This document shows positions 1-64,000 of a DNA stretch of 64,000 nt, in pieces (positions within the stretch are counted from its first letter, which is position 1; each line of letters opens with the position of its first letter). The stretch is from an uncultured archaeon (GTDB lineage Archaea > Asgardarchaeota > Thorarchaeia > Thorarchaeales > Thorarchaeaceae): NCBI GenBank assembly GCA_964473825.1, contig CAYYQL010000005.1, forward strand, positions 32,001 to 96,000. Direction: 5' to 3'. A program made the position numbers and the translations under genes. The notes below the pieces were generated by a model that was not told the origin of the DNA, did no database searches, and saw only the letters and a program-made list of their open reading frames with translations.

Positions 1-2
1 CC

Positions 3-941
3 GATGACGCATCGACGGAGAGTGTCATGCTTCATCTTGCGGAAAAGATTGAGTTTGACGTTCTCATTACGGCACAGGCAACATCTCCGTTGACCAAGCC
101 GCAGGACATTCGAAGAGGTATTGAGGTCTTCTTTGAAGGGGGATATGATTCACTTCTCACCGGCGTTCGAGTCAAGAGGTTCTACTGGAAACTGGAGAAG
201 GGTGATGTATCACCTATTAACTACGACTACAAGCAGCGTCCCCGTAGACAGGACTCTGAGGGCTGGATAATGGAGAATGGTGCATTCTATGTTACCTCCC
301 TACCTATCCTACTGAGGGAGGAATCGCGACTAGGAGGAAGAATCGGTATCCTAGAGATGGATGAGAGCACCAGTATCGAAATAGATGAGTCTGGCGACTG
401 GAGAATCGTTGAGTCGTTGCTCATTGAGCGCAAACGGCTCAATCTACTGGAGAATCTCCCCGACATCAAGCTCCTCGTCATTGATGTGGACGGAACCCTG
501 ACTGATGCTGGAATGTACTATTCACATGATGGTGAGCTCCTGAAGAAGTTCAACACCCGGGACGCGAAAGGACTGGAACTGGTTCGGAAGAAGGGGATAG
601 TCGTGGCTATCATGACATCTGAGGACTCAGACATTGTGAGAGCTCGAGCGGAAAAGATGGGTCTTGAACACGTACTTTGTGGCATAGAGGACAAGATGGC
701 AGCCTTAGAGAAACTATGCAGAGAACTTGACATCGATCTCCCAGAAACCGCATTCATAGGGGATGACCTCAACGATTTGGCATGCATAGGAGCCGTAGGA
801 CTAGGAGCGTGTCCTGCAGATGCCCTTGACGAAGTCAAGAATAGCGCAGTCTACTTATGCAGACGCAACGGAGGAAGTGGGGCAGTCAGAGAGCTTTGTG
901 AATTGCTGCTCGAAACCCGACGAAACAGTCGGCGAGAATAG
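3..941 (+). CDS. neuA: Acylneuraminate cytidylyltransferase (NeuA/CMAS) fused to KdsC-like HAD phosphatase; 5' end lies outside the window
   Basis: Frame is open from nt 3 (DDASTESVM). NeuA motifs QATSP, RPRRQD, ENGAFY, SIEIDE; HAD motifs DVDGTLTD, KKFNTRD, GDDLND, GGSGAVRE. Confidence 0.9.
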   Translation, partial: DDASTESVMLHLAEKIEFDVLITAQATSPLTKPQDIRRGIEVFFEGGYDSLLTGVRVKRFYWKLEKGDVSPINYDYKQRPRRQDSEGWIMENGAFYVTSLPILLREESRLGGRIGILEMDESTSIEIDESGDWRIVESLLIERKRLNLLENLPDIKLLVIDVDGTLTDAGMYYSHDGELLKKFNTRDAKGLELVRKKGIVVAIMTSEDSDIVRARAEKMGLEHVLCGIEDKMAALEKLCRELDIDLPETAFIGDDLNDLACIGAVGLGACPADALDEVKNSAVYLCRRNGGSGAVRELCELLLETRRNSRRE

Positions 942-978
942 CCTACCCCCCGCCGACCTCAAGAGATAGGATTGCAGT

Positions 979-1377
979 TCATGTCCTTCTGGAAAACAGG
1001 ATGCAAATCGCCGCCAACAGGACTACAAAAGTGCCTGCTGCCGCAGCTATTAGAACCCAGTCAAAGTCTGTAGGCGGCGCGGTAGCAGGAACAGCAGTGA
1101 CAGTAACCCGCACCGTGTCGCTTGCACTGCCACCAAATGTGTCTTCCACCGTCAGTGCATACTCGTAGGTCCCCACAGACAGGCTATCCACACTTAGAAC
1201 AATCTGAGAACCGTTCCATTCGTTTGACTCAATGAGCGTGCCATTTCTGTACACCACATAGTACAGAGGGAAGCTCGCAGTGGCATTCCAAGTGATTTCA
1301 TGTCCTATCGTTCCCTCGTCATACGTGAGATCCTCTGGGCTATCCAGGGTCGGATGTACGGGTTGCATGTGGAACAA
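979..1377 (-). pseudogene. 3' remnant of an Ig-like-repeat surface protein (one repeat plus TM anchor)
   Basis: PTLDSPEDLTYDEGTIGHEITW...YALTVEDTFGGSASDTVRVTV matches the repeats of 7787-14371. Has a C-terminal TM and basic tail but no signal peptide. Confidence 0.7.
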
Positions 1378-1411
1378 GGGCTTCGGTCACTTCCATGACA
1401 TATCTTGGAAT

Positions 1412-1909
1412 ACGTGTTCTAAATCATCATCCAGTTGTCTTAAGAAGGAGTGAGAAGGACACTAATCAGAGGTAGTTGATGTTGAACAAGAGATCGGATG
1501 CATCAGCCTACGGCGGCAAGAGCTGGTCGCCAAGAACACAATCGTTCAGGCAAGAGATAGGCACTGTATGGAGACCGTGCGGCATTGACTCAGAATGGAA
1601 TGATCTCAAGACCGTTCTCCTTCATCGGCCTGGGAGAGAGCTGGAAGAGATTGTGGATGCTGATGCCGTCCAGATGATCGATATCCCGGACGGGGACTTG
1701 CTTGAGAAACAGCACAATGCCATGGCCCAAGCATATCGCAACGTCGGTGTGGGTGTCCTGTATGTCGAACCCTCGGAAGTACCCCCACCCAACCTGATGT
1801 TTGTGGCCGACCTCATGTTCATGACACCTGAGGGGGGCATCTTGGGGAGACCTGCCTCCACTGTGCGGGCGGGAGAGGAGAGGTATGTCGCAGCTCGTCT
1901 TGCTGCACT
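1412..1909 (+). repeat. Direct repeat of ~14785-15282 (upstream region plus 5' half of amidinotransferase)
   Basis: 1426-1648 is identical to 14799-15021 by eye (223 nt); the rest is diverged with mostly synonymous changes. Confidence 0.9.
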
Positions 1910-1973
1910 ATGGCCGTGCCTTTTAAATTATTCATCAGAGAGCCACTATTCCTGTCTTCTGAATTCGAGATAA
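1476..1973 (+). pseudogene. Truncated duplicate of the amidinotransferase/DDAH-family gene
   Basis: Matches 14849-15802 up to RLAAL (~nt 1909), then unrelated sequence. The catalytic C-terminal half is missing. Confidence 0.9.
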
Positions 1974-2155
1974 ATGCCGTTTTCTTCACTGCGCTCGGTC
2001 CTCTCTTGGGTTTCGATTGAGAAACATGTAGGCTAACTGAAGCAGGCGAGCAAGGAGGCTTTTGAGCTATATAGCCCTGCTTGAGCTGCAGTGTGTAGGC
2101 ACCAAGACAATAGCGACATTCATATACTGCAGCTAGCAAGCGACCCCTGAGCAAT

Positions 2156-4141
2156 ATGTCCGGAATCCCAGATACATCTTCGATAATGAAGTTGGCGAAG
2201 AGCAGGTACAAACTCATTGTGGCAGTCCTAATCCTACTTGCAGACCTTGCGCCATACTACATCTTTGGACATGATATGCATATCGGGCTTCATGATACCT
2301 ATGATAGTATCGTTATCTGGTATGAAGTCTTGGCTAAGAGTGGGATGCTATTTGCACCAAATGATGCCATAGTTCCGGGAATCATGAATGGTCTCCCCAG
2401 AATATGTTTCGGCACGGAGTTCTACGGGTATCTTTGGCTCTTCATATTCCTTGACCCGTACTGGGCCAGCGTGGTCAACATCACACTAGCCTATTTCATT
2501 GGGTTCGCAGGTATGTACCTACTACTGAAGAAGCACTTCCTGACAGACTCCAAACATGATCTCATAGTCATTGGATCCGCTCTGTGCTTTGGCCTCTTGC
2601 AGTTCAGGCCGACAGGCGGTCTCGGGCTTTCCATGCCAACACTTCCCCTTGCCCTCTATGCGTTTCTAAACATAAGGAATGGAGAGGCAAGGAAGAGGGA
2701 CTGGGCCCTGCTTCTTCTGATTCCCTTCAATGCTTCGCTAGTCTATGCCTATGCATTCCTTCTCTCTCTCGTGGGACTTCTATGGCTGGTTGATATCATT
2801 CGCACCAAGACAGTAAACAGAGAGTTCACTGGCTCTCTTTTCCTCATGGGAAGTGTCTTCCTACTCGTAGAATATAGACTTGTGACGGGAATGCTCTTAG
2901 GCTCGGACTTTGTTTCGCACCGCACTATCTTCGATCCTGCATCCTATTCCATACTGGAGTCTCTGGAAAAGAGTGCAGAGATGTTCTTCTTGGGACAGTA
3001 CCACGCCATCTCACTCCATGGCGTTGGGGTCCTCCTCACCGTTGTACTTGCACTTGGACTCGTAGCCTCTTACAAGAAACGAAATCTTCAGAAACCCTTC
3101 ATGGCCATTGGGATTCTTGCTGCTGTAGTGGCGGGTTTTGCAATGCTTGTCTGGTATCCAACTTCCATTATTCCAATGACACGTTATGCTCTGGCACTTC
3201 TACCTCAACAAGTTCACCTCCCACTGGTATTCATTGGGGTGGTTGTGACCGCGGCTGTCCTCGTTCAGGTGCTCTGGTCCTTCTTCTCGGACCCAGATAC
3301 GCAGGAGGAGAATGGTTTCCAGCACCGCAGGCTCGTGCAAGCAATGGTGACTATCTTGGCAATCTGTGTAGTCATTGCGTTGTGGGCGGGACTGTGGGAC
3401 TGGGAGCTTTGGACCCCTCTCAAGAACGAATATGTGGTTCTCAAAGTATTCACATTCCACAGGTTCTATAGGCTGTTTCCGATGCTATGGTACATCATAT
3501 TCGCACTTGCATTGGCAATAATCCAGAGAGGTCCTTCATTCCGAAGCATACCAACAGACAAGATACTGGTATTGGCGCTCATCGGCCTGCAGGTAGGAGT
3601 CATAATGCCCTACAACTGGGCCATGGTCTCAAGAGGGGTGGGGAATCAAGATGTGCAAGTATCGTACCGAGAGTTCTATGCGGAAGATCTGTTTGCAGAG
3701 ATCAAACAGGACATTGGATTGAGTCAGGAAGACTATAGAGTCATCAACATCGGCATGCATCCCGCTCTGGCCCAGCATAGTGGGTTCCATACGCTTGATG
3801 GATATCTCAACAACTATCCCTTAGAATATAAACTGCAATTCAGGAACATCATCGCCTACGAACTGGCCAAGAACGAGGAGCTAGAGAGTTACTATGACGG
3901 TTGGGGTAGCCGCTGCTACACATTCGTTGCAGAACTGGACAAGTATCTCCTCTATACCAAGTCTAAGAGCAGTCCCCTCGAGAACCTAGAACTGAATGTC
4001 ACAGCCCTGTACGAGATGAACTGCTCATATGTGTTCTCTGCAGTTGAGATTCCGAATCCAGAAGATAGCAATCTGACGCTTTTCAATGACTACGTAACCC
4101 CGGAATCAGTGTGGCATATCTTTGTCTACGAGGTCGTCTAG
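2156..4141 (+). CDS. YkoS/DUF6044-like polytopic membrane protein, probable GT-C glycosyltransferase
   Basis: About 13 TM segments; motifs HDTYDS, GIMNGLPR, FHRFY, GMHPALAQHSGFHTLDGY, NYPLEYK, WGSRCY recalled as typical of the YkoS/DUF6044 family. Confidence 0.7.
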   Translation: MSGIPDTSSIMKLAKSRYKLIVAVLILLADLAPYYIFGHDMHIGLHDTYDSIVIWYEVLAKSGMLFAPNDAIVPGIMNGLPRICFGTEFYGYLWLFIFLDPYWASVVNITLAYFIGFAGMYLLLKKHFLTDSKHDLIVIGSALCFGLLQFRPTGGLGLSMPTLPLALYAFLNIRNGEARKRDWALLLLIPFNASLVYAYAFLLSLVGLLWLVDIIRTKTVNREFTGSLFLMGSVFLLVEYRLVTGMLLGSDFVSHRTIFDPASYSILESLEKSAEMFFLGQYHAISLHGVGVLLTVVLALGLVASYKKRNLQKPFMAIGILAAVVAGFAMLVWYPTSIIPMTRYALALLPQQVHLPLVFIGVVVTAAVLVQVLWSFFSDPDTQEENGFQHRRLVQAMVTILAICVVIALWAGLWDWELWTPLKNEYVVLKVFTFHRFYRLFPMLWYIIFALALAIIQRGPSFRSIPTDKILVLALIGLQVGVIMPYNWAMVSRGVGNQDVQVSYREFYAEDLFAEIKQDIGLSQEDYRVINIGMHPALAQHSGFHTLDGYLNNYPLEYKLQFRNIIAYELAKNEELESYYDGWGSRCYTFVAELDKYLLYTKSKSSPLENLELNVTALYEMNCSYVFSAVEIPNPEDSNLTLFNDYVTPESVWHIFVYEVV

Positions 4142-4335
4142 CTTACGAACCAGATAGAGTCATTGAGGCATGCTGGATTGCATAGTGCATGACGATGAGC
4201 AACCTGCAGGCTAACACTGAGAGGGCCCACCGAATATCAGGGCCAAGACTAAAAAGCGACATCAGGGGTGAATAAGGCAGCTCCACATAAGGAATGGGCT
4301 ACTTAGAATACCCAAAGCATGAGAGAGTACTCACT

Positions 4336-5295
4336 ATGGCTGATGACAGAATTCTGATAACAGGGGCAGCTGGTTTCATCGGTGGACATCTTTGCGAGTG
4401 TCTGCTCGAGGATGGGTGCAGCTTGGTAGGCGTAGATAATCTCAACGACTACTACAACCCAGCCATCAAGGAGGATACTATCAGTCGCCTTATGGCCCAT
4501 GAAAGCTTTGAATTCTTCCGTGTGGATATCCGAAACATTGATGCGTTGGAATCAGTCTTCTCCGACCACGCGTTCGGGACAGTGGTCCACCTCGCTGCCA
4601 TGGCAGGCGTCAGAAGCAGTATCGAGAATCCGAAACTGTATCTAGATGTCAATGTCATAGGTACTGAAAATGTCCTGCAACAGTCTGTTGACCATGGTGT
4701 TTCTAACGTCATCTTTTCCTCGTCATCATCCGTCTACGGCAATCGTCAGGAGGTTCCGTTTCGGGAGGAAGATAGAACTGATACGCCGGTCTCTCCATAT
4801 GCGGCCTCTAAGAAGGCGGGAGAGGTACTTGCTTTCTCTTATCACTCACTCTACAATATACCAGTAACGTGCCTTAGATTCTTCACCGTCTATGGCCCGC
4901 GTGGACGCCCGGATATGGCTCCTTTCATCTTCATCGATAGAATCTCCCGTGGAGTTCCCATCAAACAGTATGGTGATGGAACAAGCCAGCGGGACTACAC
5001 CTACGTGAGCGACATTGTGAAGGGTATCGTGGGGGCCATTGAGAGGCCTAAGCCCTATGAGATATACAACCTCGGCAATTCCGAGCCCGTTGAGCTCTCC
5101 GATTTCATCCAGATAATTGAAGAGAGCGTAGGAAAGAGGGCGAAGATCGAAGTCGCCGGGGACCAACCGGGCGATGTCCAGAAAACATTTGCAGATATCT
5201 CGAAGGCACGTCAGGATCTCGGTTATGATCCGGCGGTCTCCCTCAAAGAGGGGATAGCCAGAACAGTCGATTGGTATAACCGCGCACATGGATGA
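4336..5295 (+). CDS. NAD-dependent epimerase, UDP-glucuronate 4-epimerase type
   Basis: TGAAGFIG, HLAAMAGVRSS, SSSSVYG, YAASK, RFFTVYGPRGRPDMA. Start placed at MADDRIL (track start is 4294). Confidence 0.88.
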   Translation: MADDRILITGAAGFIGGHLCECLLEDGCSLVGVDNLNDYYNPAIKEDTISRLMAHESFEFFRVDIRNIDALESVFSDHAFGTVVHLAAMAGVRSSIENPKLYLDVNVIGTENVLQQSVDHGVSNVIFSSSSSVYGNRQEVPFREEDRTDTPVSPYAASKKAGEVLAFSYHSLYNIPVTCLRFFTVYGPRGRPDMAPFIFIDRISRGVPIKQYGDGTSQRDYTYVSDIVKGIVGAIERPKPYEIYNLGNSEPVELSDFIQIIEESVGKRAKIEVAGDQPGDVQKTFADISKARQDLGYDPAVSLKEGIARTVDWYNRAHG

Positions 5296-5303
5296 GAGGA
5301 AAC

Positions 5304-6362
5304 TCATCGAGCATTCTTGGTTATTGCCACAACGAAGCTGGGGGAGAGCAGTGCAGTTTCCCAAGGGCGTGTGGTCCGAAGTCTTTTTCCCGCATATGGG
5401 AAGTATCCAAAAATATCGTAATCGATTGAATATGCAGCAGATTCGAGGATACTATCCAGATAGGAGTAACTGAAGAAATGCTTGTGGTCGGGATTCTGGA
5501 TCTTCTGGGGGGAAAAACCGAGCAGAGATGCAAGTCTGAACATCCAAGCATAGCTGTTGGGAGTTGTCAGGACCACGAAACCCCCATCCTTAGTCACCCG
5601 CAGGAAATCGTTCAATGACTTCAACGGATCGTCAAGATGCTCAATCACCTCGCTGCACCAGATCAGATCGAAATGCTGGTCGGGGAAGGGGAGTCTCTTG
5701 TTCGCATCAACTGTCAGCGCATCTTCGTATTCAGGCTCGATATCTATGGAGGTGACTTCATATCCGATGTGTTTGAGCCAACGACTCTGATGGCCCTCTC
5801 GACAACCGATGTCGAGCGCCTTTCCCAAGGAGTCAATGCCCTTTATTTCAGAGAGAATAGTACGCATGCCGATCACCTTGGCCATTGTATCGAAACGCAT
5901 TTCGCCTTGGCCCAGATCTATTGGGAGTCTTCGCAGGGCATGTCCTAAGGCCTTCATCATTGATGTATCACTGTCCGTCAGGCTGCTTCTCTGTTTGAAG
6001 GAGTACGCATTGTGAAGTACATATGTCCATATGAAGACAATGCCTACTGCCGCCACTTTTACAGCGAGATAATGCAAGAGGAGATACTCCACACCCACCC
6101 ACATCACAGCGTTGGTCAGCAGGAGACCAGAAACCGAAACAATGGTGAATCGGCCGAGTTGCTCCATCCAAATCCCCGGAGAGTCTTTGAAGACCCATTC
6201 TCGATTCAGAGCAAACTTCGACAGTAGTGCAATAAGGTAAGATAGAGTTGCAGAGAGGATATAGTAGATGCCGATGAAGTCTACCAGAAAATACAAGACT
6301 CCAATATCCAGCAGTGTGATGAAGATGGAAACTGCAAGGTATTTGCCAACCCGAATCATCAC
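5304..6362 (-). CDS. GtrA-family lipid-P-sugar flippase fused to class I SAM-dependent methyltransferase
   Basis: First ~125 aa form 4 TMs with FALNREWVF and WTYVLHNAYSF (GtrA). C-terminal ALDIGC, LPFPDQHFDLIWCSEVIEH, GGFVVLTTPN (Methyltransf_11 type). Confidence 0.85.
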   Translation of the reverse strand: MMIRVGKYLAVSIFITLLDIGVLYFLVDFIGIYYILSATLSYLIALLSKFALNREWVFKDSPGIWMEQLGRFTIVSVSGLLLTNAVMWVGVEYLLLHYLAVKVAAVGIVFIWTYVLHNAYSFKQRSSLTDSDTSMMKALGHALRRLPIDLGQGEMRFDTMAKVIGMRTILSEIKGIDSLGKALDIGCREGHQSRWLKHIGYEVTSIDIEPEYEDALTVDANKRLPFPDQHFDLIWCSEVIEHLDDPLKSLNDFLRVTKDGGFVVLTTPNSYAWMFRLASLLGFSPQKIQNPDHKHFFSYSYLDSILESAAYSIDYDIFGYFPYAGKRLRTTRPWETALLSPSFVVAITKNAR

Positions 6363-6386
6363 TAACTCGCTCCGAAGAGTGCCAAT

Positions 6387-7343
6387 CTAGTCACCGACGA
6401 CTTCCGCAACCACATATGGTTTCATGGCGACGGTCTCATAGTATACTCTGGAGATGTATTCGGCAAGCACCCCCAGACTGAACATCTGTATTCCCAGAAT
6501 GATCATGATAAGGGCCAGTGTGAAGAGCGGTCTATCCTCCAGAGGAGAATTGAAGAGGATACGTTCAATCCCAAGCCAGAAACTAATGAGACTGCCGGGT
6601 ACAGCAAGAAGAGCTCCAAGTGTGCCGAAGAGGTGCAAGGGGCTGGCAGAATAACGATACCAGAAAGTGACAAACATGAGATCTAGGCCACCCTTCACTA
6701 GACGTTTGGCTCCGTACTTTGTTTCTCCACCGCCTCGCTTCCTGTGAGTGACCTTAACCTCTCCAACATCGGATCCTCTCCAATTCAGCAGGGCTGGGAT
6801 ATATCGATGCATCTCCCCCTGTAATTTCAAGTCTCTTGCAACGTCGCTCTTATACACTCTCAGAGAACAGCCTGAGTCATGGATTGTCTCGCCAAGAAGG
6901 CGGCGCCGTAACCAGTTCGACATCCTTGAGAAGGTGCGCTTTGTGAACTTGTCCTCCCTCTTGTGCCGCCAACCACAGATAACGTCATATCCCTTTTCCA
7001 GTTCCTCAACCATCCGTGGAATGTTTGCGGGGTCATCCTGCATGTCACCATCCATAGTGACCAGAAGTCTGCCTTTGGCATGATCGAATCCAGCTTGCAT
7101 CGCGGCACTCTGACCGAAGTTCTTCTTCAGCTTCACCACCTTGATATCAGGCAGTGACTTGAGAATCTCTACGGTAGAATCTGTGGAACCATCGTCAACA
7201 AAAAGAATCTCGTAGGAAACGTCCATGGACTCAAGTACAGATCCAATCTCTTCACTGAGCGCTTTGACGTTCTCCTCTTCGTCATAGACAGGAACAACTA
7301 CAGAGAGATCCAACCCCGTTTCGTTCTCCAATTGTTTCACCAC
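6387..7343 (-). CDS. GT2 polyprenol-phosphate glycosyltransferase (GtrB/ArnC/YkoT-like)
   Basis: SVVVPVYDE, VDDGSTD, NFGQSAA, MDGDMQD, DSGCSL; two C-terminal TMs followed by EYISRVYYE. Confidence 0.92.
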   Translation of the reverse strand: MVKQLENETGLDLSVVVPVYDEEENVKALSEEIGSVLESMDVSYEILFVDDGSTDSTVEILKSLPDIKVVKLKKNFGQSAAMQAGFDHAKGRLLVTMDGDMQDDPANIPRMVEELEKGYDVICGWRHKREDKFTKRTFSRMSNWLRRRLLGETIHDSGCSLRVYKSDVARDLKLQGEMHRYIPALLNWRGSDVGEVKVTHRKRGGGETKYGAKRLVKGGLDLMFVTFWYRYSASPLHLFGTLGALLAVPGSLISFWLGIERILFNSPLEDRPLFTLALIMIILGIQMFSLGVLAEYISRVYYETVAMKPYVVAEVVGD

Positions 7344-7461
7344 ATAATACAGGATAGTTGGCTTGAGGCAACGACGTTTCGGTCTTCTCTCTACTCATAA
7401 GTCTTGCTGGCAAGATACACGGAGAAGACACTACGCTATCAATCGCTAGATGAGAACCAGG

Positions 7462-7686
7462 TTACTCAGCAGAATCAAATAGCGACGCGTGATTCGAGAT
7501 GACACCACGCCGTGCTGAGAAACCGCATGTACTTGCATTACTCTCCAGCATGATATCCTCCAGTTGAGAGTCTTCTACTGTGGCATTCATTCCTATAGCA
7601 ACATACGGCCCGAGGACGGATTCAGTGGTCTCTGCGCCGGAACCAACATAGCCAGCTCCAACAATCGTGATTTTCATTGTCATCAT
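7462..7686 (-). pseudogene. Deletion scar: UDP-sugar dehydrogenase N-terminus fused to sugar-phosphate nucleotidyltransferase C-terminus
   Basis: MKITIVGAGYVG (compare MKILIIGAGYVG at 37690) is joined to ESVLGPYVAIGMNATVEDSQLEDIMLES (compare NSTVGPFVSIGNGARVHSSVLSNVIVES in 33467-34501). Confidence 0.7.
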
Positions 7687-7786
7687 AATCCAGTTCTTGG
7701 CCTTGATGGAGCCCTGTGCTATGCTGAGAGGTCGGCATCAACCATCAAAGTTCTTCCATGGCTATACCCAGTTCATCCCGATACTC

Positions 7787-10700
7787 CTATGCTTTTCTGA
7801 AGTCCTCCATCATGTCACTCCAGTCCTCTTCCTTCTTGGTCTTGCCGCGCCCTCGCCAAGCCTTGACCAGTAAGACGCCGAAGACTACTACCACGCCGAG
7901 TGAAACAAGGGTGACGATGTCAGTACCACCCAGCTGCATACCCTGAGCAGGACGTACTGTCACGCCCACAACATCGGACACACTGGAGCCCAGCTCATCA
8001 TAAGCCGTCATGTTGACCTCGTGGTAGCCCTCTCCGAGAGAGTCCACATTGAACTCGATGGCGCCACCATCCCATGTATTGTTAGCAACAAGGGTTCCGT
8101 TGACGTAGATCTCATAGTGACTAGGTGCGTCGGATGACGGATTCCAGGTTATTGTGTTGCCGGTGGTTCCAGCATCAACCTCCATGTCGGACTGATCCGT
8201 CACTGTTGGAGGCGGGATTGAGGCAACTTGTACAAGGACAGTATCGAAGGCGCTATTGTCATCAACATCGTAGAGGACCAAGGTGACGTTATGTGTGCCG
8301 GGAATCAGTCCATCGACATTCTCCGATATCACATTGGAAGACCATGACCCAGAGTTACGCAGACTCCCGTTCAGATAGACCGCAAATCGTGCGGGATGTT
8401 GGTCGTAGGTACTCCAGGTAATCTGGGTTCCTGTGTCACCAAAGGTGTAGTCTATATCCTCAGGATGACTTACCTGGGGAGGATTGAACTCATACACCAC
8501 GCGTAACCACACTGTATCAGCCGCCGTCATTCCGCCCGTATCCTGAACAACAAGTGTCACGTTATAGTACGCACGACTCATACCACTGACATTTACCTCA
8601 ATGGAGGATTGCGTCCAGAGGGCGGATTCGAAGACGGACGCATTGATGTAGACGGTGTAGTTCCGTGGTGTGTCATCGGCGGCGCTCCAAGTTATCGAAC
8701 CGAGCGGGAGCTCTTCTGAATACGAGATATCAGGAGGAGAATCGAGCACCGGTGGCGGATTGTAGGTCACCGTGACCCAAACCGTATCCCATGTCGAGGA
8801 GCTGCTGACATCAAACACCACAAGGGTGACATTGTGGACTCCTACTACAAGTCCGTCCACGGAAACGGTTATTGGATTGTTATCCCAGGTTCCCGACTCG
8901 TACATGGTACCATTGACCAGTACCTCATAGAAATCAGGATTCTCGGTTAGGGGACTCCAAGTCACGGAATGACCAGTCGTACCCTCCAGATATTCAAGGT
9001 CCGCTGGAGAGTCGACGATGGGGACCCCAGACTCCATGACGAAGACCCAGACTAGGTCTGTTGCAGCATTACCCGACGTGTCCGTTGCCAAAATAGTCAG
9101 GTTCCATGTACCCACTGACAGTCCATCCACGGATATTATCACAACCGTCCCGTTGAATACCCCTCCCGTGGTCTGTGAACCATTGCGGAAGATGAGATAG
9201 GAGTCAAGATATTCCTCTTGTAGCGTCCATTCGATGGAGTTACCACTTTCGTCAACGACATAGTAGATATCATCTGGACTACCAAGAATCGGAGCCCTGT
9301 TATCTATCACGTACACCCAGACGCTATCCTGTGATCGAATATCGCTCTCGTCAGCAACAACAAGTGTAACATTGTAGGTGCCAAGAGTCAGATAATCAAT
9401 CTCGAAATCTATGTCTGAACCGTTCCAGCTACCCATATCCACTATGACACTATCAACGTAAACCCAGTAGTAATGGGGATGCTCATCGGAGCATTGCCAG
9501 AGAATCGAATATCCATAGTCCCACTCCCCTCGCGTCACGTCAGCGGGGTGGTCCAAAACAGGTGGGTCGGTTTCCATGACCACAAAGACATAGACTGTGT
9601 CTATCGCGCTGTTGTCTGACGTGTCCCACAGCTGGATTGTGTAGTTGTACGAGGCGATGGAGAGTCCATCAATCTGGATGCTAATATCACTCCCCGCCCA
9701 AGCCCCTTCGGCGACAAGCGTGCCGTTGCGCCAGATCCGGTGAGAGTGGGGATGGTTATCACGAGCCGGCCAGACAAGCCAATTGCCTGTGGATCCCTCT
9801 GTATAAGTGATGTTGTCAGGATTGCCTGTTGACGGGGGCGTCATGTCGAAGACCTCGACAATGACCGAGTCCGAAGACCAGAACCCATGGGTATCGGCCA
9901 CCTTCAGGGTGAAGTTGTAGGCACCCAGAGCAATCCCCGATAAATCGAAGACAATGCTTGGTTCAGCCCAGGTTCCCTGATCTACAATTGTGCCATTCCT
10001 GAAAACCTCATAGGTCCCTGGATGCTCGTCGGATACAGACCAGGTGATGTTGACTCCGGTCTGGCCCTCGTTTATTTGGATGTCAGATGGAGAATCAACC
10101 ACCGGGGGATCTGTTTCAATGACCTCAACCATGACTGTGTCCGAGTTTGAATTGCCACTCATGTCCCAGACGGTCAGTGTGTAGTTATAGACTCCTCTCG
10201 CCAGTCCATCCAGTGATACAGTTATGCTCGAATTGTCCCATGATCCAGATTCAATGACGGAGCCGTTTCTCCGAACCTCATAGCTGGATGGATGGGCAGT
10301 TTCAGGGTTCCAGGTGATACTCTCGCCCGTCGTCCCTTCCAACATATCAACATCAGGAGGGCTGTCGATGATGGGGACGTCGGGGTCCCAGACTGTCACA
10401 ATGACAGTGTCTGTGGCCTCATTTGAGCTAGTGTCCCAGACCAACACCGTGTAGTTATAGTCACCTACCATCAGGCCATCGATTGAGATGTTGACGAATG
10501 TGCCATAGAACCCAGCCCCTGTCTGTTGAACGCCGTCTCGATATACCACTGCAGATGCAATGTATAAATCCGAAACATTCCATCGCAGCACATTTCCAGT
10601 GGTGCCTGTGAAGATGAACTGGTCCCCCGGGCTCTCAATCACCGGAGGAGTGACATCATTTACGGTCACAAAGACGGTATCGCTGGCCCAGAGGCCATTG

Positions 10701-13700
10701 ATGTCGAAGACCTGCAGGGTGTAGTTGTAGTAGCCCTTAGCCAGAGTGTCTAGAGAAAAGGTCAGTGATGAGCCATTCCAAGAAGCCCACTCTATCAGGA
10801 TGGAATCACGATACAGGGAGTAGTTCAGGGGGTGTTGGTCAGTGGGATTCCATGTCAGCGTATTCCCTGTACTCCCCTCGTCCATCGTGATATCTGCCGG
10901 TGAGTCTAGGAAGGGTGCATCATCCTCCATGACGACAAATACGAAGACACTGTCAGAGGCTGAGTTACCGTATACATCAAACACTGTCAGAGTATAGACG
11001 TAGGTTCCAATAGCCAGCCCATCAACATTCTGAGAAATAGAACCGCCAGTCCATTCGGCCGACGCAATAAGTGTCCCATTTCTCGTGACCTTATAGCTAT
11101 CAGGATGAAGGTCAGAGGGGGACCAGTGAATCTGATGTCCAGTAGTTCCTTCGTCGTAGGTGACGTCGCTCGGACTGTCTATCGTGGGGGCAACCGTATC
11201 GTAGACTCTGGGAAACGGGTCTGATGCGGACGCAGGGCCATCAATTGAGTATGCTCCGCTCCCTGAATAGTCATGCCAGTAGTTTCCGAGGGATGAACTG
11301 TCGTACCATACACTTGTAGTTGAGTCATCATAGGCATTTGCCAATGAGTTATAGCCAATCCGGTTGTAGTAGAAATGGCATGATACACCGGATTCGACAT
11401 ATAGGCCGTACTCGTCATTGTAGGTGAGGGTGTTGTTGTAGAATAGGCTCAAATCTGTACCACTCACAAAGATACCATATCGTGTGTTGTTGTGGCTATG
11501 AGAATACCGAATGATGCCATATTCGCAGCCCACCATCCGGATCCCGTTGACTGTGTGATAGACCTCAACGCCGTGAAGAGTAACGTTCAATGAATATGCG
11601 AGGAGTATCTCAGGTATCTCGGAAAAGGTCCCGTTCTCTAGACGAACGTACGAGCAGTTCACTGCAATGACCTGTGAGTAGGAGCTGATATCTAGAAATG
11701 CACCAGAGAGGTTTGCGAAGTAGGCGATTGGTACACCGTCAATCGTGTTGTTGTCAAAGTAATGGTGGAGATGACTCGCGTTTCCATCGAAGAAGACACC
11801 GCATCCATGCAGGATGTTGTCTGCAATACGGCATTGTGAAGAGGATGTGATATTCAGTCCTATGACCGTAGAATTCAAGGTGTTGAAGAAGAGGCCGGTG
11901 TTTGGGGAATCCTGAAGATGAAGGGAAATTTCCGAAGATGTAATATCGACAAAATGAATCATGCAACTGTTACAGTGATCCATGAAGATGCCAGAGACTG
12001 CATTCTGAATTGTCAACGACTCCAGAAATGACTCAGATGTGTTCACGAACCATATAGCTCTGTCACCACCGTCCACAATGCTTTCTGAAAGGGTGATGTT
12101 CAGAGAGTTCTCAACGTAAATCCCGGCCTCAGGAGCATGATTGTACGTGTTGCCTTTGATGATAGTGTGATTTGTGTGTGTGACATATAGCGAGCTCTCA
12201 AGTGAACCCTGGTACCCAACTGTACAGTTGATGGTGTTTCCCGTGATTGTGCTGCTCTCAATGTGCCAAAGTACGATACCTTCACTATTTTGATAGGCGA
12301 TGTTGTCCAGAATCTTGATGCCAGAGAGATACTCAACGAAGATACCATTCCAACAATGATGCACGGTGTTGTTTGACAGTGTAATCTCATCGCAGTATTG
12401 CACGAAAATTCCACCCCAGCCCTCGTAGAATGTGTTATCGTGAACGCTCAAATTGACACACCCGTAGACATGGAGTGTCCCGTACGATCCTCCAAGGCCA
12501 CCACCGAGGTTATGTCCCATCTCGTTCATGCTGATCCATACATCTTGACAGTTAGCAATATACGCTTGTTCGCCGTTGTAGAGCAAGGTATTCTGAACTA
12601 TGGTGATGTTTTGGCAGTTGCGAAGATAGACGCCGTCAACACAATAGGAGCTTGCTGAGTCAAGAATGTCAGAGTGGTTGGACCGTATCATGAAGATGCC
12701 CCATTCGCAATAGTCAGCTTGGACAGATGAAACTCGAACATCCGTTGAGTATGACACTCCCACTCCGATAGTCGAGTTGGGTACGCTGAGGGCTTCGACT
12801 GAAACATTCTGAGAATTGACAACCCAGACCTGCCCAGCAGGCTCAGTGATCACCATTCCGGAAACCCCATCAAGGTAAACAAGTGGCTCGCCATTCACCC
12901 AGTTTCCACTCACCTGATGCTGCCAGTTTTGCAAAAGAAGACCGCCAATCAGCCACGATTCCTTCAGATAGTTGATTCCAAGGCCTCCATCAGTGAACTG
13001 GTTGTTTTCCACGATAACTGCAGTCGAGTCGAGCAGCTCGACTCCCGCTGTCGAACTGTGAGAGATTGTGTTGTTACGGATAAGAGGTGAATCAGCACAC
13101 TCCTGAACCAGCACTCCGATGTCGTTATAGCTCATGGTGTTATACTCGATGACAGTGCCTGGTGAAGACAGCCAAAGCGTCTGCAGGCCGTACTCGGTAT
13201 TTTGCTCGATGGTGTTGTCGGTAACAACCACCGCAGAGTCGTTCCGAACAAGACCGCCAATCCGATTATTGAATATCAGGTTGTCGCGGACTATCGCGTC
13301 CTGGGTCACGGCAAACATGAATCCGTGACCGTTGTCGTGTAGAATATTGTCATGAACGCGGATGCCACTGCTGTACCATGTATTCACGCCATGATATCCA
13401 CAGCCGGCAAGATCACAATTGTATATAGTCATGTTTCTCACATTGTTCCCCCCGACGCCATAGACCCCATAGGTTGAGGCCTCCGTGGTAACATTAGCTG
13501 CAACTGAGTTGTTGGAGTATGAGAAGGCTACAGCATTCCAGCACTCCAAAGCATAGACATCCTTTGTCGTGCAGTTGTCACTGTCAGACCATAATACGGC
13601 CCTTTTGATTCTGTAGAAATCGCCTCCAGTGGTTGTGACATTCTTACACCAGAGAAGATTCGCCTGCCCATACATGTCGAGATTGATCGTTGTATTCGCA

Positions 13701-14371
13701 AGACCCTCGAAGTAGCCAATCGGTTTGCCCCCCACAGTGTTGTTGCTGAAGAAAGTGTTGTTCAGACCGCGGTTGATGTCCATACCTCCATAGGTGTTTG
13801 TGTTGTTTGCAAACAAGCCATGCTGGGGATTGTTGAAATAATGCCCATTCTGCGCAGTATTGTCCACGAATTCAAGATAGTGAGAGTGGTAAATGGCGCA
13901 GCCACTGACGAAGGTGTTGTTGACCACCGAAAGATAGTCGCAGGTCGTGGAATACATTGAACGCCAACCGTTCTCGAACTTATTATTTAGGATACGAACA
14001 TTGTCTGCCGAAATTAGTGATATGGCCACTTTCCCTTCACCGCCGAAGTAGCAGCCACGAATGTCGAGGTGCAGGGTTGTGTCAGAGATACTGATAGCGC
14101 TCTCTTCTGGGTAATCAGTGAAGTTGTATCCCTCGATGAGATAGGGCCATGATGCCGAGCCGTTTCCCGGTAGACCCAAAGCCGCCAGTTCTGCATCTCC
14201 AGTAGCAGATATCGCAGCATGAGGTGTATAGTCCGCAACCAAAGAAGATCCTAGGATTTTAGGAGCGCCAGACCAATCCGGGCCGTTGACTGGAGTAGCC
14301 AACATAATCACCAAAATAAAGAAACCTACGAAGAATACGACGTCTAAAGTCTGACCACTGCTTCTCATCAC
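7787..14371 (-). CDS. Giant cell-surface protein: signal peptide, NosD/right-handed beta-helix region (~1050 aa), 12 Ig-like repeats, C-terminal TM
   Basis: Hydrophobic N-terminus; YTPHAAI...GNGSASWPYLIEG cap; many PbH1-like N-x-I repeats ending in GNYWHDY; 12 ~90-aa repeats; TM plus basic tail; many N-x-S/T sequons. Confidence 0.9.
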   Translation of the reverse strand: MMRSSGQTLDVVFFVGFFILVIMLATPVNGPDWSGAPKILGSSLVADYTPHAAISATGDAELAALGLPGNGSASWPYLIEGYNFTDYPEESAISISDTTLHLDIRGCYFGGEGKVAISLISADNVRILNNKFENGWRSMYSTTCDYLSVVNNTFVSGCAIYHSHYLEFVDNTAQNGHYFNNPQHGLFANNTNTYGGMDINRGLNNTFFSNNTVGGKPIGYFEGLANTTINLDMYGQANLLWCKNVTTTGGDFYRIKRAVLWSDSDNCTTKDVYALECWNAVAFSYSNNSVAANVTTEASTYGVYGVGGNNVRNMTIYNCDLAGCGYHGVNTWYSSGIRVHDNILHDNGHGFMFAVTQDAIVRDNLIFNNRIGGLVRNDSAVVVTDNTIEQNTEYGLQTLWLSSPGTVIEYNTMSYNDIGVLVQECADSPLIRNNTISHSSTAGVELLDSTAVIVENNQFTDGGLGINYLKESWLIGGLLLQNWQHQVSGNWVNGEPLVYLDGVSGMVITEPAGQVWVVNSQNVSVEALSVPNSTIGVGVSYSTDVRVSSVQADYCEWGIFMIRSNHSDILDSASSYCVDGVYLRNCQNITIVQNTLLYNGEQAYIANCQDVWISMNEMGHNLGGGLGGSYGTLHVYGCVNLSVHDNTFYEGWGGIFVQYCDEITLSNNTVHHCWNGIFVEYLSGIKILDNIAYQNSEGIVLWHIESSTITGNTINCTVGYQGSLESSLYVTHTNHTIIKGNTYNHAPEAGIYVENSLNITLSESIVDGGDRAIWFVNTSESFLESLTIQNAVSGIFMDHCNSCMIHFVDITSSEISLHLQDSPNTGLFFNTLNSTVIGLNITSSSQCRIADNILHGCGVFFDGNASHLHHYFDNNTIDGVPIAYFANLSGAFLDISSYSQVIAVNCSYVRLENGTFSEIPEILLAYSLNVTLHGVEVYHTVNGIRMVGCEYGIIRYSHSHNNTRYGIFVSGTDLSLFYNNTLTYNDEYGLYVESGVSCHFYYNRIGYNSLANAYDDSTTSVWYDSSSLGNYWHDYSGSGAYSIDGPASASDPFPRVYDTVAPTIDSPSDVTYDEGTTGHQIHWSPSDLHPDSYKVTRNGTLIASAEWTGGSISQNVDGLAIGTYVYTLTVFDVYGNSASDSVFVFVVMEDDAPFLDSPADITMDEGSTGNTLTWNPTDQHPLNYSLYRDSILIEWASWNGSSLTFSLDTLAKGYYNYTLQVFDINGLWASDTVFVTVNDVTPPVIESPGDQFIFTGTTGNVLRWNVSDLYIASAVVYRDGVQQTGAGFYGTFVNISIDGLMVGDYNYTVLVWDTSSNEATDTVIVTVWDPDVPIIDSPPDVDMLEGTTGESITWNPETAHPSSYEVRRNGSVIESGSWDNSSITVSLDGLARGVYNYTLTVWDMSGNSNSDTVMVEVIETDPPVVDSPSDIQINEGQTGVNITWSVSDEHPGTYEVFRNGTIVDQGTWAEPSIVFDLSGIALGAYNFTLKVADTHGFWSSDSVIVEVFDMTPPSTGNPDNITYTEGSTGNWLVWPARDNHPHSHRIWRNGTLVAEGAWAGSDISIQIDGLSIASYNYTIQLWDTSDNSAIDTVYVFVVMETDPPVLDHPADVTRGEWDYGYSILWQCSDEHPHYYWVYVDSVIVDMGSWNGSDIDFEIDYLTLGTYNVTLVVADESDIRSQDSVWVYVIDNRAPILGSPDDIYYVVDESGNSIEWTLQEEYLDSYLIFRNGSQTTGGVFNGTVVIISVDGLSVGTWNLTILATDTSGNAATDLVWVFVMESGVPIVDSPADLEYLEGTTGHSVTWSPLTENPDFYEVLVNGTMYESGTWDNNPITVSVDGLVVGVHNVTLVVFDVSSSSTWDTVWVTVTYNPPPVLDSPPDISYSEELPLGSITWSAADDTPRNYTVYINASVFESALWTQSSIEVNVSGMSRAYYNVTLVVQDTGGMTAADTVWLRVVYEFNPPQVSHPEDIDYTFGDTGTQITWSTYDQHPARFAVYLNGSLRNSGSWSSNVISENVDGLIPGTHNVTLVLYDVDDNSAFDTVLVQVASIPPPTVTDQSDMEVDAGTTGNTITWNPSSDAPSHYEIYVNGTLVANNTWDGGAIEFNVDSLGEGYHEVNMTAYDELGSSVSDVVGVTVRPAQGMQLGGTDIVTLVSLGVVVVFGVLLVKAWRGRGKTKKEEDWSDMMEDFRKA
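7954..11200 (-). repeat. 12 tandem ~270-nt Ig-like domain repeats
   Basis: Consensus PPxxDSPxDxxYxEGxTGxxIxW...YxxxxNGT...W....I....DGLxxGxYNxTLxVxDxxGNxxxDTVxVxV counted 12 times in the translation. Confidence 0.9.
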
Positions 14372-14848
14372 ACAAACTCCTCAGTAACGGCAATCTATCA
14401 ATGAAATCGACATCAGATGATTGTTCAATGGGTCTTCTTGCCGTTGTCGAGAAACAAGATACTGGTATTATCCAATATATTTTTCCCGTTTCAATTACTT
14501 TGGTTCCAAAGGGATATAGAGAATTCGGGTCTTGTTCAAAAAATCAATAAGACAACGCTCCCGAATCCAGCAAGTGGAGGATACAAGACCTTGCGATTAC
14601 AACTAGGCTGATGCACGTCACTAGGCGGTCATTAGCTGGTTCATTCCGTTAGTAATACGTGTCACGGCATAGTGCAGACGAAATTGTGCACTAACGTTCA
14701 AGACAATGAAATGATCTGTTGTGCTCCCCCGGTATGTGAAATTTTTCGACCAATCAACACTCACGCAGAGCTTTGACTTAGAACACGTGTTCTAAATTAT
14801 CATCCAGTTGTCTTAAGAAGGAGTGAGAAGGACACTAATCAGAGGTAG

Positions 14849-15802
14849 TTGATGTTGAACAAGAGATCGGATGCATCAGCCTACGGCGGCAAGAGCTGGT
14901 CGCCAAGAACACAATCGTTCAGGCAAGAGATAGGCACTGTATGGAGACCGTGCGGCATTGACTCAGAATGGAATGATCTCAAGACCGTTCTCCTTCATCG
15001 GCCTGGGAGAGAGCTGGAAGATATTGTGGATGCTGATTCCGTTCAGATGATTGAGATACCCGATGGAGCCACCCTTGAGGAACAGCACGACAATATGGCA
15101 CAGGTGTATCGAGACGCAGGTGTGGATGTCCTGTATGTCGAACCCTCGGAAGTACCCCCACCCAACCTGATGTTTGTAGCCGACCTCATGTTCATGACAC
15201 CAGAAGGGGCTGTTCTGGGGCGCCCGGCCTCCACGGTCCGTGCAGGAGAGGAGAGATATGTGGCGGCCCGACTTGCTGCGCTGGGCATACCTATCATCAG
15301 AAGCGTGTCGGGGAACGGGACATTCGAGGGAGCCGATGCTCTGTGGCTTGACCCCGAGACCGTTCTGATAGGCCTTGGCCTCCGAACAAATGCTGAGGGG
15401 GCATTTCAGGTGGCCACTGTTCTCGACCAGATGGAAATTGATGCCATCCCCGTTGACCTTCCCCACGGTTCGATGCATCTGATGGGGGACTTGAGGTTCG
15501 TTGACGAGGATGTGGCCGTCTGCAGGGAGAAACGGATCTCGTATGGTGCCCTCAATGAACTGCACGAGCGCGGGTTTTCGGTCATTTTCGTGCCCGATGA
15601 TACGGAGGTCTCAAAAAAGATGGCCATGAACTTCGTCACACTCGGCCCTAGCAAGATTTTGATGCCTGAGAAAGCGCCAGAAACTCGCAAGCTCCTCGAA
15701 GACCACAGTATCGAGTGCTGCACCACCGATATAGAGGAAATCGCAAAGGCGGCGGGCGGAATCGGCTGCATGACCGGAGTGCTTGAGCGCACGCTGGTCT
15801 AG
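14849..15802 (+). CDS. Amidinotransferase / dimethylarginine dimethylaminohydrolase-family protein
   Basis: SEWNDLKTVLLHRPG, FEGAD, MHL, and C-terminal GGIGCMT carrying the catalytic Cys of the pentein superfamily. Confidence 0.88.
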   Translation: MMLNKRSDASAYGGKSWSPRTQSFRQEIGTVWRPCGIDSEWNDLKTVLLHRPGRELEDIVDADSVQMIEIPDGATLEEQHDNMAQVYRDAGVDVLYVEPSEVPPPNLMFVADLMFMTPEGAVLGRPASTVRAGEERYVAARLAALGIPIIRSVSGNGTFEGADALWLDPETVLIGLGLRTNAEGAFQVATVLDQMEIDAIPVDLPHGSMHLMGDLRFVDEDVAVCREKRISYGALNELHERGFSVIFVPDDTEVSKKMAMNFVTLGPSKILMPEKAPETRKLLEDHSIECCTTDIEEIAKAAGGIGCMTGVLERTLV

Positions 15803-16079
15803 ATTGAATGTGACCATTGATGGCCCCTGCAGGGATAGTCCGCATCTGTTGTGCTCCAGCCGTTCAATCGGCGAGGCAAATGGAAGAGAACTGTTCTTTG
15901 TAAGTTGGACGATCTTGGACCCAGAAGGTCGTCATCCGAGGTAACGTTACGGAGCGGCCTCTGTCGCAATCAGCGATGGTGTGTAAGTGACCACGACGAA
16001 GACCACCCAGGGAAACTTGGGCAGAGTAGTCACATAGTTTATATTATTCTGGACGAAGAAGGAATAAGGGAGGAAAATC

Positions 16080-16295
16080 ATGTCATCTGAGTCGAACGGT
16101 GCAATTAAACTAACGCCAATGCAGTTAGCTTTCCTGATGATAGGATGGGTCTTGTTCATCATCGGTTGGATCATCCCAGACTTTCCAAGGATACTCCTTC
16201 AACTCTCTGTCATACTCACTGCTACAATATTGCTCATTATAGGAGTGATTCTTGGATTGGGATGGTTATTCAAGAGAATGAGCCATGAAGAATGA
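16080..16295 (+). CDS. Small 2-TM membrane protein
   Basis: GGAGG RBS upstream; two hydrophobic helices; basic tail. Confidence 0.6.
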   Translation: MSSESNGAIKLTPMQLAFLMIGWVLFIIGWIIPDFPRILLQLSVILTATILLIIGVILGLGWLFKRMSHEE

Positions 16296-16643
16296 TGTGA
16301 TCGGGAAAGACACTGAAACGGACAATCCTATCCTCGCTCCTGTTTGGTTATCGTCCCATCTCATATGACAGAAGTCAAAATAGAAACGTACATCTCTAGC
16401 ATGTGGTGCGATGACTGGGGCATCATATACAGTGCCGGCGTTCCTCTCGCCGATGATACTGCCCGGCATCGGAAGTGCATCGTGATGAGCCGCATATCAT
16501 GTATCGTATACCAGCTGACCCCCATCATCGGCAAATCGCTTCTATCCTGTCAGAAGAAGAATGATGAATCACCGCTTGTCCTCCCGATTGGATCGCTGTC
16601 TGAATTTCAATCTGGTTCAACAGCACAATGGGTGATGCCAAAT

Positions 16644-17021
16644 CTACCCGATTTCAAGTATGTCTTTCAGGACAAGGCGTATCTTTGTCAGCAGTCGCGA
16701 ATTGATTCTTCCAGTTACGGACTCGATTCTGTCAGTGGACACTGCACGAATATTGTGACACAGTGCATATGAGTCGCTTCTCAGTCCGCCGTGCCTGTTC
16801 AGGGGTACTACCGTCCAATAGTTTCTTGGAGTAGTGGTTAGTGGTACTGTTATGGCGATGGCGAGGCTGGAACTCCCTCCCCTGTGTTTGGTGGGCACTG
16901 AGACCACCACGTTCGGCCTCCTTCCACCTTGTTCATGTCCCACCGTAGGCTCTAAGTCCATGACGGCGATATCTCCGGGACTGACCGACTGCACTAGAAC
17001 CTCACTCCAGACCATCGTCAT
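16644..17021 (-). CDS. mazF: PemK/MazF-family endoribonuclease toxin
   Basis: GDIAVMDLEPTVGHEQGGRRPNVVVS, ITVPLTT, SYALCHNIRAVSTDRI. Confidence 0.92.
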   Translation of the reverse strand: MTMVWSEVLVQSVSPGDIAVMDLEPTVGHEQGGRRPNVVVSVPTKHRGGSSSLAIAITVPLTTTPRNYWTVVPLNRHGGLRSDSYALCHNIRAVSTDRIESVTGRINSRLLTKIRLVLKDILEIG

Positions 17022-17811
17022 GAATTCGAATGTTGACTTCTTCGACTATCTCGAAATCTTCAGCGTCGGGTATAATCCCTCGGAGCTTCACTAGGTCTGT
17101 TCCCTGATAGTTCTGTTCAGCTAGGATTGCCAACTGTGTTCTTATTTCCTGAGTCCAGTCTCTGAGAAGCCTCTCAAGAGTCTCGACGATTGGAGCTGTC
17201 AGTCGCTCATTGCGGTTCACGAGTACCCCCACAAACACAACTGCAGTCATGAATAGACTGATGTCAAACAAGAGAAAAGCCAAGCCCGTTTCTTGCCCCA
17301 TTTCCTCTGTAGCTCGGACAGCGTCGGGCATTTCTTCTGCATCCGTCAAATCTAGATGTTCAAAGGCCTTCTTCAGTTCTTGGATGCTATTCTTCTTCAT
17401 GTTGTCGGGTATCTGTGGCCACTGTTTGATTCCAGCAGAAAAGAGACTGAGAAGGATAGCAAGGCTTCGAAGAGCATAGGCCATGTTCGCAGCCAGGACA
17501 GGGCTGTAGAGTCCTTCAGCCGCATCAAGAAAACTCTCTTTTCGGAAATCTTCAATGGATGCTTTCAGTTTCGATAGGGATCTCTCAGCCTGTCTGTGCG
17601 CCTCATCCAGATCAGCCAAGACTATGTCGAATGAATCACGCAGTTCCTTTCGAACTAGCTGCTTGAGTACGTGGCCAATCCGGCCATCTCTCACCTCTTC
17701 AAGCAACTTGCGAAAGTCCTCATTTCCTTCGGGGTAGTCGGTGACGACAATCGGGGGAACAAACATGGGAATTGACACTCTCTTTTCCCTCCGTTCACTA
17801 ATAAGGGACAC
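17002..17811 (-). CDS. Hypothetical all-helical protein overlapping the mazF start (antitoxin position)
   Basis: 269-aa ORF with a 20-nt overlap with mazF; acidic C-terminus; one hydrophobic segment. Confidence 0.7.
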   Translation of the reverse strand: MSLISERREKRVSIPMFVPPIVVTDYPEGNEDFRKLLEEVRDGRIGHVLKQLVRKELRDSFDIVLADLDEAHRQAERSLSKLKASIEDFRKESFLDAAEGLYSPVLAANMAYALRSLAILLSLFSAGIKQWPQIPDNMKKNSIQELKKAFEHLDLTDAEEMPDAVRATEEMGQETGLAFLLFDISLFMTAVVFVGVLVNRNERLTAPIVETLERLLRDWTQEIRTQLAILAEQNYQGTDLVKLRGIIPDAEDFEIVEEVNIRIHDDGLE

Positions 17812-17975
17812 TGGGAACTCACAGCGACACGGAAATGAGCGTTCTCTTTGTATAAAGCGTTATGGTTTGTGTATTAGCTGGCACCCCCAGCGTAGGGATG
17901 ATAAGCCTGCGCTGTGATGCCATTTATTTGTGATAAACACCCTCTGAAATCGCTGGCTTGGAGAACCTGCTTCTG

Positions 17976-18595
17976 TCATGAAGCCAGAATGGGGCTACCC
18001 GCCATGTAATCAGGAATCTCGATCCCCATGTATCTCAGAATTGTCGGACAGATATCCAGTATTCTCTGAGAGGCCTCTTTCGGTGTTGATTGGTCCGGAA
18101 AATGGGCAAGATAGATACCGTCCCAGTCATGAACCGCGTCGTCGGGGCCGATCTCATTCTCATAGTAGTACATCGATTCGTGGCCCATACCGCTCGATGC
18201 CCGCCATGCCAGACTGTCGAAGTATACCATGAGGTCTGGATAGTCACCCTGGCAGTCCTCGTAGATGTCCTCAGGTTTGTCAACCGTCACGTCCCAGTTC
18301 TGACCGTCGGGACCAGGTATGTTCAGAATCTTCTCAGCGAGCTGGTCACGGAAATGCTCATACTCCTCCGGTGGGACTATGCCGTGACGCTCGTATCCCT
18401 CCACATTGATGAAGATGCGGGAGTAGTAACCGCCCCACGCCCAGGCCTTCGTATCCCTCCAGTCGATCTCCAGATCGTCGAACTCGGTGGGACCAGAGGG
18501 GTGCTTCTTGAGGGTGAGAAGGCCCTCTTCTTCGAGCCACTGGTTAACGCAGAACGCGCCCCGTCTCGTCTTTGCACCATGGTTCGGAACCACCC
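17976..18595 (-). pseudogene. 3' half duplicate of the AlkP/nucleotide pyrophosphatase gene
   Basis: HGAK...CVNQWLEEEG...DDAVHDWDGIY matches 24509-25900; 18217-18545 is identical to 24750-25078; the 5' half is absent. Confidence 0.92.
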
Positions 18596-18597
18596 GA

Positions 18598-18963
18598 CAT
18601 GTATGTGGTGCATCGAGAACCTGGTTCCCATAAGAACCATGGAGCCCGATGATTGGGTGTTCATAACCTACATTAACTGGATACTGAGGGCCCGGGTGAA
18701 CTGCACAGGATACTGGCAGAGATGAGAATGGAATAGGAGGGAGAGAGTGTTGACATCGATGACACCGTCGATTCCACAACCAGAGAGGACAGCGCGGTGG
18801 TGACGGGGCGGAATCCCCTCACAGACTGGAAACAACAACTGTCAGAGGAGCAGATTGCACCGGTGATTGAGATTGTTGACGAGTTTGGGCTCTCCAGCCT
18901 GTATGGACGAGAAACCATGCCCCGGATTCAGCACTTTACGCCTACCAGTGAGATACCGTCCTG
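18598..18963 (+). pseudogene. Degenerate 3' duplicate of the sulfotransferase gene
   Basis: CMWCIENLVPIRTMEPDDWVF...TREDSAVVTGRNPLTDWKQQLSEEQI aligns with 32458-32824; contains a frameshift and a stop. Confidence 0.9.
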
Positions 18964-19309
18964 AGTGAAATCGAGGGGAGAGCGCACTATGGATATAGCC
19001 TGGCTTAAGGAGGAAGTGTCAATGACTCGGTATGGAGAGCTCTCGCTTTCTTGGACTGCAAGATCCAATTCATCGGCAATTGTCTAGTCGACAAACTTCA
19101 TCTTAGCAGCAACAAGACGGCCTTGGGAGAGCTCGAGGTCCTTATGGACAGAGGAAGTCCAGAGAAATCTCAATCACCATCTGAGTGGGGGCATGGCGCA
19201 TCGATTACATACACGTCTGTAGGCTCTATGTGCTAATAACCCATAATAGGGAGGCACAAGTATAGACATTATCTCTTTGAGAACATATCCGATAAGTGAG
19301 GGTGAAATA

Positions 19310-20914
19310 TTGGCAAAGCGTTTTGAAAGGGCACTAGTGATGAAGAGTGCCGTGATACGTGATGAGGAGTGCGTAGAAGGCGAAGAAGAGGCGCTGATTC
19401 TGTTTGCAGAAGCGCTCAGACGGTCTATGTCAAAATACGCAAGAACAGTGAAGCGATGCAAGAGATATGCAGCTGTGGCCTTCGTTGAGGCTGTTGTCGT
19501 AGCAGCTGCGCTACTGCTACTGACACAGGGTGATATTTCCATGCTGATGTATACTGCAATCTTGTCCGCCCTCTCTCTTGCTCTGGGTTTCTATTTGCTC
19601 TGGAAGAGTAGGAGGCTCAGGCCTGAGTACAAGATCAGGAGTATTGAACGGATGGAGTATCCGATTGCGTTGTATCGAGAGGAAGACGGACGTTTCATCG
19701 TCTTCGATGCAGGTGGAGCTGCGGCTCAGAAGGAATATTCTTTTCCTGCAATCAAAGACACGGATCGGCTCGGCAACTCGGTGGTTCAGATTCGGAATCA
19801 GATGAAGCGTTACTGGGACTTGCTCGACATGGGAGGATTCCAGCAGGCAGAGACTCTCAGGGCAATGCCGGACTTTGGTGAGGTCACGGCTTCAGGAAAG
19901 ATAGAACAGATTGTTGAGATTCCAATGGGCGGCCTCGTCGATTCCATGGATGAAACCAACATCGAGCGAACTCGAATGAGGGCACCCGTGATAGAACGTG
20001 ACGATCCAGTTATTGATGAGATAGAGTCACTGGCATGTTTTGCTGCGTTGGAAACCAATCTTCCCACAGAAGAACGTGACATGGGGATTCTAGTCGATCG
20101 AGGACTCTGCATGGAAATATCTCCTGAAGATTTGATGAAACAAGCACGAAGTTTCAGGAAATGGTCTAAGGAGGCCCTAGAGCAAGATATCATGACACTG
20201 GTGAAAGATGTAGTGGTCGAATTAGATGAGGAATTCTCTGAGCTCAGACATATCCTCATGTCCACACCAGCTCTGATTGAAGCCACCCTGCCATATTCAG
20301 TAAGCCTCCATGAGGATTTCATGTATTTCCACTTCTGCCCACAGTGTCGTCTGTCAGACTTGGAAGAGGCAGAGAGAGAGACCGATTTCAGAAGATGGGT
20401 AAACGAGAAGATACTCGGTAACGCCCTTGATGATACAGATCTTGTGCATCCACATACATATGGCGATCCAGATACAGTCGAAAGAATCCGAGAACGTATC
20501 GAGGCAACGATTAGGTCCAATCTTCCCTTAGCAGACCCGGTCTTCCCCGTTATCCTTGCAGACCTCAGAGAGTTGACGATGGACGAGCTTGGGAGCTATC
20601 ACTGCGAAGTATGCGGCCTCCAAGGAGAAGGCATCAAGGTGCCTAGGTCAGTGCATCCACTGGCATCTGCATACCTGCTCAATCTCAGAGAACAGGCTAA
20701 ACACATTCAGAAGAAATCCGACGTCATCATCAGAAACGTGCATGATGTGATTATGAACAAGGAATCGAAACTGGTTTCTCTTGGAGCGTATGAACAGAGC
20801 GTTCAACAGGCCGAACAGAGTAAATTGACAGTCAAAGGAGACCTCGATGCTGCAAACGAGGTCGAGAAGGTAGTGAGGGCATTCGAGAAGTCTGCCGAAA
20901 GAGGGAGGCGATAG
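19310..20914 (+). CDS. Uncharacterised membrane-anchored protein: 2 N-terminal TMs, split CxxC...CxxC Zn site, C-terminal coiled coil
   Basis: TTG start after a GAGGGTGA RBS (track start is 19277); TMs AAVAFVEAVVVAAALLLL and LMYTAILSALSLALGFYLLW; CPQC and CEVC motifs; heptad-rich tail. Confidence 0.8.
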   Translation: MAKRFERALVMKSAVIRDEECVEGEEEALILFAEALRRSMSKYARTVKRCKRYAAVAFVEAVVVAAALLLLTQGDISMLMYTAILSALSLALGFYLLWKSRRLRPEYKIRSIERMEYPIALYREEDGRFIVFDAGGAAAQKEYSFPAIKDTDRLGNSVVQIRNQMKRYWDLLDMGGFQQAETLRAMPDFGEVTASGKIEQIVEIPMGGLVDSMDETNIERTRMRAPVIERDDPVIDEIESLACFAALETNLPTEERDMGILVDRGLCMEISPEDLMKQARSFRKWSKEALEQDIMTLVKDVVVELDEEFSELRHILMSTPALIEATLPYSVSLHEDFMYFHFCPQCRLSDLEEAERETDFRRWVNEKILGNALDDTDLVHPHTYGDPDTVERIRERIEATIRSNLPLADPVFPVILADLRELTMDELGSYHCEVCGLQGEGIKVPRSVHPLASAYLLNLREQAKHIQKKSDVIIRNVHDVIMNKESKLVSLGAYEQSVQQAEQSKLTVKGDLDAANEVEKVVRAFEKSAERGRR

Positions 20915-20915
20915 C

Positions 20916-21938
20916 ATGAGTCAGTATGATGAGATTGCTAGGGTAACGCACTTGATTGATAGGCAGACCTCAATCCTCGCGGAAATCAGGGATGAACTAA
21001 GAAGGCAGACAGATGAGCTAGGAGAGGGATTTGGACACTTGGGGAGGGCCTTGGAGTGGGTTGAACAGGAGATACGCCTTCTCAAGAACGCCACCCTGAG
21101 CATCGAGAAAGCAAAGGCAGAAGCGATTATCGATACAAAGAGGGAACAAATGGAGAGTGCAGTGAGAATCTGGTCAAGAGCAAAAGAACGATTTGCTTCA
21201 CAGTACCGGAAAGTGATTGCCGACTACGTGAAGGGTCTTGAAGACAATGTCCACCGATTCACCCGATTGGTTTCTGACGAGCTGTCCCCCATGTTCAAGA
21301 TCAACGAGGGGGCTAGCGACTTTCAACAGATAATCGAAGAAATGCGTCCCAAAGCCATTGACAACCTCCGAACTGAAACGGCTGTCAACATGTCAGGGAT
21401 GAAGGGATCAGAACTGATGGATAGGTACAAAAGTGCCAGAGAGAGCCTCACTCGGTTCTATAATGAGCGCAAAGCGCTTGTCGACAGAATCGAAGCGGCA
21501 AAGTCTGTGATTGAATTCGACCTGAACCAGCAGATTGCGCCGGGGGAAACGGTTCTCTTCAGAATACCATTCTATGCAGTCACATTTGAGGACGCAAACG
21601 GTAATCTCGTCAGGGAACTCATTGGCCCGAGCAATGCCGTTTCCACGGAAGATGGCGATAATGAACTTATTCCAAAGCTACTGGAACCTCTAGCTCCGAG
21701 TCTCAAAGAAATGGTTGCTGAATCACCAGCCTTCGACATAGACCGAATGATTGGTAGTATACGGCCGACTGGGGGAATTCCTGAGAGTGCTCAATCTGCA
21801 GTTAGCAATGTTGCTCGCTATTTGACATATGCAGGCATGAGTAAGGATCTAGCAGAGGAGATCCAGCAATTCTATGGGCCGGACTGCAGAGATTGGCAAC
21901 CTGAAGCAGAGCACACGCAGGGAGATGATGAAGTGTGA
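20916..21938 (+). CDS. Uncharacterised protein with long N-terminal coiled coil and small C-terminal alpha/beta domain
   Basis: GGAGG RBS; starts 1 nt after the upstream stop; ~190 aa of heptad-like helix, then FRIPFYAVTF...ELIGPS. Confidence 0.8.
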   Translation: MSQYDEIARVTHLIDRQTSILAEIRDELRRQTDELGEGFGHLGRALEWVEQEIRLLKNATLSIEKAKAEAIIDTKREQMESAVRIWSRAKERFASQYRKVIADYVKGLEDNVHRFTRLVSDELSPMFKINEGASDFQQIIEEMRPKAIDNLRTETAVNMSGMKGSELMDRYKSARESLTRFYNERKALVDRIEAAKSVIEFDLNQQIAPGETVLFRIPFYAVTFEDANGNLVRELIGPSNAVSTEDGDNELIPKLLEPLAPSLKEMVAESPAFDIDRMIGSIRPTGGIPESAQSAVSNVARYLTYAGMSKDLAEEIQQFYGPDCRDWQPEAEHTQGDDEV

Positions 21939-23152
21939 GGAATTCGTTCGTGTCAACAGAACCCGGCGCTCATATCGATGATGTAGAGAACAAGATCCTG
22001 CTAGACGGCAAGTACTACGGAATAGGGGCAGTTTCTGGTTACAACGAAGTCCTTGTCGATGATGGAGCCCGACAGGGCAATTCAATACATGCCTGGCGTA
22101 GGATTGTTATCAACTCCGGGGCGGCCGTTCATGGCAGCGTCTACAGTGATGAGGATATCATAATCAGAAGTGGAAAGGGCAAACAATCAGAATGCTCTGC
22201 TGTCCTGATTGGAGATGTTCTTGCAAGGAATAGACTGGAGGTGGAGCCTCCCACCAAGCAAGATGAGTCGGGTCCGGTAGTTATCTTGGGGAATGTCTAC
22301 GCCAAAGAAATCCATGTGGGCGGTGAATTGTTCGTGCAGGGGAATGTCTACGCCACAAATAGCATGACTGTGAAATCGCCCACCTTCATCGCGGGAAGGC
22401 TGAAAATCGGAAGAGCTCAGTTTGAGAATGCTCACGGCAAGAGAATCTCAATAAAGGGAAAGGGCGAGCTGTCGTCTACCACGGCCTTCGGAGTGATATG
22501 TTACGGGGATCTGGAACTCCATCGAGGCATTTCAGTCCTGGAACCAATGGTCATTGCTAGAAACGGCGATGTGTTCATGAAAGATGAAGAAAGAGTTCGC
22601 GTAGTATCTGAGATGTGTCTTAGCTGTCAGGATTGCGAGGCTGACCCATTCATGTGTCGCGAGTATCTACGGGGGCGATGCAGGAAGTTCGAGTATCTCA
22701 TGGCAGAGGATGCGTCGAAATACAAGAACACAACCACACTCTCATGGTACTGGCGAGCTGGCCCGGGAATGCTAGGCCACCATTACAGCATCCATAAGCT
22801 GTACGAGAGAGCTTTGAAGCGATTCGATAGCTCTGCATTCAGACAAGATGGTATCGCATCAATCAGTTTTGAGAATGCATATGAAGACACTATCGCGGCA
22901 CTTGTGGAAATCGATACATCAAGAGATGCCAAGGCAAGGTGGTTCGCCTCGAAAGTTACCGCCGCAGGCAATCTCCCCGGAGAGAGCTACTACAGGCTGC
23001 TACAGAAGATGCTACCCGGCCCGCCAACAGATGAGGAGGTTCAACTGCGGAAAGTGAAACCACAAGAGATTGAGGAAACCAAGGCAATCGAAACATTCCT
23101 TGAGAATCTGGATGACGGAAACCTGCTGCCAGATCCTGAAGAAGAGCAGTAA
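21935..23152 (+). CDS. Bactofilin-like (polymer-forming) beta-helix protein with a Cys cluster
   Basis: GTGA overlap with the upstream stop; repeats VHGSVYS, LIGDVLA, ILGNVYA, VQGNVYA, IAGRLKI; motif CLSCQDC-x6-C-x7-C. Confidence 0.6.
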   Translation: MRNSFVSTEPGAHIDDVENKILLDGKYYGIGAVSGYNEVLVDDGARQGNSIHAWRRIVINSGAAVHGSVYSDEDIIIRSGKGKQSECSAVLIGDVLARNRLEVEPPTKQDESGPVVILGNVYAKEIHVGGELFVQGNVYATNSMTVKSPTFIAGRLKIGRAQFENAHGKRISIKGKGELSSTTAFGVICYGDLELHRGISVLEPMVIARNGDVFMKDEERVRVVSEMCLSCQDCEADPFMCREYLRGRCRKFEYLMAEDASKYKNTTTLSWYWRAGPGMLGHHYSIHKLYERALKRFDSSAFRQDGIASISFENAYEDTIAALVEIDTSRDAKARWFASKVTAAGNLPGESYYRLLQKMLPGPPTDEEVQLRKVKPQEIEETKAIETFLENLDDGNLLPDPEEEQ

Positions 23153-23206
23153 CTCCAAGAGGAATCTGATACATGAACAGATGATGGCCAATGAAGTATT
23201 CAGGAC

Positions 23207-24265
23207 GTGTCTAGCATGAACTGGGACATCCAGGAAGAGATAGCTCTGACCGGACACAAGAGTGCTGTTCATGATGTCTGCTTTCTGAATGGCTCCGAGA
23301 AACTGATATCCGCTTCTGAGATGGGAGTGGTACGCCTGTGGCGCATCACAGACTCGAAGACCCTCTTGTCGCGACGCCTTCACAGCGACACTATCTATGA
23401 CCTGAGCGTGAGCCCGGGCGGTGGTGAAATGGCCACTATCTCAGCAGATAGGACGCTCTCTGTGTGGGACTTGTCCGATGAGTCATCCCACCCCGTATCT
23501 CAAGTACTGGATTCGACCGCATACTGCCTAGAACACTTGAGAGATGATACGCTAGCAATGGGCATGGACAATGGGTGTATTGTACTCCGGGACATTCCAG
23601 GATGCCACGTGAATCAGGTTTCACATGCCCATGAGGACGCAGTCAATGATATGCAATGCAGCCCCAGTGGTGAGTTCTTGGTTTCCGCATCTAGAAATGG
23701 AGAGGTCAGTCTCTGGGCAACCCCGGAACTGCAACTCTACCGGAGATTTCACGGGGCAGAAACTCCGGTGAAATGTGTCGACTTCAGTGCAGATGGCGTC
23801 ACCGTGGCCGCCGGAGATGAAGAGGGCAGAGTTCTATTGTGGGATGCACATATGTCAAGTCCAATCGCATGCCTTGAAACCTGCAATGAGTCAATTGCAG
23901 ACATTAAGTTCCATCCTAGTGGACGTCTGCTGCTCGTTCTTGGTTCATCAGGATTCCTCTATACCAGGGACATAACCAGTACTGATAGTGCTGAAATAGA
24001 TGTATGCGGCGAGGGAGCGAACTGCCTATCTATCAGTTCCGATGGACGTCTGGTCGCAGTGGGGTGCGGCGATTCAAGCATCAGACTTCTGGCACTGTGG
24101 CCTGAGAAGGTCCAAGCAGAGGGTCACCTGAAGAGGCATGTATCCTGGACATGCCGGTACTGCTTTGCCCCCCTTACGGTGAGAGATGTGGAAAGACTGA
24201 AAGCAAATCAACCCGTTTCTTGCTGCTACTGCGGTCGGACTCTCACCTTGGAGCTATACGAGTAG
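23207..24265 (+). CDS. WD40-repeat beta-propeller with C-terminal Zn ribbon
   Basis: About 7 GH/AH...WD-type repeats (GHKSAVHDVCF, DRTLSVWD, AHEDAVNDM, RVLLWD); C-terminal CRYC...CCYC. Confidence 0.92.
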   Translation: MSSMNWDIQEEIALTGHKSAVHDVCFLNGSEKLISASEMGVVRLWRITDSKTLLSRRLHSDTIYDLSVSPGGGEMATISADRTLSVWDLSDESSHPVSQVLDSTAYCLEHLRDDTLAMGMDNGCIVLRDIPGCHVNQVSHAHEDAVNDMQCSPSGEFLVSASRNGEVSLWATPELQLYRRFHGAETPVKCVDFSADGVTVAAGDEEGRVLLWDAHMSSPIACLETCNESIADIKFHPSGRLLLVLGSSGFLYTRDITSTDSAEIDVCGEGANCLSISSDGRLVAVGCGDSSIRLLALWPEKVQAEGHLKRHVSWTCRYCFAPLTVRDVERLKANQPVSCCYCGRTLTLELYE

Positions 24266-24508
24266 ACTTGGCTGCAGACGCCTTGAGAACGCGTCCTCGT
24301 AACCATTTTGGAACAGCCGAGTACCCTTCATTAGACACACAAAGGGAACGATGTCTGCAGTCTTTGATTATATCTCAGGCCGGAAACTATGATCCTTCGC
24401 ACGAGTCCTAACCCGTATCAGGCGGGAATCTCCCATGCGTTAGATTGCTGTCAATCATCACGAAACACTCAGACAGGTGTGCATCTCGTCAGAGGCACGC
24501 GGTCCGTT

Positions 24509-25900
24509 TTACGTTGGCGCGATTGCTTCACCCTTTGCGTAACCCGGAATATTCGAGCCCATGAACCTCAGAATGGTGGGGAAGATGTCGAGTATGCTCC
24601 TGCGTTCAACCTTGGACTCTGTCTGACCCGGAAAATGGGCTAGATAGATACCGTCCCAGTCATGAACCGCATCGTCGGGGCCGATCTCATTCTCATAGTA
24701 GTACATCAATTCGTGGCCCATACTGCTCGACGCGCGCCACGCCAGACTATCGAAGTATACCATGAGGTCTGGATAGTCACCCTGGCAGTCCTCGTAGATG
24801 TCCTCAGGTTTGTCAACCGTCACGTCCCAGTTCTGACCGTCGGGACCAGGTATGTTCAGAATCTTCTCAGCGAGCTGGTCACGGAAATGCTCATACTCCT
24901 CCGGTGGGACTATGCCGTGACGCTCGTATCCCTCCACATTGATGAAGATGCGGGAGTAGTAACCGCCCCACGCCCAGGCCTTCGTATCCCTCCAGTCGAT
25001 CTCCAGATCGTCGAACTCGGTGGGACCAGAGGGGTGCTTCTTGAGGGTGAGAAGGCCCTCTTCTTCGAGCCACTGGTTGACGCAGATAGCTCCCTTCCTC
25101 GCCTTTGCTCCATGGTCGGAAACCAGCATGATGAGACAGTCCTCAGGAGCGAGTTCAATCATCTCACCCAGCTGTCGGTCCATCAGCCGGTAATACTCTC
25201 TGAAGCGTTCCTCGTAGGCGTTGCCCGCCTCGTATAGATGATGGGTCTTGTCGTAGTACTTCCAGAAGCCGTGATGAAGACGGTCAGTACCCACCTCCAT
25301 GAGCCCAAAAAAGTCCCATTCCTTGTTCTTGAGGATGTGCTTGGCAACTTCATGCCGCTTGCTCGTCATTCTGAAGAGATCTTCGAAGAGCCGCTTCTTG
25401 TCCTCGGTCCTGTAGAAGACATCAAGCATGTAATCTCCGACAATCTCTGCAATCTCCCCCGCGAAGGAAGCCGGATAGGTGTATTCTTGTGATGTATCAG
25501 GCGTGATGAACCCGGACACGAGAATGCCGTTCACACTCTGCGGGGGATAGGTGGGTGGAAAGCCAATCACAGCGACCTTGTAGCCTTGATCACCAAGGAG
25601 ATCCCATAGCCTAGGTAGCCGTATTTTCGTAGAGTCGGGAATCCATACTCGCCTGTAATCGCCTGCCTGCCGATGTCTGAAACCGTACATGCCAAGCTGA
25701 CCGGGGTCTGCACCTGTCACCATAGACATCCAAGCAGGTATGGTGATAGGCGGCTTCGTGCTCCTGAGGGGGCCATAGGTGCTCTTCTGCATCAACTCCT
25801 GCAGGTTCGGGAGCTCATCACGTATATTCTCGAACACAAGACCCGGAGGAACACCGTCCCAGCCTATCAACATGACCTTTTTCTTCTGAGATTCGGTCAC
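24509..25900 (-). CDS. Alkaline-phosphatase-superfamily (type I phosphodiesterase/nucleotide pyrophosphatase) protein linked to sat/cysC
   Basis: IGWDG, STKPPITIPAW (Thr nucleophile), TDRLHH, VSDHG, DDAVH. Confidence 0.88.
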   Translation of the reverse strand: MTESQKKKVMLIGWDGVPPGLVFENIRDELPNLQELMQKSTYGPLRSTKPPITIPAWMSMVTGADPGQLGMYGFRHRQAGDYRRVWIPDSTKIRLPRLWDLLGDQGYKVAVIGFPPTYPPQSVNGILVSGFITPDTSQEYTYPASFAGEIAEIVGDYMLDVFYRTEDKKRLFEDLFRMTSKRHEVAKHILKNKEWDFFGLMEVGTDRLHHGFWKYYDKTHHLYEAGNAYEERFREYYRLMDRQLGEMIELAPEDCLIMLVSDHGAKARKGAICVNQWLEEEGLLTLKKHPSGPTEFDDLEIDWRDTKAWAWGGYYSRIFINVEGYERHGIVPPEEYEHFRDQLAEKILNIPGPDGQNWDVTVDKPEDIYEDCQGDYPDLMVYFDSLAWRASSSMGHELMYYYENEIGPDDAVHDWDGIYLAHFPGQTESKVERRSILDIFPTILRFMGSNIPGYAKGEAIAPT

Positions 25901-25906
25901 TGGAAA

Positions 25907-26683
25907 TCACGTCCCCATAGTGAGCAACACCCACAGTAGCGTTAAGAGTCCGACTATAAGGGTCGAAACCGCAACAAGCGAACGAACGTGGTATTGCTCC
26001 AACTTAGCCGTCGTGAACGCAGAGAGTGGAGCCGCAAGTGCCGCACCGATAGTGATGGTGACAAGGAGGAATACATTCGTGATCCCAGTGATAACAAAAT
26101 GCAGGAGGAATCCCACAATACAGATGAGACCCTCCACGAAGCCCGTAATGGCAACTGCCGCCCTTGGAGGTATATCACTGAGAATCTGCCCGCTCACAGT
26201 CATAGGCCCATATCCACCACCAGATATCCCCTTGTTGAAGGCCGCAATGGAACCCACAAGGAGTAATCGTCTCCGAGAGTAGGTCATATGCCTGCCCCAA
26301 TTCGCTAGCATCAGGATGCCCATGGCACTCACCACGAGCGCGATGTAAATCTTGACAAAGAGAGCAGAGAGCGCTATGATGGTGAAGGTCGAGAGAATAA
26401 CTCCTGCCATCCCCGTGATGACGAGGATTCGGAATGAGGACTGCTCGATGCCGCTCTCGAGAAGATTGACATTCTCAAACTTGTGATGAAAGACCGAGCA
26501 CAATAGACCGGCCACAAACTGGCTGAACAGAAGGACAGGAACGAATTCTATCGGCAGGTAACCAATAATCAGAAGAATCGGTGAGAGGATTGTGCCGAAT
26601 CCCATCCCGAGAGTGGCATCAACGTATTCCAAGATAAAAGCCAGAACAATGAGAAACACAGCAGACTCTAACATCTCGATCAT
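25907..26683 (-). CDS. TauE/SafE (TSUP) family transporter
   Basis: DATLGMGFGT, KGISGGGYGP; about 8 TMs. Confidence 0.88.
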   Translation of the reverse strand: MIEMLESAVFLIVLAFILEYVDATLGMGFGTILSPILLIIGYLPIEFVPVLLFSQFVAGLLCSVFHHKFENVNLLESGIEQSSFRILVITGMAGVILSTFTIIALSALFVKIYIALVVSAMGILMLANWGRHMTYSRRRLLLVGSIAAFNKGISGGGYGPMTVSGQILSDIPPRAAVAITGFVEGLICIVGFLLHFVITGITNVFLLVTITIGAALAAPLSAFTTAKLEQYHVRSLVAVSTLIVGLLTLLWVLLTMGT

Positions 26684-26781
26684 ACCACCTCTTCACTGTC
26701 TCAACACCTGAGTAACCACTCTGTTCCTATAGCCGATGTAGCTGAATCTAGGACAACTACATGTGATTGCATTGCATGCTC

Positions 26782-27018
26782 TCAGTCCAGATAGCCCAGT
26801 GCTTTCAGTCGGTCCTTAACCTTCTTCTCATCTTCTTCGGTGAAGGGATTGCTCTCCTCTTTCTCGGCCTGACTGGCTATGATCTCCCTCAAGACGTAGG
26901 TGACATAGCTTGACACCGACGTGAACCCCGTCCCCTTAATCTGATCCTCAATCTTGTTGAAGAGGGGAACCGGTATCGATACCGTTGTGAACTTGCCAGT
27001 TCGTTTCTTCTTACCCAA
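26782..27018 (-). CDS. CopG/ribbon-helix-helix regulator with C-terminal LKALGY motif
   Basis: TTVSIP beta strand, SVSSYVTYVLRE helix; GGAGG RBS; lies within the sat-cysC operon. Confidence 0.85.
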   Translation of the reverse strand: MGKKKRTGKFTTVSIPVPLFNKIEDQIKGTGFTSVSSYVTYVLREIIASQAEKEESNPFTEEDEKKVKDRLKALGYLD

Positions 27019-27035
27019 GTTGTCTTTCCTCCAAC

Positions 27036-27563
27036 TTACTCCTTCAGATAGCCCAGTTCTCGTGCCTTTTCAATGATTCTCATGACGGACTCGGCGGGCT
27101 TATCCTTGTGTGTCTCCACCACAAGGTCGGGCTCCAAGGGTTCCTCGTAGGGGTCATCGATCCCGGTGAACTGCTTGATCTCACCGGCCAGCGCTCGCTT
27201 GTACAGCCCCTTCGGGTCACGTTCGATGCAGACATCCAGCGGGGCCTTCACAAAGACCTCCATCATGTTTGGAATCTGCACCTTTGCGTATGCTCGGGTT
27301 TCACGATAGGGAGAGATAAGCGCAACCACAACGATGACACCGTTTCGCGTCAGCAGCTTGGTGCAAAATATCACGCGCTTGTTGTGTTCATTCCTGTCCT
27401 CTTTCGAAAAGCCCAGGTCACTGCTGAGGCCCTTTCGGATCTCATCGCCGTCCATGGTCTCGATGTATCTGTTTCCCTTGAAGTGGTCCACAAGTCCCTT
27501 TGCTATAGTCGTCTTCCCGGAGCCAGAGAGGCCTGTGAGCCAGACGCAGAATCCTTCATCCAT
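27036..27563 (-). CDS. cysC: Adenylyl-sulfate kinase
   Basis: WLTGLSGSGKTT, DGDEIR, DLGFSKEDR, RDPKGLY, FTGIDDPYE. Start at MDEGF after GGTGA (track start is 27635). Confidence 0.96.
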   Translation of the reverse strand: MDEGFCVWLTGLSGSGKTTIAKGLVDHFKGNRYIETMDGDEIRKGLSSDLGFSKEDRNEHNKRVIFCTKLLTRNGVIVVVALISPYRETRAYAKVQIPNMMEVFVKAPLDVCIERDPKGLYKRALAGEIKQFTGIDDPYEEPLEPDLVVETHKDKPAESVMRIIEKARELGYLKE

Positions 27564-27591
27564 GTTATCACCGTCAATCATTGTTTGGTTG

Positions 27592-28743
27592 TCACTGTAC
27601 AAATGGTTCATCGAACTCGAGAATCGTCTTGGCAACCTCGGGACGCATCATGTCTGAGGGAGGGGTCTCACCGTTCTGGAGCATCTCACGAATCTTGCGA
27701 CCAGCGAAGATGATCTGGTCCTCAGGACCGTGGGGGCATACCTTGTCGTTCGCGATGCTGTTGCACTTGTTGCAGTAGAAGAACGACTTGAAGGTGATTG
27801 GCATGATGGAGAGATCGGGATACTCCTCGAAGATGTAGTGGGCATCAAATGGCCCGTAGTAGTCGCCGACGCCTGCATGATCTCTTCCCACAATGAAGTG
27901 CGTGCAGCCGAAGTTCTTACGCATGATTGCATGATGGATGGCCTCCTTGGGGCCTCCGTACCTCATCTCCGTGTGGAGCACTGCCATGACTGCGTACTTG
28001 CGCAGGTAGTAGTTCCGCATCAGTGCGTTGTAAGATGTGAGAATGACCTCGTCCTTGAAATCGCCCGGCTTCTTCTTCCCGATGAGGGGGTTGATGAAGA
28101 TGCCATCCACGATGGAGAGAGCCGTCTTCTGAACGTACTCATGACCGAGGTGCGGAGCGTTTCGCGTCTGGAAGGCAACGATGCTTCGCCATCCCTTTTC
28201 CGCAAACAAGATACGGGTCTCCTTCGGATGGAGGGTGTAGTCAGAATAGGGGTTGCCGATGTCGTCAAAGAGGCGGATTCGACCGCCCAGCAGCAAGTCG
28301 TTCATGCCGTTGACCTTCGCGACCCCAGGGTGGGCTGCGTCCTTTGTGCCAAAGACCGACTCCGAGAATCGGGCCTTGTCGTAGTCGTAGATTTCCTCCA
28401 CCTCGAGGGTTGCCACGGGTCGCCCATCATACACGAGACCCAGCATGTCTCCGTGCGTGATTCCCTCGATCTCCTTCTTGCTCACATCGAGAACAATGGG
28501 AATGGTCCAAGGAGTGTCATCAAGAAGACGGCCATGGTCGAGAACGGACTCAAGCTCATTCTCCACCAAGAAGCCCTTCAGCGGACTGAAGACCCCGTAG
28601 GCGATATTGTCTATCTCCTGTGCAATCTCCTTTGATATCTCAAGAACGGGGTACTCGCCCTGCTCGAAGTTCTCCCTGATTCTCTGGGCCTCTTTGTCGC
28701 TCACGCGCCTATCTATGAGCACTCCGCCATGTGGTTGTATCAT
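27592..28743 (-). CDS. sat: Sulfate adenylyltransferase
   Basis: PHGG, FSPLKGF, AFQTRNAPHLGHE, MRYGGPKEA, HFIVGRDHAG, MRPEV. Confidence 0.97.
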   Translation of the reverse strand: MIQPHGGVLIDRRVSDKEAQRIRENFEQGEYPVLEISKEIAQEIDNIAYGVFSPLKGFLVENELESVLDHGRLLDDTPWTIPIVLDVSKKEIEGITHGDMLGLVYDGRPVATLEVEEIYDYDKARFSESVFGTKDAAHPGVAKVNGMNDLLLGGRIRLFDDIGNPYSDYTLHPKETRILFAEKGWRSIVAFQTRNAPHLGHEYVQKTALSIVDGIFINPLIGKKKPGDFKDEVILTSYNALMRNYYLRKYAVMAVLHTEMRYGGPKEAIHHAIMRKNFGCTHFIVGRDHAGVGDYYGPFDAHYIFEEYPDLSIMPITFKSFFYCNKCNSIANDKVCPHGPEDQIIFAGRKIREMLQNGETPPSDMMRPEVAKTILEFDEPFVQ

Positions 28744-28787
28744 GATATCTCATTCCAAGACTGTTGCTCTGTTCGATTCATGTCGTC

Positions 28788-28809
28788 GCTTAATGTAATA
28801 TAATTAAGC
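28788..28809. promoter_or_regulatory. Inverted repeat GCTTAAT-N8-ATTAAGC over the AT-rich TATA-like element upstream of sat
   Basis: Perfect 7-bp arms ~45-65 nt upstream of the sat start; the minus strand reads AAAAGGCTTAATTATATTA (BRE/TATA-like). Confidence 0.5.
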
Positions 28810-28865
28810 CTTTTGGGTACACGATAGCACGAACTGAAGCGTCTCCCGAAGAGCCGCCAGACGAA

Positions 28866-29129
28866 ATGGCGAATCATCGGAATCAAGGGGTCGAACAGAC
28901 CCAAAGACCATGCCCGGTATTCGCAATTCTTGCACCCCATGATGTCTTATCTGATTCTCTTGGTGAGAAGCTTGTTCAAATGGCGAGGTTCAGGAACTAC
29001 AATGTGCATCTCTATGGGGGTTTCGACAGTGCGATGCTTCACAACACTACAGAGTACATTCTCAAAGACATCGACAAGTATCTCAGCGCAGTTCACAAGT
29101 TCATCAGATCCGATAGTAGAACTCAATGA
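28866..29129 (+). pseudogene. HepT/DUF86-like HEPN ribonuclease remnant
   Basis: VFAILAPHDVLSDSLGEKLVQMARFRNYNVHLY (R-x4-H). An upstream RPKDHA lies in another frame; the N-terminus and the MNT partner are absent. Confidence 0.7.
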
Positions 29130-29204
29130 ACGCCTTGCATAACAGGTATTCCTATGGCCTCTTCACTGACGACCGTCTACGAGAAAACCCAAGCGTAGAT
29201 ACGG

Positions 29205-31616
29205 TCAGTCGAAGAATTCCTCGTAGTCTTCGTATTTGCGCATCTTACGCCCTCGATGAACCATATAGCCCGCACCTATCAACGCAATTCCAATGATGGC
29301 TACGGAGAGAACCATCGGGTCTACGCTACCGAGGATGTCTGAACCTGCAACTCCGTACGAGTCTTCGGAGGTCACGGCCCAGTCCTCGTAGATGTCGCAT
29401 ATGAATGCCTTATACCGCACCACAGTACCCGGGGCTTGAGGAGGAATCTCTGCCACCCAGTAGTCAGCGGTTCGGTTTGCTGTGGAGTTTGTCCAAGAAT
29501 CACCATCATCGGGGGAATATGCAATCACAACTTTCCAGACAAGATTGGGGTGGTTCATACCAACACTCACTACGACCGAGTCTGTTGGCTCAGGGGACTC
29601 GGGAGAGGTGGTCATGGAAACGACCGACAACTCGATGTGATCTGGCCTGGATAATACGTCGAAGAACGACAACAGCACCAGAGGATAGTGGTCCACATTG
29701 CCACTGTTGATCTCATAGGGTGTGTCTCCAATCCCGTCACCGTCCGAATCCACGCCCTCATACTGCGCCCAGTAGTTCCCATGAGTTGAGTTGTCCCATT
29801 GAATATCGGAGCTCAGGAATACCCTCGCTCCAGAATCATCTCCTGTCAAGAATGCATTGAGAGAAATCAGACAATCAGATGATGACTCAAGGGAGATGTC
29901 GTAGGTCTGAGAGCGGTTGACTGCATTTCCACGTACAACAATCTCTCTGCAGCTCTCAAGGTCGATACCGCGCACTGAGACATCATCGATTATGTTCTCC
30001 AGTAATTCTATGTACTCTGTGCTCATGACAGTAATGCCATGGTTTGCTGTTGTTGAGATGTTATTTTTCACGATTTGTGACCCGTCGGACATGTCCAAGG
30101 CGATACCGCTTGCAGCAACATCGGAGATGCGATTTCCATGCACTGTCGTATTGGGGGCTTTGAGAACAAGTATTCCATTGTCGCCGATATGTTGCGCCTG
30201 GTTGTCCATGAATATACAGTCGGAGCTGTTGAAGACACTCAGCCCCTGCCACCCGGCCACATTGAAGAGGTTCTCTCTCACGAGAGCGTGGTCTGAGAAA
30301 TCGTGGATGAGAATACCATCTTCGACCACACCGTTCAACTCGTTATACTCGAAGATGCAGTCCTTCGACTCTTGGGCACGTAACCCAGTCCAGAAAGTGT
30401 CCTCCAAGATGTTACCACTGACGTGGGCACCGTGTGAGTTCTTCTGAATAACGATACCTCCGGTTCTGATCAGAGTGTTGTCTGCTACATACACCCCAGT
30501 AGTTGCCCATACCTCTACCCCATACTCCCTTGTGTCTTCCACGAAGTTTCCCACGATACTTGTATTGCTTGTATGCGTTGTTCGGATTCCGGGGAATGTG
30601 CTGTTGTAAACTCTGTTGTTCGTGATTGACACGTTAGAGCTCCAATTTTCCACGCCGCACGAGGAGGAGTTGGTGATGGTATTGCCGGTGATTGTGGACG
30701 ACTCAGAGTCCTCTATTCTGATGCCGAGTTCATCTGAGAAACTTATGTGATTGCTTTCGACAGTGTTGTTCGGGGCACCTACAAGGCGAATCCCACACCA
30801 TGTGGTCTCCGAGATTGTGTTATTCCGAATTATTGTGTGCGGGTTCTCCGAACAAATTCCGTTCCATCCCGAGTTTCGTATCGTGTTTCCTTCAACTAAC
30901 TGGTTCGTTGCGCCTATGCAGAGCCGGATTCCATCCCACCCCTGACCATCCAGTTCATTATCACGGATCGTGGTGTAGTTTGAGAACTCAACCCGAATTG
31001 CTCCGAGCGCTGTGTCTTCCACGTGATTCTCAACGATTGTCGAGCTCAACGAGTTGTGTTCGTAGATGCCATAGTGACCCGAGTTCGTGATACTGTTGAG
31101 CTGGATGAGTGTGTTTGTGGATGCCGTGTCGCATATCCCATCGGAGTTATCGTGGATGCTGTTGTCGATCACAGCACAGCCGACACAGGAGGCGAGGAAG
31201 ACTCCTGTCTGGTGCATCTCAACGATGCTGCTCCTGACTGTTCCATGGGTGACATTGCTGAAGGAGATGCCATGATTGCTCGATGATGTGGGCGAGCTGA
31301 TCAGGCAATCCCTAATCTCAAAATGAACATCCGTATCACGGATATAGATACATGTCGCGGTATCTGTGATGTTAAGCCCCTCTATGATGTAGGGCTCGCT
31401 TTCAGTCCCACTCCCAGGCCACCCCTGACTCGCGAAATCATCGTTTCCATTGATGGTGATAGGACCATGGGGCGTGTACGTTTCGGCAACATCTGTCTGA
31501 CCTACGCGGTCACTGGAGATATGTGTTCGAGAATCACCAACAGTAGCCACATACTGAGCAGGAAGTACTACAGAGAACAACATGATTACTAGTAGAATAT
31601 GTTTCCAACCACTCAC
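29205..31616 (-). CDS. NosD/right-handed beta-helix surface protein with C-terminal Ig-like domain and TM anchor
   Basis: Signal-like segment; YTPHGPITINGNDDFASQGWPGSGT cap; PbH1 repeats; GNYW...DSDGDGIGDTPY; C-terminal TM. Start estimated (track start is 31820). Confidence 0.85.
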   Translation of the reverse strand: MSGWKHILLVIMLFSVVLPAQYVATVGDSRTHISSDRVGQTDVAETYTPHGPITINGNDDFASQGWPGSGTESEPYIIEGLNITDTATCIYIRDTDVHFEIRDCLISSPTSSSNHGISFSNVTHGTVRSSIVEMHQTGVFLASCVGCAVIDNSIHDNSDGICDTASTNTLIQLNSITNSGHYGIYEHNSLSSTIVENHVEDTALGAIRVEFSNYTTIRDNELDGQGWDGIRLCIGATNQLVEGNTIRNSGWNGICSENPHTIIRNNTISETTWCGIRLVGAPNNTVESNHISFSDELGIRIEDSESSTITGNTITNSSSCGVENWSSNVSITNNRVYNSTFPGIRTTHTSNTSIVGNFVEDTREYGVEVWATTGVYVADNTLIRTGGIVIQKNSHGAHVSGNILEDTFWTGLRAQESKDCIFEYNELNGVVEDGILIHDFSDHALVRENLFNVAGWQGLSVFNSSDCIFMDNQAQHIGDNGILVLKAPNTTVHGNRISDVAASGIALDMSDGSQIVKNNISTTANHGITVMSTEYIELLENIIDDVSVRGIDLESCREIVVRGNAVNRSQTYDISLESSSDCLISLNAFLTGDDSGARVFLSSDIQWDNSTHGNYWAQYEGVDSDGDGIGDTPYEINSGNVDHYPLVLLSFFDVLSRPDHIELSVVSMTTSPESPEPTDSVVVSVGMNHPNLVWKVVIAYSPDDGDSWTNSTANRTADYWVAEIPPQAPGTVVRYKAFICDIYEDWAVTSEDSYGVAGSDILGSVDPMVLSVAIIGIALIGAGYMVHRGRKMRKYEDYEEFFD

Positions 31617-31894
31617 TCTAACCACACAGCAGGTAAGTTGGCAATAGGACAAATATATTTTTCTCCATCCTATCAATGAAATTCTCCATTGTTTAGAGAA
31701 CAAGTAGGGCCTTAGAATAAGGCAAACTGGCCTAGTCTGTGACGAAACTTCATCTTTTGGTGAGAACCTGTTCGCACGCTGAACGAATCCGTTTGTCTTG
31801 GCCCCAATCGGAGGGAACATCGCTCTGCTGTTGATGACTACTAGGTTCGATTAAAGAGGAGAAAGTATATCACGGCCTACCATGAGCCCATCGT

Positions 31895-32824
31895 ATGAAC
31901 CTCCCGTTCAGCTGGCGCCACATATTCAGTTGGATGTACGTTGATAGAGCCAAGAGCTCAGACGTAATCGTCGTGGCGGGAACAGGAAGGAGCGGAACGA
32001 CCTGGCTTGCACAGGTTATGAGCAGGCTCCTCAACCATCGCCTTATGTTTGAACCTCTTGATCCCCGGCGGGTCGGTCTCGTGAAGAACATGAAGTACAA
32101 GCGATATCTCCGACCAGATGCATCCACACCATTCCACAGGAGGGTCTTCAGGAAGATACTCGAAGGGAGAGTGCATGAACACTGGGTGAACGCCGCGAAC
32201 ACCGTCTTCTGGGCAAGGGGCCGGATTGTGAAGACCATCAGAGGGAACCTGCTCCTCAAGTGGTTCAGAGAGAGGTTTCGAAGAGTGCCCATCGTGTTCA
32301 TCACACGGCATCCCTGCGCGGTCGTGAACTCTCGACTTAGAGTCGGCTGGAAGGGTGGTCTGGATGGGTTCATGTCGCAACAGGCGCTGGTGGAGGACCA
32401 TCTGAAGGAGTATGTGGACATCATATCGAATGCGTCCAGTGACCTTGAGAAGACGGCCTGTCTGTGGTGCATCGAGAACCTGGTCCCCCTGAGAACCATG
32501 GAGCCCGATGATTGGGTCTTTACAACCTATGAGTGGCTCTATTCTGAGGGGTGGCGGGAACTGCATAGGATTCTGAGAGAGGCAGGGGTGGAGGAGGAGG
32601 GAGAGGGCTTCGACATGCATGACACGATTGCGCCGACGACCAGAGAGGACAGTGCGGTGCTGACGGGGCGGAATCCCCTCACCGAGTGGAAACACCAACT
32701 GTCGGAAGACGAGATTGCAAGGGTGCTCGAGATCGTTGATGCGTTCGGTCTGTCCAGTCTGTATGGGCCGGATGTAATGCCGCGGATTGGTCGTTCGACG
32801 ACCACCTCAGAGATACTGGATTGA
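31895..32824 (+). CDS. PAPS-dependent sulfotransferase
   Basis: 5'-PSB GTGRSGTTW, FEP, 3'-PB RHPCAVVNS, YE, WKHQLS. Confidence 0.9.
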   Translation: MNLPFSWRHIFSWMYVDRAKSSDVIVVAGTGRSGTTWLAQVMSRLLNHRLMFEPLDPRRVGLVKNMKYKRYLRPDASTPFHRRVFRKILEGRVHEHWVNAANTVFWARGRIVKTIRGNLLLKWFRERFRRVPIVFITRHPCAVVNSRLRVGWKGGLDGFMSQQALVEDHLKEYVDIISNASSDLEKTACLWCIENLVPLRTMEPDDWVFTTYEWLYSEGWRELHRILREAGVEEEGEGFDMHDTIAPTTREDSAVLTGRNPLTEWKHQLSEDEIARVLEIVDAFGLSSLYGPDVMPRIGRSTTTSEILD

Positions 32825-32825
32825 G

Positions 32826-33070
32826 GGAGATGCCCGAGCTGTTATAGACCTCGAAGAAGCGATTCTTTGATGCATGATCCGCAAAGGTCAGAAACCATGG
32901 GACGCGATTCCACTCTTCGTCGTAAGAAACCGTGTCACCTGCGAGGTCCCTACACACGCCACCAGCCTCCTCCACGATGACCTGAGGGATACCAAAGTCG
33001 TGCGGACTGGTCGTTTGCTACAGGAAGACCTGAGCGTCCTCCCTCGCGATGACGACCATCCCGTGATGTG
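32826..33070 (-). pseudogene. 3' remnant of a CysQ/inositol-monophosphatase-family gene
   Basis: HDFGIPQVIVEEAGGVCRDLAGDTVSYDEEWNRVPWF aligns with 41422-41672. Confidence 0.85.
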
Positions 33071-33104
33071 ACGTCATAGTATCTAGGGATTACAGGCCGA
33101 TGAA

Positions 33105-33303
33105 TGGAGCTGCACAGAATCTCGTGCGAGCTCGGAGCGGAAGAGCTAGGAACCAGTCTCGACATCCATTGTGTCACTACCACAACAACCTAGACAAACG
33201 CTGCAGTTGTGTAGTGACGGAATCCCCTCGAGGACTAAAGACCCGCTGCCATCAGAGTAGATTACTAACAGACTTGATATTGTTGATGAGTTTTGGTCTG
33301 TAG
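33105..33303 (+). pseudogene. Third, highly degenerate sulfotransferase fragment
   Basis: ELHRISCELGAEELGTSLDIH versus ELHRILREAGVEEEGEGFDMH; also shares cggaatcccctc and gatattgttgatgag. Confidence 0.65.
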
Positions 33304-33466
33304 AATAAAGATAACCCCGAGGAAATAGGAACCGACACCCCCACTCTGAAACTCTTGTGTGGCGGATAAGACTTATGAGGATTACAAAGATTCAACCATC
33401 TAATCAGCCAGCTATAAGTCTGGCCCTCTCGATGCCCCAGGAGCCCATGATGAGGAGAAACCAATA

Positions 33467-34501
33467 ATGGACGAGATTGTAGCAATATTACCCGTCGCCG
33501 GCAATGCAACACGTCTAAGGCCAATCACCGATCATAAACCTAAGGCGCTGGTTGAGGTCGCGGGAAAACCGGTTATAGAACATATCCTGCTCAACTTGGC
33601 ACATAGCCAGATTAGAAAGCTAGTTCTTGTCGTCGGCCACCTTAAAGAGGTCCTTATTGATTGGATCGAGGCCAATTTTGGCAATCAGTTCAACCTGAAG
33701 TTCGTTGAACAGAAAGAGATGCTCGGACTGGGACACGCAATTCATGCAGCAAAGGCGTATCTTAAGGGGGAGGTGCTGATAATGCTAGGAGATGAAATCT
33801 TCTCACGGTCATACTCAGAGATGATCAGGGAATCCAGGAGTAGCGACCAGCTAGACGCCGCTGTGGGAACCATGGTAGTTGACAACCCCTCGCACTATGG
33901 CATGCTGGCCCTCGACGATCGAGGATATGTCACAAGGATGGTTGAGAAGCCAAGTAGTTTCGATGGAAATCTCGCATTAGCGGGGGTCTATTACTTCAAA
34001 AGGGGGGAAGACCTTGCAGATGCTCTGGAGTCGTTAGTAAGCAGAGACCTGAATGGTGGAGAGTATCAGCTCACCGATGCTCTCGATGTGATGGCGACGA
34101 AAGGCACCCGATTCAAGACCTTCTCCGTGGGAGAAGGATATGACTGCGGTAGACCTGAATCCCTACTACTTAGTAATATTCGCATGCTTGCTGGAAATCA
34201 TAATGTGGACAGAGAAACTAGAATAGTCGCTTCAGAAATCATTCCACCATGCATCGTTGCCAAGAACGCAGAAATATCGAACTCGACAGTCGGTCCATTC
34301 GTGTCGATTGGAAATGGTGCTAGAGTACATTCATCAGTTCTGTCGAATGTAATAGTGGAGTCTGAAACACCAGTGGAAGATGAAAGAGTAAGTCATAGCA
34401 TCATCTCTAATTCGCTAACAGTCAGCCTAGATGATGAAAACATCTCTAAGATAGACTCGCTCAGCCAGAAACTCTTGGAAGAGCATAGTACCTCAGCCTA
34501 G
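33467..34501 (+). CDS. Sugar-phosphate nucleotidyltransferase (long glucose-1-P thymidylyltransferase type)
   Basis: LPVAGNATRLRPIT..KPKAL, GLGHAI, LGD, VEKP, GEYQLTDAL, C-terminal LbH region. Confidence 0.9.
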   Translation: MDEIVAILPVAGNATRLRPITDHKPKALVEVAGKPVIEHILLNLAHSQIRKLVLVVGHLKEVLIDWIEANFGNQFNLKFVEQKEMLGLGHAIHAAKAYLKGEVLIMLGDEIFSRSYSEMIRESRSSDQLDAAVGTMVVDNPSHYGMLALDDRGYVTRMVEKPSSFDGNLALAGVYYFKRGEDLADALESLVSRDLNGGEYQLTDALDVMATKGTRFKTFSVGEGYDCGRPESLLLSNIRMLAGNHNVDRETRIVASEIIPPCIVAKNAEISNSTVGPFVSIGNGARVHSSVLSNVIVESETPVEDERVSHSIISNSLTVSLDDENISKIDSLSQKLLEEHSTSA

Positions 34502-34886
34502 TCTCAGAGCCATGGTTCGGGGCAATGAGAACGGGCCCTTCCAGCGTCAAGAGTCTTTCACTTTGGGCGCACGATTAGCGAACAGTTTCAGGAATAAAGG
34601 CCGGAATGAACTTGAAATAGGTCCAAGCGTCTGTGGTTTGTTTGCATTGCAATGACGCATTTCCAGTCTCAAGATGTATACGCACAGCGTCGCGGCTCTT
34701 GGCGACGTACTTGTTGTGTTTCCCGTATCAATCCATCTCTGCCGAGAGTACAGCACGCGGCTCCCCGCCCCATCTCTAGTTGTCAGGACAAGAGAGATTA
34801 CGTGCTCAGGAATCTTCCAATAGTCACCTTTTTAATCTCGGCTCAGTCTGCAGGACAAGATTCCCTACAGAAGGGATTGAAATTAG

Positions 34887-35891
34887 ATGGCTGTAGGCAT
34901 TTCACTCGTCGGAGCTGGTCATTGGGGAGAGAACCATCTGAAGGTTCTAAGGAAATTGAAAGACTCCGGCCTCATAGACCCCCTTGTTGTCTGCGATGCT
35001 GACACCGAGGTTGGCAAACAACTTGATGAGGATGGTGAAATCCAGTTCACGACAGATATCAATGACATCCTCTCAGACGACGAGATTGTTGCTGTTGATA
35101 TCGCCACACCAACCATGACTCATTTCGATCTTGGCAAACAAGTCTTGGAATCGGGAAAGGATGTGCTCATTGAGAAACCGCTGGCATATACGACTGAGGA
35201 ATGCGATGAGCTGATATTGCTTGCAGAGAAAAATGAAAAGATACTCATGACCGGCCACATATTCCGGTACCATCCTGCTATTCAGATGTTAGTAGGGCAA
35301 ATAGCAAACGGGAGATTTGGTGACATTCGGAGCATCGATATATCAAGACTCGCTCTGCGGGCACCTAGGACTGATATGGGTGTGCTCCACGCTCTGGCGA
35401 TTCATGACATAGACTTAGCGTGTTATCTATACGGGAGGTCCTCACCGGTTTCTGTCTTCACCATGGCGCAGTCCTTCTATACGAATAACCCAGACGAGAT
35501 GGCAGTCCTACTCATGGACTTTGGAGAAGGACGGATGGCTAAGATTGAGTCTAGTTGGCTCAACCCAGTGGCTCATAAAACCCGAACCCTTGAACTGATA
35601 GGATCTGAGGGGAGTGCATTCATCGACTTTCTAGATCCTCAAGTTCTCAGGGTGTTCGATAGAGGGATAGTACGAAAGGACTCTGATGGAGAGATTGCAG
35701 TGACAGACGGCGATATCGCAGTAATGACTACAGATGCAGATATGCCTCTGGATATCGAGCTGAAACACTTTATTGATTGTGTCATCGAAAGAAAGACACC
35801 GCGGACAGATGGGTATGTTGGGCGTAACGCCGTCCGCATGATAGAGTGTGCCTTCAGGTCCTTGGAAGAGGGCGTTCCAGTCAGATTCTAA
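34887..35891 (+). CDS. Gfo/Idh/MocA oxidoreductase (WbpB/WlbA-like)
   Basis: GAGHWG, ATPTMTH, IEKP, GHIFRYHP, DMGV...LAIHDID. Confidence 0.88.
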   Translation: MAVGISLVGAGHWGENHLKVLRKLKDSGLIDPLVVCDADTEVGKQLDEDGEIQFTTDINDILSDDEIVAVDIATPTMTHFDLGKQVLESGKDVLIEKPLAYTTEECDELILLAEKNEKILMTGHIFRYHPAIQMLVGQIANGRFGDIRSIDISRLALRAPRTDMGVLHALAIHDIDLACYLYGRSSPVSVFTMAQSFYTNNPDEMAVLLMDFGEGRMAKIESSWLNPVAHKTRTLELIGSEGSAFIDFLDPQVLRVFDRGIVRKDSDGEIAVTDGDIAVMTTDADMPLDIELKHFIDCVIERKTPRTDGYVGRNAVRMIECAFRSLEEGVPVRF

Positions 35892-35903
35892 GGAGAAAGA
35901 GGA

Positions 35904-36572
35904 ATGAAAGAATTCAGTGATTGTACCCTCCATAGCACGGCAATCATCTACGATAATGTAGAACTGGGTGCGGGTGCTGTTGTCGGACCGTACGTTATCA
36001 TTGGAGAACCTCCAAAGGGTGCCGACCGCGGAGATCTGAAGACAACAATAGGTGTCGACTCCGTCATCAGATCGCATTCAGTGATATATGCGGGGAATGC
36101 GATTGGTGATAACTTCCAGACCGGACACAAGGCCAATATCAGGGAGCTCAACAAGATAGGCGACAATGTTTCCATCGGTACTCACTCCATAGTAGAACAC
36201 CATGTTGATATCGGAAATCACGTCCGCATTCATTCAAATGCATTCATTCCTGAGTTCTCAGTCCTTGAGGAGGGAGCCTGGATTGGACCAAACGTCGTGT
36301 TCACAAATGCTCGACATCCACTCTGTCCTGATGCAAAAAAGTGCCTAGAGGGGCCCACAATCAAGAGAAGGGCAAAAATCGGTGCCAACGCAACCCTCGC
36401 ACCGGGCGTGGTGATAGGTGAGATGGCTCTGGTCGGAGCTGGAGCGGTAGTTGTACATGATGTTGCGCCTCGCGCAGTTGTTGTTGGAAACCCCGCAGAA
36501 ACAATCAAGACAATCGATGACCTTGAATGCGACTATGATATTCGAGAGAAGCCTTATGATGAGTGTGATTGA
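35904..36572 (+). CDS. Hexapeptide-repeat N-acetyltransferase (WbpD/WlbB-like)
   Basis: LbH repeats; IGPNVVFTN; IGANAT; VGAGAVV; VVGNPA. Confidence 0.88.
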   Translation: MKEFSDCTLHSTAIIYDNVELGAGAVVGPYVIIGEPPKGADRGDLKTTIGVDSVIRSHSVIYAGNAIGDNFQTGHKANIRELNKIGDNVSIGTHSIVEHHVDIGNHVRIHSNAFIPEFSVLEEGAWIGPNVVFTNARHPLCPDAKKCLEGPTIKRRAKIGANATLAPGVVIGEMALVGAGAVVVHDVAPRAVVVGNPAETIKTIDDLECDYDIREKPYDECD

Positions 36573-37678
36573 AGATGGACTTGCCAATACCTAGAACGAA
36601 GGTAGGCATTGACAAGGAAGCAAAAGACGTGCTTCTGGAGATTATTGATAGCGGGCGTTTCATCAAAGGACCCCATGCAGAATCCCTGGGCGAGGAATTC
36701 GCAGCATACTGTGGAGCAAATCACGGGGTCTGTACTAGCTCGGGATCCACCGCGCTATATGCTGCGCTGAAGGTCGCAGGGATTGGATTAGGAGATGAAG
36801 TAATCACTGTCCCGAACACATTCATTGCGACGGTCAATGCCGTGATACTCGCTGGAGCAAAACCGGTGTTTGCGGACGTGGATAGGAGTACCTTCACCTT
36901 GAGTATGGATGCTCTTGAGGCAGCAGTTTCTCCGAGAACTAAGGCAATCATCCCCGTGCACCTCTATGGCCTCATGGCGCCCATGCCAGAAATCATGGAC
37001 TTCGCCGAAGACAGGGGGATTACTGTGATTGAGGATGCCTGTCAGGCCCATGGGGCCGATATCAATGGGAGAACATCTGGATCATTCGGACACATGTCTG
37101 CATTCTCATTCTATCCGTCGAAGCTACTCAATACTGCGGGAGATGGAGGAATAGTAATCACGGATGACGAAGATGCAGCAACAAAGATATCTAGATTCGT
37201 CAACCATGGGAGAAAGAGTCAGTATGAGTACTCAGAGTTCGGGTTCAACTTCAGGCTTAGTGAGTTCCAGGCAGCCATCGTCAGGATACATCTTAGGAGT
37301 CTGGACAAAGAGATAGCAGATAGGAGGCGTATTGCAGGGTTCTATGATGAACACCTTGAGGACATAGATGGAATCAAGCCCCCCCACGTGCCAAACGGCT
37401 ACGGTCATGTCTACTACTTGTATACAACCCTTACACAAAACAGAGATGCGCTAATTCAGCATCTGGACGAGAAACAGGTTGGAGCCTCGGTTGAATATCC
37501 GGTGGTGCTACACCAACTGGACTATGTCAAATCACTCAACCCTGCGATTCCTGAGGGAGGTCTTGAGAACTCGGAGAAATGTCTTGAGGAGATATGCGCG
37601 CTTCCTATGTTCCGTAACATCTCAGAAGAAGAGCTGGGGTATGTAATAGATGCAATCGAAGAATTCTACGCAAAGTGA
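36569..37678 (+). CDS. DegT/DnrJ/EryC1/StrS aminotransferase (WbpE/WlbC-like)
   Basis: SSGSTAL, GDEVITVPNTF, PVHLYG, EDACQAHG, FSFYPSK, GDGG. Confidence 0.92.
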   Translation: MKMDLPIPRTKVGIDKEAKDVLLEIIDSGRFIKGPHAESLGEEFAAYCGANHGVCTSSGSTALYAALKVAGIGLGDEVITVPNTFIATVNAVILAGAKPVFADVDRSTFTLSMDALEAAVSPRTKAIIPVHLYGLMAPMPEIMDFAEDRGITVIEDACQAHGADINGRTSGSFGHMSAFSFYPSKLLNTAGDGGIVITDDEDAATKISRFVNHGRKSQYEYSEFGFNFRLSEFQAAIVRIHLRSLDKEIADRRRIAGFYDEHLEDIDGIKPPHVPNGYGHVYYLYTTLTQNRDALIQHLDEKQVGASVEYPVVLHQLDYVKSLNPAIPEGGLENSEKCLEEICALPMFRNISEEELGYVIDAIEEFYAK

Positions 37679-39039
37679 GGTATGAATGTAGTATGAAGAT
37701 ACTTATAATCGGTGCGGGATATGTTGGACTCTCAACTGGAGTGGTTCTTGCGGAGGGGCACAACGTTCGACTTGTGGAGATAGACAAGGAGAGAGTTGAC
37801 GCCATAAACAAGGGAGAATCGCCAATCTACGAGCAAGGCATCGACGAGCTGTTGATGAAGCAAATTGAGACGGGTAGTCTGCGAGCCCATCTTCCAAGTG
37901 AAGATTTAGGCAGGACAGATGCAGTCTTGATCTGCGTGGGCACCCCGTCTAGTGCGGACGGGTCAGTGGACCTATCCCAAGTGACCAGCGCTGTGGATTT
38001 TATCATGGATCGTCTGGAGGAGCTGCTCGGCGATTATCTTGTCATAATCATGAAGAGCACAGTTCCACCTGGCACCACCAGATCTTACGTTAGGAACCGT
38101 GTCAAAGAAAAAAATCTGTTGGACAGGATCGGAGTGGTTTCCAATCCAGAGTTTCTACGAGAAGGTACTGCTCTAGAAGATACTAAGAAGCCCGATCGAA
38201 CAGTGATTGGCTGCACAACTTCAAAGGAGTATGAAGTGGTCCGAAGCATCTATTCGGAAATTATCGGTGAAGGCCGCTCGGTCTACGTTCGGACGGGTAT
38301 TGAGTCTGCCGAGTTATGTAAGTATGTGAGTAACAGCTTTTTGGCCACAAAGATATCGTTCTCTAATGAGATGGCTAATATCGCAGAACGTATCCCAGGC
38401 GCTGATATAGATGAAGTCATGAGATGCGTTGGACTTGATAGCAGAATATCCCCACGATTCTTTGGAGCAGGCGCGGGATACGGCGGGTCGTGTTTCCCGA
38501 AGGACACCCTCGGACTGATGCGGCTTGCTGCCAGACTCGGAGAAGATACTCGCATCCTAGACGCTGCGGATAGTGTCAACAATGCACGACCTGAGAGGCT
38601 GGTCACAATGCTGGAAGACCTGGTGGGTGACATTTCTGATCGGAGGATTACAGTCCTAGGACTTGCCTTCAAGCCGGGGACAGATGACACAAGATATTCA
38701 CCTGCACTCAAAGTTGTTGACATCCTCTTGACTAAGGGAGCAGACGTAATTGTTCATGATCCCCTTGCTGAGAGGATTGTTCAAGATATCACCTTACCCA
38801 ACAAGGTGAAGGCATCAAGCAGTCTAGAAGAGTGCCTGACTGGCTCAGAGGGCGCAATTCTTGTCACCGACTGGCCTATGTATAAGGACACCGGCCTTGA
38901 GGAACTAACCAGAACCATGAAAAAACCAATTCTTGTGGATGGAAGAAGGGTTTTCTCGGATCAGGAACCCCCAAGGGCAATCAAGTATGTAACCATCGGC
39001 ACAAGCCGAGAGATGGTAGCCAAAGAAACTGATGAGTAA
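37675..39039 (+). CDS. ugd: UDP-glucose/GDP-mannose dehydrogenase family protein
   Basis: GAGYVG, CVGTP, KSTVPPGT, NPEFLREG, GYGGSCFPKD, GLAFKPGTDD. Confidence 0.93.
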   Translation: MRYECSMKILIIGAGYVGLSTGVVLAEGHNVRLVEIDKERVDAINKGESPIYEQGIDELLMKQIETGSLRAHLPSEDLGRTDAVLICVGTPSSADGSVDLSQVTSAVDFIMDRLEELLGDYLVIIMKSTVPPGTTRSYVRNRVKEKNLLDRIGVVSNPEFLREGTALEDTKKPDRTVIGCTTSKEYEVVRSIYSEIIGEGRSVYVRTGIESAELCKYVSNSFLATKISFSNEMANIAERIPGADIDEVMRCVGLDSRISPRFFGAGAGYGGSCFPKDTLGLMRLAARLGEDTRILDAADSVNNARPERLVTMLEDLVGDISDRRITVLGLAFKPGTDDTRYSPALKVVDILLTKGADVIVHDPLAERIVQDITLPNKVKASSSLEECLTGSEGAILVTDWPMYKDTGLEELTRTMKKPILVDGRRVFSDQEPPRAIKYVTIGTSREMVAKETDE

Positions 39040-39494
39040 GGATAGTAGAAGGTAAGGTCGGCAAGGAGGATATGTTATACCCAGAGCCCGCAATAGCTAT
39101 TCCGCTGGAAGATCGTAACATTATACTCAACTCAGCGGATTCGTTGGGGGAATACTCGCTTAGTTGGAGCATAGGATCATGAATTGTTCTGCAGAGAACG
39201 CTGGCAAGTAGTTCTAACCGCTTCTCTCGGTCGTGGTTTTGCTGCGACCACAGGACTTCGCAGCGCAATCCTGCTGCACCTGTTATCTTGTGGTACGTTA
39301 CGTGCGTGATAATGATATTTGATTATACCGATTGCGTGGGTGTACAGAAGATTGGATGCAGAGATATCGCGGTGGATGCCCTTGACAGGGCTCTCTAACC
39401 GTGGTGCGGGGAACCGTAGCTACTTGGTCGGTTGTGCGTTCCAACTGGACACGAGTGATGTGCACGTTCAGTCCTCATTCAGGAGAGGCTAGAC

Positions 39495-40232
39495 ATGTTC
39501 TGGATCCTCTTCCTCGTGGGGCTGAGCTGTGGCTTTGTCGACACCGCCCTCGCGATGGGCTACGGCGTCACCAGTGCAACAGTGCTGCTTATGTTTGGTA
39601 TGGCCCCAGCCCTTGTCAGTGCCTCCGTTCATGCAGCCGAGGCCATCGTGGACTCAGGTTCTGCCTACTTCCATCACAGGCTAGACAACGTGGACAGACA
39701 CCTCCTTCCGACCCTGCTGATTCCAGGCATAGCCGCATCGGCCCTTGGAGCACTCGTTCTCAGCTGGCTTGCGCTCGAGTTCGCCAAGAGCTACATCAGG
39801 GTAGTCCTGATCGGAATGGGTATCATCGTTGTCGCACGCCACATCCGAAAGAGCAAGGAGATTGAATATGCTCTCTCAAAGAAGAGAGCAGGAGTAGCGG
39901 CGTTCATCGCAGCATTCCTCGACATCACAGGCGGTGGCGGATGGGGGCCGGTCATGACGCCGACGTTGATCCTGAACGGGGCCGAGCCAAGGAAGGCCAT
40001 CGGGACGGTTGAGTTCACTGAGCCGTTTGTCTCCCTCACGGCAGTGCTCGTGTTTGTGTTCACCCTCAGCCTCGATGCTACGTTCCTGTGGACGTTTCTG
40101 CCGTTGTTGATTGGTGGCCTGATCCTGACGCCTGTGGGAGCTTAGATTGCCGGCAAGATTCCCACACGGACGCTCGGTCTGCTTGTTGGGGCGTGGCTCA
40201 TCATTCTGAACATCTACGGGCTGCTGGCCTAG
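39495..40232 (+). pseudogene. Second TauE/SafE transporter with an in-frame TAG near the C-terminus
   Basis: DTALAMGYG, GGGGWGP. TAG at 40143-40145 is followed in frame by IAGKIPTRTLGLLVGAWLIILNIYGLLA* (the last TM). Confidence 0.8.
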
Positions 40233-40281
40233 TCGATAGACTCAATCATGAATCAATCTGCGAGAGGCCTTCAGCAGAGAT

Positions 40282-41205
40282 CTAGTCATCCTGTCCCGTG
40301 GCTATCTTGCTCCCACATCTGGGACATCTAATCCAACCGGAAGAAATCCATGCCACAGTGTCATTCTGCAAAGATTGGCCGCATCTATAGCACTTCTCAG
40401 GAATCGACAGTGTCGAATTCAGCTCCATTTCAACTGATGTTTCCTCCTGTTCTACGGATTCAGTCTGTGGAAAACAGTCTGTCTTCTCTGAAGCCTCAGA
40501 TGAAGAAGAAGCGGGAGTTGCTTCAGGACTCCTCTCGTTTGAAGAGGAATGCACCTTCCTCGAAATAGACTGTTCTCGTTGATCTTGAATGGGAGTTTCT
40601 CTGCTCTTCGCACGACTTCGGCTGATTCTATCTTGAGTTTCGTCAAGCAGTTTCTTCGTGGCACGGGTTGTGACATCGCCGACTTTCTGCCCCAGTTTAT
40701 CTGACATTTTCCTACCCAGCATTCCTCCCGCTTCTGCGCCAAGTCGAGATATCTGTCCTTTCGCCTCTTCTGAAAGAGCCTCAGGTGCCCCTTCCAGAGC
40801 GCGTCCAACGAGATCTGAAGCAGTGGATTTCATAGCGTCTTCTGTAAGCGTCCTTGCATGATCAGACACCATGCCAGCAACTCTGGAACCGGCTTCAGAG
40901 GAAAAGCGGCTCTTGAATGAGTCAAGTGCTCTGGACAGAAGGCCAGGCCCTCCACCCTGGTCCTTGACGCTCACTTCTTGCGGGGCCTCAGAGTGACTCT
41001 TTGATGCTCTCTTCATATAGAGCTTGATGAGGATCAGAATCGCGAATGCAGCCATGATGGGCAGAAGAAACACAAGTACCATCAACATGGATTCTGGAAT
41101 AGGAATCTGGAACAATAAATGCCTCCTGTACGAAACTGACAGAAACGGAATTGGGTTGCTTGGTAAAGAGTAACAGAAGCCACAGAGCACCACAAGACGT
41201 AACAT
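40282..41205 (-). CDS. Membrane-anchored protein with helical region, disordered linker and C-terminal Zn ribbon
   Basis: GGGTGA RBS; TM VLVFLLPIMAAFAILILI; IPEKCYRC...WI...CPRCG. Confidence 0.75.
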   Translation of the reverse strand: MLRLVVLCGFCYSLPSNPIPFLSVSYRRHLLFQIPIPESMLMVLVFLLPIMAAFAILILIKLYMKRASKSHSEAPQEVSVKDQGGGPGLLSRALDSFKSRFSSEAGSRVAGMVSDHARTLTEDAMKSTASDLVGRALEGAPEALSEEAKGQISRLGAEAGGMLGRKMSDKLGQKVGDVTTRATKKLLDETQDRISRSRAKSRETPIQDQREQSISRKVHSSSNERSPEATPASSSSEASEKTDCFPQTESVEQEETSVEMELNSTLSIPEKCYRCGQSLQNDTVAWISSGWIRCPRCGSKIATGQDD

Positions 41206-41421
41206 TGTCCTTTCACCCTCTTCTAGGGTAGTGAATGTAGTCTGCTATTAATCCTGTCTCGGTGGACTGAGGTCGGGTCCATTGGGTGGCGAACATGAGC
41301 ATGTCACCAAGTTTCTACATAAGTCCCCATAATGAATCATCCCTCTCAGGCCAGGTATGCACGTTGTCTTTCGCAAACTTGGGAATGCTAAGTGTCGCGA
41401 AATAGTTGGCGCCCAACCATA

Positions 41422-42263
41422 CTACTCGAGCATACTGGAGGGATCATGTTGCTCGAAAAAGCGGTCTCTGGCTGTATGGTTGGCAAAGGCCAGAAACCAC
41501 GGTACACGGTTCCACTCTTTATCATAGGACACTGGGTCGCCGTGGAGGTCTGTGCAGATGCCGCCCGCCTCCTCCACGATGACCTACGGGATGCCAAAGT
41601 CGTGGGGGCTTGCCCTGTGATACAGGAGGACCTGAGCCTCGCCTTTCGCGATGGCGACCATCCCGTGATGTGCTCCAATGGTTTCGAGGGGCTGTAGACC
41701 GAGCTCTTCGATGAGGGGTATGAACTGCTCCGCAAGTCGCTGGATGTAGTGGTCCGCAGGAGGGTGCTGTCTCGTGAAAGGTACCTCTTCTCCAAGTGCG
41801 GTCTCGACCTTAACCCCTTTGCCCCTCTGAGCAAGATAGAGCCGGTCCTGGGAGGGGAAGTAGACTGCTGAGGCCTCGAATCGCAAATCTTTTGAGAAGG
41901 CTGCACCGATAGCAAAGCCATCCCTGCCGTTCAGGTATGAGAATGTACCATCGAGGGGGTCAAGATGGTAGCAGTAGGAGGTTGCATCTCCAGTGAATAT
42001 CTGAGTGCGCGGTGTGGCCTCCTCGGCGTTGATGCGGAAATCCCGACCGTGGATCTGGAGAATCTGAAGGGCGACCTCCTGCACGAGTCGTCGGCAACGG
42101 TGTGAGCAGTGGACTTCGAGTCGGCCAGGTTGTCCGGGAGATCTGACTGCTTCGGGCGATTGTCGATGGGGCCTTGCAGGGCGTTCAGAATGATTCCGCC
42201 CGGGACGATAATTTCACGGAGTGTTACTAGTAGCTGTTCCTTGTGTTTCATTTGTAGTGACAC
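41422..42263 (-). pseudogene. CysQ/inositol-monophosphatase-family (PAP phosphatase-like) gene, full length but disrupted
   Basis: TVAD, AEE, LDPLDGT, HDF..P.VIVEEAGG. Frameshift near 42085; TAG at 41584-41586 where the paralog fragment has CAG. Confidence 0.85.
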
Positions 42264-42331
42264 GTTAGCTCACTCCGGTTACTCAAAAACTGTGTCCATT
42301 AAGAATCGATTGGCAAGGGACTACATTCAGT

Positions 42332-44011
42332 CTAGGTCAGCATATCGAGAAACAAAATCCAGAGGTTCTCAGTTGCGGGCCAAGAAAGCACTACGGCGAA
42401 AAGCACTATGCCTAGAGCCATAAGACACAACGAAATCAGTCTCAGATTCCTAGTTAAACGGCGATAGGGTGTGGAACGAATTGAATCGTTGAGGACTGTT
42501 GCGATTGTCTGACTGACACCTATGATAACCAGAACCCCGTACTGCTCAAAATCGATCTGTAGACAGAGGCTTGAAAGCAGCACGAGTATCAGTCCAAGCC
42601 ATAGTAGGGCATGCCAGACAGACATGGCGATGGTGATATGCCGTTCCACGCCGAGTGTGATTCTGAGTATGTGTTCCTCCGGACAAGGTTCGCTGATGTC
42701 CACATCTTCGTCAGTTGGCCGTTTTGCATATATCGCGAGTAAGTTCTCATCCAACCGTGCTCGGGGTGTAAATGAAACCCGTTTCCTTCCACTGTCCATA
42801 TCTTGAGAGAAACCCGATTGGGTAAGCAGTTCTTTGCAGTTTTCCTCATCCTCTTCGCCAGGGTGGATGATATTGAAGTATCGAGTGGATATTGGGGAGC
42901 ATTTCTCTTTTCCAAGTACCCGGAGTGCCCGGTCCTGCTTCACGAACACTCGATGCTTCTCATGATAGAGGAGTTTTAGCTCTCTTGGAGGAAGAATCTG
43001 GGAATGAAAAGAATAGTTGGTTCCGAACATGGGCAAATACGAGGGGAAGTCAACTTCATTCTCTACTGTCATATTCCACCAGTGCAAGTTACTTGATTTC
43101 TTAGGTATGAAATGAGTACTACATACCTGCAATCGGCGCATATCTCTTGATTGGATTGGCGCACTTAGATAAAGCAGCGGCACAAATCTCTCGTTTACAA
43201 GTTGCAGGTTTCTTACAATGTAGTCCGCGAGCAATGATGGCAGCTTAGCATCCAGCAAACACTGACACCTTTCCTTGGACTTCGTAGTGTCAAAATCTGG
43301 ATAGGCTCTTTTGATTACGGATTGACACTTATCCTCGACATTCTGGTCTTCCCCTTCGAACTCATACTCGGACTTGAGCTTCAAGAACTCCCGAAGTGTC
43401 ATTTCCTCGAAATCTCCCTCAGTGCTGAGACCGATTCCTGCGAGATAACGAATTTTATTTGCCATAATCCCATTCATAGTAAAAGATTTCACCACATTCA
43501 TGATATCAGAATGTGGATGACTCCGATTCCGTCTATATTCGCACTTGGAGGATGTGCAGAGTTTTTCAATGAGTGAGTGTAGGGTTGTCTCCGTATTCAG
43601 GCCTCCTTCGGAGGAGCCGAAGAGATAAGGCAGAACATTGATGCAAAACTCGTGATATTCAGTGGACTCCTTTGGGTCGTCGGCTGCTATTTTCTCCATA
43701 TGATATTCCAGTGAACGATATAGAGATAGATAGGTCAATAGGAGATTCCGGATGGGAGAGGGGATTGAGGTCGCAGATCCTCCACCTGAATCTTTGCATT
43801 GGAAATTCACAATACAACCTTTCTCAAAGGTTTCGGAGGGCACGATGTGACACGCCTTGGGACCACGGTTCACCACAGTTAGGACAGTGGTCAGTTCGTA
43901 CATTCTCAGGTCAAGAAAGTCATATGTACGGCGGATTCTACGAACCCGGATACCGACGAGCTCGTCGAGCAGGTCTCGGGCGAACTCATGCTCCTCTTGC
44001 ATATGCCTCAT
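42332..44011 (-). CDS. Hypothetical protein with large soluble N-terminal region and 3 C-terminal TMs
   Basis: Long ORF with hydrophobic C-terminal helices; divergent from the HD gene. Start estimated (track start 44191 overlaps the HD gene). Confidence 0.7.
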   Translation of the reverse strand: MRHMQEEHEFARDLLDELVGIRVRRIRRTYDFLDLRMYELTTVLTVVNRGPKACHIVPSETFEKGCIVNFQCKDSGGGSATSIPSPIRNLLLTYLSLYRSLEYHMEKIAADDPKESTEYHEFCINVLPYLFGSSEGGLNTETTLHSLIEKLCTSSKCEYRRNRSHPHSDIMNVVKSFTMNGIMANKIRYLAGIGLSTEGDFEEMTLREFLKLKSEYEFEGEDQNVEDKCQSVIKRAYPDFDTTKSKERCQCLLDAKLPSLLADYIVRNLQLVNERFVPLLYLSAPIQSRDMRRLQVCSTHFIPKKSSNLHWWNMTVENEVDFPSYLPMFGTNYSFHSQILPPRELKLLYHEKHRVFVKQDRALRVLGKEKCSPISTRYFNIIHPGEEDEENCKELLTQSGFSQDMDSGRKRVSFTPRARLDENLLAIYAKRPTDEDVDISEPCPEEHILRITLGVERHITIAMSVWHALLWLGLILVLLSSLCLQIDFEQYGVLVIIGVSQTIATVLNDSIRSTPYRRLTRNLRLISLCLMALGIVLFAVVLSWPATENLWILFLDMLT

Positions 44012-44145
44012 CAAACTCAAACAGGATTCGCTTTGGTGATATGTATATTTTTCGCAAAGGCGGGTATCTAATAGATGCAATATTATTTTGATAGGGATAA
44101 GACTTACATATCTGAAGCACAATCTTTCAAAGGAAGTGGCTTCAA

Positions 44146-45450
44146 TTGACGGAGGGTTTTGTGGTAGAACCAGTTCATGGAGCAATATCAATCCCCGCGT
44201 GGCTCGATGAGATAAAAGACCGTCCCATCGTGAGAAGAATGATCAACATCCGTCAATTAGGGCTGAAGGCATACATAAATTTCCCTGGAGCCATTCATAC
44301 GCGATACCTGCATTCGCTTGGTGTCATGCACCTTGCAAGACAGTTGGTAGATTTGCTCTTAGACTCCGATGTCAACACAAATGCAAAGGACTACCTCAAA
44401 TCGAATAGACTTGCCATAGAGATTGCGGGATTCTTGCACGATGTCGGCCACGGCCCGTATTCGCATCTGCTAGACTATCCAATGCAGACTGTTCTTGACA
44501 AAAGCCACGAAGACGTGACAATTGAAGTCATAGAGAGCATGGATTCCGTGATTGAGGACACCGGATGCAGCAAAGAGCAAGTCAAGAAAATAGTGAAAGC
44601 CGAGTCCTCTTATCCTTACATCCACGAGATTGTGAACGGGCAAATCGATGTTGACAAGCTTGACTATATGCTAAGAGATGCATATCACACCGGTCTCAGG
44701 TATGGATTTGATCTCAGATTCTTCCTAAAGGAGATGACCATTGTCGGAAAAGGGAGCTTGGAGAATCTGCACTTGGGAATGAGGAAAACCGACGAGGGCA
44801 TAGCTTGGACTGAAACGTTCCTCCTGAATTGGCGCACCCTCTACACCGTACTCTACTACGCGCGACCTGCCCGGATTGCGGAGAAGATGCTAGAAAAGGC
44901 AATCCTAAAAGCACTGGAAGACAAAGAATTCAGACAAGACCTTGATGATGTTGAAAGGTTTTCGAAAATCGATGAAGCCGGACTAAGAACAAAGCTTGAG
45001 GATCAAGGGGGAATACCTGAAGAACTAGCCAATCGAGTCTGGTTGAACAAGATATACGAAGACCGAATTGATGATAATTTGTTGAAATGGCTACTCGATG
45101 AACAAGAGTTTGATTTGGACGAGCCATTTCTGAGTCACGTTATTAAGAGCTCAGAGAACGTATCAGAAACCCTGACGAAGATACTCAGCGATGAGGTTGG
45201 AGAAGAGTACTCAGTGATATGCGATATTGTTTCCAGCCGAATCCCGAAGAAAGTTCGTGTGGAAGATAAAAGCAATAAGGAGGGGTATGTAAGTGTGGAT
45301 GATGTATCCCCGGTGGTCAGGGCAATACAGTCACAACAACGTACGATAATGATTTATTACAATCCCGATATCACATTGCCCTCAGCATTCCATAGGAAAG
45401 GGGAAATCAAGAAAAGGATACAGGAGGAGATTACCGATTGGCAGAACTAG
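44146..45450 (+). CDS. HD-domain dNTP triphosphohydrolase-like protein (YwfO/EF1143/SAMHD1 class)
   Basis: PVHG, IRQLG, FPGAIHTRYLHSLG, LHDVGHGPYSH, HE, DVDKLDYMLRD. Confidence 0.9.
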   Translation: MTEGFVVEPVHGAISIPAWLDEIKDRPIVRRMINIRQLGLKAYINFPGAIHTRYLHSLGVMHLARQLVDLLLDSDVNTNAKDYLKSNRLAIEIAGFLHDVGHGPYSHLLDYPMQTVLDKSHEDVTIEVIESMDSVIEDTGCSKEQVKKIVKAESSYPYIHEIVNGQIDVDKLDYMLRDAYHTGLRYGFDLRFFLKEMTIVGKGSLENLHLGMRKTDEGIAWTETFLLNWRTLYTVLYYARPARIAEKMLEKAILKALEDKEFRQDLDDVERFSKIDEAGLRTKLEDQGGIPEELANRVWLNKIYEDRIDDNLLKWLLDEQEFDLDEPFLSHVIKSSENVSETLTKILSDEVGEEYSVICDIVSSRIPKKVRVEDKSNKEGYVSVDDVSPVVRAIQSQQRTIMIYYNPDITLPSAFHRKGEIKKRIQEEITDWQN

Positions 45451-45815
45451 AGAGAGCAACTGATTCACAGTATGTTCTTGCGGCACTTGATGCTTATGCT
45501 CAGCCCGTGGAGGAACATGCTTTTCAGCAACTTATGTCGATGTTTAAGGACAGATGTGCCGATTTGGGATTCGAGTTCGCATCCCGCCGCAATCAACCTT
45601 ATTCAGAGCATCTATCAAGAGCGCTTGATGCGCTGAAGGGGTTCTTGCTTGTTCATGAAAACTGGGAACGTAACAATGGACGGTATGTTTATCATATTCG
45701 AATCACGCCAGAAGGCAAGGAATTCTTGGATCGGTCATTGAGACATGTGAAGGACCGTAGGCAAATAGAAGTATGCAAGAAACTCGCTACGGGCTTCAAG
45801 AAAGCGAAGTCATGA
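45438..45815 (+). CDS. YwgA-like winged-helix protein (Panacea/DUF4065-related)
   Basis: 13-nt overlap with the HD gene; FEF....PYSEHL..LD.L.....V.E.......Y...ITPEGKEFL resembles the GPYSEEL...Y.LTE.G pattern of YwgA. Confidence 0.65.
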   Translation: MAELERATDSQYVLAALDAYAQPVEEHAFQQLMSMFKDRCADLGFEFASRRNQPYSEHLSRALDALKGFLLVHENWERNNGRYVYHIRITPEGKEFLDRSLRHVKDRRQIEVCKKLATGFKKAKS

Positions 45816-46247
45816 AACCGTTTCAGCTTAGTGAGTAGTTTATTGGCTGCTAACTCGTGCTGTTCGTTCTGTTTCTCGCTCACGCCATCGTTTCAAACTA
45901 TCAGACCGATATACCGAACCACCTTTGATGCAATAATTGGCACTAGATTCTTGGGACAATAAGCACCTTCTTACTCGGTAATGTTTCTCAGTTTCTTCTA
46001 GAATTACATTCCAGCCTAGCGCCATTACCACTATCTCGGAGGGCTCAATTAATCTAGCTCTTCAATCGTCTTTCTGGGAACCAAGGTTTCTCTGAACAAG
46101 AGCGTTGTAGAAGCTCGTCTTGAAGCCACCCGGAGAGAGAAGCAGAAGCGTCTATACTCTCACACTACTTCTCGGTTCGGTCACATTTGTTCTATTAGCC
46201 ACCCAAGAGCCGCCTTCTACAAGTCTATGGCAAATACCTCGGCATGC

Positions 46248-46573
46248 CGCTGGATGTAAAAGTCCGCCAGAGGGTTCTGCCTGGTGAAGGGTACCTCTTC
46301 TCCCAGTGCGGTCTCGACCTTCATTCCTCTGCCCCTCTGAGCGAGATAGACCCGGTCCTGTGCGGGGAAGTAGACTGCTGAGGCCTCAAACCGTAGATCT
46401 CTGGAGAAGGCTGCGCCGATAGCAAAGCCATCCCTGCCGTTCAGGTATGAGAATGTGCCATCGAGGGGGTCAAGATGGTAGCAGTAGGAGGTTGTATCTC
46501 CAGTGAATATTTGAGTGCGCGGCGTTGTCTCCTCGGCATTGATGCGGAAATCGCGACCGTGGGACTGCAGAAT
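46248..46573 (-). pseudogene. Internal fragment of the CysQ-like gene (third copy)
   Basis: Aligns with 41738-42063, including the YHLDPLDGTFSYLNGRDGFAIG coding sequence. Confidence 0.88.
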
Positions 46574-46771
46574 GAACCTAGATATGCATTAACTTAGCGC
46601 CTTAATATCAAGAAAATGTAGACGAGCAAGGCATTGTCTGATGATTGATCTTCAATGCATCAAGGATTCTTTCTCAGGATTCCGTAGAGGATTTCGCACT
46701 GCGGGGGAACGAGAGATGTGATTACCAATGCTTTGGATTAATCTTCAGGATTATAGTAAAGAGTACAAGCT

Positions 46772-47203
46772 TCAGCAGGCATGATTCGGAAAGAAGGCTC
46801 TGAGCCAAGCATCAAGGGAAACTATCCGTGCTAGGTCGCGACTTACTTCCGACCCAAGAGCATCAGCAGATCCCAATAGTTGATCTACTGCCTCGATGTT
46901 GATGTATCGGCCCAAGAGAGGGTGAGGATTGTTTACTATCGCCTCGACTGGATGAGATCTGGCATCGTTTATCCATTTGGTTTCGGGAGCGGCAAAGCCA
47001 ATTTTATCTGTTCTCTCAAGAATCTCTTTCGGCAGAGTATTAGACATGGCTTTTCTGAAAATCCATTTTGTGATTCCATTATGAATTTTGAAATCAGCCG
47101 GCAAAGCCAGCAAATACTCGACAAGTCGAAAATCCAGAAACGGCAATCTGGTTTCAATAGAGAATGCCATAGCGCTACGATCCTCCCATCTCAACAAGTG
47201 CAC
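46772..47203 (-). pseudogene. asnB: 3' remnant of an asparagine synthetase-like amidotransferase (AsnB/WbpS type)
   Basis: LLRWEDRSAMAFSIETRLPFLD, KIGFAAP; only the last ~140 aa are present. Confidence 0.88.
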
Positions 47204-47205
47204 TA

Positions 47206-47880
47206 GTGAACATTGCGCGGTATCTTATGGTGCCTAGGCCGATATTTGCTTCCACATGCAGTGTGTATGGATTCAAGACCCACAAGGTTTCGGAGGACGA
47301 ACCACCAAGCCCATTGTCCCTCTATGCTGAAACCAAACTCATGTCCGAGAGAGCAGTCCTTGCCGACGGCTCAACAGGATTCTGCCCCACTGTACTGAGA
47401 TTTGCCACGGTCTATCGGACCTCGCCGCGAATGAGATTCGACCTATTTGCGAACCTGCTGGTTGCAAAAGCAGCACTTGACGGAGAAATCACTGTCTACG
47501 GCAAGGGTAAACAGAAGCGACCCTTTGTACATGTGCGAAACATTGCCAGAGCTATAATTGCCATACTAGAAGCGCCCACAGCGGCAGTCTGCAATGAGGT
47601 ATTTAACGTGGGCTCGGAAGAGCAGAACATGTCGATAATGGAACTAGCCAAGGCGATCAAGACAGAAATTCCGGATTCAGCCATCAGAACCATAGAAGAG
47701 AAGGAAGATGACAGAAGATATTTGGTTTCTTTTGACAAACTGAAAAGAACCCTTGGATTCGAACCTGAAGAGGACTTTGCGGAGTCTGTGAGAGAGATTC
47801 ACAAATTCATTGAGGATCAGAGAATCACAGACTACACAGAGAAGGAGTATAGCAACTACAAGAGCTTGCAAGAGTCCTGA
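47206..47880 (+). pseudogene. 5'-truncated NAD-dependent epimerase/dehydratase (paralog of 53051-54097)
   Basis: FASTCSVYG, YAETK, SPRMRFDL, RPFVHVR; lacks the GxxGxxG Rossmann N-terminus. Confidence 0.85.
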
Positions 47881-47929
47881 TAGAAACCGTTTTTGAAGAC
47901 CGTTCTCCTTCTGATTTCTTATGCACAAC

Positions 47930-49099
47930 CTACATGAATTCTTCTATGGCATTTACCATGTACTTGAGCTCTTCGTCCGTCAAGTCGGGATATACCGGAA
48001 GAGTTAGAACCTGGGATGAGAGTTCTTCAGTTACCGGCAGATCAACATCTGAATACCCTTGATTTCGGAATACGGAATAACTATGGACAGGATCGAAGTA
48101 GACCTTGTTGGAGATGCCTCTCTCTCGAAGGTACTCCATCAGTTCGTTCCGTTTCTGTTCTCCTTCCAGTATACGGAGGGTGTACATCTGATACACACAG
48201 AAGTAGTCATCATTGGGCGGGGTAAAGACCTCTATTCCTTCAATCCTGCCTAGATTTTGATTCAGGTATCTGGCATTCTCTCTCCGTTTCTGAATGTTTT
48301 CGTCCACTCTCTTCAGTTGAGACAGGCCTAGTGAAGCTAGGATGGTCGACATACGGAGGTTATGGCCGACTGATACGTAGTCCAGACCTATTGAGTGGGA
48401 GAAGTAGTCGCCAGACATTACACGTCCGTAGGACCGAAAGAGAGCCAGTTTCTCAACGAGGGCCTCATCATTAGTCACTACACATCCACCCTCGCTTGTG
48501 GTGAACACCTTGTTGTGGCAGAAGCTGAACATCCCCGACTCTCCGAGTGTTCCGACCTTTACGCCTTTGATCTCTGCACCGAAGGATTCAGCTGCATCTT
48601 CAATCAGAATCAAGTCACGTTCATCAGTGATCTCCTTCAGTTCGTTAATCCTGCATGGCATGCCACCATAATGGATTGGCATGACTGCCTTCGTCTTTCC
48701 AGTTATCTTTCTCTCGACCGCAGTAGGATCAAGCCCAAAGGAATCCTCTTCAATGTCAGCAAATATGGGTCTTGCTCCAACATAGAGGGGAGCATACGGG
48801 GTGGCAATGAAGGTGAATGAGGGGACGATAATCTCGTCACCAGGGCCAAAGCCATGTGCGTGCATGAGCGCCAATAGAGCGGAGCCCCCTGAGTTGAACA
48901 CCATACAGTGGCGAACACCAAGGTAGTCTGCAATTGCCTCCTCAAACTCCTCAATTTCAGCCCCCGTACACCAGTAAGCACCAGATCTGATGACCTCGGC
49001 CACTGCCTCAATATCTTTCTCGTCCCATTCTATTCTGAAGAGAGGTATCTCCATCGTATGTTCATCTTCCTTTCCTTTCAGATTCTGGTCATCTGGCAT
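47930..49099 (-). CDS. DegT/DnrJ/EryC1/StrS aminotransferase
   Basis: FNSGGSAL, PSFTF, PIHYGG, EDAAE, FSFCHNK, TSEGG. Confidence 0.92.
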   Translation of the reverse strand: MPDDQNLKGKEDEHTMEIPLFRIEWDEKDIEAVAEVIRSGAYWCTGAEIEEFEEAIADYLGVRHCMVFNSGGSALLALMHAHGFGPGDEIIVPSFTFIATPYAPLYVGARPIFADIEEDSFGLDPTAVERKITGKTKAVMPIHYGGMPCRINELKEITDERDLILIEDAAESFGAEIKGVKVGTLGESGMFSFCHNKVFTTSEGGCVVTNDEALVEKLALFRSYGRVMSGDYFSHSIGLDYVSVGHNLRMSTILASLGLSQLKRVDENIQKRRENARYLNQNLGRIEGIEVFTPPNDDYFCVYQMYTLRILEGEQKRNELMEYLRERGISNKVYFDPVHSYSVFRNQGYSDVDLPVTEELSSQVLTLPVYPDLTDEELKYMVNAIEEFM

Positions 49100-49101
49100 G
49101 A

Positions 49102-49500
49102 TTATTCAAGCTCTCTTTGAACTTTTGCTGGAACACCGTAGGCAAGCACGTTTGCAGGCAAGTCATCAGTCACGAAACTGAAGGCGCCCACGATTGTGTT
49201 ATCCCCAATTGTCACGCCAGGCATAATAACGCTGTGAGTACCTATTCTGACATCCTTGCCTATCACAATCATGCCCTCTCGGTTGTCAATGGTCGAATGG
49301 GAATAGATTGAACAATGAGAACCTATCTGTGTCCCGGTTCCAATCTTTACACCAAAGCGGGAATTGATGTATGTGAAAGCGCCAATGTCTGTGTTCTCAC
49401 CCAACTCAAGATTCTGGTGATGCTGACACATCCAGTTCCATTTTGTCATGTTTTGTTCGTCGAACTCAGGATACTGCCAATCTTCAAACTCTCGACCCAT
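49102..49500 (-). CDS. Short hexapeptide-repeat acyltransferase
   Basis: LbH repeats; IGSHCSIYS; IMPGVTIG; YGVPAK. Confidence 0.85.
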   Translation of the reverse strand: MGREFEDWQYPEFDEQNMTKWNWMCQHHQNLELGENTDIGAFTYINSRFGVKIGTGTQIGSHCSIYSHSTIDNREGMIVIGKDVRIGTHSVIMPGVTIGDNTIVGAFSFVTDDLPANVLAYGVPAKVQRELE

Positions 49501-49518
49501 TCTAACACCATCGCATCT

Positions 49519-50676
49519 CTAGTATGTTATTCTCTTCTGAAGGAGCTTCTTACTGAGTTTAATCTTGCTGAGCACATCAACAATTCTCTCGGCCGCCGTT
49601 CCATCTCCATATGGTAATTTGCGTTAGTCTACCAAGGAAGTCCTCATCTGTCAACGATTTCCTGATCCCCCTGACTATATCTTTCTTGTCATAGTCAACG
49701 TCGATTACGTTCGAGGCTCGCTCCTATCCTTCTGTCGAGTGCCGACGCAGACATAAGGAACTCCCAGCGAGGGAGCCTCTATGATTCCACTGCTTGAGTT
49801 ACCGACTAACGCAGAAGAATGGCTCATTAGCGAGATGTAGTCCAGGTGAGAGAGATTACAAAAGATGTGCACGCGTACATCGCTGTCAAAGGTTTCTATC
49901 ACATCCACTATCTTGGTTCCTCTAGGATAGTCATTTGGATAAATCACGACTATGTCCAGTCCTCTCTCACGACCTACTTCAAGACTCGACTCGAGGACAA
50001 GTGCAATCTGCTCTTCAGCATCTTGCCATTCAGTGGAAGTTGGATGGTAGACGAGAAGGAGATACGGTCTTCTCGGCAGGTCAAGTCTCTCGGAGAGCTC
50101 TTCACGAGGGCGAGGCTCAACCGAGAGAATTGTGTCGAGTGTCAATGAACCCACGTTGTGCGTCCTCCACTCCTCTTCTCCAATTCCAAGGACGCGCTCC
50201 TTGCTTTGCTGAGTCTGGACGATGTGAAGGTGTGATAACTTCGTGATCGCATGTCGGACAACGTGATCAAGGTCCCCAAAGCCCATCTCTCCTCCTGCGA
50301 CATGCGCAACTGGGATGTTCATTGCAGTAGATGCAATGGCTGCAGCAAAGGGTTCAAACCGGTCACCGAACACAACAACTATGTCGGGCTTGTCCCGCCT
50401 GAATACGTCTGCAAAGCCAATGACCCTCTGGCCTATCGAAACGGCCATATCATATTCACTCTGCATGGCCTTCAAACCCATATCAACGACAGCAACAATC
50501 TTGTAGCCATCCTGCTTAATCTCTTCGATAGAATTACCGTATTCCTTCAGAAGGTGCATACCTGTTGCATAGACCAGCAGTTCTAAATCTTCATGTGCCT
50601 TAATCGCACTCATAAGCGGACGAAGATAGCCGTATTCCGCTCTCGTCCCAGTTATTACTGCGATTCTCCGCTTCAT
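49519..50676 (-). pseudogene. neuC: Hydrolysing UDP-GlcNAc 2-epimerase (NeuC/LegG) with two frameshifts near the 3' end
   Basis: TGTRAEYG, TGMHL, GDRFE, GNSSSGIIEAP, GTRQ; continues in shifted frames as RASNVIDVDYD and PYGDGTAAERIV...QKRITY*. Confidence 0.88.
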
Positions 50677-50698
50677 ATAGCCTGCTCCTAATTCAATC

Positions 50699-51747
50699 TC
50701 ACTCGAACATTTCCCAAGTAAGCACGGTATCTTCTTCGAGGTCCACCAAAGTGGTCTTGCCAACTACCGAGTCCAATTCCTTTGGTGCAATACCACTGCC
50801 CGGTCGCTTTATGGAGACCATATCTCCGGAAATCGTCGCGCCTTTAGGTATCGACACAGCAGCTGCCAGACTCTTCCCAGCAATACGTTTCATTCTCTCT
50901 TCCTCGGCCGTAGGCTGTTTCACTCCATTACCCAGCGCTGCTTCGGTATTACGGATGACAGCCACCAGCTGAGCAAGCTCCTCCGGTTCTAATGATGCTT
51001 TGTGGACTGGCCCGGGCAGCTCGTTATCGAGTGTAAAATGCTTCTCTATCACGCTAGCGCCACAGCTGCAATCGAAGCAAGAAGGCCCATTGTGTGGTCG
51101 GAGAATCCTACCGGTAAGTCAAGAGCCTCATGCATGGTTCTCATTGCTCTCAGATTAAGGTCCTCAATATCTGCCGGGTAGCTCGTCACGCAATGTAACA
51201 ATATGATCTGATCATTTCCCTCTTTGCGTATCGCATTGACTGCATCCCGAACCTCCTGTAGATCTCCCATGCCCGTCGAAAGGATAATGGGCTTTCCGTA
51301 TCTGGCAACCATTCTCAAGAAAGGAATATTTGTGAGATCTCCTGAGCCTATCTTGTGGGCTGGAACCAGAGGGTTGAGGAACTCAGCCGCATCAGATGTG
51401 TGCGGTGTCGAAAGGAATAGGATACCATTCTTATGACAGTAGTTCTTCAGCTCAAGAAAGCAGCTGTAATCAAGCTCAAGACCTTCTACCATATCATACT
51501 GACTCTTCGGTCCCTTTCCCTGCCCCTTCTGATATTCCGCCATATCAGCCCCCTTCGTGACCAAGTCAGCAGCCTTGAAGGTCTGAAACTTCACCGCATC
51601 CACCCCAGCACCTGTTGCGACATCAACGAGCTGCTTGGCAAGTCCCAGGTCACCATTATGATTGACACCTGCCTCAGCAATGATAAGCCCTGGTTTCCCG
51701 TTTCCAACGGTCCTATCGCCTATCTCCAGCTTCAACATTTCGTCCAA
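50699..51747 (-). pseudogene. neuB: N-acetylneuraminate/legionaminate synthase (NeuB/LegI) split by a frameshift
   Basis: IAEAGVNHNG, VKFQ, KIGSG, LSTGM, LHC..YP, GFSDHT, then IEKHFTLD and the SAF domain KRPG in another frame. Confidence 0.92.
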
Positions 51748-51761
51748 ACACCCTATCCATT

Positions 51762-52310
51762 CTATTCGAATGCGAATCGACCCGTTTTCAACAGGAACTC
51801 AACGAAGGCGAAGTCTATCGCTCTATCGATGTCAACCGATGAAACCTCATCCATCACATAGACCCGCTCCGGGTCACAGTGCAGTCCAGTTGTCCTTAGC
51901 AAGTGGTCGCGGTCATAGACGTAGATTGATCCATTGATTTCATACACTTTTGGAGCAGCCTATCTGCTGAAGACTTCTGCATCCAGTCGCTCCGAGATAT
52001 GAGCATTGCCGTCCTGGTCAAGTTCAACCATATTGAATTAGGGGTTCTTCTTCGCTTCCGTGACACTGTAGAGAACTTGAGCGTCCTCCTCCATGAACTG
52101 AGCGAGAGCATTGTCTAAGTCCTTCGTTGTTCCTAGAGGGGATGTCGGACCCAAGTCAACAACTGCATCATATCTCTGTCCTTCCTCATTCTCGCAGAAC
52201 CTTATTGCGTGCTGAATCACTGGTATTTTTTTGGAGCGGCATCGGTGGCGAGAGCAGAAGGTCGCAAGAAGGGAACATCGGCCCCCGCTTGGGCTGCAAT
52301 CCGTGCTATT
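51762..52310 (-). pseudogene. neuA: CMP-nonulosonate synthetase (NeuA/LegF) remnant
   Basis: ADVPFLRPSALATD, PTSPL, NP*FNMVE (TAA), R*AAPKVYEINGSIY (TAG), SVDID; frameshift in an A7 run; 5' end deleted. Confidence 0.88.
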
Positions 52311-52879
52311 CCACCTTCACCCGTCGTCAAGACCTTGTTTCCACAGAAGTTAAAGACTGCAGCGTCCCCGAAACTACCGACTTTCTTCCCCCCAGTGATA
52401 CAGCCCAGAGATTCAGCTGCATCCTCAATCAGAGATAGATTCTCGTCTCTGGCGATTTCAGTTAGCTCTCGGATCTGGCAAGCCCCACCCCCGTAGTGAA
52501 TCGGGACTAGTGCCTTTGTCCGAGGAGTAATTCTTTCCATAACGTCATTAGGATCGAGGCTGTAGGTCCCATCTTCTATTTCAGCGAAGACCGGTTTAGC
52601 GCCCACATTGACAACCGAGTTGCAGGTCGCGATAAAAGTGAAGGACGGAACGATTACTTCATCGCCCGGAGATATCCCCAGCGCCTTGATAGCAGCAAAC
52701 AATCCCGAGGTACCAGAGTTGAAGGCAATTCCATAGTTGCGATTTGAATACTCGGAAACCTTTTTCTCGAAGTCCGGCACAGAGGGGCCTCCCGTCCAAA
52801 ACATTCCTCGGCGGATGACTCTACTCACGGCTTCTTCATCCCAGTACACTTTGTAAAGAGGGACCCGCCATTCACTCAA
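52311..52879 (-). pseudogene. 5' half of a DegT-family aminotransferase, fused to the neuA remnant
   Basis: FNSGTSGL, PIHYGG, EDAAE, FNFCGNK, TTGEGG, then an abrupt switch to NeuA sequence. Confidence 0.88.
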
Positions 52880-53050
52880 TCATCTGCACATCCTGCAGAC
52901 TGGAGTGTGAGATATCTTTATGAAACTTGTTTATGACTACTGATACGTCACATGGAAAAAGGGACAGAGAAGGGTAGCAGGGAGAAACCGTTTTTAGTCG
53001 AAGACTGGAGATTCGGACCAGCAAATACATATTGAAGCCCTTGAGATTCA

Positions 53051-54097
53051 ATGTACAGTATAGGAGACGCTACATCTTTGACATCAATAGATAAGAATGA
53101 TATCGTATCGGGCAAAACGAGCATACTAATCACTGGAGGGGCAGGATATATCGGATCCGTTCTGACTCGAATCTTGCTTGAAGAGGGACATCATGTGACT
53201 GTCTATGACAAGATGCTATTCGGTAATGATTCAGTGGAAATTCTAAAACATTTTTATCCGCATTCCTTTGAGTTGGTCAAAGAAGATATAAGAAATCAAA
53301 AGGCCATCGAAGAGAGCATGGAGGAAAAGGACGCGATCGTTCATCTGGCAGCAATTGTGGGCGACCCAGCTTGCTCTGTGAGAGTACAAGAGGCAGTGGA
53401 AACAAACTATGAAGCAACGAAGGCCGTTGCGAGTCAGGCGAATGAACTAGGCGTGCCACGACTGCTATTCGCATCAACATGCAGCGTCTACGGTGCAAGC
53501 GAAGATTGGCTTGATGAGGAAAGCGAAACGAATCCACTCTCGGTCTATGGCAGAACGAAAGTCAACGCAGAGCGTTTTCTCTTGGACAACCATATGAAAA
53601 ACACGGACTCGATTGTCTTGCGACTCGGTACGATTTTTGGCCTATCACCCAGAATGCGATTCGATCTCGTCGTCAATCATCTGGCGAGAAAAGCTGTCTT
53701 TGATGGCAAGATCAAGATATTTGGAGGCGGGCAATGGAGACCTTTCGTTCATGTAAGAGATGTCGCGCAAGTATTCTTTGAGCTACTTAGTAGACCCACT
53801 TGGAGCGATATTTCGGCTCAGGTATACAATGTCGGGTTTAATGAAAGCAATTACATGCTATCCGGCGTGGCTCGTAGCTTCCAGAAGGTATTTCCAGACC
53901 TAGAAGTTGCCTATGTGCCTGAAGCAGAGGACAAGAGGTCATATAGAGTCAGATTTGATAAGATTCATGATGCACTTGACATCGAAGGGCCGAAAAGCTT
54001 GGAAGAAGGTGTTGCCGAGATAAAGAATGCCTTCTTGAACTGCTGCATAGTGGACCCCACCATGCCTAAGTACTATAACTATAGGGCGTGGAGTTGA
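53051..54097 (+). CDS. NAD-dependent epimerase/dehydratase
   Basis: TGGAGYIG, HLAAIVGDPAC, ASTCSVYG, YGRTK, SPRMRFDL. Confidence 0.92.
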   Translation: MYSIGDATSLTSIDKNDIVSGKTSILITGGAGYIGSVLTRILLEEGHHVTVYDKMLFGNDSVEILKHFYPHSFELVKEDIRNQKAIEESMEEKDAIVHLAAIVGDPACSVRVQEAVETNYEATKAVASQANELGVPRLLFASTCSVYGASEDWLDEESETNPLSVYGRTKVNAERFLLDNHMKNTDSIVLRLGTIFGLSPRMRFDLVVNHLARKAVFDGKIKIFGGGQWRPFVHVRDVAQVFFELLSRPTWSDISAQVYNVGFNESNYMLSGVARSFQKVFPDLEVAYVPEAEDKRSYRVRFDKIHDALDIEGPKSLEEGVAEIKNAFLNCCIVDPTMPKYYNYRAWS

Positions 54098-54140
54098 TTA
54101 TACGAAGTTCCCAAATACAGAGTGTGGGTGTATTGGAACA

Positions 54141-54800
54141 ATGAAAGAGAAACGCATAGTGATTGTTGGAACAGGACGTTTCGGTGCAGAAACTCTGGAA
54201 CTGGCAAGACAGATTGCTCGATATCGGAAGAACATCAAGATTCTTGGATTCCTAGATGACTACACTGAATCCAGAATGGTTTCAGCCTATCCCGTTCTTG
54301 GTGGCGTAGATGAAGCAAAGGAGTTGAGTGACGAAGAAGATGATGTGAGAGCAGTAGTAGCTATTGGAAACACAAGAAGAAAAAAGGGGGTTGTTGAAAG
54401 ATATCAATCTGCAGGGCTTTCCTTCACGAACCTAATCCATCCCACTGCGATAATCCCCGAATCCGTAAGGATCGGAGAGGGGTGTATTGTCACTGCGGGA
54501 TGCATATTCACTGTGGACATCGAAATTGGAAACCACGTAATCTTAAACCTTGGAACAACTGTGGGGCACGATGCAAGAATAGGAAGCTACTGGACATTCA
54601 ATCCACAAGTTGCCATAAATGGAAAAGACAGAATCGGGGAAGGGGTCTATCTTGGAACAGGCGCCAAACTAATTCATGAAGTTTCTATAGGTGAATGGAG
54701 CCTAATAGGAGCAGGAGCTGTGGTCGTCAGTAATATCCCAAAAGGGGTTCTAGCGGTAGGTGTCCCTGCCAAGCCAATAAAGGAGAGGGCATATATCTAA
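54141..54800 (+). CDS. NeuD/PglD-family sugar acetyltransferase
   Basis: IVGTG, GFLDD, AIGN, NLIHPTA, VGHD, VGVPAK. Confidence 0.9.
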   Translation: MKEKRIVIVGTGRFGAETLELARQIARYRKNIKILGFLDDYTESRMVSAYPVLGGVDEAKELSDEEDDVRAVVAIGNTRRKKGVVERYQSAGLSFTNLIHPTAIIPESVRIGEGCIVTAGCIFTVDIEIGNHVILNLGTTVGHDARIGSYWTFNPQVAINGKDRIGEGVYLGTGAKLIHEVSIGEWSLIGAGAVVVSNIPKGVLAVGVPAKPIKERAYI

Positions 54801-55050
54801 CGATGCCAGTTGTACCAAAAATGCTCAATTGGACCCATGTGGATGACTACATCCGTTTGGTGGCGCACGAGGAGAATTGGGAGGGCAGAATGACTGAACG
54901 CTGAAAGGGCTGTGTTGTTAGTTTTAGGGAGAGGCCCTCTTGTATATTCGGTAGGATAATATAGATGAATAGAAGACACAATCATAGTGTATCTCACAAG
55001 ATAGATTGTAACCTGGCAACTAGCAGCGGAAATGGGAGGCTAATCATGAG

Positions 55051-56214
55051 ATGAGAGTGCTTCTAACAATGAATGCGGAGAGCTATTTCGCACCATTCTG
55101 GATTCGTGAATATCTTGACCACGGCGTTTCTGTAGATTTGGCTTCAACCTATTCATTGGAGAGAAATAAATGGATGAATCAGCAACATCTACAAGATGTG
55201 AATACAGACCTTACAGAGATTAATGCAAAGGTACCTCTCCTGAACTGGAAAAGACTTGATTATCTGCTGTTAGGTGCGAAATTGGTTACAAGAAGTAGGA
55301 GGGAGAACTACGATGCTTTACATGTTCATTCACTTGATATTCGAGGGGTTCTCGCCAATTTTTCATCATTCAAAAAGCTCATACTATCACCCTATGGTTC
55401 AGATGTTTTTCAAACGAATAAATGGAGAATAGCACCATTATTAGATAATGTTACTGTTTCGCTTATGAGAAGAATACTCAACAAAGCGAACCTGATTCTA
55501 CCCACATCAGACCATATGTCGGAAACACTCCAAAATGAGTATGGGGTGAATCCGTCAAGAATATATACCAAATCATGGGGGGTCAACATTCAAGAATGGA
55601 AAAGTGCAATCCCACCCCCGGATTTCATAGAGAACATAACACAAGGAATTGAGCCAGCAAGAGTGGTCTTTTTCTCATACCGGACGGCAAGAGAGCATTA
55701 TCGGCTACACTGGTTGCCCATGATTCACAAGGCTTTGGAATCGAGGGGCGTTAAATCTCATTTCATATATGTTCTACGAGGAGAAACATCAAGAGAGTAC
55801 CTCGACAGGTTGGTTTCAGAAATACGAGATTTCAGTTTAGATTGCCATTCAACGTTGATTTTCAATTCTATCCATCTAAATCAACTAAAAGGTTTGCTTG
55901 AATTATCAGATTACTTCTTCTCTATACCAACTTGGGATCAGCTATCTGCAACACTACTTGAGGGGATGTACTGTGGTTCTATTCCGATTGTGTCACCAAT
56001 GCCAGCATATGCTGAAGTGTTAGACAGAAGCCGTGCAGTGGTGGCGGACACTATCAAGGGCTTCATACAGGGAATAGGCACTGCTGTAAAACAGGGAATG
56101 CACAAGGACCGTCAGACAATTGCGTCGAACCGACTTGTAGTCCAAATAGACCATGACCGGGAGAAAAACATGAACATGATTATGGATAGAATAGTGGATA
56201 CAATTCGCAATTGA
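55051..56214 (+). CDS. GT4 (GT-B fold) glycosyltransferase
   Basis: LHVH, PYGSDV, WGV, SIPTWDQLSATLLEGMYCGSIPIVS. Confidence 0.75.
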   Translation: MRVLLTMNAESYFAPFWIREYLDHGVSVDLASTYSLERNKWMNQQHLQDVNTDLTEINAKVPLLNWKRLDYLLLGAKLVTRSRRENYDALHVHSLDIRGVLANFSSFKKLILSPYGSDVFQTNKWRIAPLLDNVTVSLMRRILNKANLILPTSDHMSETLQNEYGVNPSRIYTKSWGVNIQEWKSAIPPPDFIENITQGIEPARVVFFSYRTAREHYRLHWLPMIHKALESRGVKSHFIYVLRGETSREYLDRLVSEIRDFSLDCHSTLIFNSIHLNQLKGLLELSDYFFSIPTWDQLSATLLEGMYCGSIPIVSPMPAYAEVLDRSRAVVADTIKGFIQGIGTAVKQGMHKDRQTIASNRLVVQIDHDREKNMNMIMDRIVDTIRN

Positions 56215-56347
56215 TAGGCAGGCTGATTCTCACCGGTTCGAACCCGGAATGGAAGGGCACTCATTGACGTGGATTTGAATGGAGTGTTTCTAACTCAGAA
56301 TAGCTTAAGGAGAACAACTTCATTTTGTCGTTGCTAGTGGTGCATTG

Positions 56348-57214
56348 CTAGAGAGAAACACCTGTGCCGACAGCCAATCTGAATATAAGCCAGTCAGTGG
56401 AACAGCCGGGAGGACCAGCTCCCTTTCTGGGGATTCGATAGATATCAGATAATCTTGAAATCCAAGTATCTTGAGTTCCTACGCCAGACTTGAATCCTGC
56501 AAGCTTGACAATTGCAGCTTCTCTTGCGGTGAAGCGGCCGAGTGGATATGCAAAATGGTCTACAGGGAGCTCGAGTAGATCTTCTAACTCCTCTTTTGAG
56601 CCCTCAATCTCTGCCCTGCACGCTTCCAAGGGCAGCATAGTGAGATCGGAATGGTGTACAGAGTGGGCTCCGAGAGTCATCATTGAGCATTCTCCAACTT
56701 CCCTCAGCTGATCCAGAGTCATTCCGACACTGATTTCATATCCCATTCTCAATGCCTGTCTTCTATTCTCGGGAATAACAGACTGGCGGCTCCCGACAGG
56801 ATGTCTACCCCTCTTGTTACGAATAACTCGCAAATCGGTTTTTCGCGAATACCACATCTCAGCATCAACTAATGCTGAAGGAACATAGCATATTGCGGGT
56901 ATGCCCAACTCCCGGAGAATAGGATATGCATCATGATAGAATGAGCTTAAGCCATCGTCAAAGGTGATTGCAACACAGGGATGAGAGGGATATGAGCCAG
57001 TCCTGATAATGTCCACCACTTCTTCAATGGACAAGAAAGAGAAATTGTGAAACAAGAAGTCCATGTGCTTCCTGAAGCTTTCGCGCTGCACATCGTGATA
57101 CATCAGTACTACAACATGCGATTCACTGCATCTCAAGCGTCCCCCGAAGGCTGCCTTGAGAACTCCAGTGTGATTTGCCAAGCCAAGTATATGTTCAAAT
57201 GCGCGTCGCCACAT
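56348..57214 (-). CDS. Polysaccharide deacetylase (CE4)
   Basis: LMYH, ITFDDG, GAHSVHH, FAYPLG, YRIPR. Start estimated (track start is 57289). Confidence 0.88.
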   Translation of the reverse strand: MWRRAFEHILGLANHTGVLKAAFGGRLRCSESHVVVLMYHDVQRESFRKHMDFLFHNFSFLSIEEVVDIIRTGSYPSHPCVAITFDDGLSSFYHDAYPILRELGIPAICYVPSALVDAEMWYSRKTDLRVIRNKRGRHPVGSRQSVIPENRRQALRMGYEISVGMTLDQLREVGECSMMTLGAHSVHHSDLTMLPLEACRAEIEGSKEELEDLLELPVDHFAYPLGRFTAREAAIVKLAGFKSGVGTQDTWISRLSDIYRIPRKGAGPPGCSTDWLIFRLAVGTGVSL

Positions 57215-57318
57215 GGCCTCTGCATGTATGGATTCGCCTTTTATTTCCTGTTGAAAGCATAGAAAAACGGGCCAAGAGGAGGAAATCAAACACGCTAAAT
57301 AGGCAACTCGTGAGTATG

Positions 57319-58303
57319 GGCTCTGTACGAAAAGTCACCCTCCTGCACACTCCAAGAAGGTGAGTCGCTCTATATTATGAAGCACGACCTTGATTAATAA
57401 CTCGCGACGTTGTTCTCTGAATCCTCGTGACCTTAGACTCTCCGTGAACCTCACCTTCAGCATCCCGAACACAGTTTCGGCTAGACTCCTCTTTCCATAC
57501 TCATGAACCCGCTTCCACTCATCAGGGTCTGCTCGATAGGCACTGATCAACTCCCTGTATCCTCGATGGCCTCGGGATCGAGCTCGCAACCTCTTCTTCG
57601 GTTCAATGGAGGGGTATGCTCCAAGGTCATGGATGCACTGGACGTTCTGTAGTGAGATGTAGGCCCTGTCACCATAGACGGTCTCAAGTCTCCTGCAATC
57701 CACCCTTCTCACAAGTGAAACCAGACGTTTGGATCACCACCTGGTCGTGCACTTACTCTAGCTGCGGTGATTATCAGGGTGTCGGTGTCAACCGCGTTCT
57801 GGAGGGCATGGAACCGGCGTCTACGCGTCCTCTTGAACCGGAGGGTCATCCTCTCTCCACCAGAGGAGTGAGAGAACCCTGAATAGTCCACAGCAATCGT
57901 CTCTGGAGGAGAGCGCCTGCTGGCAAGGAGCTGGCACATCTGATGGAAACGCTGGGGGTCCAACCGCTTCACTGCCTTCTGGAGGAGAGAGAAGTGAAGG
58001 GCTCGCTCCAGTCCAAGTCGCTGAAGCAGGGCAGTGTTGAAGGTGAGAGTCGCAATAAAGTCACGATAGCCAAGACCGGTGTCAAACTTGAGTCCGAGGA
58101 GGACAAAGAGCATGGGAAGAGGGAACTCAACAGGACGTCCATGCCGGAATCTCGTATCGGGAACAGTATTGCAAAGGCTCATAAGCTCAGCAAGAAGAAA
58201 GTGATAGCGGCGAGCTTTGGCCGCGTTGTATGAGACATCGTAGCACATGAATCATGTGACGGGGTCAGTTCGCCTCTTAATTCGTGTATTATTCTACAGA
58301 GCC
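57319..58303 (-). mobile_element. IS5-family (IS903-group-like) insertion sequence, ~985 bp, frameshifted transposase (57335-58248)
   Basis: Terminal IRs GGCTCTGTAcgaa / GGCTCTGTAgaat; flanks GTGAGTATG / GTAAGTATG (9-bp TSD, 1 mismatch); DDE motifs IAVD.SG, YGDRAY, YGKRSLAETVF. Confidence 0.88.
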
Positions 58304-58391
58304 GTAAGTATGTGACGGTTCATATATCGCTGAAAGGACTTCTGACCTATCGACGCACTAGCTTCATAAGAAAATCTGGTTCCATATCATC

Positions 58392-59315
58392 GTGAGAAAG
58401 ATAATGACAACTGGAATGAAGGAAGTGCCCGAAGCAACAATAGTTGTGGGATGTCACCGGAGCGGTACAACAATCTTCTTCAGACTTCTCGGCTTTCATC
58501 CATCATTTGGATGGCCATCCCAGTATACGGACAAGCTTCCAAGCGTTCCCGCACTTGCCCTTTTGTCACGCATCTATGACTTGCCTTTCGTAGGACCTAT
58601 TCTCCGAAGAAGACAGGAATATTTCAGGTTTCTTCCGAAACCTGTTGAGCCAGGAAAGACTTGGTCTAATATCGACCCACAATTCCACATTCTTAGAGTC
58701 CAAGGCGGCGGAAGGACTGTCAAACCGTACCAACCCAAGGATGACGTAGTCTGCAAGTCCAAGGGCTATACAGCATCTCTAGCGAAGTGGCAAGGAAAAA
58801 GGAAAGTGGCTCTCAAGTTCACAACTCGACCAGATGTGGGCCATCTGAGATTGCTTTTCGAGGAACCTCAATTCATTCATGTTAGACGAAATCCTTTGGC
58901 CGTTGTCAATTCCTTGCTGAACAAAGTCAATTCTGGCGAATGGTTCGCAGAAGAAGCAAGACTAAGAATCATGAAATTGTTCCCAGAGGAGTACGTTAGT
59001 TATATAGAAACCTCGGAAGATTATATACTGGCATTCCTGTCTTGCTACTACTGCTATGTTGTCAACTCCCTTGAAGAGAAACTAGAACCACTTTACGGTA
59101 GTACATCCATGAAAGTGCTATATGAAGATTTCATAACAAAAACTGCAAGTGTGTTTCAGGAGGTCACGGAGTTTTTGCAAATCGAGTGGATGAAAGAATA
59201 TCGTCAGTTCCTGTCTTCTAGAATCCTAGAGAACCGCAACTACAAGTGCCACGACCTTGACCATGAAACGCGTAGGTTCATCGCCGATACAGTTGACCGG
59301 TTCCTAAGGTACTAG
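58392..59315 (+). CDS. PAPS-dependent sulfotransferase
   Basis: GCHRSGTT, RNPLAVVNS, YEDF. Confidence 0.88.
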   Translation: MRKIMTTGMKEVPEATIVVGCHRSGTTIFFRLLGFHPSFGWPSQYTDKLPSVPALALLSRIYDLPFVGPILRRRQEYFRFLPKPVEPGKTWSNIDPQFHILRVQGGGRTVKPYQPKDDVVCKSKGYTASLAKWQGKRKVALKFTTRPDVGHLRLLFEEPQFIHVRRNPLAVVNSLLNKVNSGEWFAEEARLRIMKLFPEEYVSYIETSEDYILAFLSCYYCYVVNSLEEKLEPLYGSTSMKVLYEDFITKTASVFQEVTEFLQIEWMKEYRQFLSSRILENRNYKCHDLDHETRRFIADTVDRFLRY

Positions 59316-59561
59316 AATTATCCTTGCAGGCGTCATGATATGGGAAAGAATGGGAACAAAGCGGCATTTCAACTGAGATTTTGCTGGAAGACACAGTTGA
59401 GTTTTCGACTGTAAGAAAGCTCAAGAATCCATCGTGAACAAGAGAGAGGATTATCCTAGACGCACAGTCCTACTCTAGAAAGGTCCTCTCAACAAACAGC
59501 CAGAAGGAGGAGATGGGACTCAGAGAGCAGTAATCTTCGGAGAGAGCCGGCTAACCCTTCA

Positions 59562-61496
59562 TCATGGAAGCCTGAAGAGACTCATCTGTTCACCCTCAAA
59601 GACCAACTCGCATGCTGCAGGAGCTGAATAGAGGATATTGGAAAACCAAGAGAGGTACTGGTTTCTGTAGTTGGGGTTGTATCCAATGGGTGTCTTCTCC
59701 ACAACGACATGGGTCAACCTTAAGGTTCTTGCCTCCTGAAGTTGGCTCAGGTTTTGAAGATCAAGGTCCGTCAGTTTGCGGAAGAGATCAATTTCAGGTG
59801 AAACACCCGAATAATCGAATGGTATGCCCTTGTATGGCACCCTTGAAAGGTTTATTGTGATTCGGCTCAGCATCGCTTCGGGGGAAGCCCAACCGAAATA
59901 GAAGATTGCATCTTCGTTATCTGATCGCAGTGCGGCATATCCAAATGCTTGAAGGCGTCTCCCGACGACCGGTGTGAACACAAATACAATATTCACATTC
60001 TCTTCTGAAAGATGGCTTGCGACAGCTTGTTCATCGCTTGTTAGGTATCCATAGTCCTTTTGCAGCATCAATCCATTATAAGAAACTAGGGAGAATGAAA
60101 CAATGACAAGAATAACACCCACAATTGCCTCCCTTCCAGCATTAACAGATGGTTTCTCTAGAGGAGTCGAAACAATTTTGTACACATGCTGAAGTACTAG
60201 GCCAATCAAAACTGCCATCGAGAAAATCACTGCCCAATCATAACCCTCTAGGATGACTGTAATGTAACTGACTGATAGAATGGAGGCAAAAATGCCCAAC
60301 ACCAGTCCAAGATAACACGAACTGATTCTACTCTCTAAATATGAGAAGCCTTCCACGGAATAATATGCCGTTACAGGTAGAAAGAGCACAGATGAATATA
60401 CGCTCACCGGCATAAAGAGAAAGACGGTTGGAATGAGTATGAGTTGAAGGGCTCGTCGTCTTGATGCTTGCTGCTTGACTCCAACAAGGATGCCAATTGG
60501 AAAGAAGATGCTGAAGATTCCCAATCTGAAACCGTAGTCAATAATCAGGTTGACTGTAGCCCCAAGAAACGTGTCATTCGTAAGGAAAAGCTCCGTAGTT
60601 CTGTATGGTGACACTGGAAGCAGTATTAGTCCAAGGAGGTATGCAGCGGCACAACTCCCGAGGAGCAAAAGTAGATATGCGCCTTGGAACGCAGATTCTT
60701 CGTCAAACTGAATTCTATGGAATGATGTAGAAGTACTGGTCCTAACTTGAGTTTGAAGGGCGTATTTCGAAGCAATACTATGCATGTAATTCAGAATCTT
60801 ATCAAGGACCCCATATTCCAACAGAAGAGCATAAGCAGTGTACACAAGAAAATAGATTAGGACGAAAAAGGCAAGCGTATGGAACAAGAGCATAAGAACG
60901 AACAAGAGGAATATTTTGAATAGGAGGCGCCTTTCTCTCTTTCTAGTGTACTCTATTGACGTTGATAGCAACCAAGGTAATAAAGCTAGTATTGGTGCTC
61001 TGGCGGAAACTGTGAATGTCGTTGTGAAAGTGAACATCCGACTGAAAACATAGACAGCAGTGAAGAGAACAGACTCTTCTTTTCTGGAGAAAAGAGAGGT
61101 GCCTAGATGATATGCCCCGACAATCCCAATACAGGTCCATGCAATTGAGATAAGAAGAGCAATCTGTGCGAATTCCAGGCCGATGCGTATCAGGAATCCC
61201 ATCAGTACCGCCGTTCCGAGCGGATATTTAGCAAACGGAAAGAATCCAAAGGGTGACAAAGGGGAAAGCAACCAGTTGATATAGTAACCCTCACTAGCTA
61301 TGTGGCCCATCCATAAAACGACAAACCCATCATTGCCTACAATCCCCGGAAAACGAGGAATCCTAAGAACCATAATGATGATGAAGACTAGAAGAAATAG
61401 TTTGTTCTCCATAATCCAAGATCCAAGACGATCTAGATAATCCACTGTTCTCGTTCTCCGTGTCGTCTGTGTTGATATGTGTTTCTCGGCAGTCAA
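59562..61496 (-). CDS. Polytopic membrane protein, probable GT-C-fold glycosyltransferase/polymerase
   Basis: About 13 TMs; GNDGF acidic loop after TM1; YPLG; soluble C-terminal domain ending in LVFE...SLFRL; lies in a glycan cluster. Confidence 0.55.
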   Translation of the reverse strand: MTAEKHISTQTTRRTRTVDYLDRLGSWIMENKLFLLVFIIIMVLRIPRFPGIVGNDGFVVLWMGHIASEGYYINWLLSPLSPFGFFPFAKYPLGTAVLMGFLIRIGLEFAQIALLISIAWTCIGIVGAYHLGTSLFSRKEESVLFTAVYVFSRMFTFTTTFTVSARAPILALLPWLLSTSIEYTRKRERRLLFKIFLLFVLMLLFHTLAFFVLIYFLVYTAYALLLEYGVLDKILNYMHSIASKYALQTQVRTSTSTSFHRIQFDEESAFQGAYLLLLLGSCAAAYLLGLILLPVSPYRTTELFLTNDTFLGATVNLIIDYGFRLGIFSIFFPIGILVGVKQQASRRRALQLILIPTVFLFMPVSVYSSVLFLPVTAYYSVEGFSYLESRISSCYLGLVLGIFASILSVSYITVILEGYDWAVIFSMAVLIGLVLQHVYKIVSTPLEKPSVNAGREAIVGVILVIVSFSLVSYNGLMLQKDYGYLTSDEQAVASHLSEENVNIVFVFTPVVGRRLQAFGYAALRSDNEDAIFYFGWASPEAMLSRITINLSRVPYKGIPFDYSGVSPEIDLFRKLTDLDLQNLSQLQEARTLRLTHVVVEKTPIGYNPNYRNQYLSWFSNILYSAPAACELVFEGEQMSLFRLP

Positions 61497-61519
61497 GTTA
61501 TAAGAATATTGAATCCAAG

Positions 61520-62500
61520 GGCTTTCTAGAAAAAGTCACTTCCTCCTACACTCCATATGGTCAGTTGTTCGATGTTGTGGGGAATCCGTTTATCAACAAT
61601 TCTTGTCGCTGGTGTCCATAACCTCTCGCACTCAACCTCTCCCCGAATCGCTGCTTCAGCACCCCAAAGACCGTTTCCGCAAGGCTCCTCGACCCATACT
61701 CATGAACATGCTTACATTCCTCAGCTTTGGTCTGATACTCCCCAATCAGCTCCTTGTAGCGGCGGTACCCTCATGACTGGGCTCTTAGTCGCGTCTTTGG
61801 TTCGATGGCTGGATATGCCCCCGGTCACGGGTGTATTGGATATTCTCTCGTGAGATGTAGGCCTTCTCGCCGTAGACCACATCAAGAGCTGTAGGTGTGA
61901 CTCTTCTCGCAAGAGCTCTCATGTGTTTTGCATCTCCTCCAAGTCGTGCAGTGTCCCTAGTGGCAAGGACCTCAAGGGTATCAGTGTCCACCGAGTTGTG
62001 AAGGGCATGGAAACGGCGTTTCCGCGTCGTTTTGCATCTGAAGCTGATCCACTGGATTACTGGAGTGAGAGAACCCTGAGGACTTCACTGCGATCTTGTT
62101 GGGAGGGGGACGTTTGCAGGCAAGAAGTTGGTACATCTGTTGGAACGAGTGTGTGTCCAGTCGTGTTACTGTCTCTTGGAGAAAAGAGAAGCGGCGGGCT
62201 CGCGAGAATTCCGGTTTCGCCAGGAGGGTGAGCTCGAACTCAAGATGAGCGATGAAGTCACGATACCCAAGACCCAGATCAACTTCGAGTCCTAGGAGGA
62301 CAAAGAGGAGGGGGAGGGAAAGCTCAACTGGGCGACCACGATGATGCCTGTGGTCTGGGGTCGTGTTGCAAAGTCTGATAAGCTCCTTGAGGAGAAAGTG
62401 ATAACGGCGAGTCTTGGCCGCATCATGTAATGCATAGTAGTTCATGACTCATGTGACACGGTCAATTCGCCTCTGAATTCTCGTGTTATTCCACATAGCC
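61520..62500 (-). mobile_element. Second, more decayed IS of the same IS5/IS903-like family (~981 bp)
   Basis: Ends GGCTTTCTAG / GGCTATGTGG; flanks GAATCCAAG / AGATTCAAG (degenerate TSD); transposase fragments 61981-62445 and 61785-61991 are homologous to 57335-58248. Confidence 0.82.
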
Positions 62501-62631
62501 AGATTCAAGCATGCTCCCTAGAAGAAACTAGCAGAAAGAATAATGATTGACATTCTCCATTGATGACTGATTCGTGTGATCTGTTGGATTCTCACAGACT
62601 CATCAGAAAGAGCATAGGCTATTATTAGTAC

Positions 62632-63999
62632 CTAGTTGCTCCTTTGGTTGCTTTTCTTCTCGCCTTGAACAATTCCAAGTCCCATTTTGATCAAGCGAAT
62701 AATTCGTTTCTGCGTCAGAATATCCATTTGATTCACAATGAATATGTATACGAACAAGGACAACACATGAGGTATCAAGGAAGGTAGACCAACGGTTATA
62801 AGAACCTGATAGAGAACGAGTCCCGCCATAAACGCCAGAATGGGAATCATGAAGGAACGGGTACGAACCGCTATTGGGTGAGCCCGGTTCCCATAGGAAT
62901 AATTTGAAGCCATTACCACTAGAGAATGAACAACCATTGCGACACCCGCGCCTATTATTCCGATTAGTGGAATTGCGAAATAGCAGATGGTCATAAGTGG
63001 CAGAAGAGAGAACACATAGATGAACGCGATGGTTTTCGTTCGCTTTGCCAGATTGAGCTGAAGCTTCCAAAACTGTGAGAACTCTGAAATCAAAGCGGCA
63101 ACAACTGTCAAGGGTAGGACTAGAGCTGCAGCAATGTAGTCCGAAGTGGATATCACTAGCACTAGCTCACGAGAGAAAGCAATTGCAGTCAAAGCCCCCA
63201 ACATCGAGATGGAAAGGAAGAGTGGTACAAGTTTCGTTGTTAGATCCCGTCCTTTGTCGAAGTCGCCTAATTCGAAATTCTTAACCTGATAAGCTTGGTA
63301 TGCAGTGAAAAATGGATTCAAAACTGATGAAAAGAGACTCGCTACCGAAATAGCTACTGCCCAAGTGGCGGCATAATCGAGTCCATTCCAGAGGGATACG
63401 CTGAAAGTTGTGAGAAATGGAACTGCTAAACGAGCTGAATCGCCGACTGTTTCTGGGATCCCATAGGAGGCGACTTTCTTGAAACAACCACTACTTGGGC
63501 TAGTCAAGCCATACTGACGAACCTTGATGAGCAGAGTAAGAATCACAGGAAAGCCATAACCCAATACTACTCCAAGTAAAACTGCAAGAAGGGACTGATA
63601 GAAGTACGCAAATGCTATTGTAGTCAGAACTGAGGATAGGCCATAAGCAACATTGAATGTCAGAATCTCCTTTGAATTCTGTTCGGAACCAGATGTTGCC
63701 AAGACAATTCGCATCAAAGCGAAACTACCTGCTATCAGCAGAGATATAGATGCAGCAGGAAGATAGAGATTGCTGTCCAAAAACCCAACGCTTCCAATCA
63801 AGTGGAGCGCCAGGACTGGTAGCCCAATCAAACAGAGCACAAGGCAACTACCAATGATTGCCGTCGACAGGAGTGTTGGACTCTCCCTTGAATCAGAATA
63901 ACGTAGCTTCTGCAGAAATCTCCAAATTGAAGCAACAAACGTGCCATAAGAGAGAGCGGCCAGTAGAGTGGCCAGTGAAATCCATAGAGAGAACTCACC
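62632..63999 (-). CDS. Wzx/MOP-family oligosaccharide flippase; 5' end lies outside the window
   Basis: Frame is open to the window end (GEFSLWISLA...); more than 11 TMs; KVASYGIP, WAVA, KRTK, LIGIIGAGVA. Confidence 0.85.
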   Translation of the reverse strand, partial: GEFSLWISLATLLAALSYGTFVASIWRFLQKLRYSDSRESPTLLSTAIIGSCLVLCLIGLPVLALHLIGSVGFLDSNLYLPAASISLLIAGSFALMRIVLATSGSEQNSKEILTFNVAYGLSSVLTTIAFAYFYQSLLAVLLGVVLGYGFPVILTLLIKVRQYGLTSPSSGCFKKVASYGIPETVGDSARLAVPFLTTFSVSLWNGLDYAATWAVAISVASLFSSVLNPFFTAYQAYQVKNFELGDFDKGRDLTTKLVPLFLSISMLGALTAIAFSRELVLVISTSDYIAAALVLPLTVVAALISEFSQFWKLQLNLAKRTKTIAFIYVFSLLPLMTICYFAIPLIGIIGAGVAMVVHSLVVMASNYSYGNRAHPIAVRTRSFMIPILAFMAGLVLYQVLITVGLPSLIPHVLSLFVYIFIVNQMDILTQKRIIRLIKMGLGIVQGEKKSNQRSN

Positions 64000-64000
64000 A

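Follow-up and report, generated by a model that had tools for sequence, protein, structure and literature searches.

A rare archaeal gene module with a predicted membrane-anchored three-protein core and an exchangeable fourth gene

Here we report a rare archaeal gene module, undescribed so far, in which three genes (ORF1, ORF2, and ORF3) always occur together and are joined by a fourth gene that varies by lineage. In the 64,000-nucleotide stretch of DNA that was analysed (the window), it is a cassette of four co-oriented ORFs at positions 19277/19310-20914, 20916-21938, 21935-23152, and 23207-24265, all of them, and the features within them, on the plus strand. ORF1 and ORF2 are separated by a 1-nt gap (TAG C ATG), ORF2 and ORF3 overlap in the sequence GTGA, and a 54-nt spacer separates ORF3 from ORF4. 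An earlier sequence-only reading had described four co-oriented genes, the first three translationally coupled and the fourth 54 nt further on, and these coordinates and junctions agree with it. All four proteins are 54-72% identical to copies in two other genera, and ORF1-3 are approximately 16-30% identical to proteins of distant archaea, in which their order is never altered. This conservation, in constant order, indicates that the genes are real. The organism is an Asgard archaeon, as had been proposed from the sequence: among named homologues, the closest belongs to Candidatus Thorarchaeota.

The core proteins, ORF1-3, contain no enzyme motif, and their non-enzymatic, structural look had been recognised correctly. 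They had no NCBIfam, PADLOC, or PHROGs match (none at E ≤ 1 in PADLOC-DB 2.0), no Pfam match at threshold, and no PDB match, and the set matches no described system. Nor did we find a description of the module in the literature on bactofilins, STAND/nSTAND3, HD-CE, WD40 proteins in archaea, or anti-phage and Asgard defence. We tentatively propose, with somewhat less than even confidence, that its products form a membrane-anchored, non-enzymatic assembly that is accessory and specific to archaea and whose signalling subunit can be exchanged. All structures discussed here are predictions, built from shallow alignments of 5-17 sequences.

The ORF1-ORF2-ORF3 order was constant at the approximately 15 loci read, which come from Thor-, Njord-, and Heimdallarchaeia, Bathyarchaeota, and the cultured Infirmifilum lucidum. 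Homology of the core across distant loci was confirmed by hhalign. The synteny search that had been suggested thus found the three genes together and in the same order across archaeal genomes; ORF1-ORF2-ORF3 is a conserved unit, and the fourth gene is not fixed. The family is small (29 clusters among 1.84 billion representative proteins), with a strong match in 8 of 400 Asgard genomes (~2%), spread over 5 families, and the module is present in 3 of 41 relatives. Because only about one Asgard genome in fifty carries it, the module is not a general feature of Asgard lineages or of eukaryogenesis.

The set is inherited or lost as a unit, in support of the sequence-only reading, which had supposed acquisition as a unit. 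Syntenic cassettes are present in two other genomes (G003 and G013), and none is present in a congener (G002; 92% complete), where approximately 1 kb separates the left flank from the right and searches for ORF1 and ORF3 found neither. A 300-nt direct repeat brackets the cassette in the window. Its left copy (18095..18394) is within a truncated Phosphodiest/AlkP-family ORF (17976-18779, minus strand), and its right copy (24628..24927), which is 97% identical, is within an intact Phosphodiest/AlkP-family gene (24509-25900, minus strand), bearing out the collapsed and intact flanking copies noted before. Direct repeats of host genes bracket the cassette in two genomes, the present one and G003.

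Flanking repeats and a patchy distribution would also be expected if there were no functional system and unrelated hypothetical genes were simply travelling together on a mobile DNA segment. The chance of this seems very slim, because the order and tight coupling of ORF1-3 hold from 70% down to approximately 16-20% identity and across archaeal phyla, and because the predicted ORF1-ORF2 interface (see below) falls on co-conserved motifs. Furthermore, the cassette contains no integrase, transposase, or viral gene, and a scan of viral contigs with the ORF3 alignment found no relative.

ORF1 (19310..20914) encodes a putative membrane-anchored Zn/coiled-coil protein of 534 residues that belongs to an orphan family. 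Its TTG start has GGTGA upstream; a gene caller placed the start at ATG 19340 instead, which gives 524 residues. A Kyte-Doolittle scan predicts a transmembrane hairpin at residues 51-98 (19460..19603), made of two hydrophobic helices and a very short loop, and the model has helices at residues 25-71 and 76-102 around it. Both termini are presumably on the same, cytoplasmic side. Two CxxC pairs (C343, C346 and C432, C435; 20336..20614) form a predicted four-Cys Zn site, in which C343, C346, and C432 are invariant among 17 sequences and C435 is invariant in the five closest. The final helix of the model covers residues 448-533, and near the start of this long C-terminal helix is the most conserved stretch of the protein, the VIIRNVH motif (residues 472-478; 20723..20743). 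The description of ORF1 as a two-TM protein with a Zn site and a C-terminal coiled coil is therefore upheld at the level of prediction. Foldseek matched the ORF1 model to no PDB entry at E ≤ 0.001, a PDB sequence search with the ORF1 profile returned chance-level rows only, and an Atlas feature search with residues 110-534 provided no usable lead.

ORF2 (20916..21938), which starts 1 nt past the ORF1 stop, encodes a soluble, acidic protein of another orphan family, with a helical N-terminal half. It had been described as a soluble coiled coil of approximately 190 residues; solubility and coiled coil stand, but the protein has 340 residues. Again, a PDB sequence search with its profile returned chance-level rows only, and an Atlas feature search gave no usable lead. 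ORF2 is the predicted partner of ORF1. When the two were modelled as a complex, as had been suggested, the score was 0.69, compared to 0.00 for the best of three controls. Of 80 solved complexes, 58 attain this mark, as do 2 of 110 mismatched pairs; these counts apply only roughly here, because we supplied our own alignments. The modelling runs share at least 77% of contacts, with a partner pLDDT of at least 67. Recall of a solved complex is unlikely to account for the score, because ORF1 and ORF2 have no sequence relative in the PDB. The best-scored contacts coincide with the most conserved motif of each protein: VIIRNVH in ORF1 and residues 100-118 in ORF2 (21213..21269; conserved D103, N111, F115, and L118), whose contacts of least expected error are to ORF1 residues 469-484. 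The model therefore supports the prediction of extensive ORF1-ORF2 binding through these motifs. ORF1 would be held in the membrane by its two-helix hairpin, and its large cytoplasmic part would be intertwined with ORF2 through a long helical bundle, centred on both motifs, and shared alpha/beta elements.

ORF3 (21935..23152; 405 residues), whose GTG start overlaps the ORF2 stop, is predicted to consist of a beta-helix, a Zn cluster, and a helical domain. The right-handed beta-helix covers residues 9-224 (21959..22606), and DSSP found no helix in the model before residue 226. Past it, the model continues to residue 390 with the Zn cluster, beta-hairpins, and six helices. Four cysteines of the cluster (C228, C231, C241, and C249; 22616..22681) are invariant in 11 sequences, a fifth, C234, is not conserved in them, and a nearly invariant SWYWRA motif follows. 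Strict co-occurrence and translational coupling suggest that ORF3 joins the ORF1-ORF2 pair, where it may oligomerise.

The Pfam Bactofilin family (PF04519) matched ORF3 residues 116-165 with 26.0 bits (E = 1.1e-5), below the cut-off of 27.9, and the same protein had 19.8 bits in a genome-wide Bactofilin search. The signature recurs at E < 0.01 in 6 of 11 ORF3 family members (best, 4.8e-6), and NCBI labels two homologues "polymer-forming cytoskeletal protein." A check of Bactofilin against FapA/DUF342 (PF03961) had also been suggested. The latter gave a weak Pfam match (E = 0.068), and the ESM-Atlas shape search ranked a cluster named "putative FapA family" first for ORF3 (TM 0.48 by query), but this likeness is below any threshold and reflects generic solenoid turns only. 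Indeed, the ESM-Atlas search found only generic solenoids, at TM < 0.5, and Foldseek detected nothing in the PDB like the ORF3 model at E ≤ 0.001. No relative turned up in a pattern scan of genome contigs with ORF3 alone.

ORF3 resembles bactofilins such as Caulobacter BacA and Thermus TtBac in its predicted right-handed beta-helix, its weak repeat signature, its lack of a nucleotide-binding motif, and the position of its gene beside one for a membrane protein. However, the bactofilin domain is compact (~110 residues) with short unstructured tails, whereas the ORF3 helix is about twice as long (~215 residues) and leads into the four invariant cysteines and a folded, SWYWRA-containing helical domain instead of disordered tails. 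ORF3 is also always encoded with two orphan partner proteins. The bactofilin-like assignment thus stands as far as the fold model and the weak signature go, but ORF3 is not a canonical bactofilin. HalA and HalB, the halofilins, are like ORF3 in being archaeal, membrane-linked, and of the bactofilin superfamily. HalB is reportedly a bactofilin fused to a TM segment. In contrast, ORF3 lacks a TM segment, its single beta-helix is unbroken, and its anchor would be a separate protein. In HalA of Haloferax, a helical hairpin links two bactofilin subdomains that are stacked head to head (PMC11459167), an arrangement that the ORF3 model, helix-free up to residue 226, does not share. Halofilins, which are archaeal bactofilin relatives, shape cells (PMC11459167); they are widespread in their clades, whereas the present module is rare and patchy.

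These comparisons bear on whether the module is a membrane-tethered, bactofilin-type cytoskeleton, in which ORF3 would polymerise end to end without nucleotide, ORF1 and ORF2 would tether it, and the WD40 protein encoded by ORF4 would recruit clients for shape, protrusions, or envelope and glycan machinery. The recurrent signature and NCBI names, the confident beta-helix model, the structural core with its predicted membrane anchor and ORF1-ORF2 complex, the glycan-related genes close to the cassette in several lineages, and cell shaping by halofilins all point this way. Even so, we regard this cytoskeleton as possible but doubtful. Occurrence in so few Asgard genomes, with differences between close relatives, is unusual for a shape-determining cytoskeleton; ORF3 is under the Pfam cut-off, its helix is overlong and ends in a folded Zn/helical domain, and another protein of the same genome exceeds the Bactofilin cut-off. 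Also, other lineages have NTPases and kinases in place of the supposed client adaptor. Therefore, of the membrane-tethered filament or scaffold that the sequence-only reading had envisaged, the structural core (anchor, coiled coil, beta-solenoid, and modelled complex) is retained, but the fixed WD40 subunit and the canonical bactofilin are not, and rarity argues against a cell-shape role.

ORF4 (23207..24265) encodes a WD40 propeller of 352 residues, or probably 349 from the gene caller's ATG at 23216. WD40 (PF00400) matched five stretches with 105.5 bits (cut-off, 27), and alignment to positions 49-338 of the 340 in a Gbeta profile fits seven blades. A Zn-ribbon-like tail, CxxC...CCxC (C316, C319, C339/340, and C342; 24152..24232), is kept in three orthologues and is limited to Thorarchaeota-type ones. 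The seven-blade WD40 with a Zn ribbon (conserved CxxC...CxxC) was thus identified correctly. No P-loop family matched ORF4, a WD40-only protein. However, its place in the module had been taken as fixed, and this is incorrect: the fourth gene encodes the WD40-Zn ribbon protein in Thorarchaeota, whereas other lineages have a long WD40 protein, a Ser/Thr kinase, an nSTAND3 NTPase, or a PAS-GAF-HisKA protein in that position or leave it empty. At some loci there is a ~550-residue ORF3 extension instead, which we rejected as a fused STAND NTPase or WD40 domain (no Walker A and no profile match). A WD40 gene 4 kb downstream in Heimdallarchaeum was rejected as an ORF4 orthologue, having generic repeat similarity only. 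In four relatives (L007, L008, L009, and L054), the fourth gene encodes a ~750-residue nSTAND3 P-loop protein whose C-terminal part is long and helical; in L007 and L054, nSTAND3 (PF20720) matched with 30.4 and 32.7 bits (cut-off, 27.2), and Walker A is present.

Since every fourth gene is of a signal-transduction type and the core is structural and membrane-anchored, ORF1-3 might be a static scaffold on which a signalling protein particular to each lineage gathers near the membrane, with no defence or cytoskeleton role. This seems quite improbable: ORF1 has almost no extracellular loop and could not sense outside the cell, the fourth gene is missing at some loci, and nothing points to a specific pathway. 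In the assembly that we favour, the fourth protein would be an input or adaptor, the WD40-Zn ribbon here and nSTAND3, Ser/Thr kinase, or PAS-GAF-HisKA proteins elsewhere.

The ~750-residue proteins share their build with Avs-type STAND sensors (nSTAND3, e.g., Avs5; bioRxiv 10.1101/2025.07.08.663546). The exchange of a sensor-like component on a constant core is also an Avs-like trait. However, Avs proteins carry an effector (Sir2, nuclease, or others) on the same chain, whereas the relatives' NTPase has no recognised effector domain and is encoded beside three structural proteins; the copy in the window has no NTPase, and there is no PADLOC match. Zorya ZorAB is membrane-anchored, has a long cytoplasmic coiled-coil tail, and acts in defence with no enzyme in the anchor. 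It works as an ion-driven motor of the MotAB type and has several TM helices, whereas ORF1 would be a simple hairpin. We found no sequence or fold relation between ZorAB and the module.

Presence in ~2% of Asgard genomes, with presence and absence between close relatives, speaks against a core cytoskeleton for cell shape and brings up an accessory alternative of the sensor/effector type. Because the module is rare, patchy, repeat-bracketed, and in flexible regions, the favoured assembly might act in conflict or envelope stress, with a sensor-triggered change at the membrane; ordinary cell shape would not be its task. We infer this role in the weakest step of our explanation and lean only slightly toward it over a housekeeping cytoskeleton. 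Restriction-modification, toxin-antitoxin, or HD-CE genes are close to several loci. However, the long-ORF3 loci have metabolic surroundings (FeoB, carbonic anhydrase, GH38, and RNase III) with no defence genes, and the neighbours in the window are glycan and sulfation genes, which weakens the conflict reading. (TauE is a neighbour here as well as in G003 and Heimdallarchaeum. We rejected a link, because the family is too common and only two cases are independent.) The absence of an effector-type domain from the module also counts against it, as do the PADLOC matches, which are to generic domains: a repeat match for ORF4, and generic kinase and weak P-loop matches for the relatives' accessory proteins. 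Ordinary cellular structures are also regulated by WD40 proteins, kinases, and STAND NTPases. Thus the sensor/effector defence system, which had been offered as an alternative, gains from rarity and patchiness but lacks a PADLOC match and a recognisable effector. Its most far-reaching form would be a new archaeal conflict or immunity class, in which exchangeable cytoplasmic sensors (WD40-Zn ribbon, nSTAND3, or Ser/Thr kinase) trigger a bactofilin-like polymer, kept at the membrane by the ORF1-ORF2 hairpin complex, so that the membrane is remodelled or breached. The effector would then be a structure and not an enzyme; we consider this form unlikely.

The module adds two orphan families, ORF1 and ORF2, with no Pfam, NCBIfam, or PDB relative. 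It also offers a defined set of three proteins with which a membrane assembly can be tested in Asgard and TACK archaea, lineages whose cell biology attracts broad interest, and it is a clear case of modular sensor exchange, with WD40, STAND NTPase, and kinase swapped on one structural core. Infirmifilum lucidum, which has the locus at IG193_00380 and the next three genes, is a cultured carrier, so experiments are possible. Should the module turn out to act as a non-enzymatic, structural effector of immunity, or as a device that shapes membranes under regulation, archaeal defence or membrane biology would gain a new principle.

Four co-oriented genes are present, as the sequence-only reading had described: ORF1 (19277/19310-20914), ORF2 (20916-21938), ORF3 (21935-23152), and ORF4 (23207-24265). 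Their junctions are also as claimed, with a 1-nt gap (TAG-C-ATG), a GTGA overlap, and a 54-nt spacer before ORF4. The gene caller started ORF1 at the ATG at 19340, giving 524 amino acids, and ORF4 at the ATG at 23216, giving 349. ORF2 had been put at about 190 amino acids, but it is 340 amino acids long. The description of the host as Asgard-like was correct, because the nearest named homologue comes from Candidatus Thorarchaeota.

The two transmembrane segments and the zinc site proposed for ORF1 were both supported. Residues 51 to 98 contain two neighboring hydrophobic helices with a very short connecting loop. The paired CxxC motifs are conserved, with C343, C346, and C432 invariant in 17 sequences and C435 invariant in the five closest. 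A VIIRNVH motif (residues 472 to 478) is also strongly conserved, and the structure model (pLDDT 80, pTM 0.40) has an 85-residue helix at its end. ORF2 is a soluble, acidic protein that family searches assigned to no family. ORF1, ORF2, and ORF3 had no match in NCBIfam, PADLOC, or PHROGs and no sequence match in the PDB.

A complex of ORF1 and ORF2 had been suggested as a check. We modeled ORF1(110-534) with ORF2, against three controls. The pair scored 0.69, whereas the best control scored 0.00. In a benchmark, 58 of 80 solved complexes attained this level, as did 2 of 110 mismatched pairs; these counts are only approximate here because we supplied our own alignments. Contact agreement between runs was at least 77%, the partner pLDDT was at least 67, and the predicted interface was large (>440 confident contacts). 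The surest contact pairs join ORF1 residues 469 to 484, which include VIIRNVH, with ORF2 residues 100 to 118, and these are the best-conserved stretches of each protein. Because neither protein has a PDB relative, the score is unlikely to be recall of a solved complex. The modeling supports the prediction that ORF1 and ORF2 bind each other.

ORF3 had been described as bactofilin-type. It is modeled with a bactofilin-like helix and has a weak match to Pfam Bactofilin (PF04519), a match that 6 of 11 homologues share. However, its score of 26.0 bits is under the cut-off of 27.9, it falls outside the compact-domain criterion of bactofilins, and it lacks the helical hairpin of the archaeal halofilin HalA. 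Therefore, we call ORF3 bactofilin-like rather than a bactofilin. The closest known kind to the module is a bactofilin/halofilin scaffold. C228, C231, C241, and C249 of ORF3 and the SWYWRA motif that follows are invariant or nearly so, but a fifth cysteine, C234, is not conserved. The same genome encodes a second, unrelated 428-amino-acid protein (G000:C9:32901-33176; L051 700-1986), the C-terminal part of which scores 32.6 bits, above the cut-off for Pfam Bactofilin. This protein is no paralogue of ORF3 (hhalign probability, 42%).

The family is small. A search of 5.8 billion clusters turned up only eight relatives of ORF3. An ORF1 profile run against 1.84 billion representatives found 29 clusters, counting that of the window itself. 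The members with names belong to Njordarchaeia, Heimdallarchaeota (among them the complete Ca. Heimdallarchaeum endolithica genome), Bathyarchaeota, and cultured Infirmifilum lucidum. Profile comparisons confirmed homology of the ORF1 to ORF3 relatives; the Infirmifilum ORF2 match was weak. At every locus that could be read, the three homologues are tightly consecutive and in the same order, and we consider a chance association of the genes highly improbable. The expected synteny thus held for ORF1 to ORF3 but not for the WD40 gene.

ORF4, a WD40 propeller, ends in a Cys-rich tail common to three orthologues only. The fourth position holds this 350-amino-acid WD40-Zn protein in three Thorarchaeota genomes, a WD40 protein of ~690 amino acids with a long tail on two contigs, a ~750-amino-acid nSTAND3 NTPase with a Walker A motif on four contigs, a ~680-amino-acid Ser/Thr kinase at TACK-type loci, and a PAS-GAF-HisKA protein in Heimdallarchaeum. 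It is empty at one Heimdall locus. Elsewhere there is no separate fourth gene, and ORF3 is extended by ~450 to 550 residues that include Zn ribbons and have no P-loop. Therefore, the core is three genes, and the WD40 protein, which had been taken for a fixed member, is a lineage-specific add-on. nSTAND3 is the NTPase class of Avs5 (bioRxiv 10.1101/2025.07.08.663546). That the module is a signaling platform seems improbable to us, and we rank this third. Zn ribbons are a recurrent addition in this family (ORF4 tail, long ORF3 forms, an ORF3 insert at nSTAND3-type locus L007, and Infirmifilum ORF3). At one metagenomic locus, a 647-amino-acid double-zinc-ribbon (DZR) protein (L010 6061-8004) overlaps the ORF1 start by 4 nt. 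At two Heimdall loci, a divergently transcribed gene for a protein of ~297 amino acids lies directly upstream of ORF1 (L012 6914-7804 [-] and L015 7685-8584 [-]; 28% mutual identity, no Pfam family) and may be a further lineage-specific partner.

The module is present in only 3 of 41 close relatives, and 8 of 400 Asgard genomes, in five families, had a strong match. In a 92%-complete congener, a single contig carries both flank homologues, left and right, separated by ~1 kb and without the cassette; searches of that assembly detected neither ORF1 nor ORF3. In a carrier from a different genus (G003), the cassette lies in the syntenic region and follows the same gene, for amidinotransferase. A 300-nt direct repeat (97% identical) lies on both sides of the window cassette. 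One copy falls within a truncated ORF of the Phosphodiest family and the second within the intact gene. The G003 cassette (L004; G003:C1:411000-426550) is also bracketed by direct repeats, 3592-3887 versus 11115-11407 and 1665-2056 versus 11637-12027 (87 to 93% and 73 to 91% identity). These come from other host genes (TauE, at its 3' end, and amidinotransferase), an arrangement consistent with homologous recombination, with partial copies of genes, leading to integration or exchange. Further, diverged direct repeats at 18595-18971 and 32454-32831 (73 to 88%) connect the scar on the left with the distal end of the sulfation locus, in agreement with the proposed collapsed duplicate of that locus.

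Over 18475-24485, independent contigs from the two probable source runs match the window at every base. Contigs of both runs also contain an apparent low-depth joint from 17421 to 24442 that would leave out 7020 bases, among them the entire cassette (11.4x and 12.6x, versus 42.5x and 54.9x for the cassette). In run X1, cassette and joint depth together approximate flank depth. Because the joint is supported by a 39-letter side, this is only a hint that the mat also harbors a variant lacking the cassette.

Neighboring genes differ among loci: glycan and sulfation genes in the window and G003; restriction-modification, TnpB, and MazE genes in Heimdallarchaeum; Mrr and HepT/MNT on another Heimdall contig; ordinary metabolic genes at long-ORF3 loci; and HD-CE proteins at two distant loci, one nSTAND3 type and one kinase type (L007 9141-11342 [-] and L055 158-1405; Pfam, 47 and 88 bits). 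No HD-CE gene was among the scanned window neighbors. Beta_helix/NosD-repeat proteins of 2194 and 871 amino acids flank the region (7787-14371 [-] and 29205-31820 [-]). Because the larger also has PKD and Ig-like domains, it is likely to be a surface protein encoded in a variable envelope island. PmbA/TldD gene pairs lie 2 to 3 kb upstream of the module on one Njordarchaeia contig (L008 2259-5068) and one Heimdallarchaeota contig (L012 3449-6397), which may be shared synteny or chance.

There is no enzyme in the core. It appears to be a structural assembly anchored in the membrane, to which a different signaling-type protein has been added in each lineage. The cytoskeletal role proposed in the sequence-only reading is favored by the bactofilin-like helix of ORF3 and by parts that look structural. 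However, the module is rare, repeat-flanked, located in flexible regions, and present or absent among close relatives, and its WD40, nSTAND3, and kinase proteins substitute for one another. Such traits are typical of accessory systems for conflict or stress. We therefore place first, tentatively and at somewhat less than even chances, an accessory, sensor-coupled membrane assembly, and rank a housekeeping-type cytoskeleton second, as rather unlikely. For a defense role, we found no effector domain, no PADLOC match, and no defense context at several loci. We found no description of the module in the literature searched, and we class it among membrane-tethered beta-helix scaffolds, here joined by two orphan partner families. 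Should it prove to act in conflict, the module would be categorically new.
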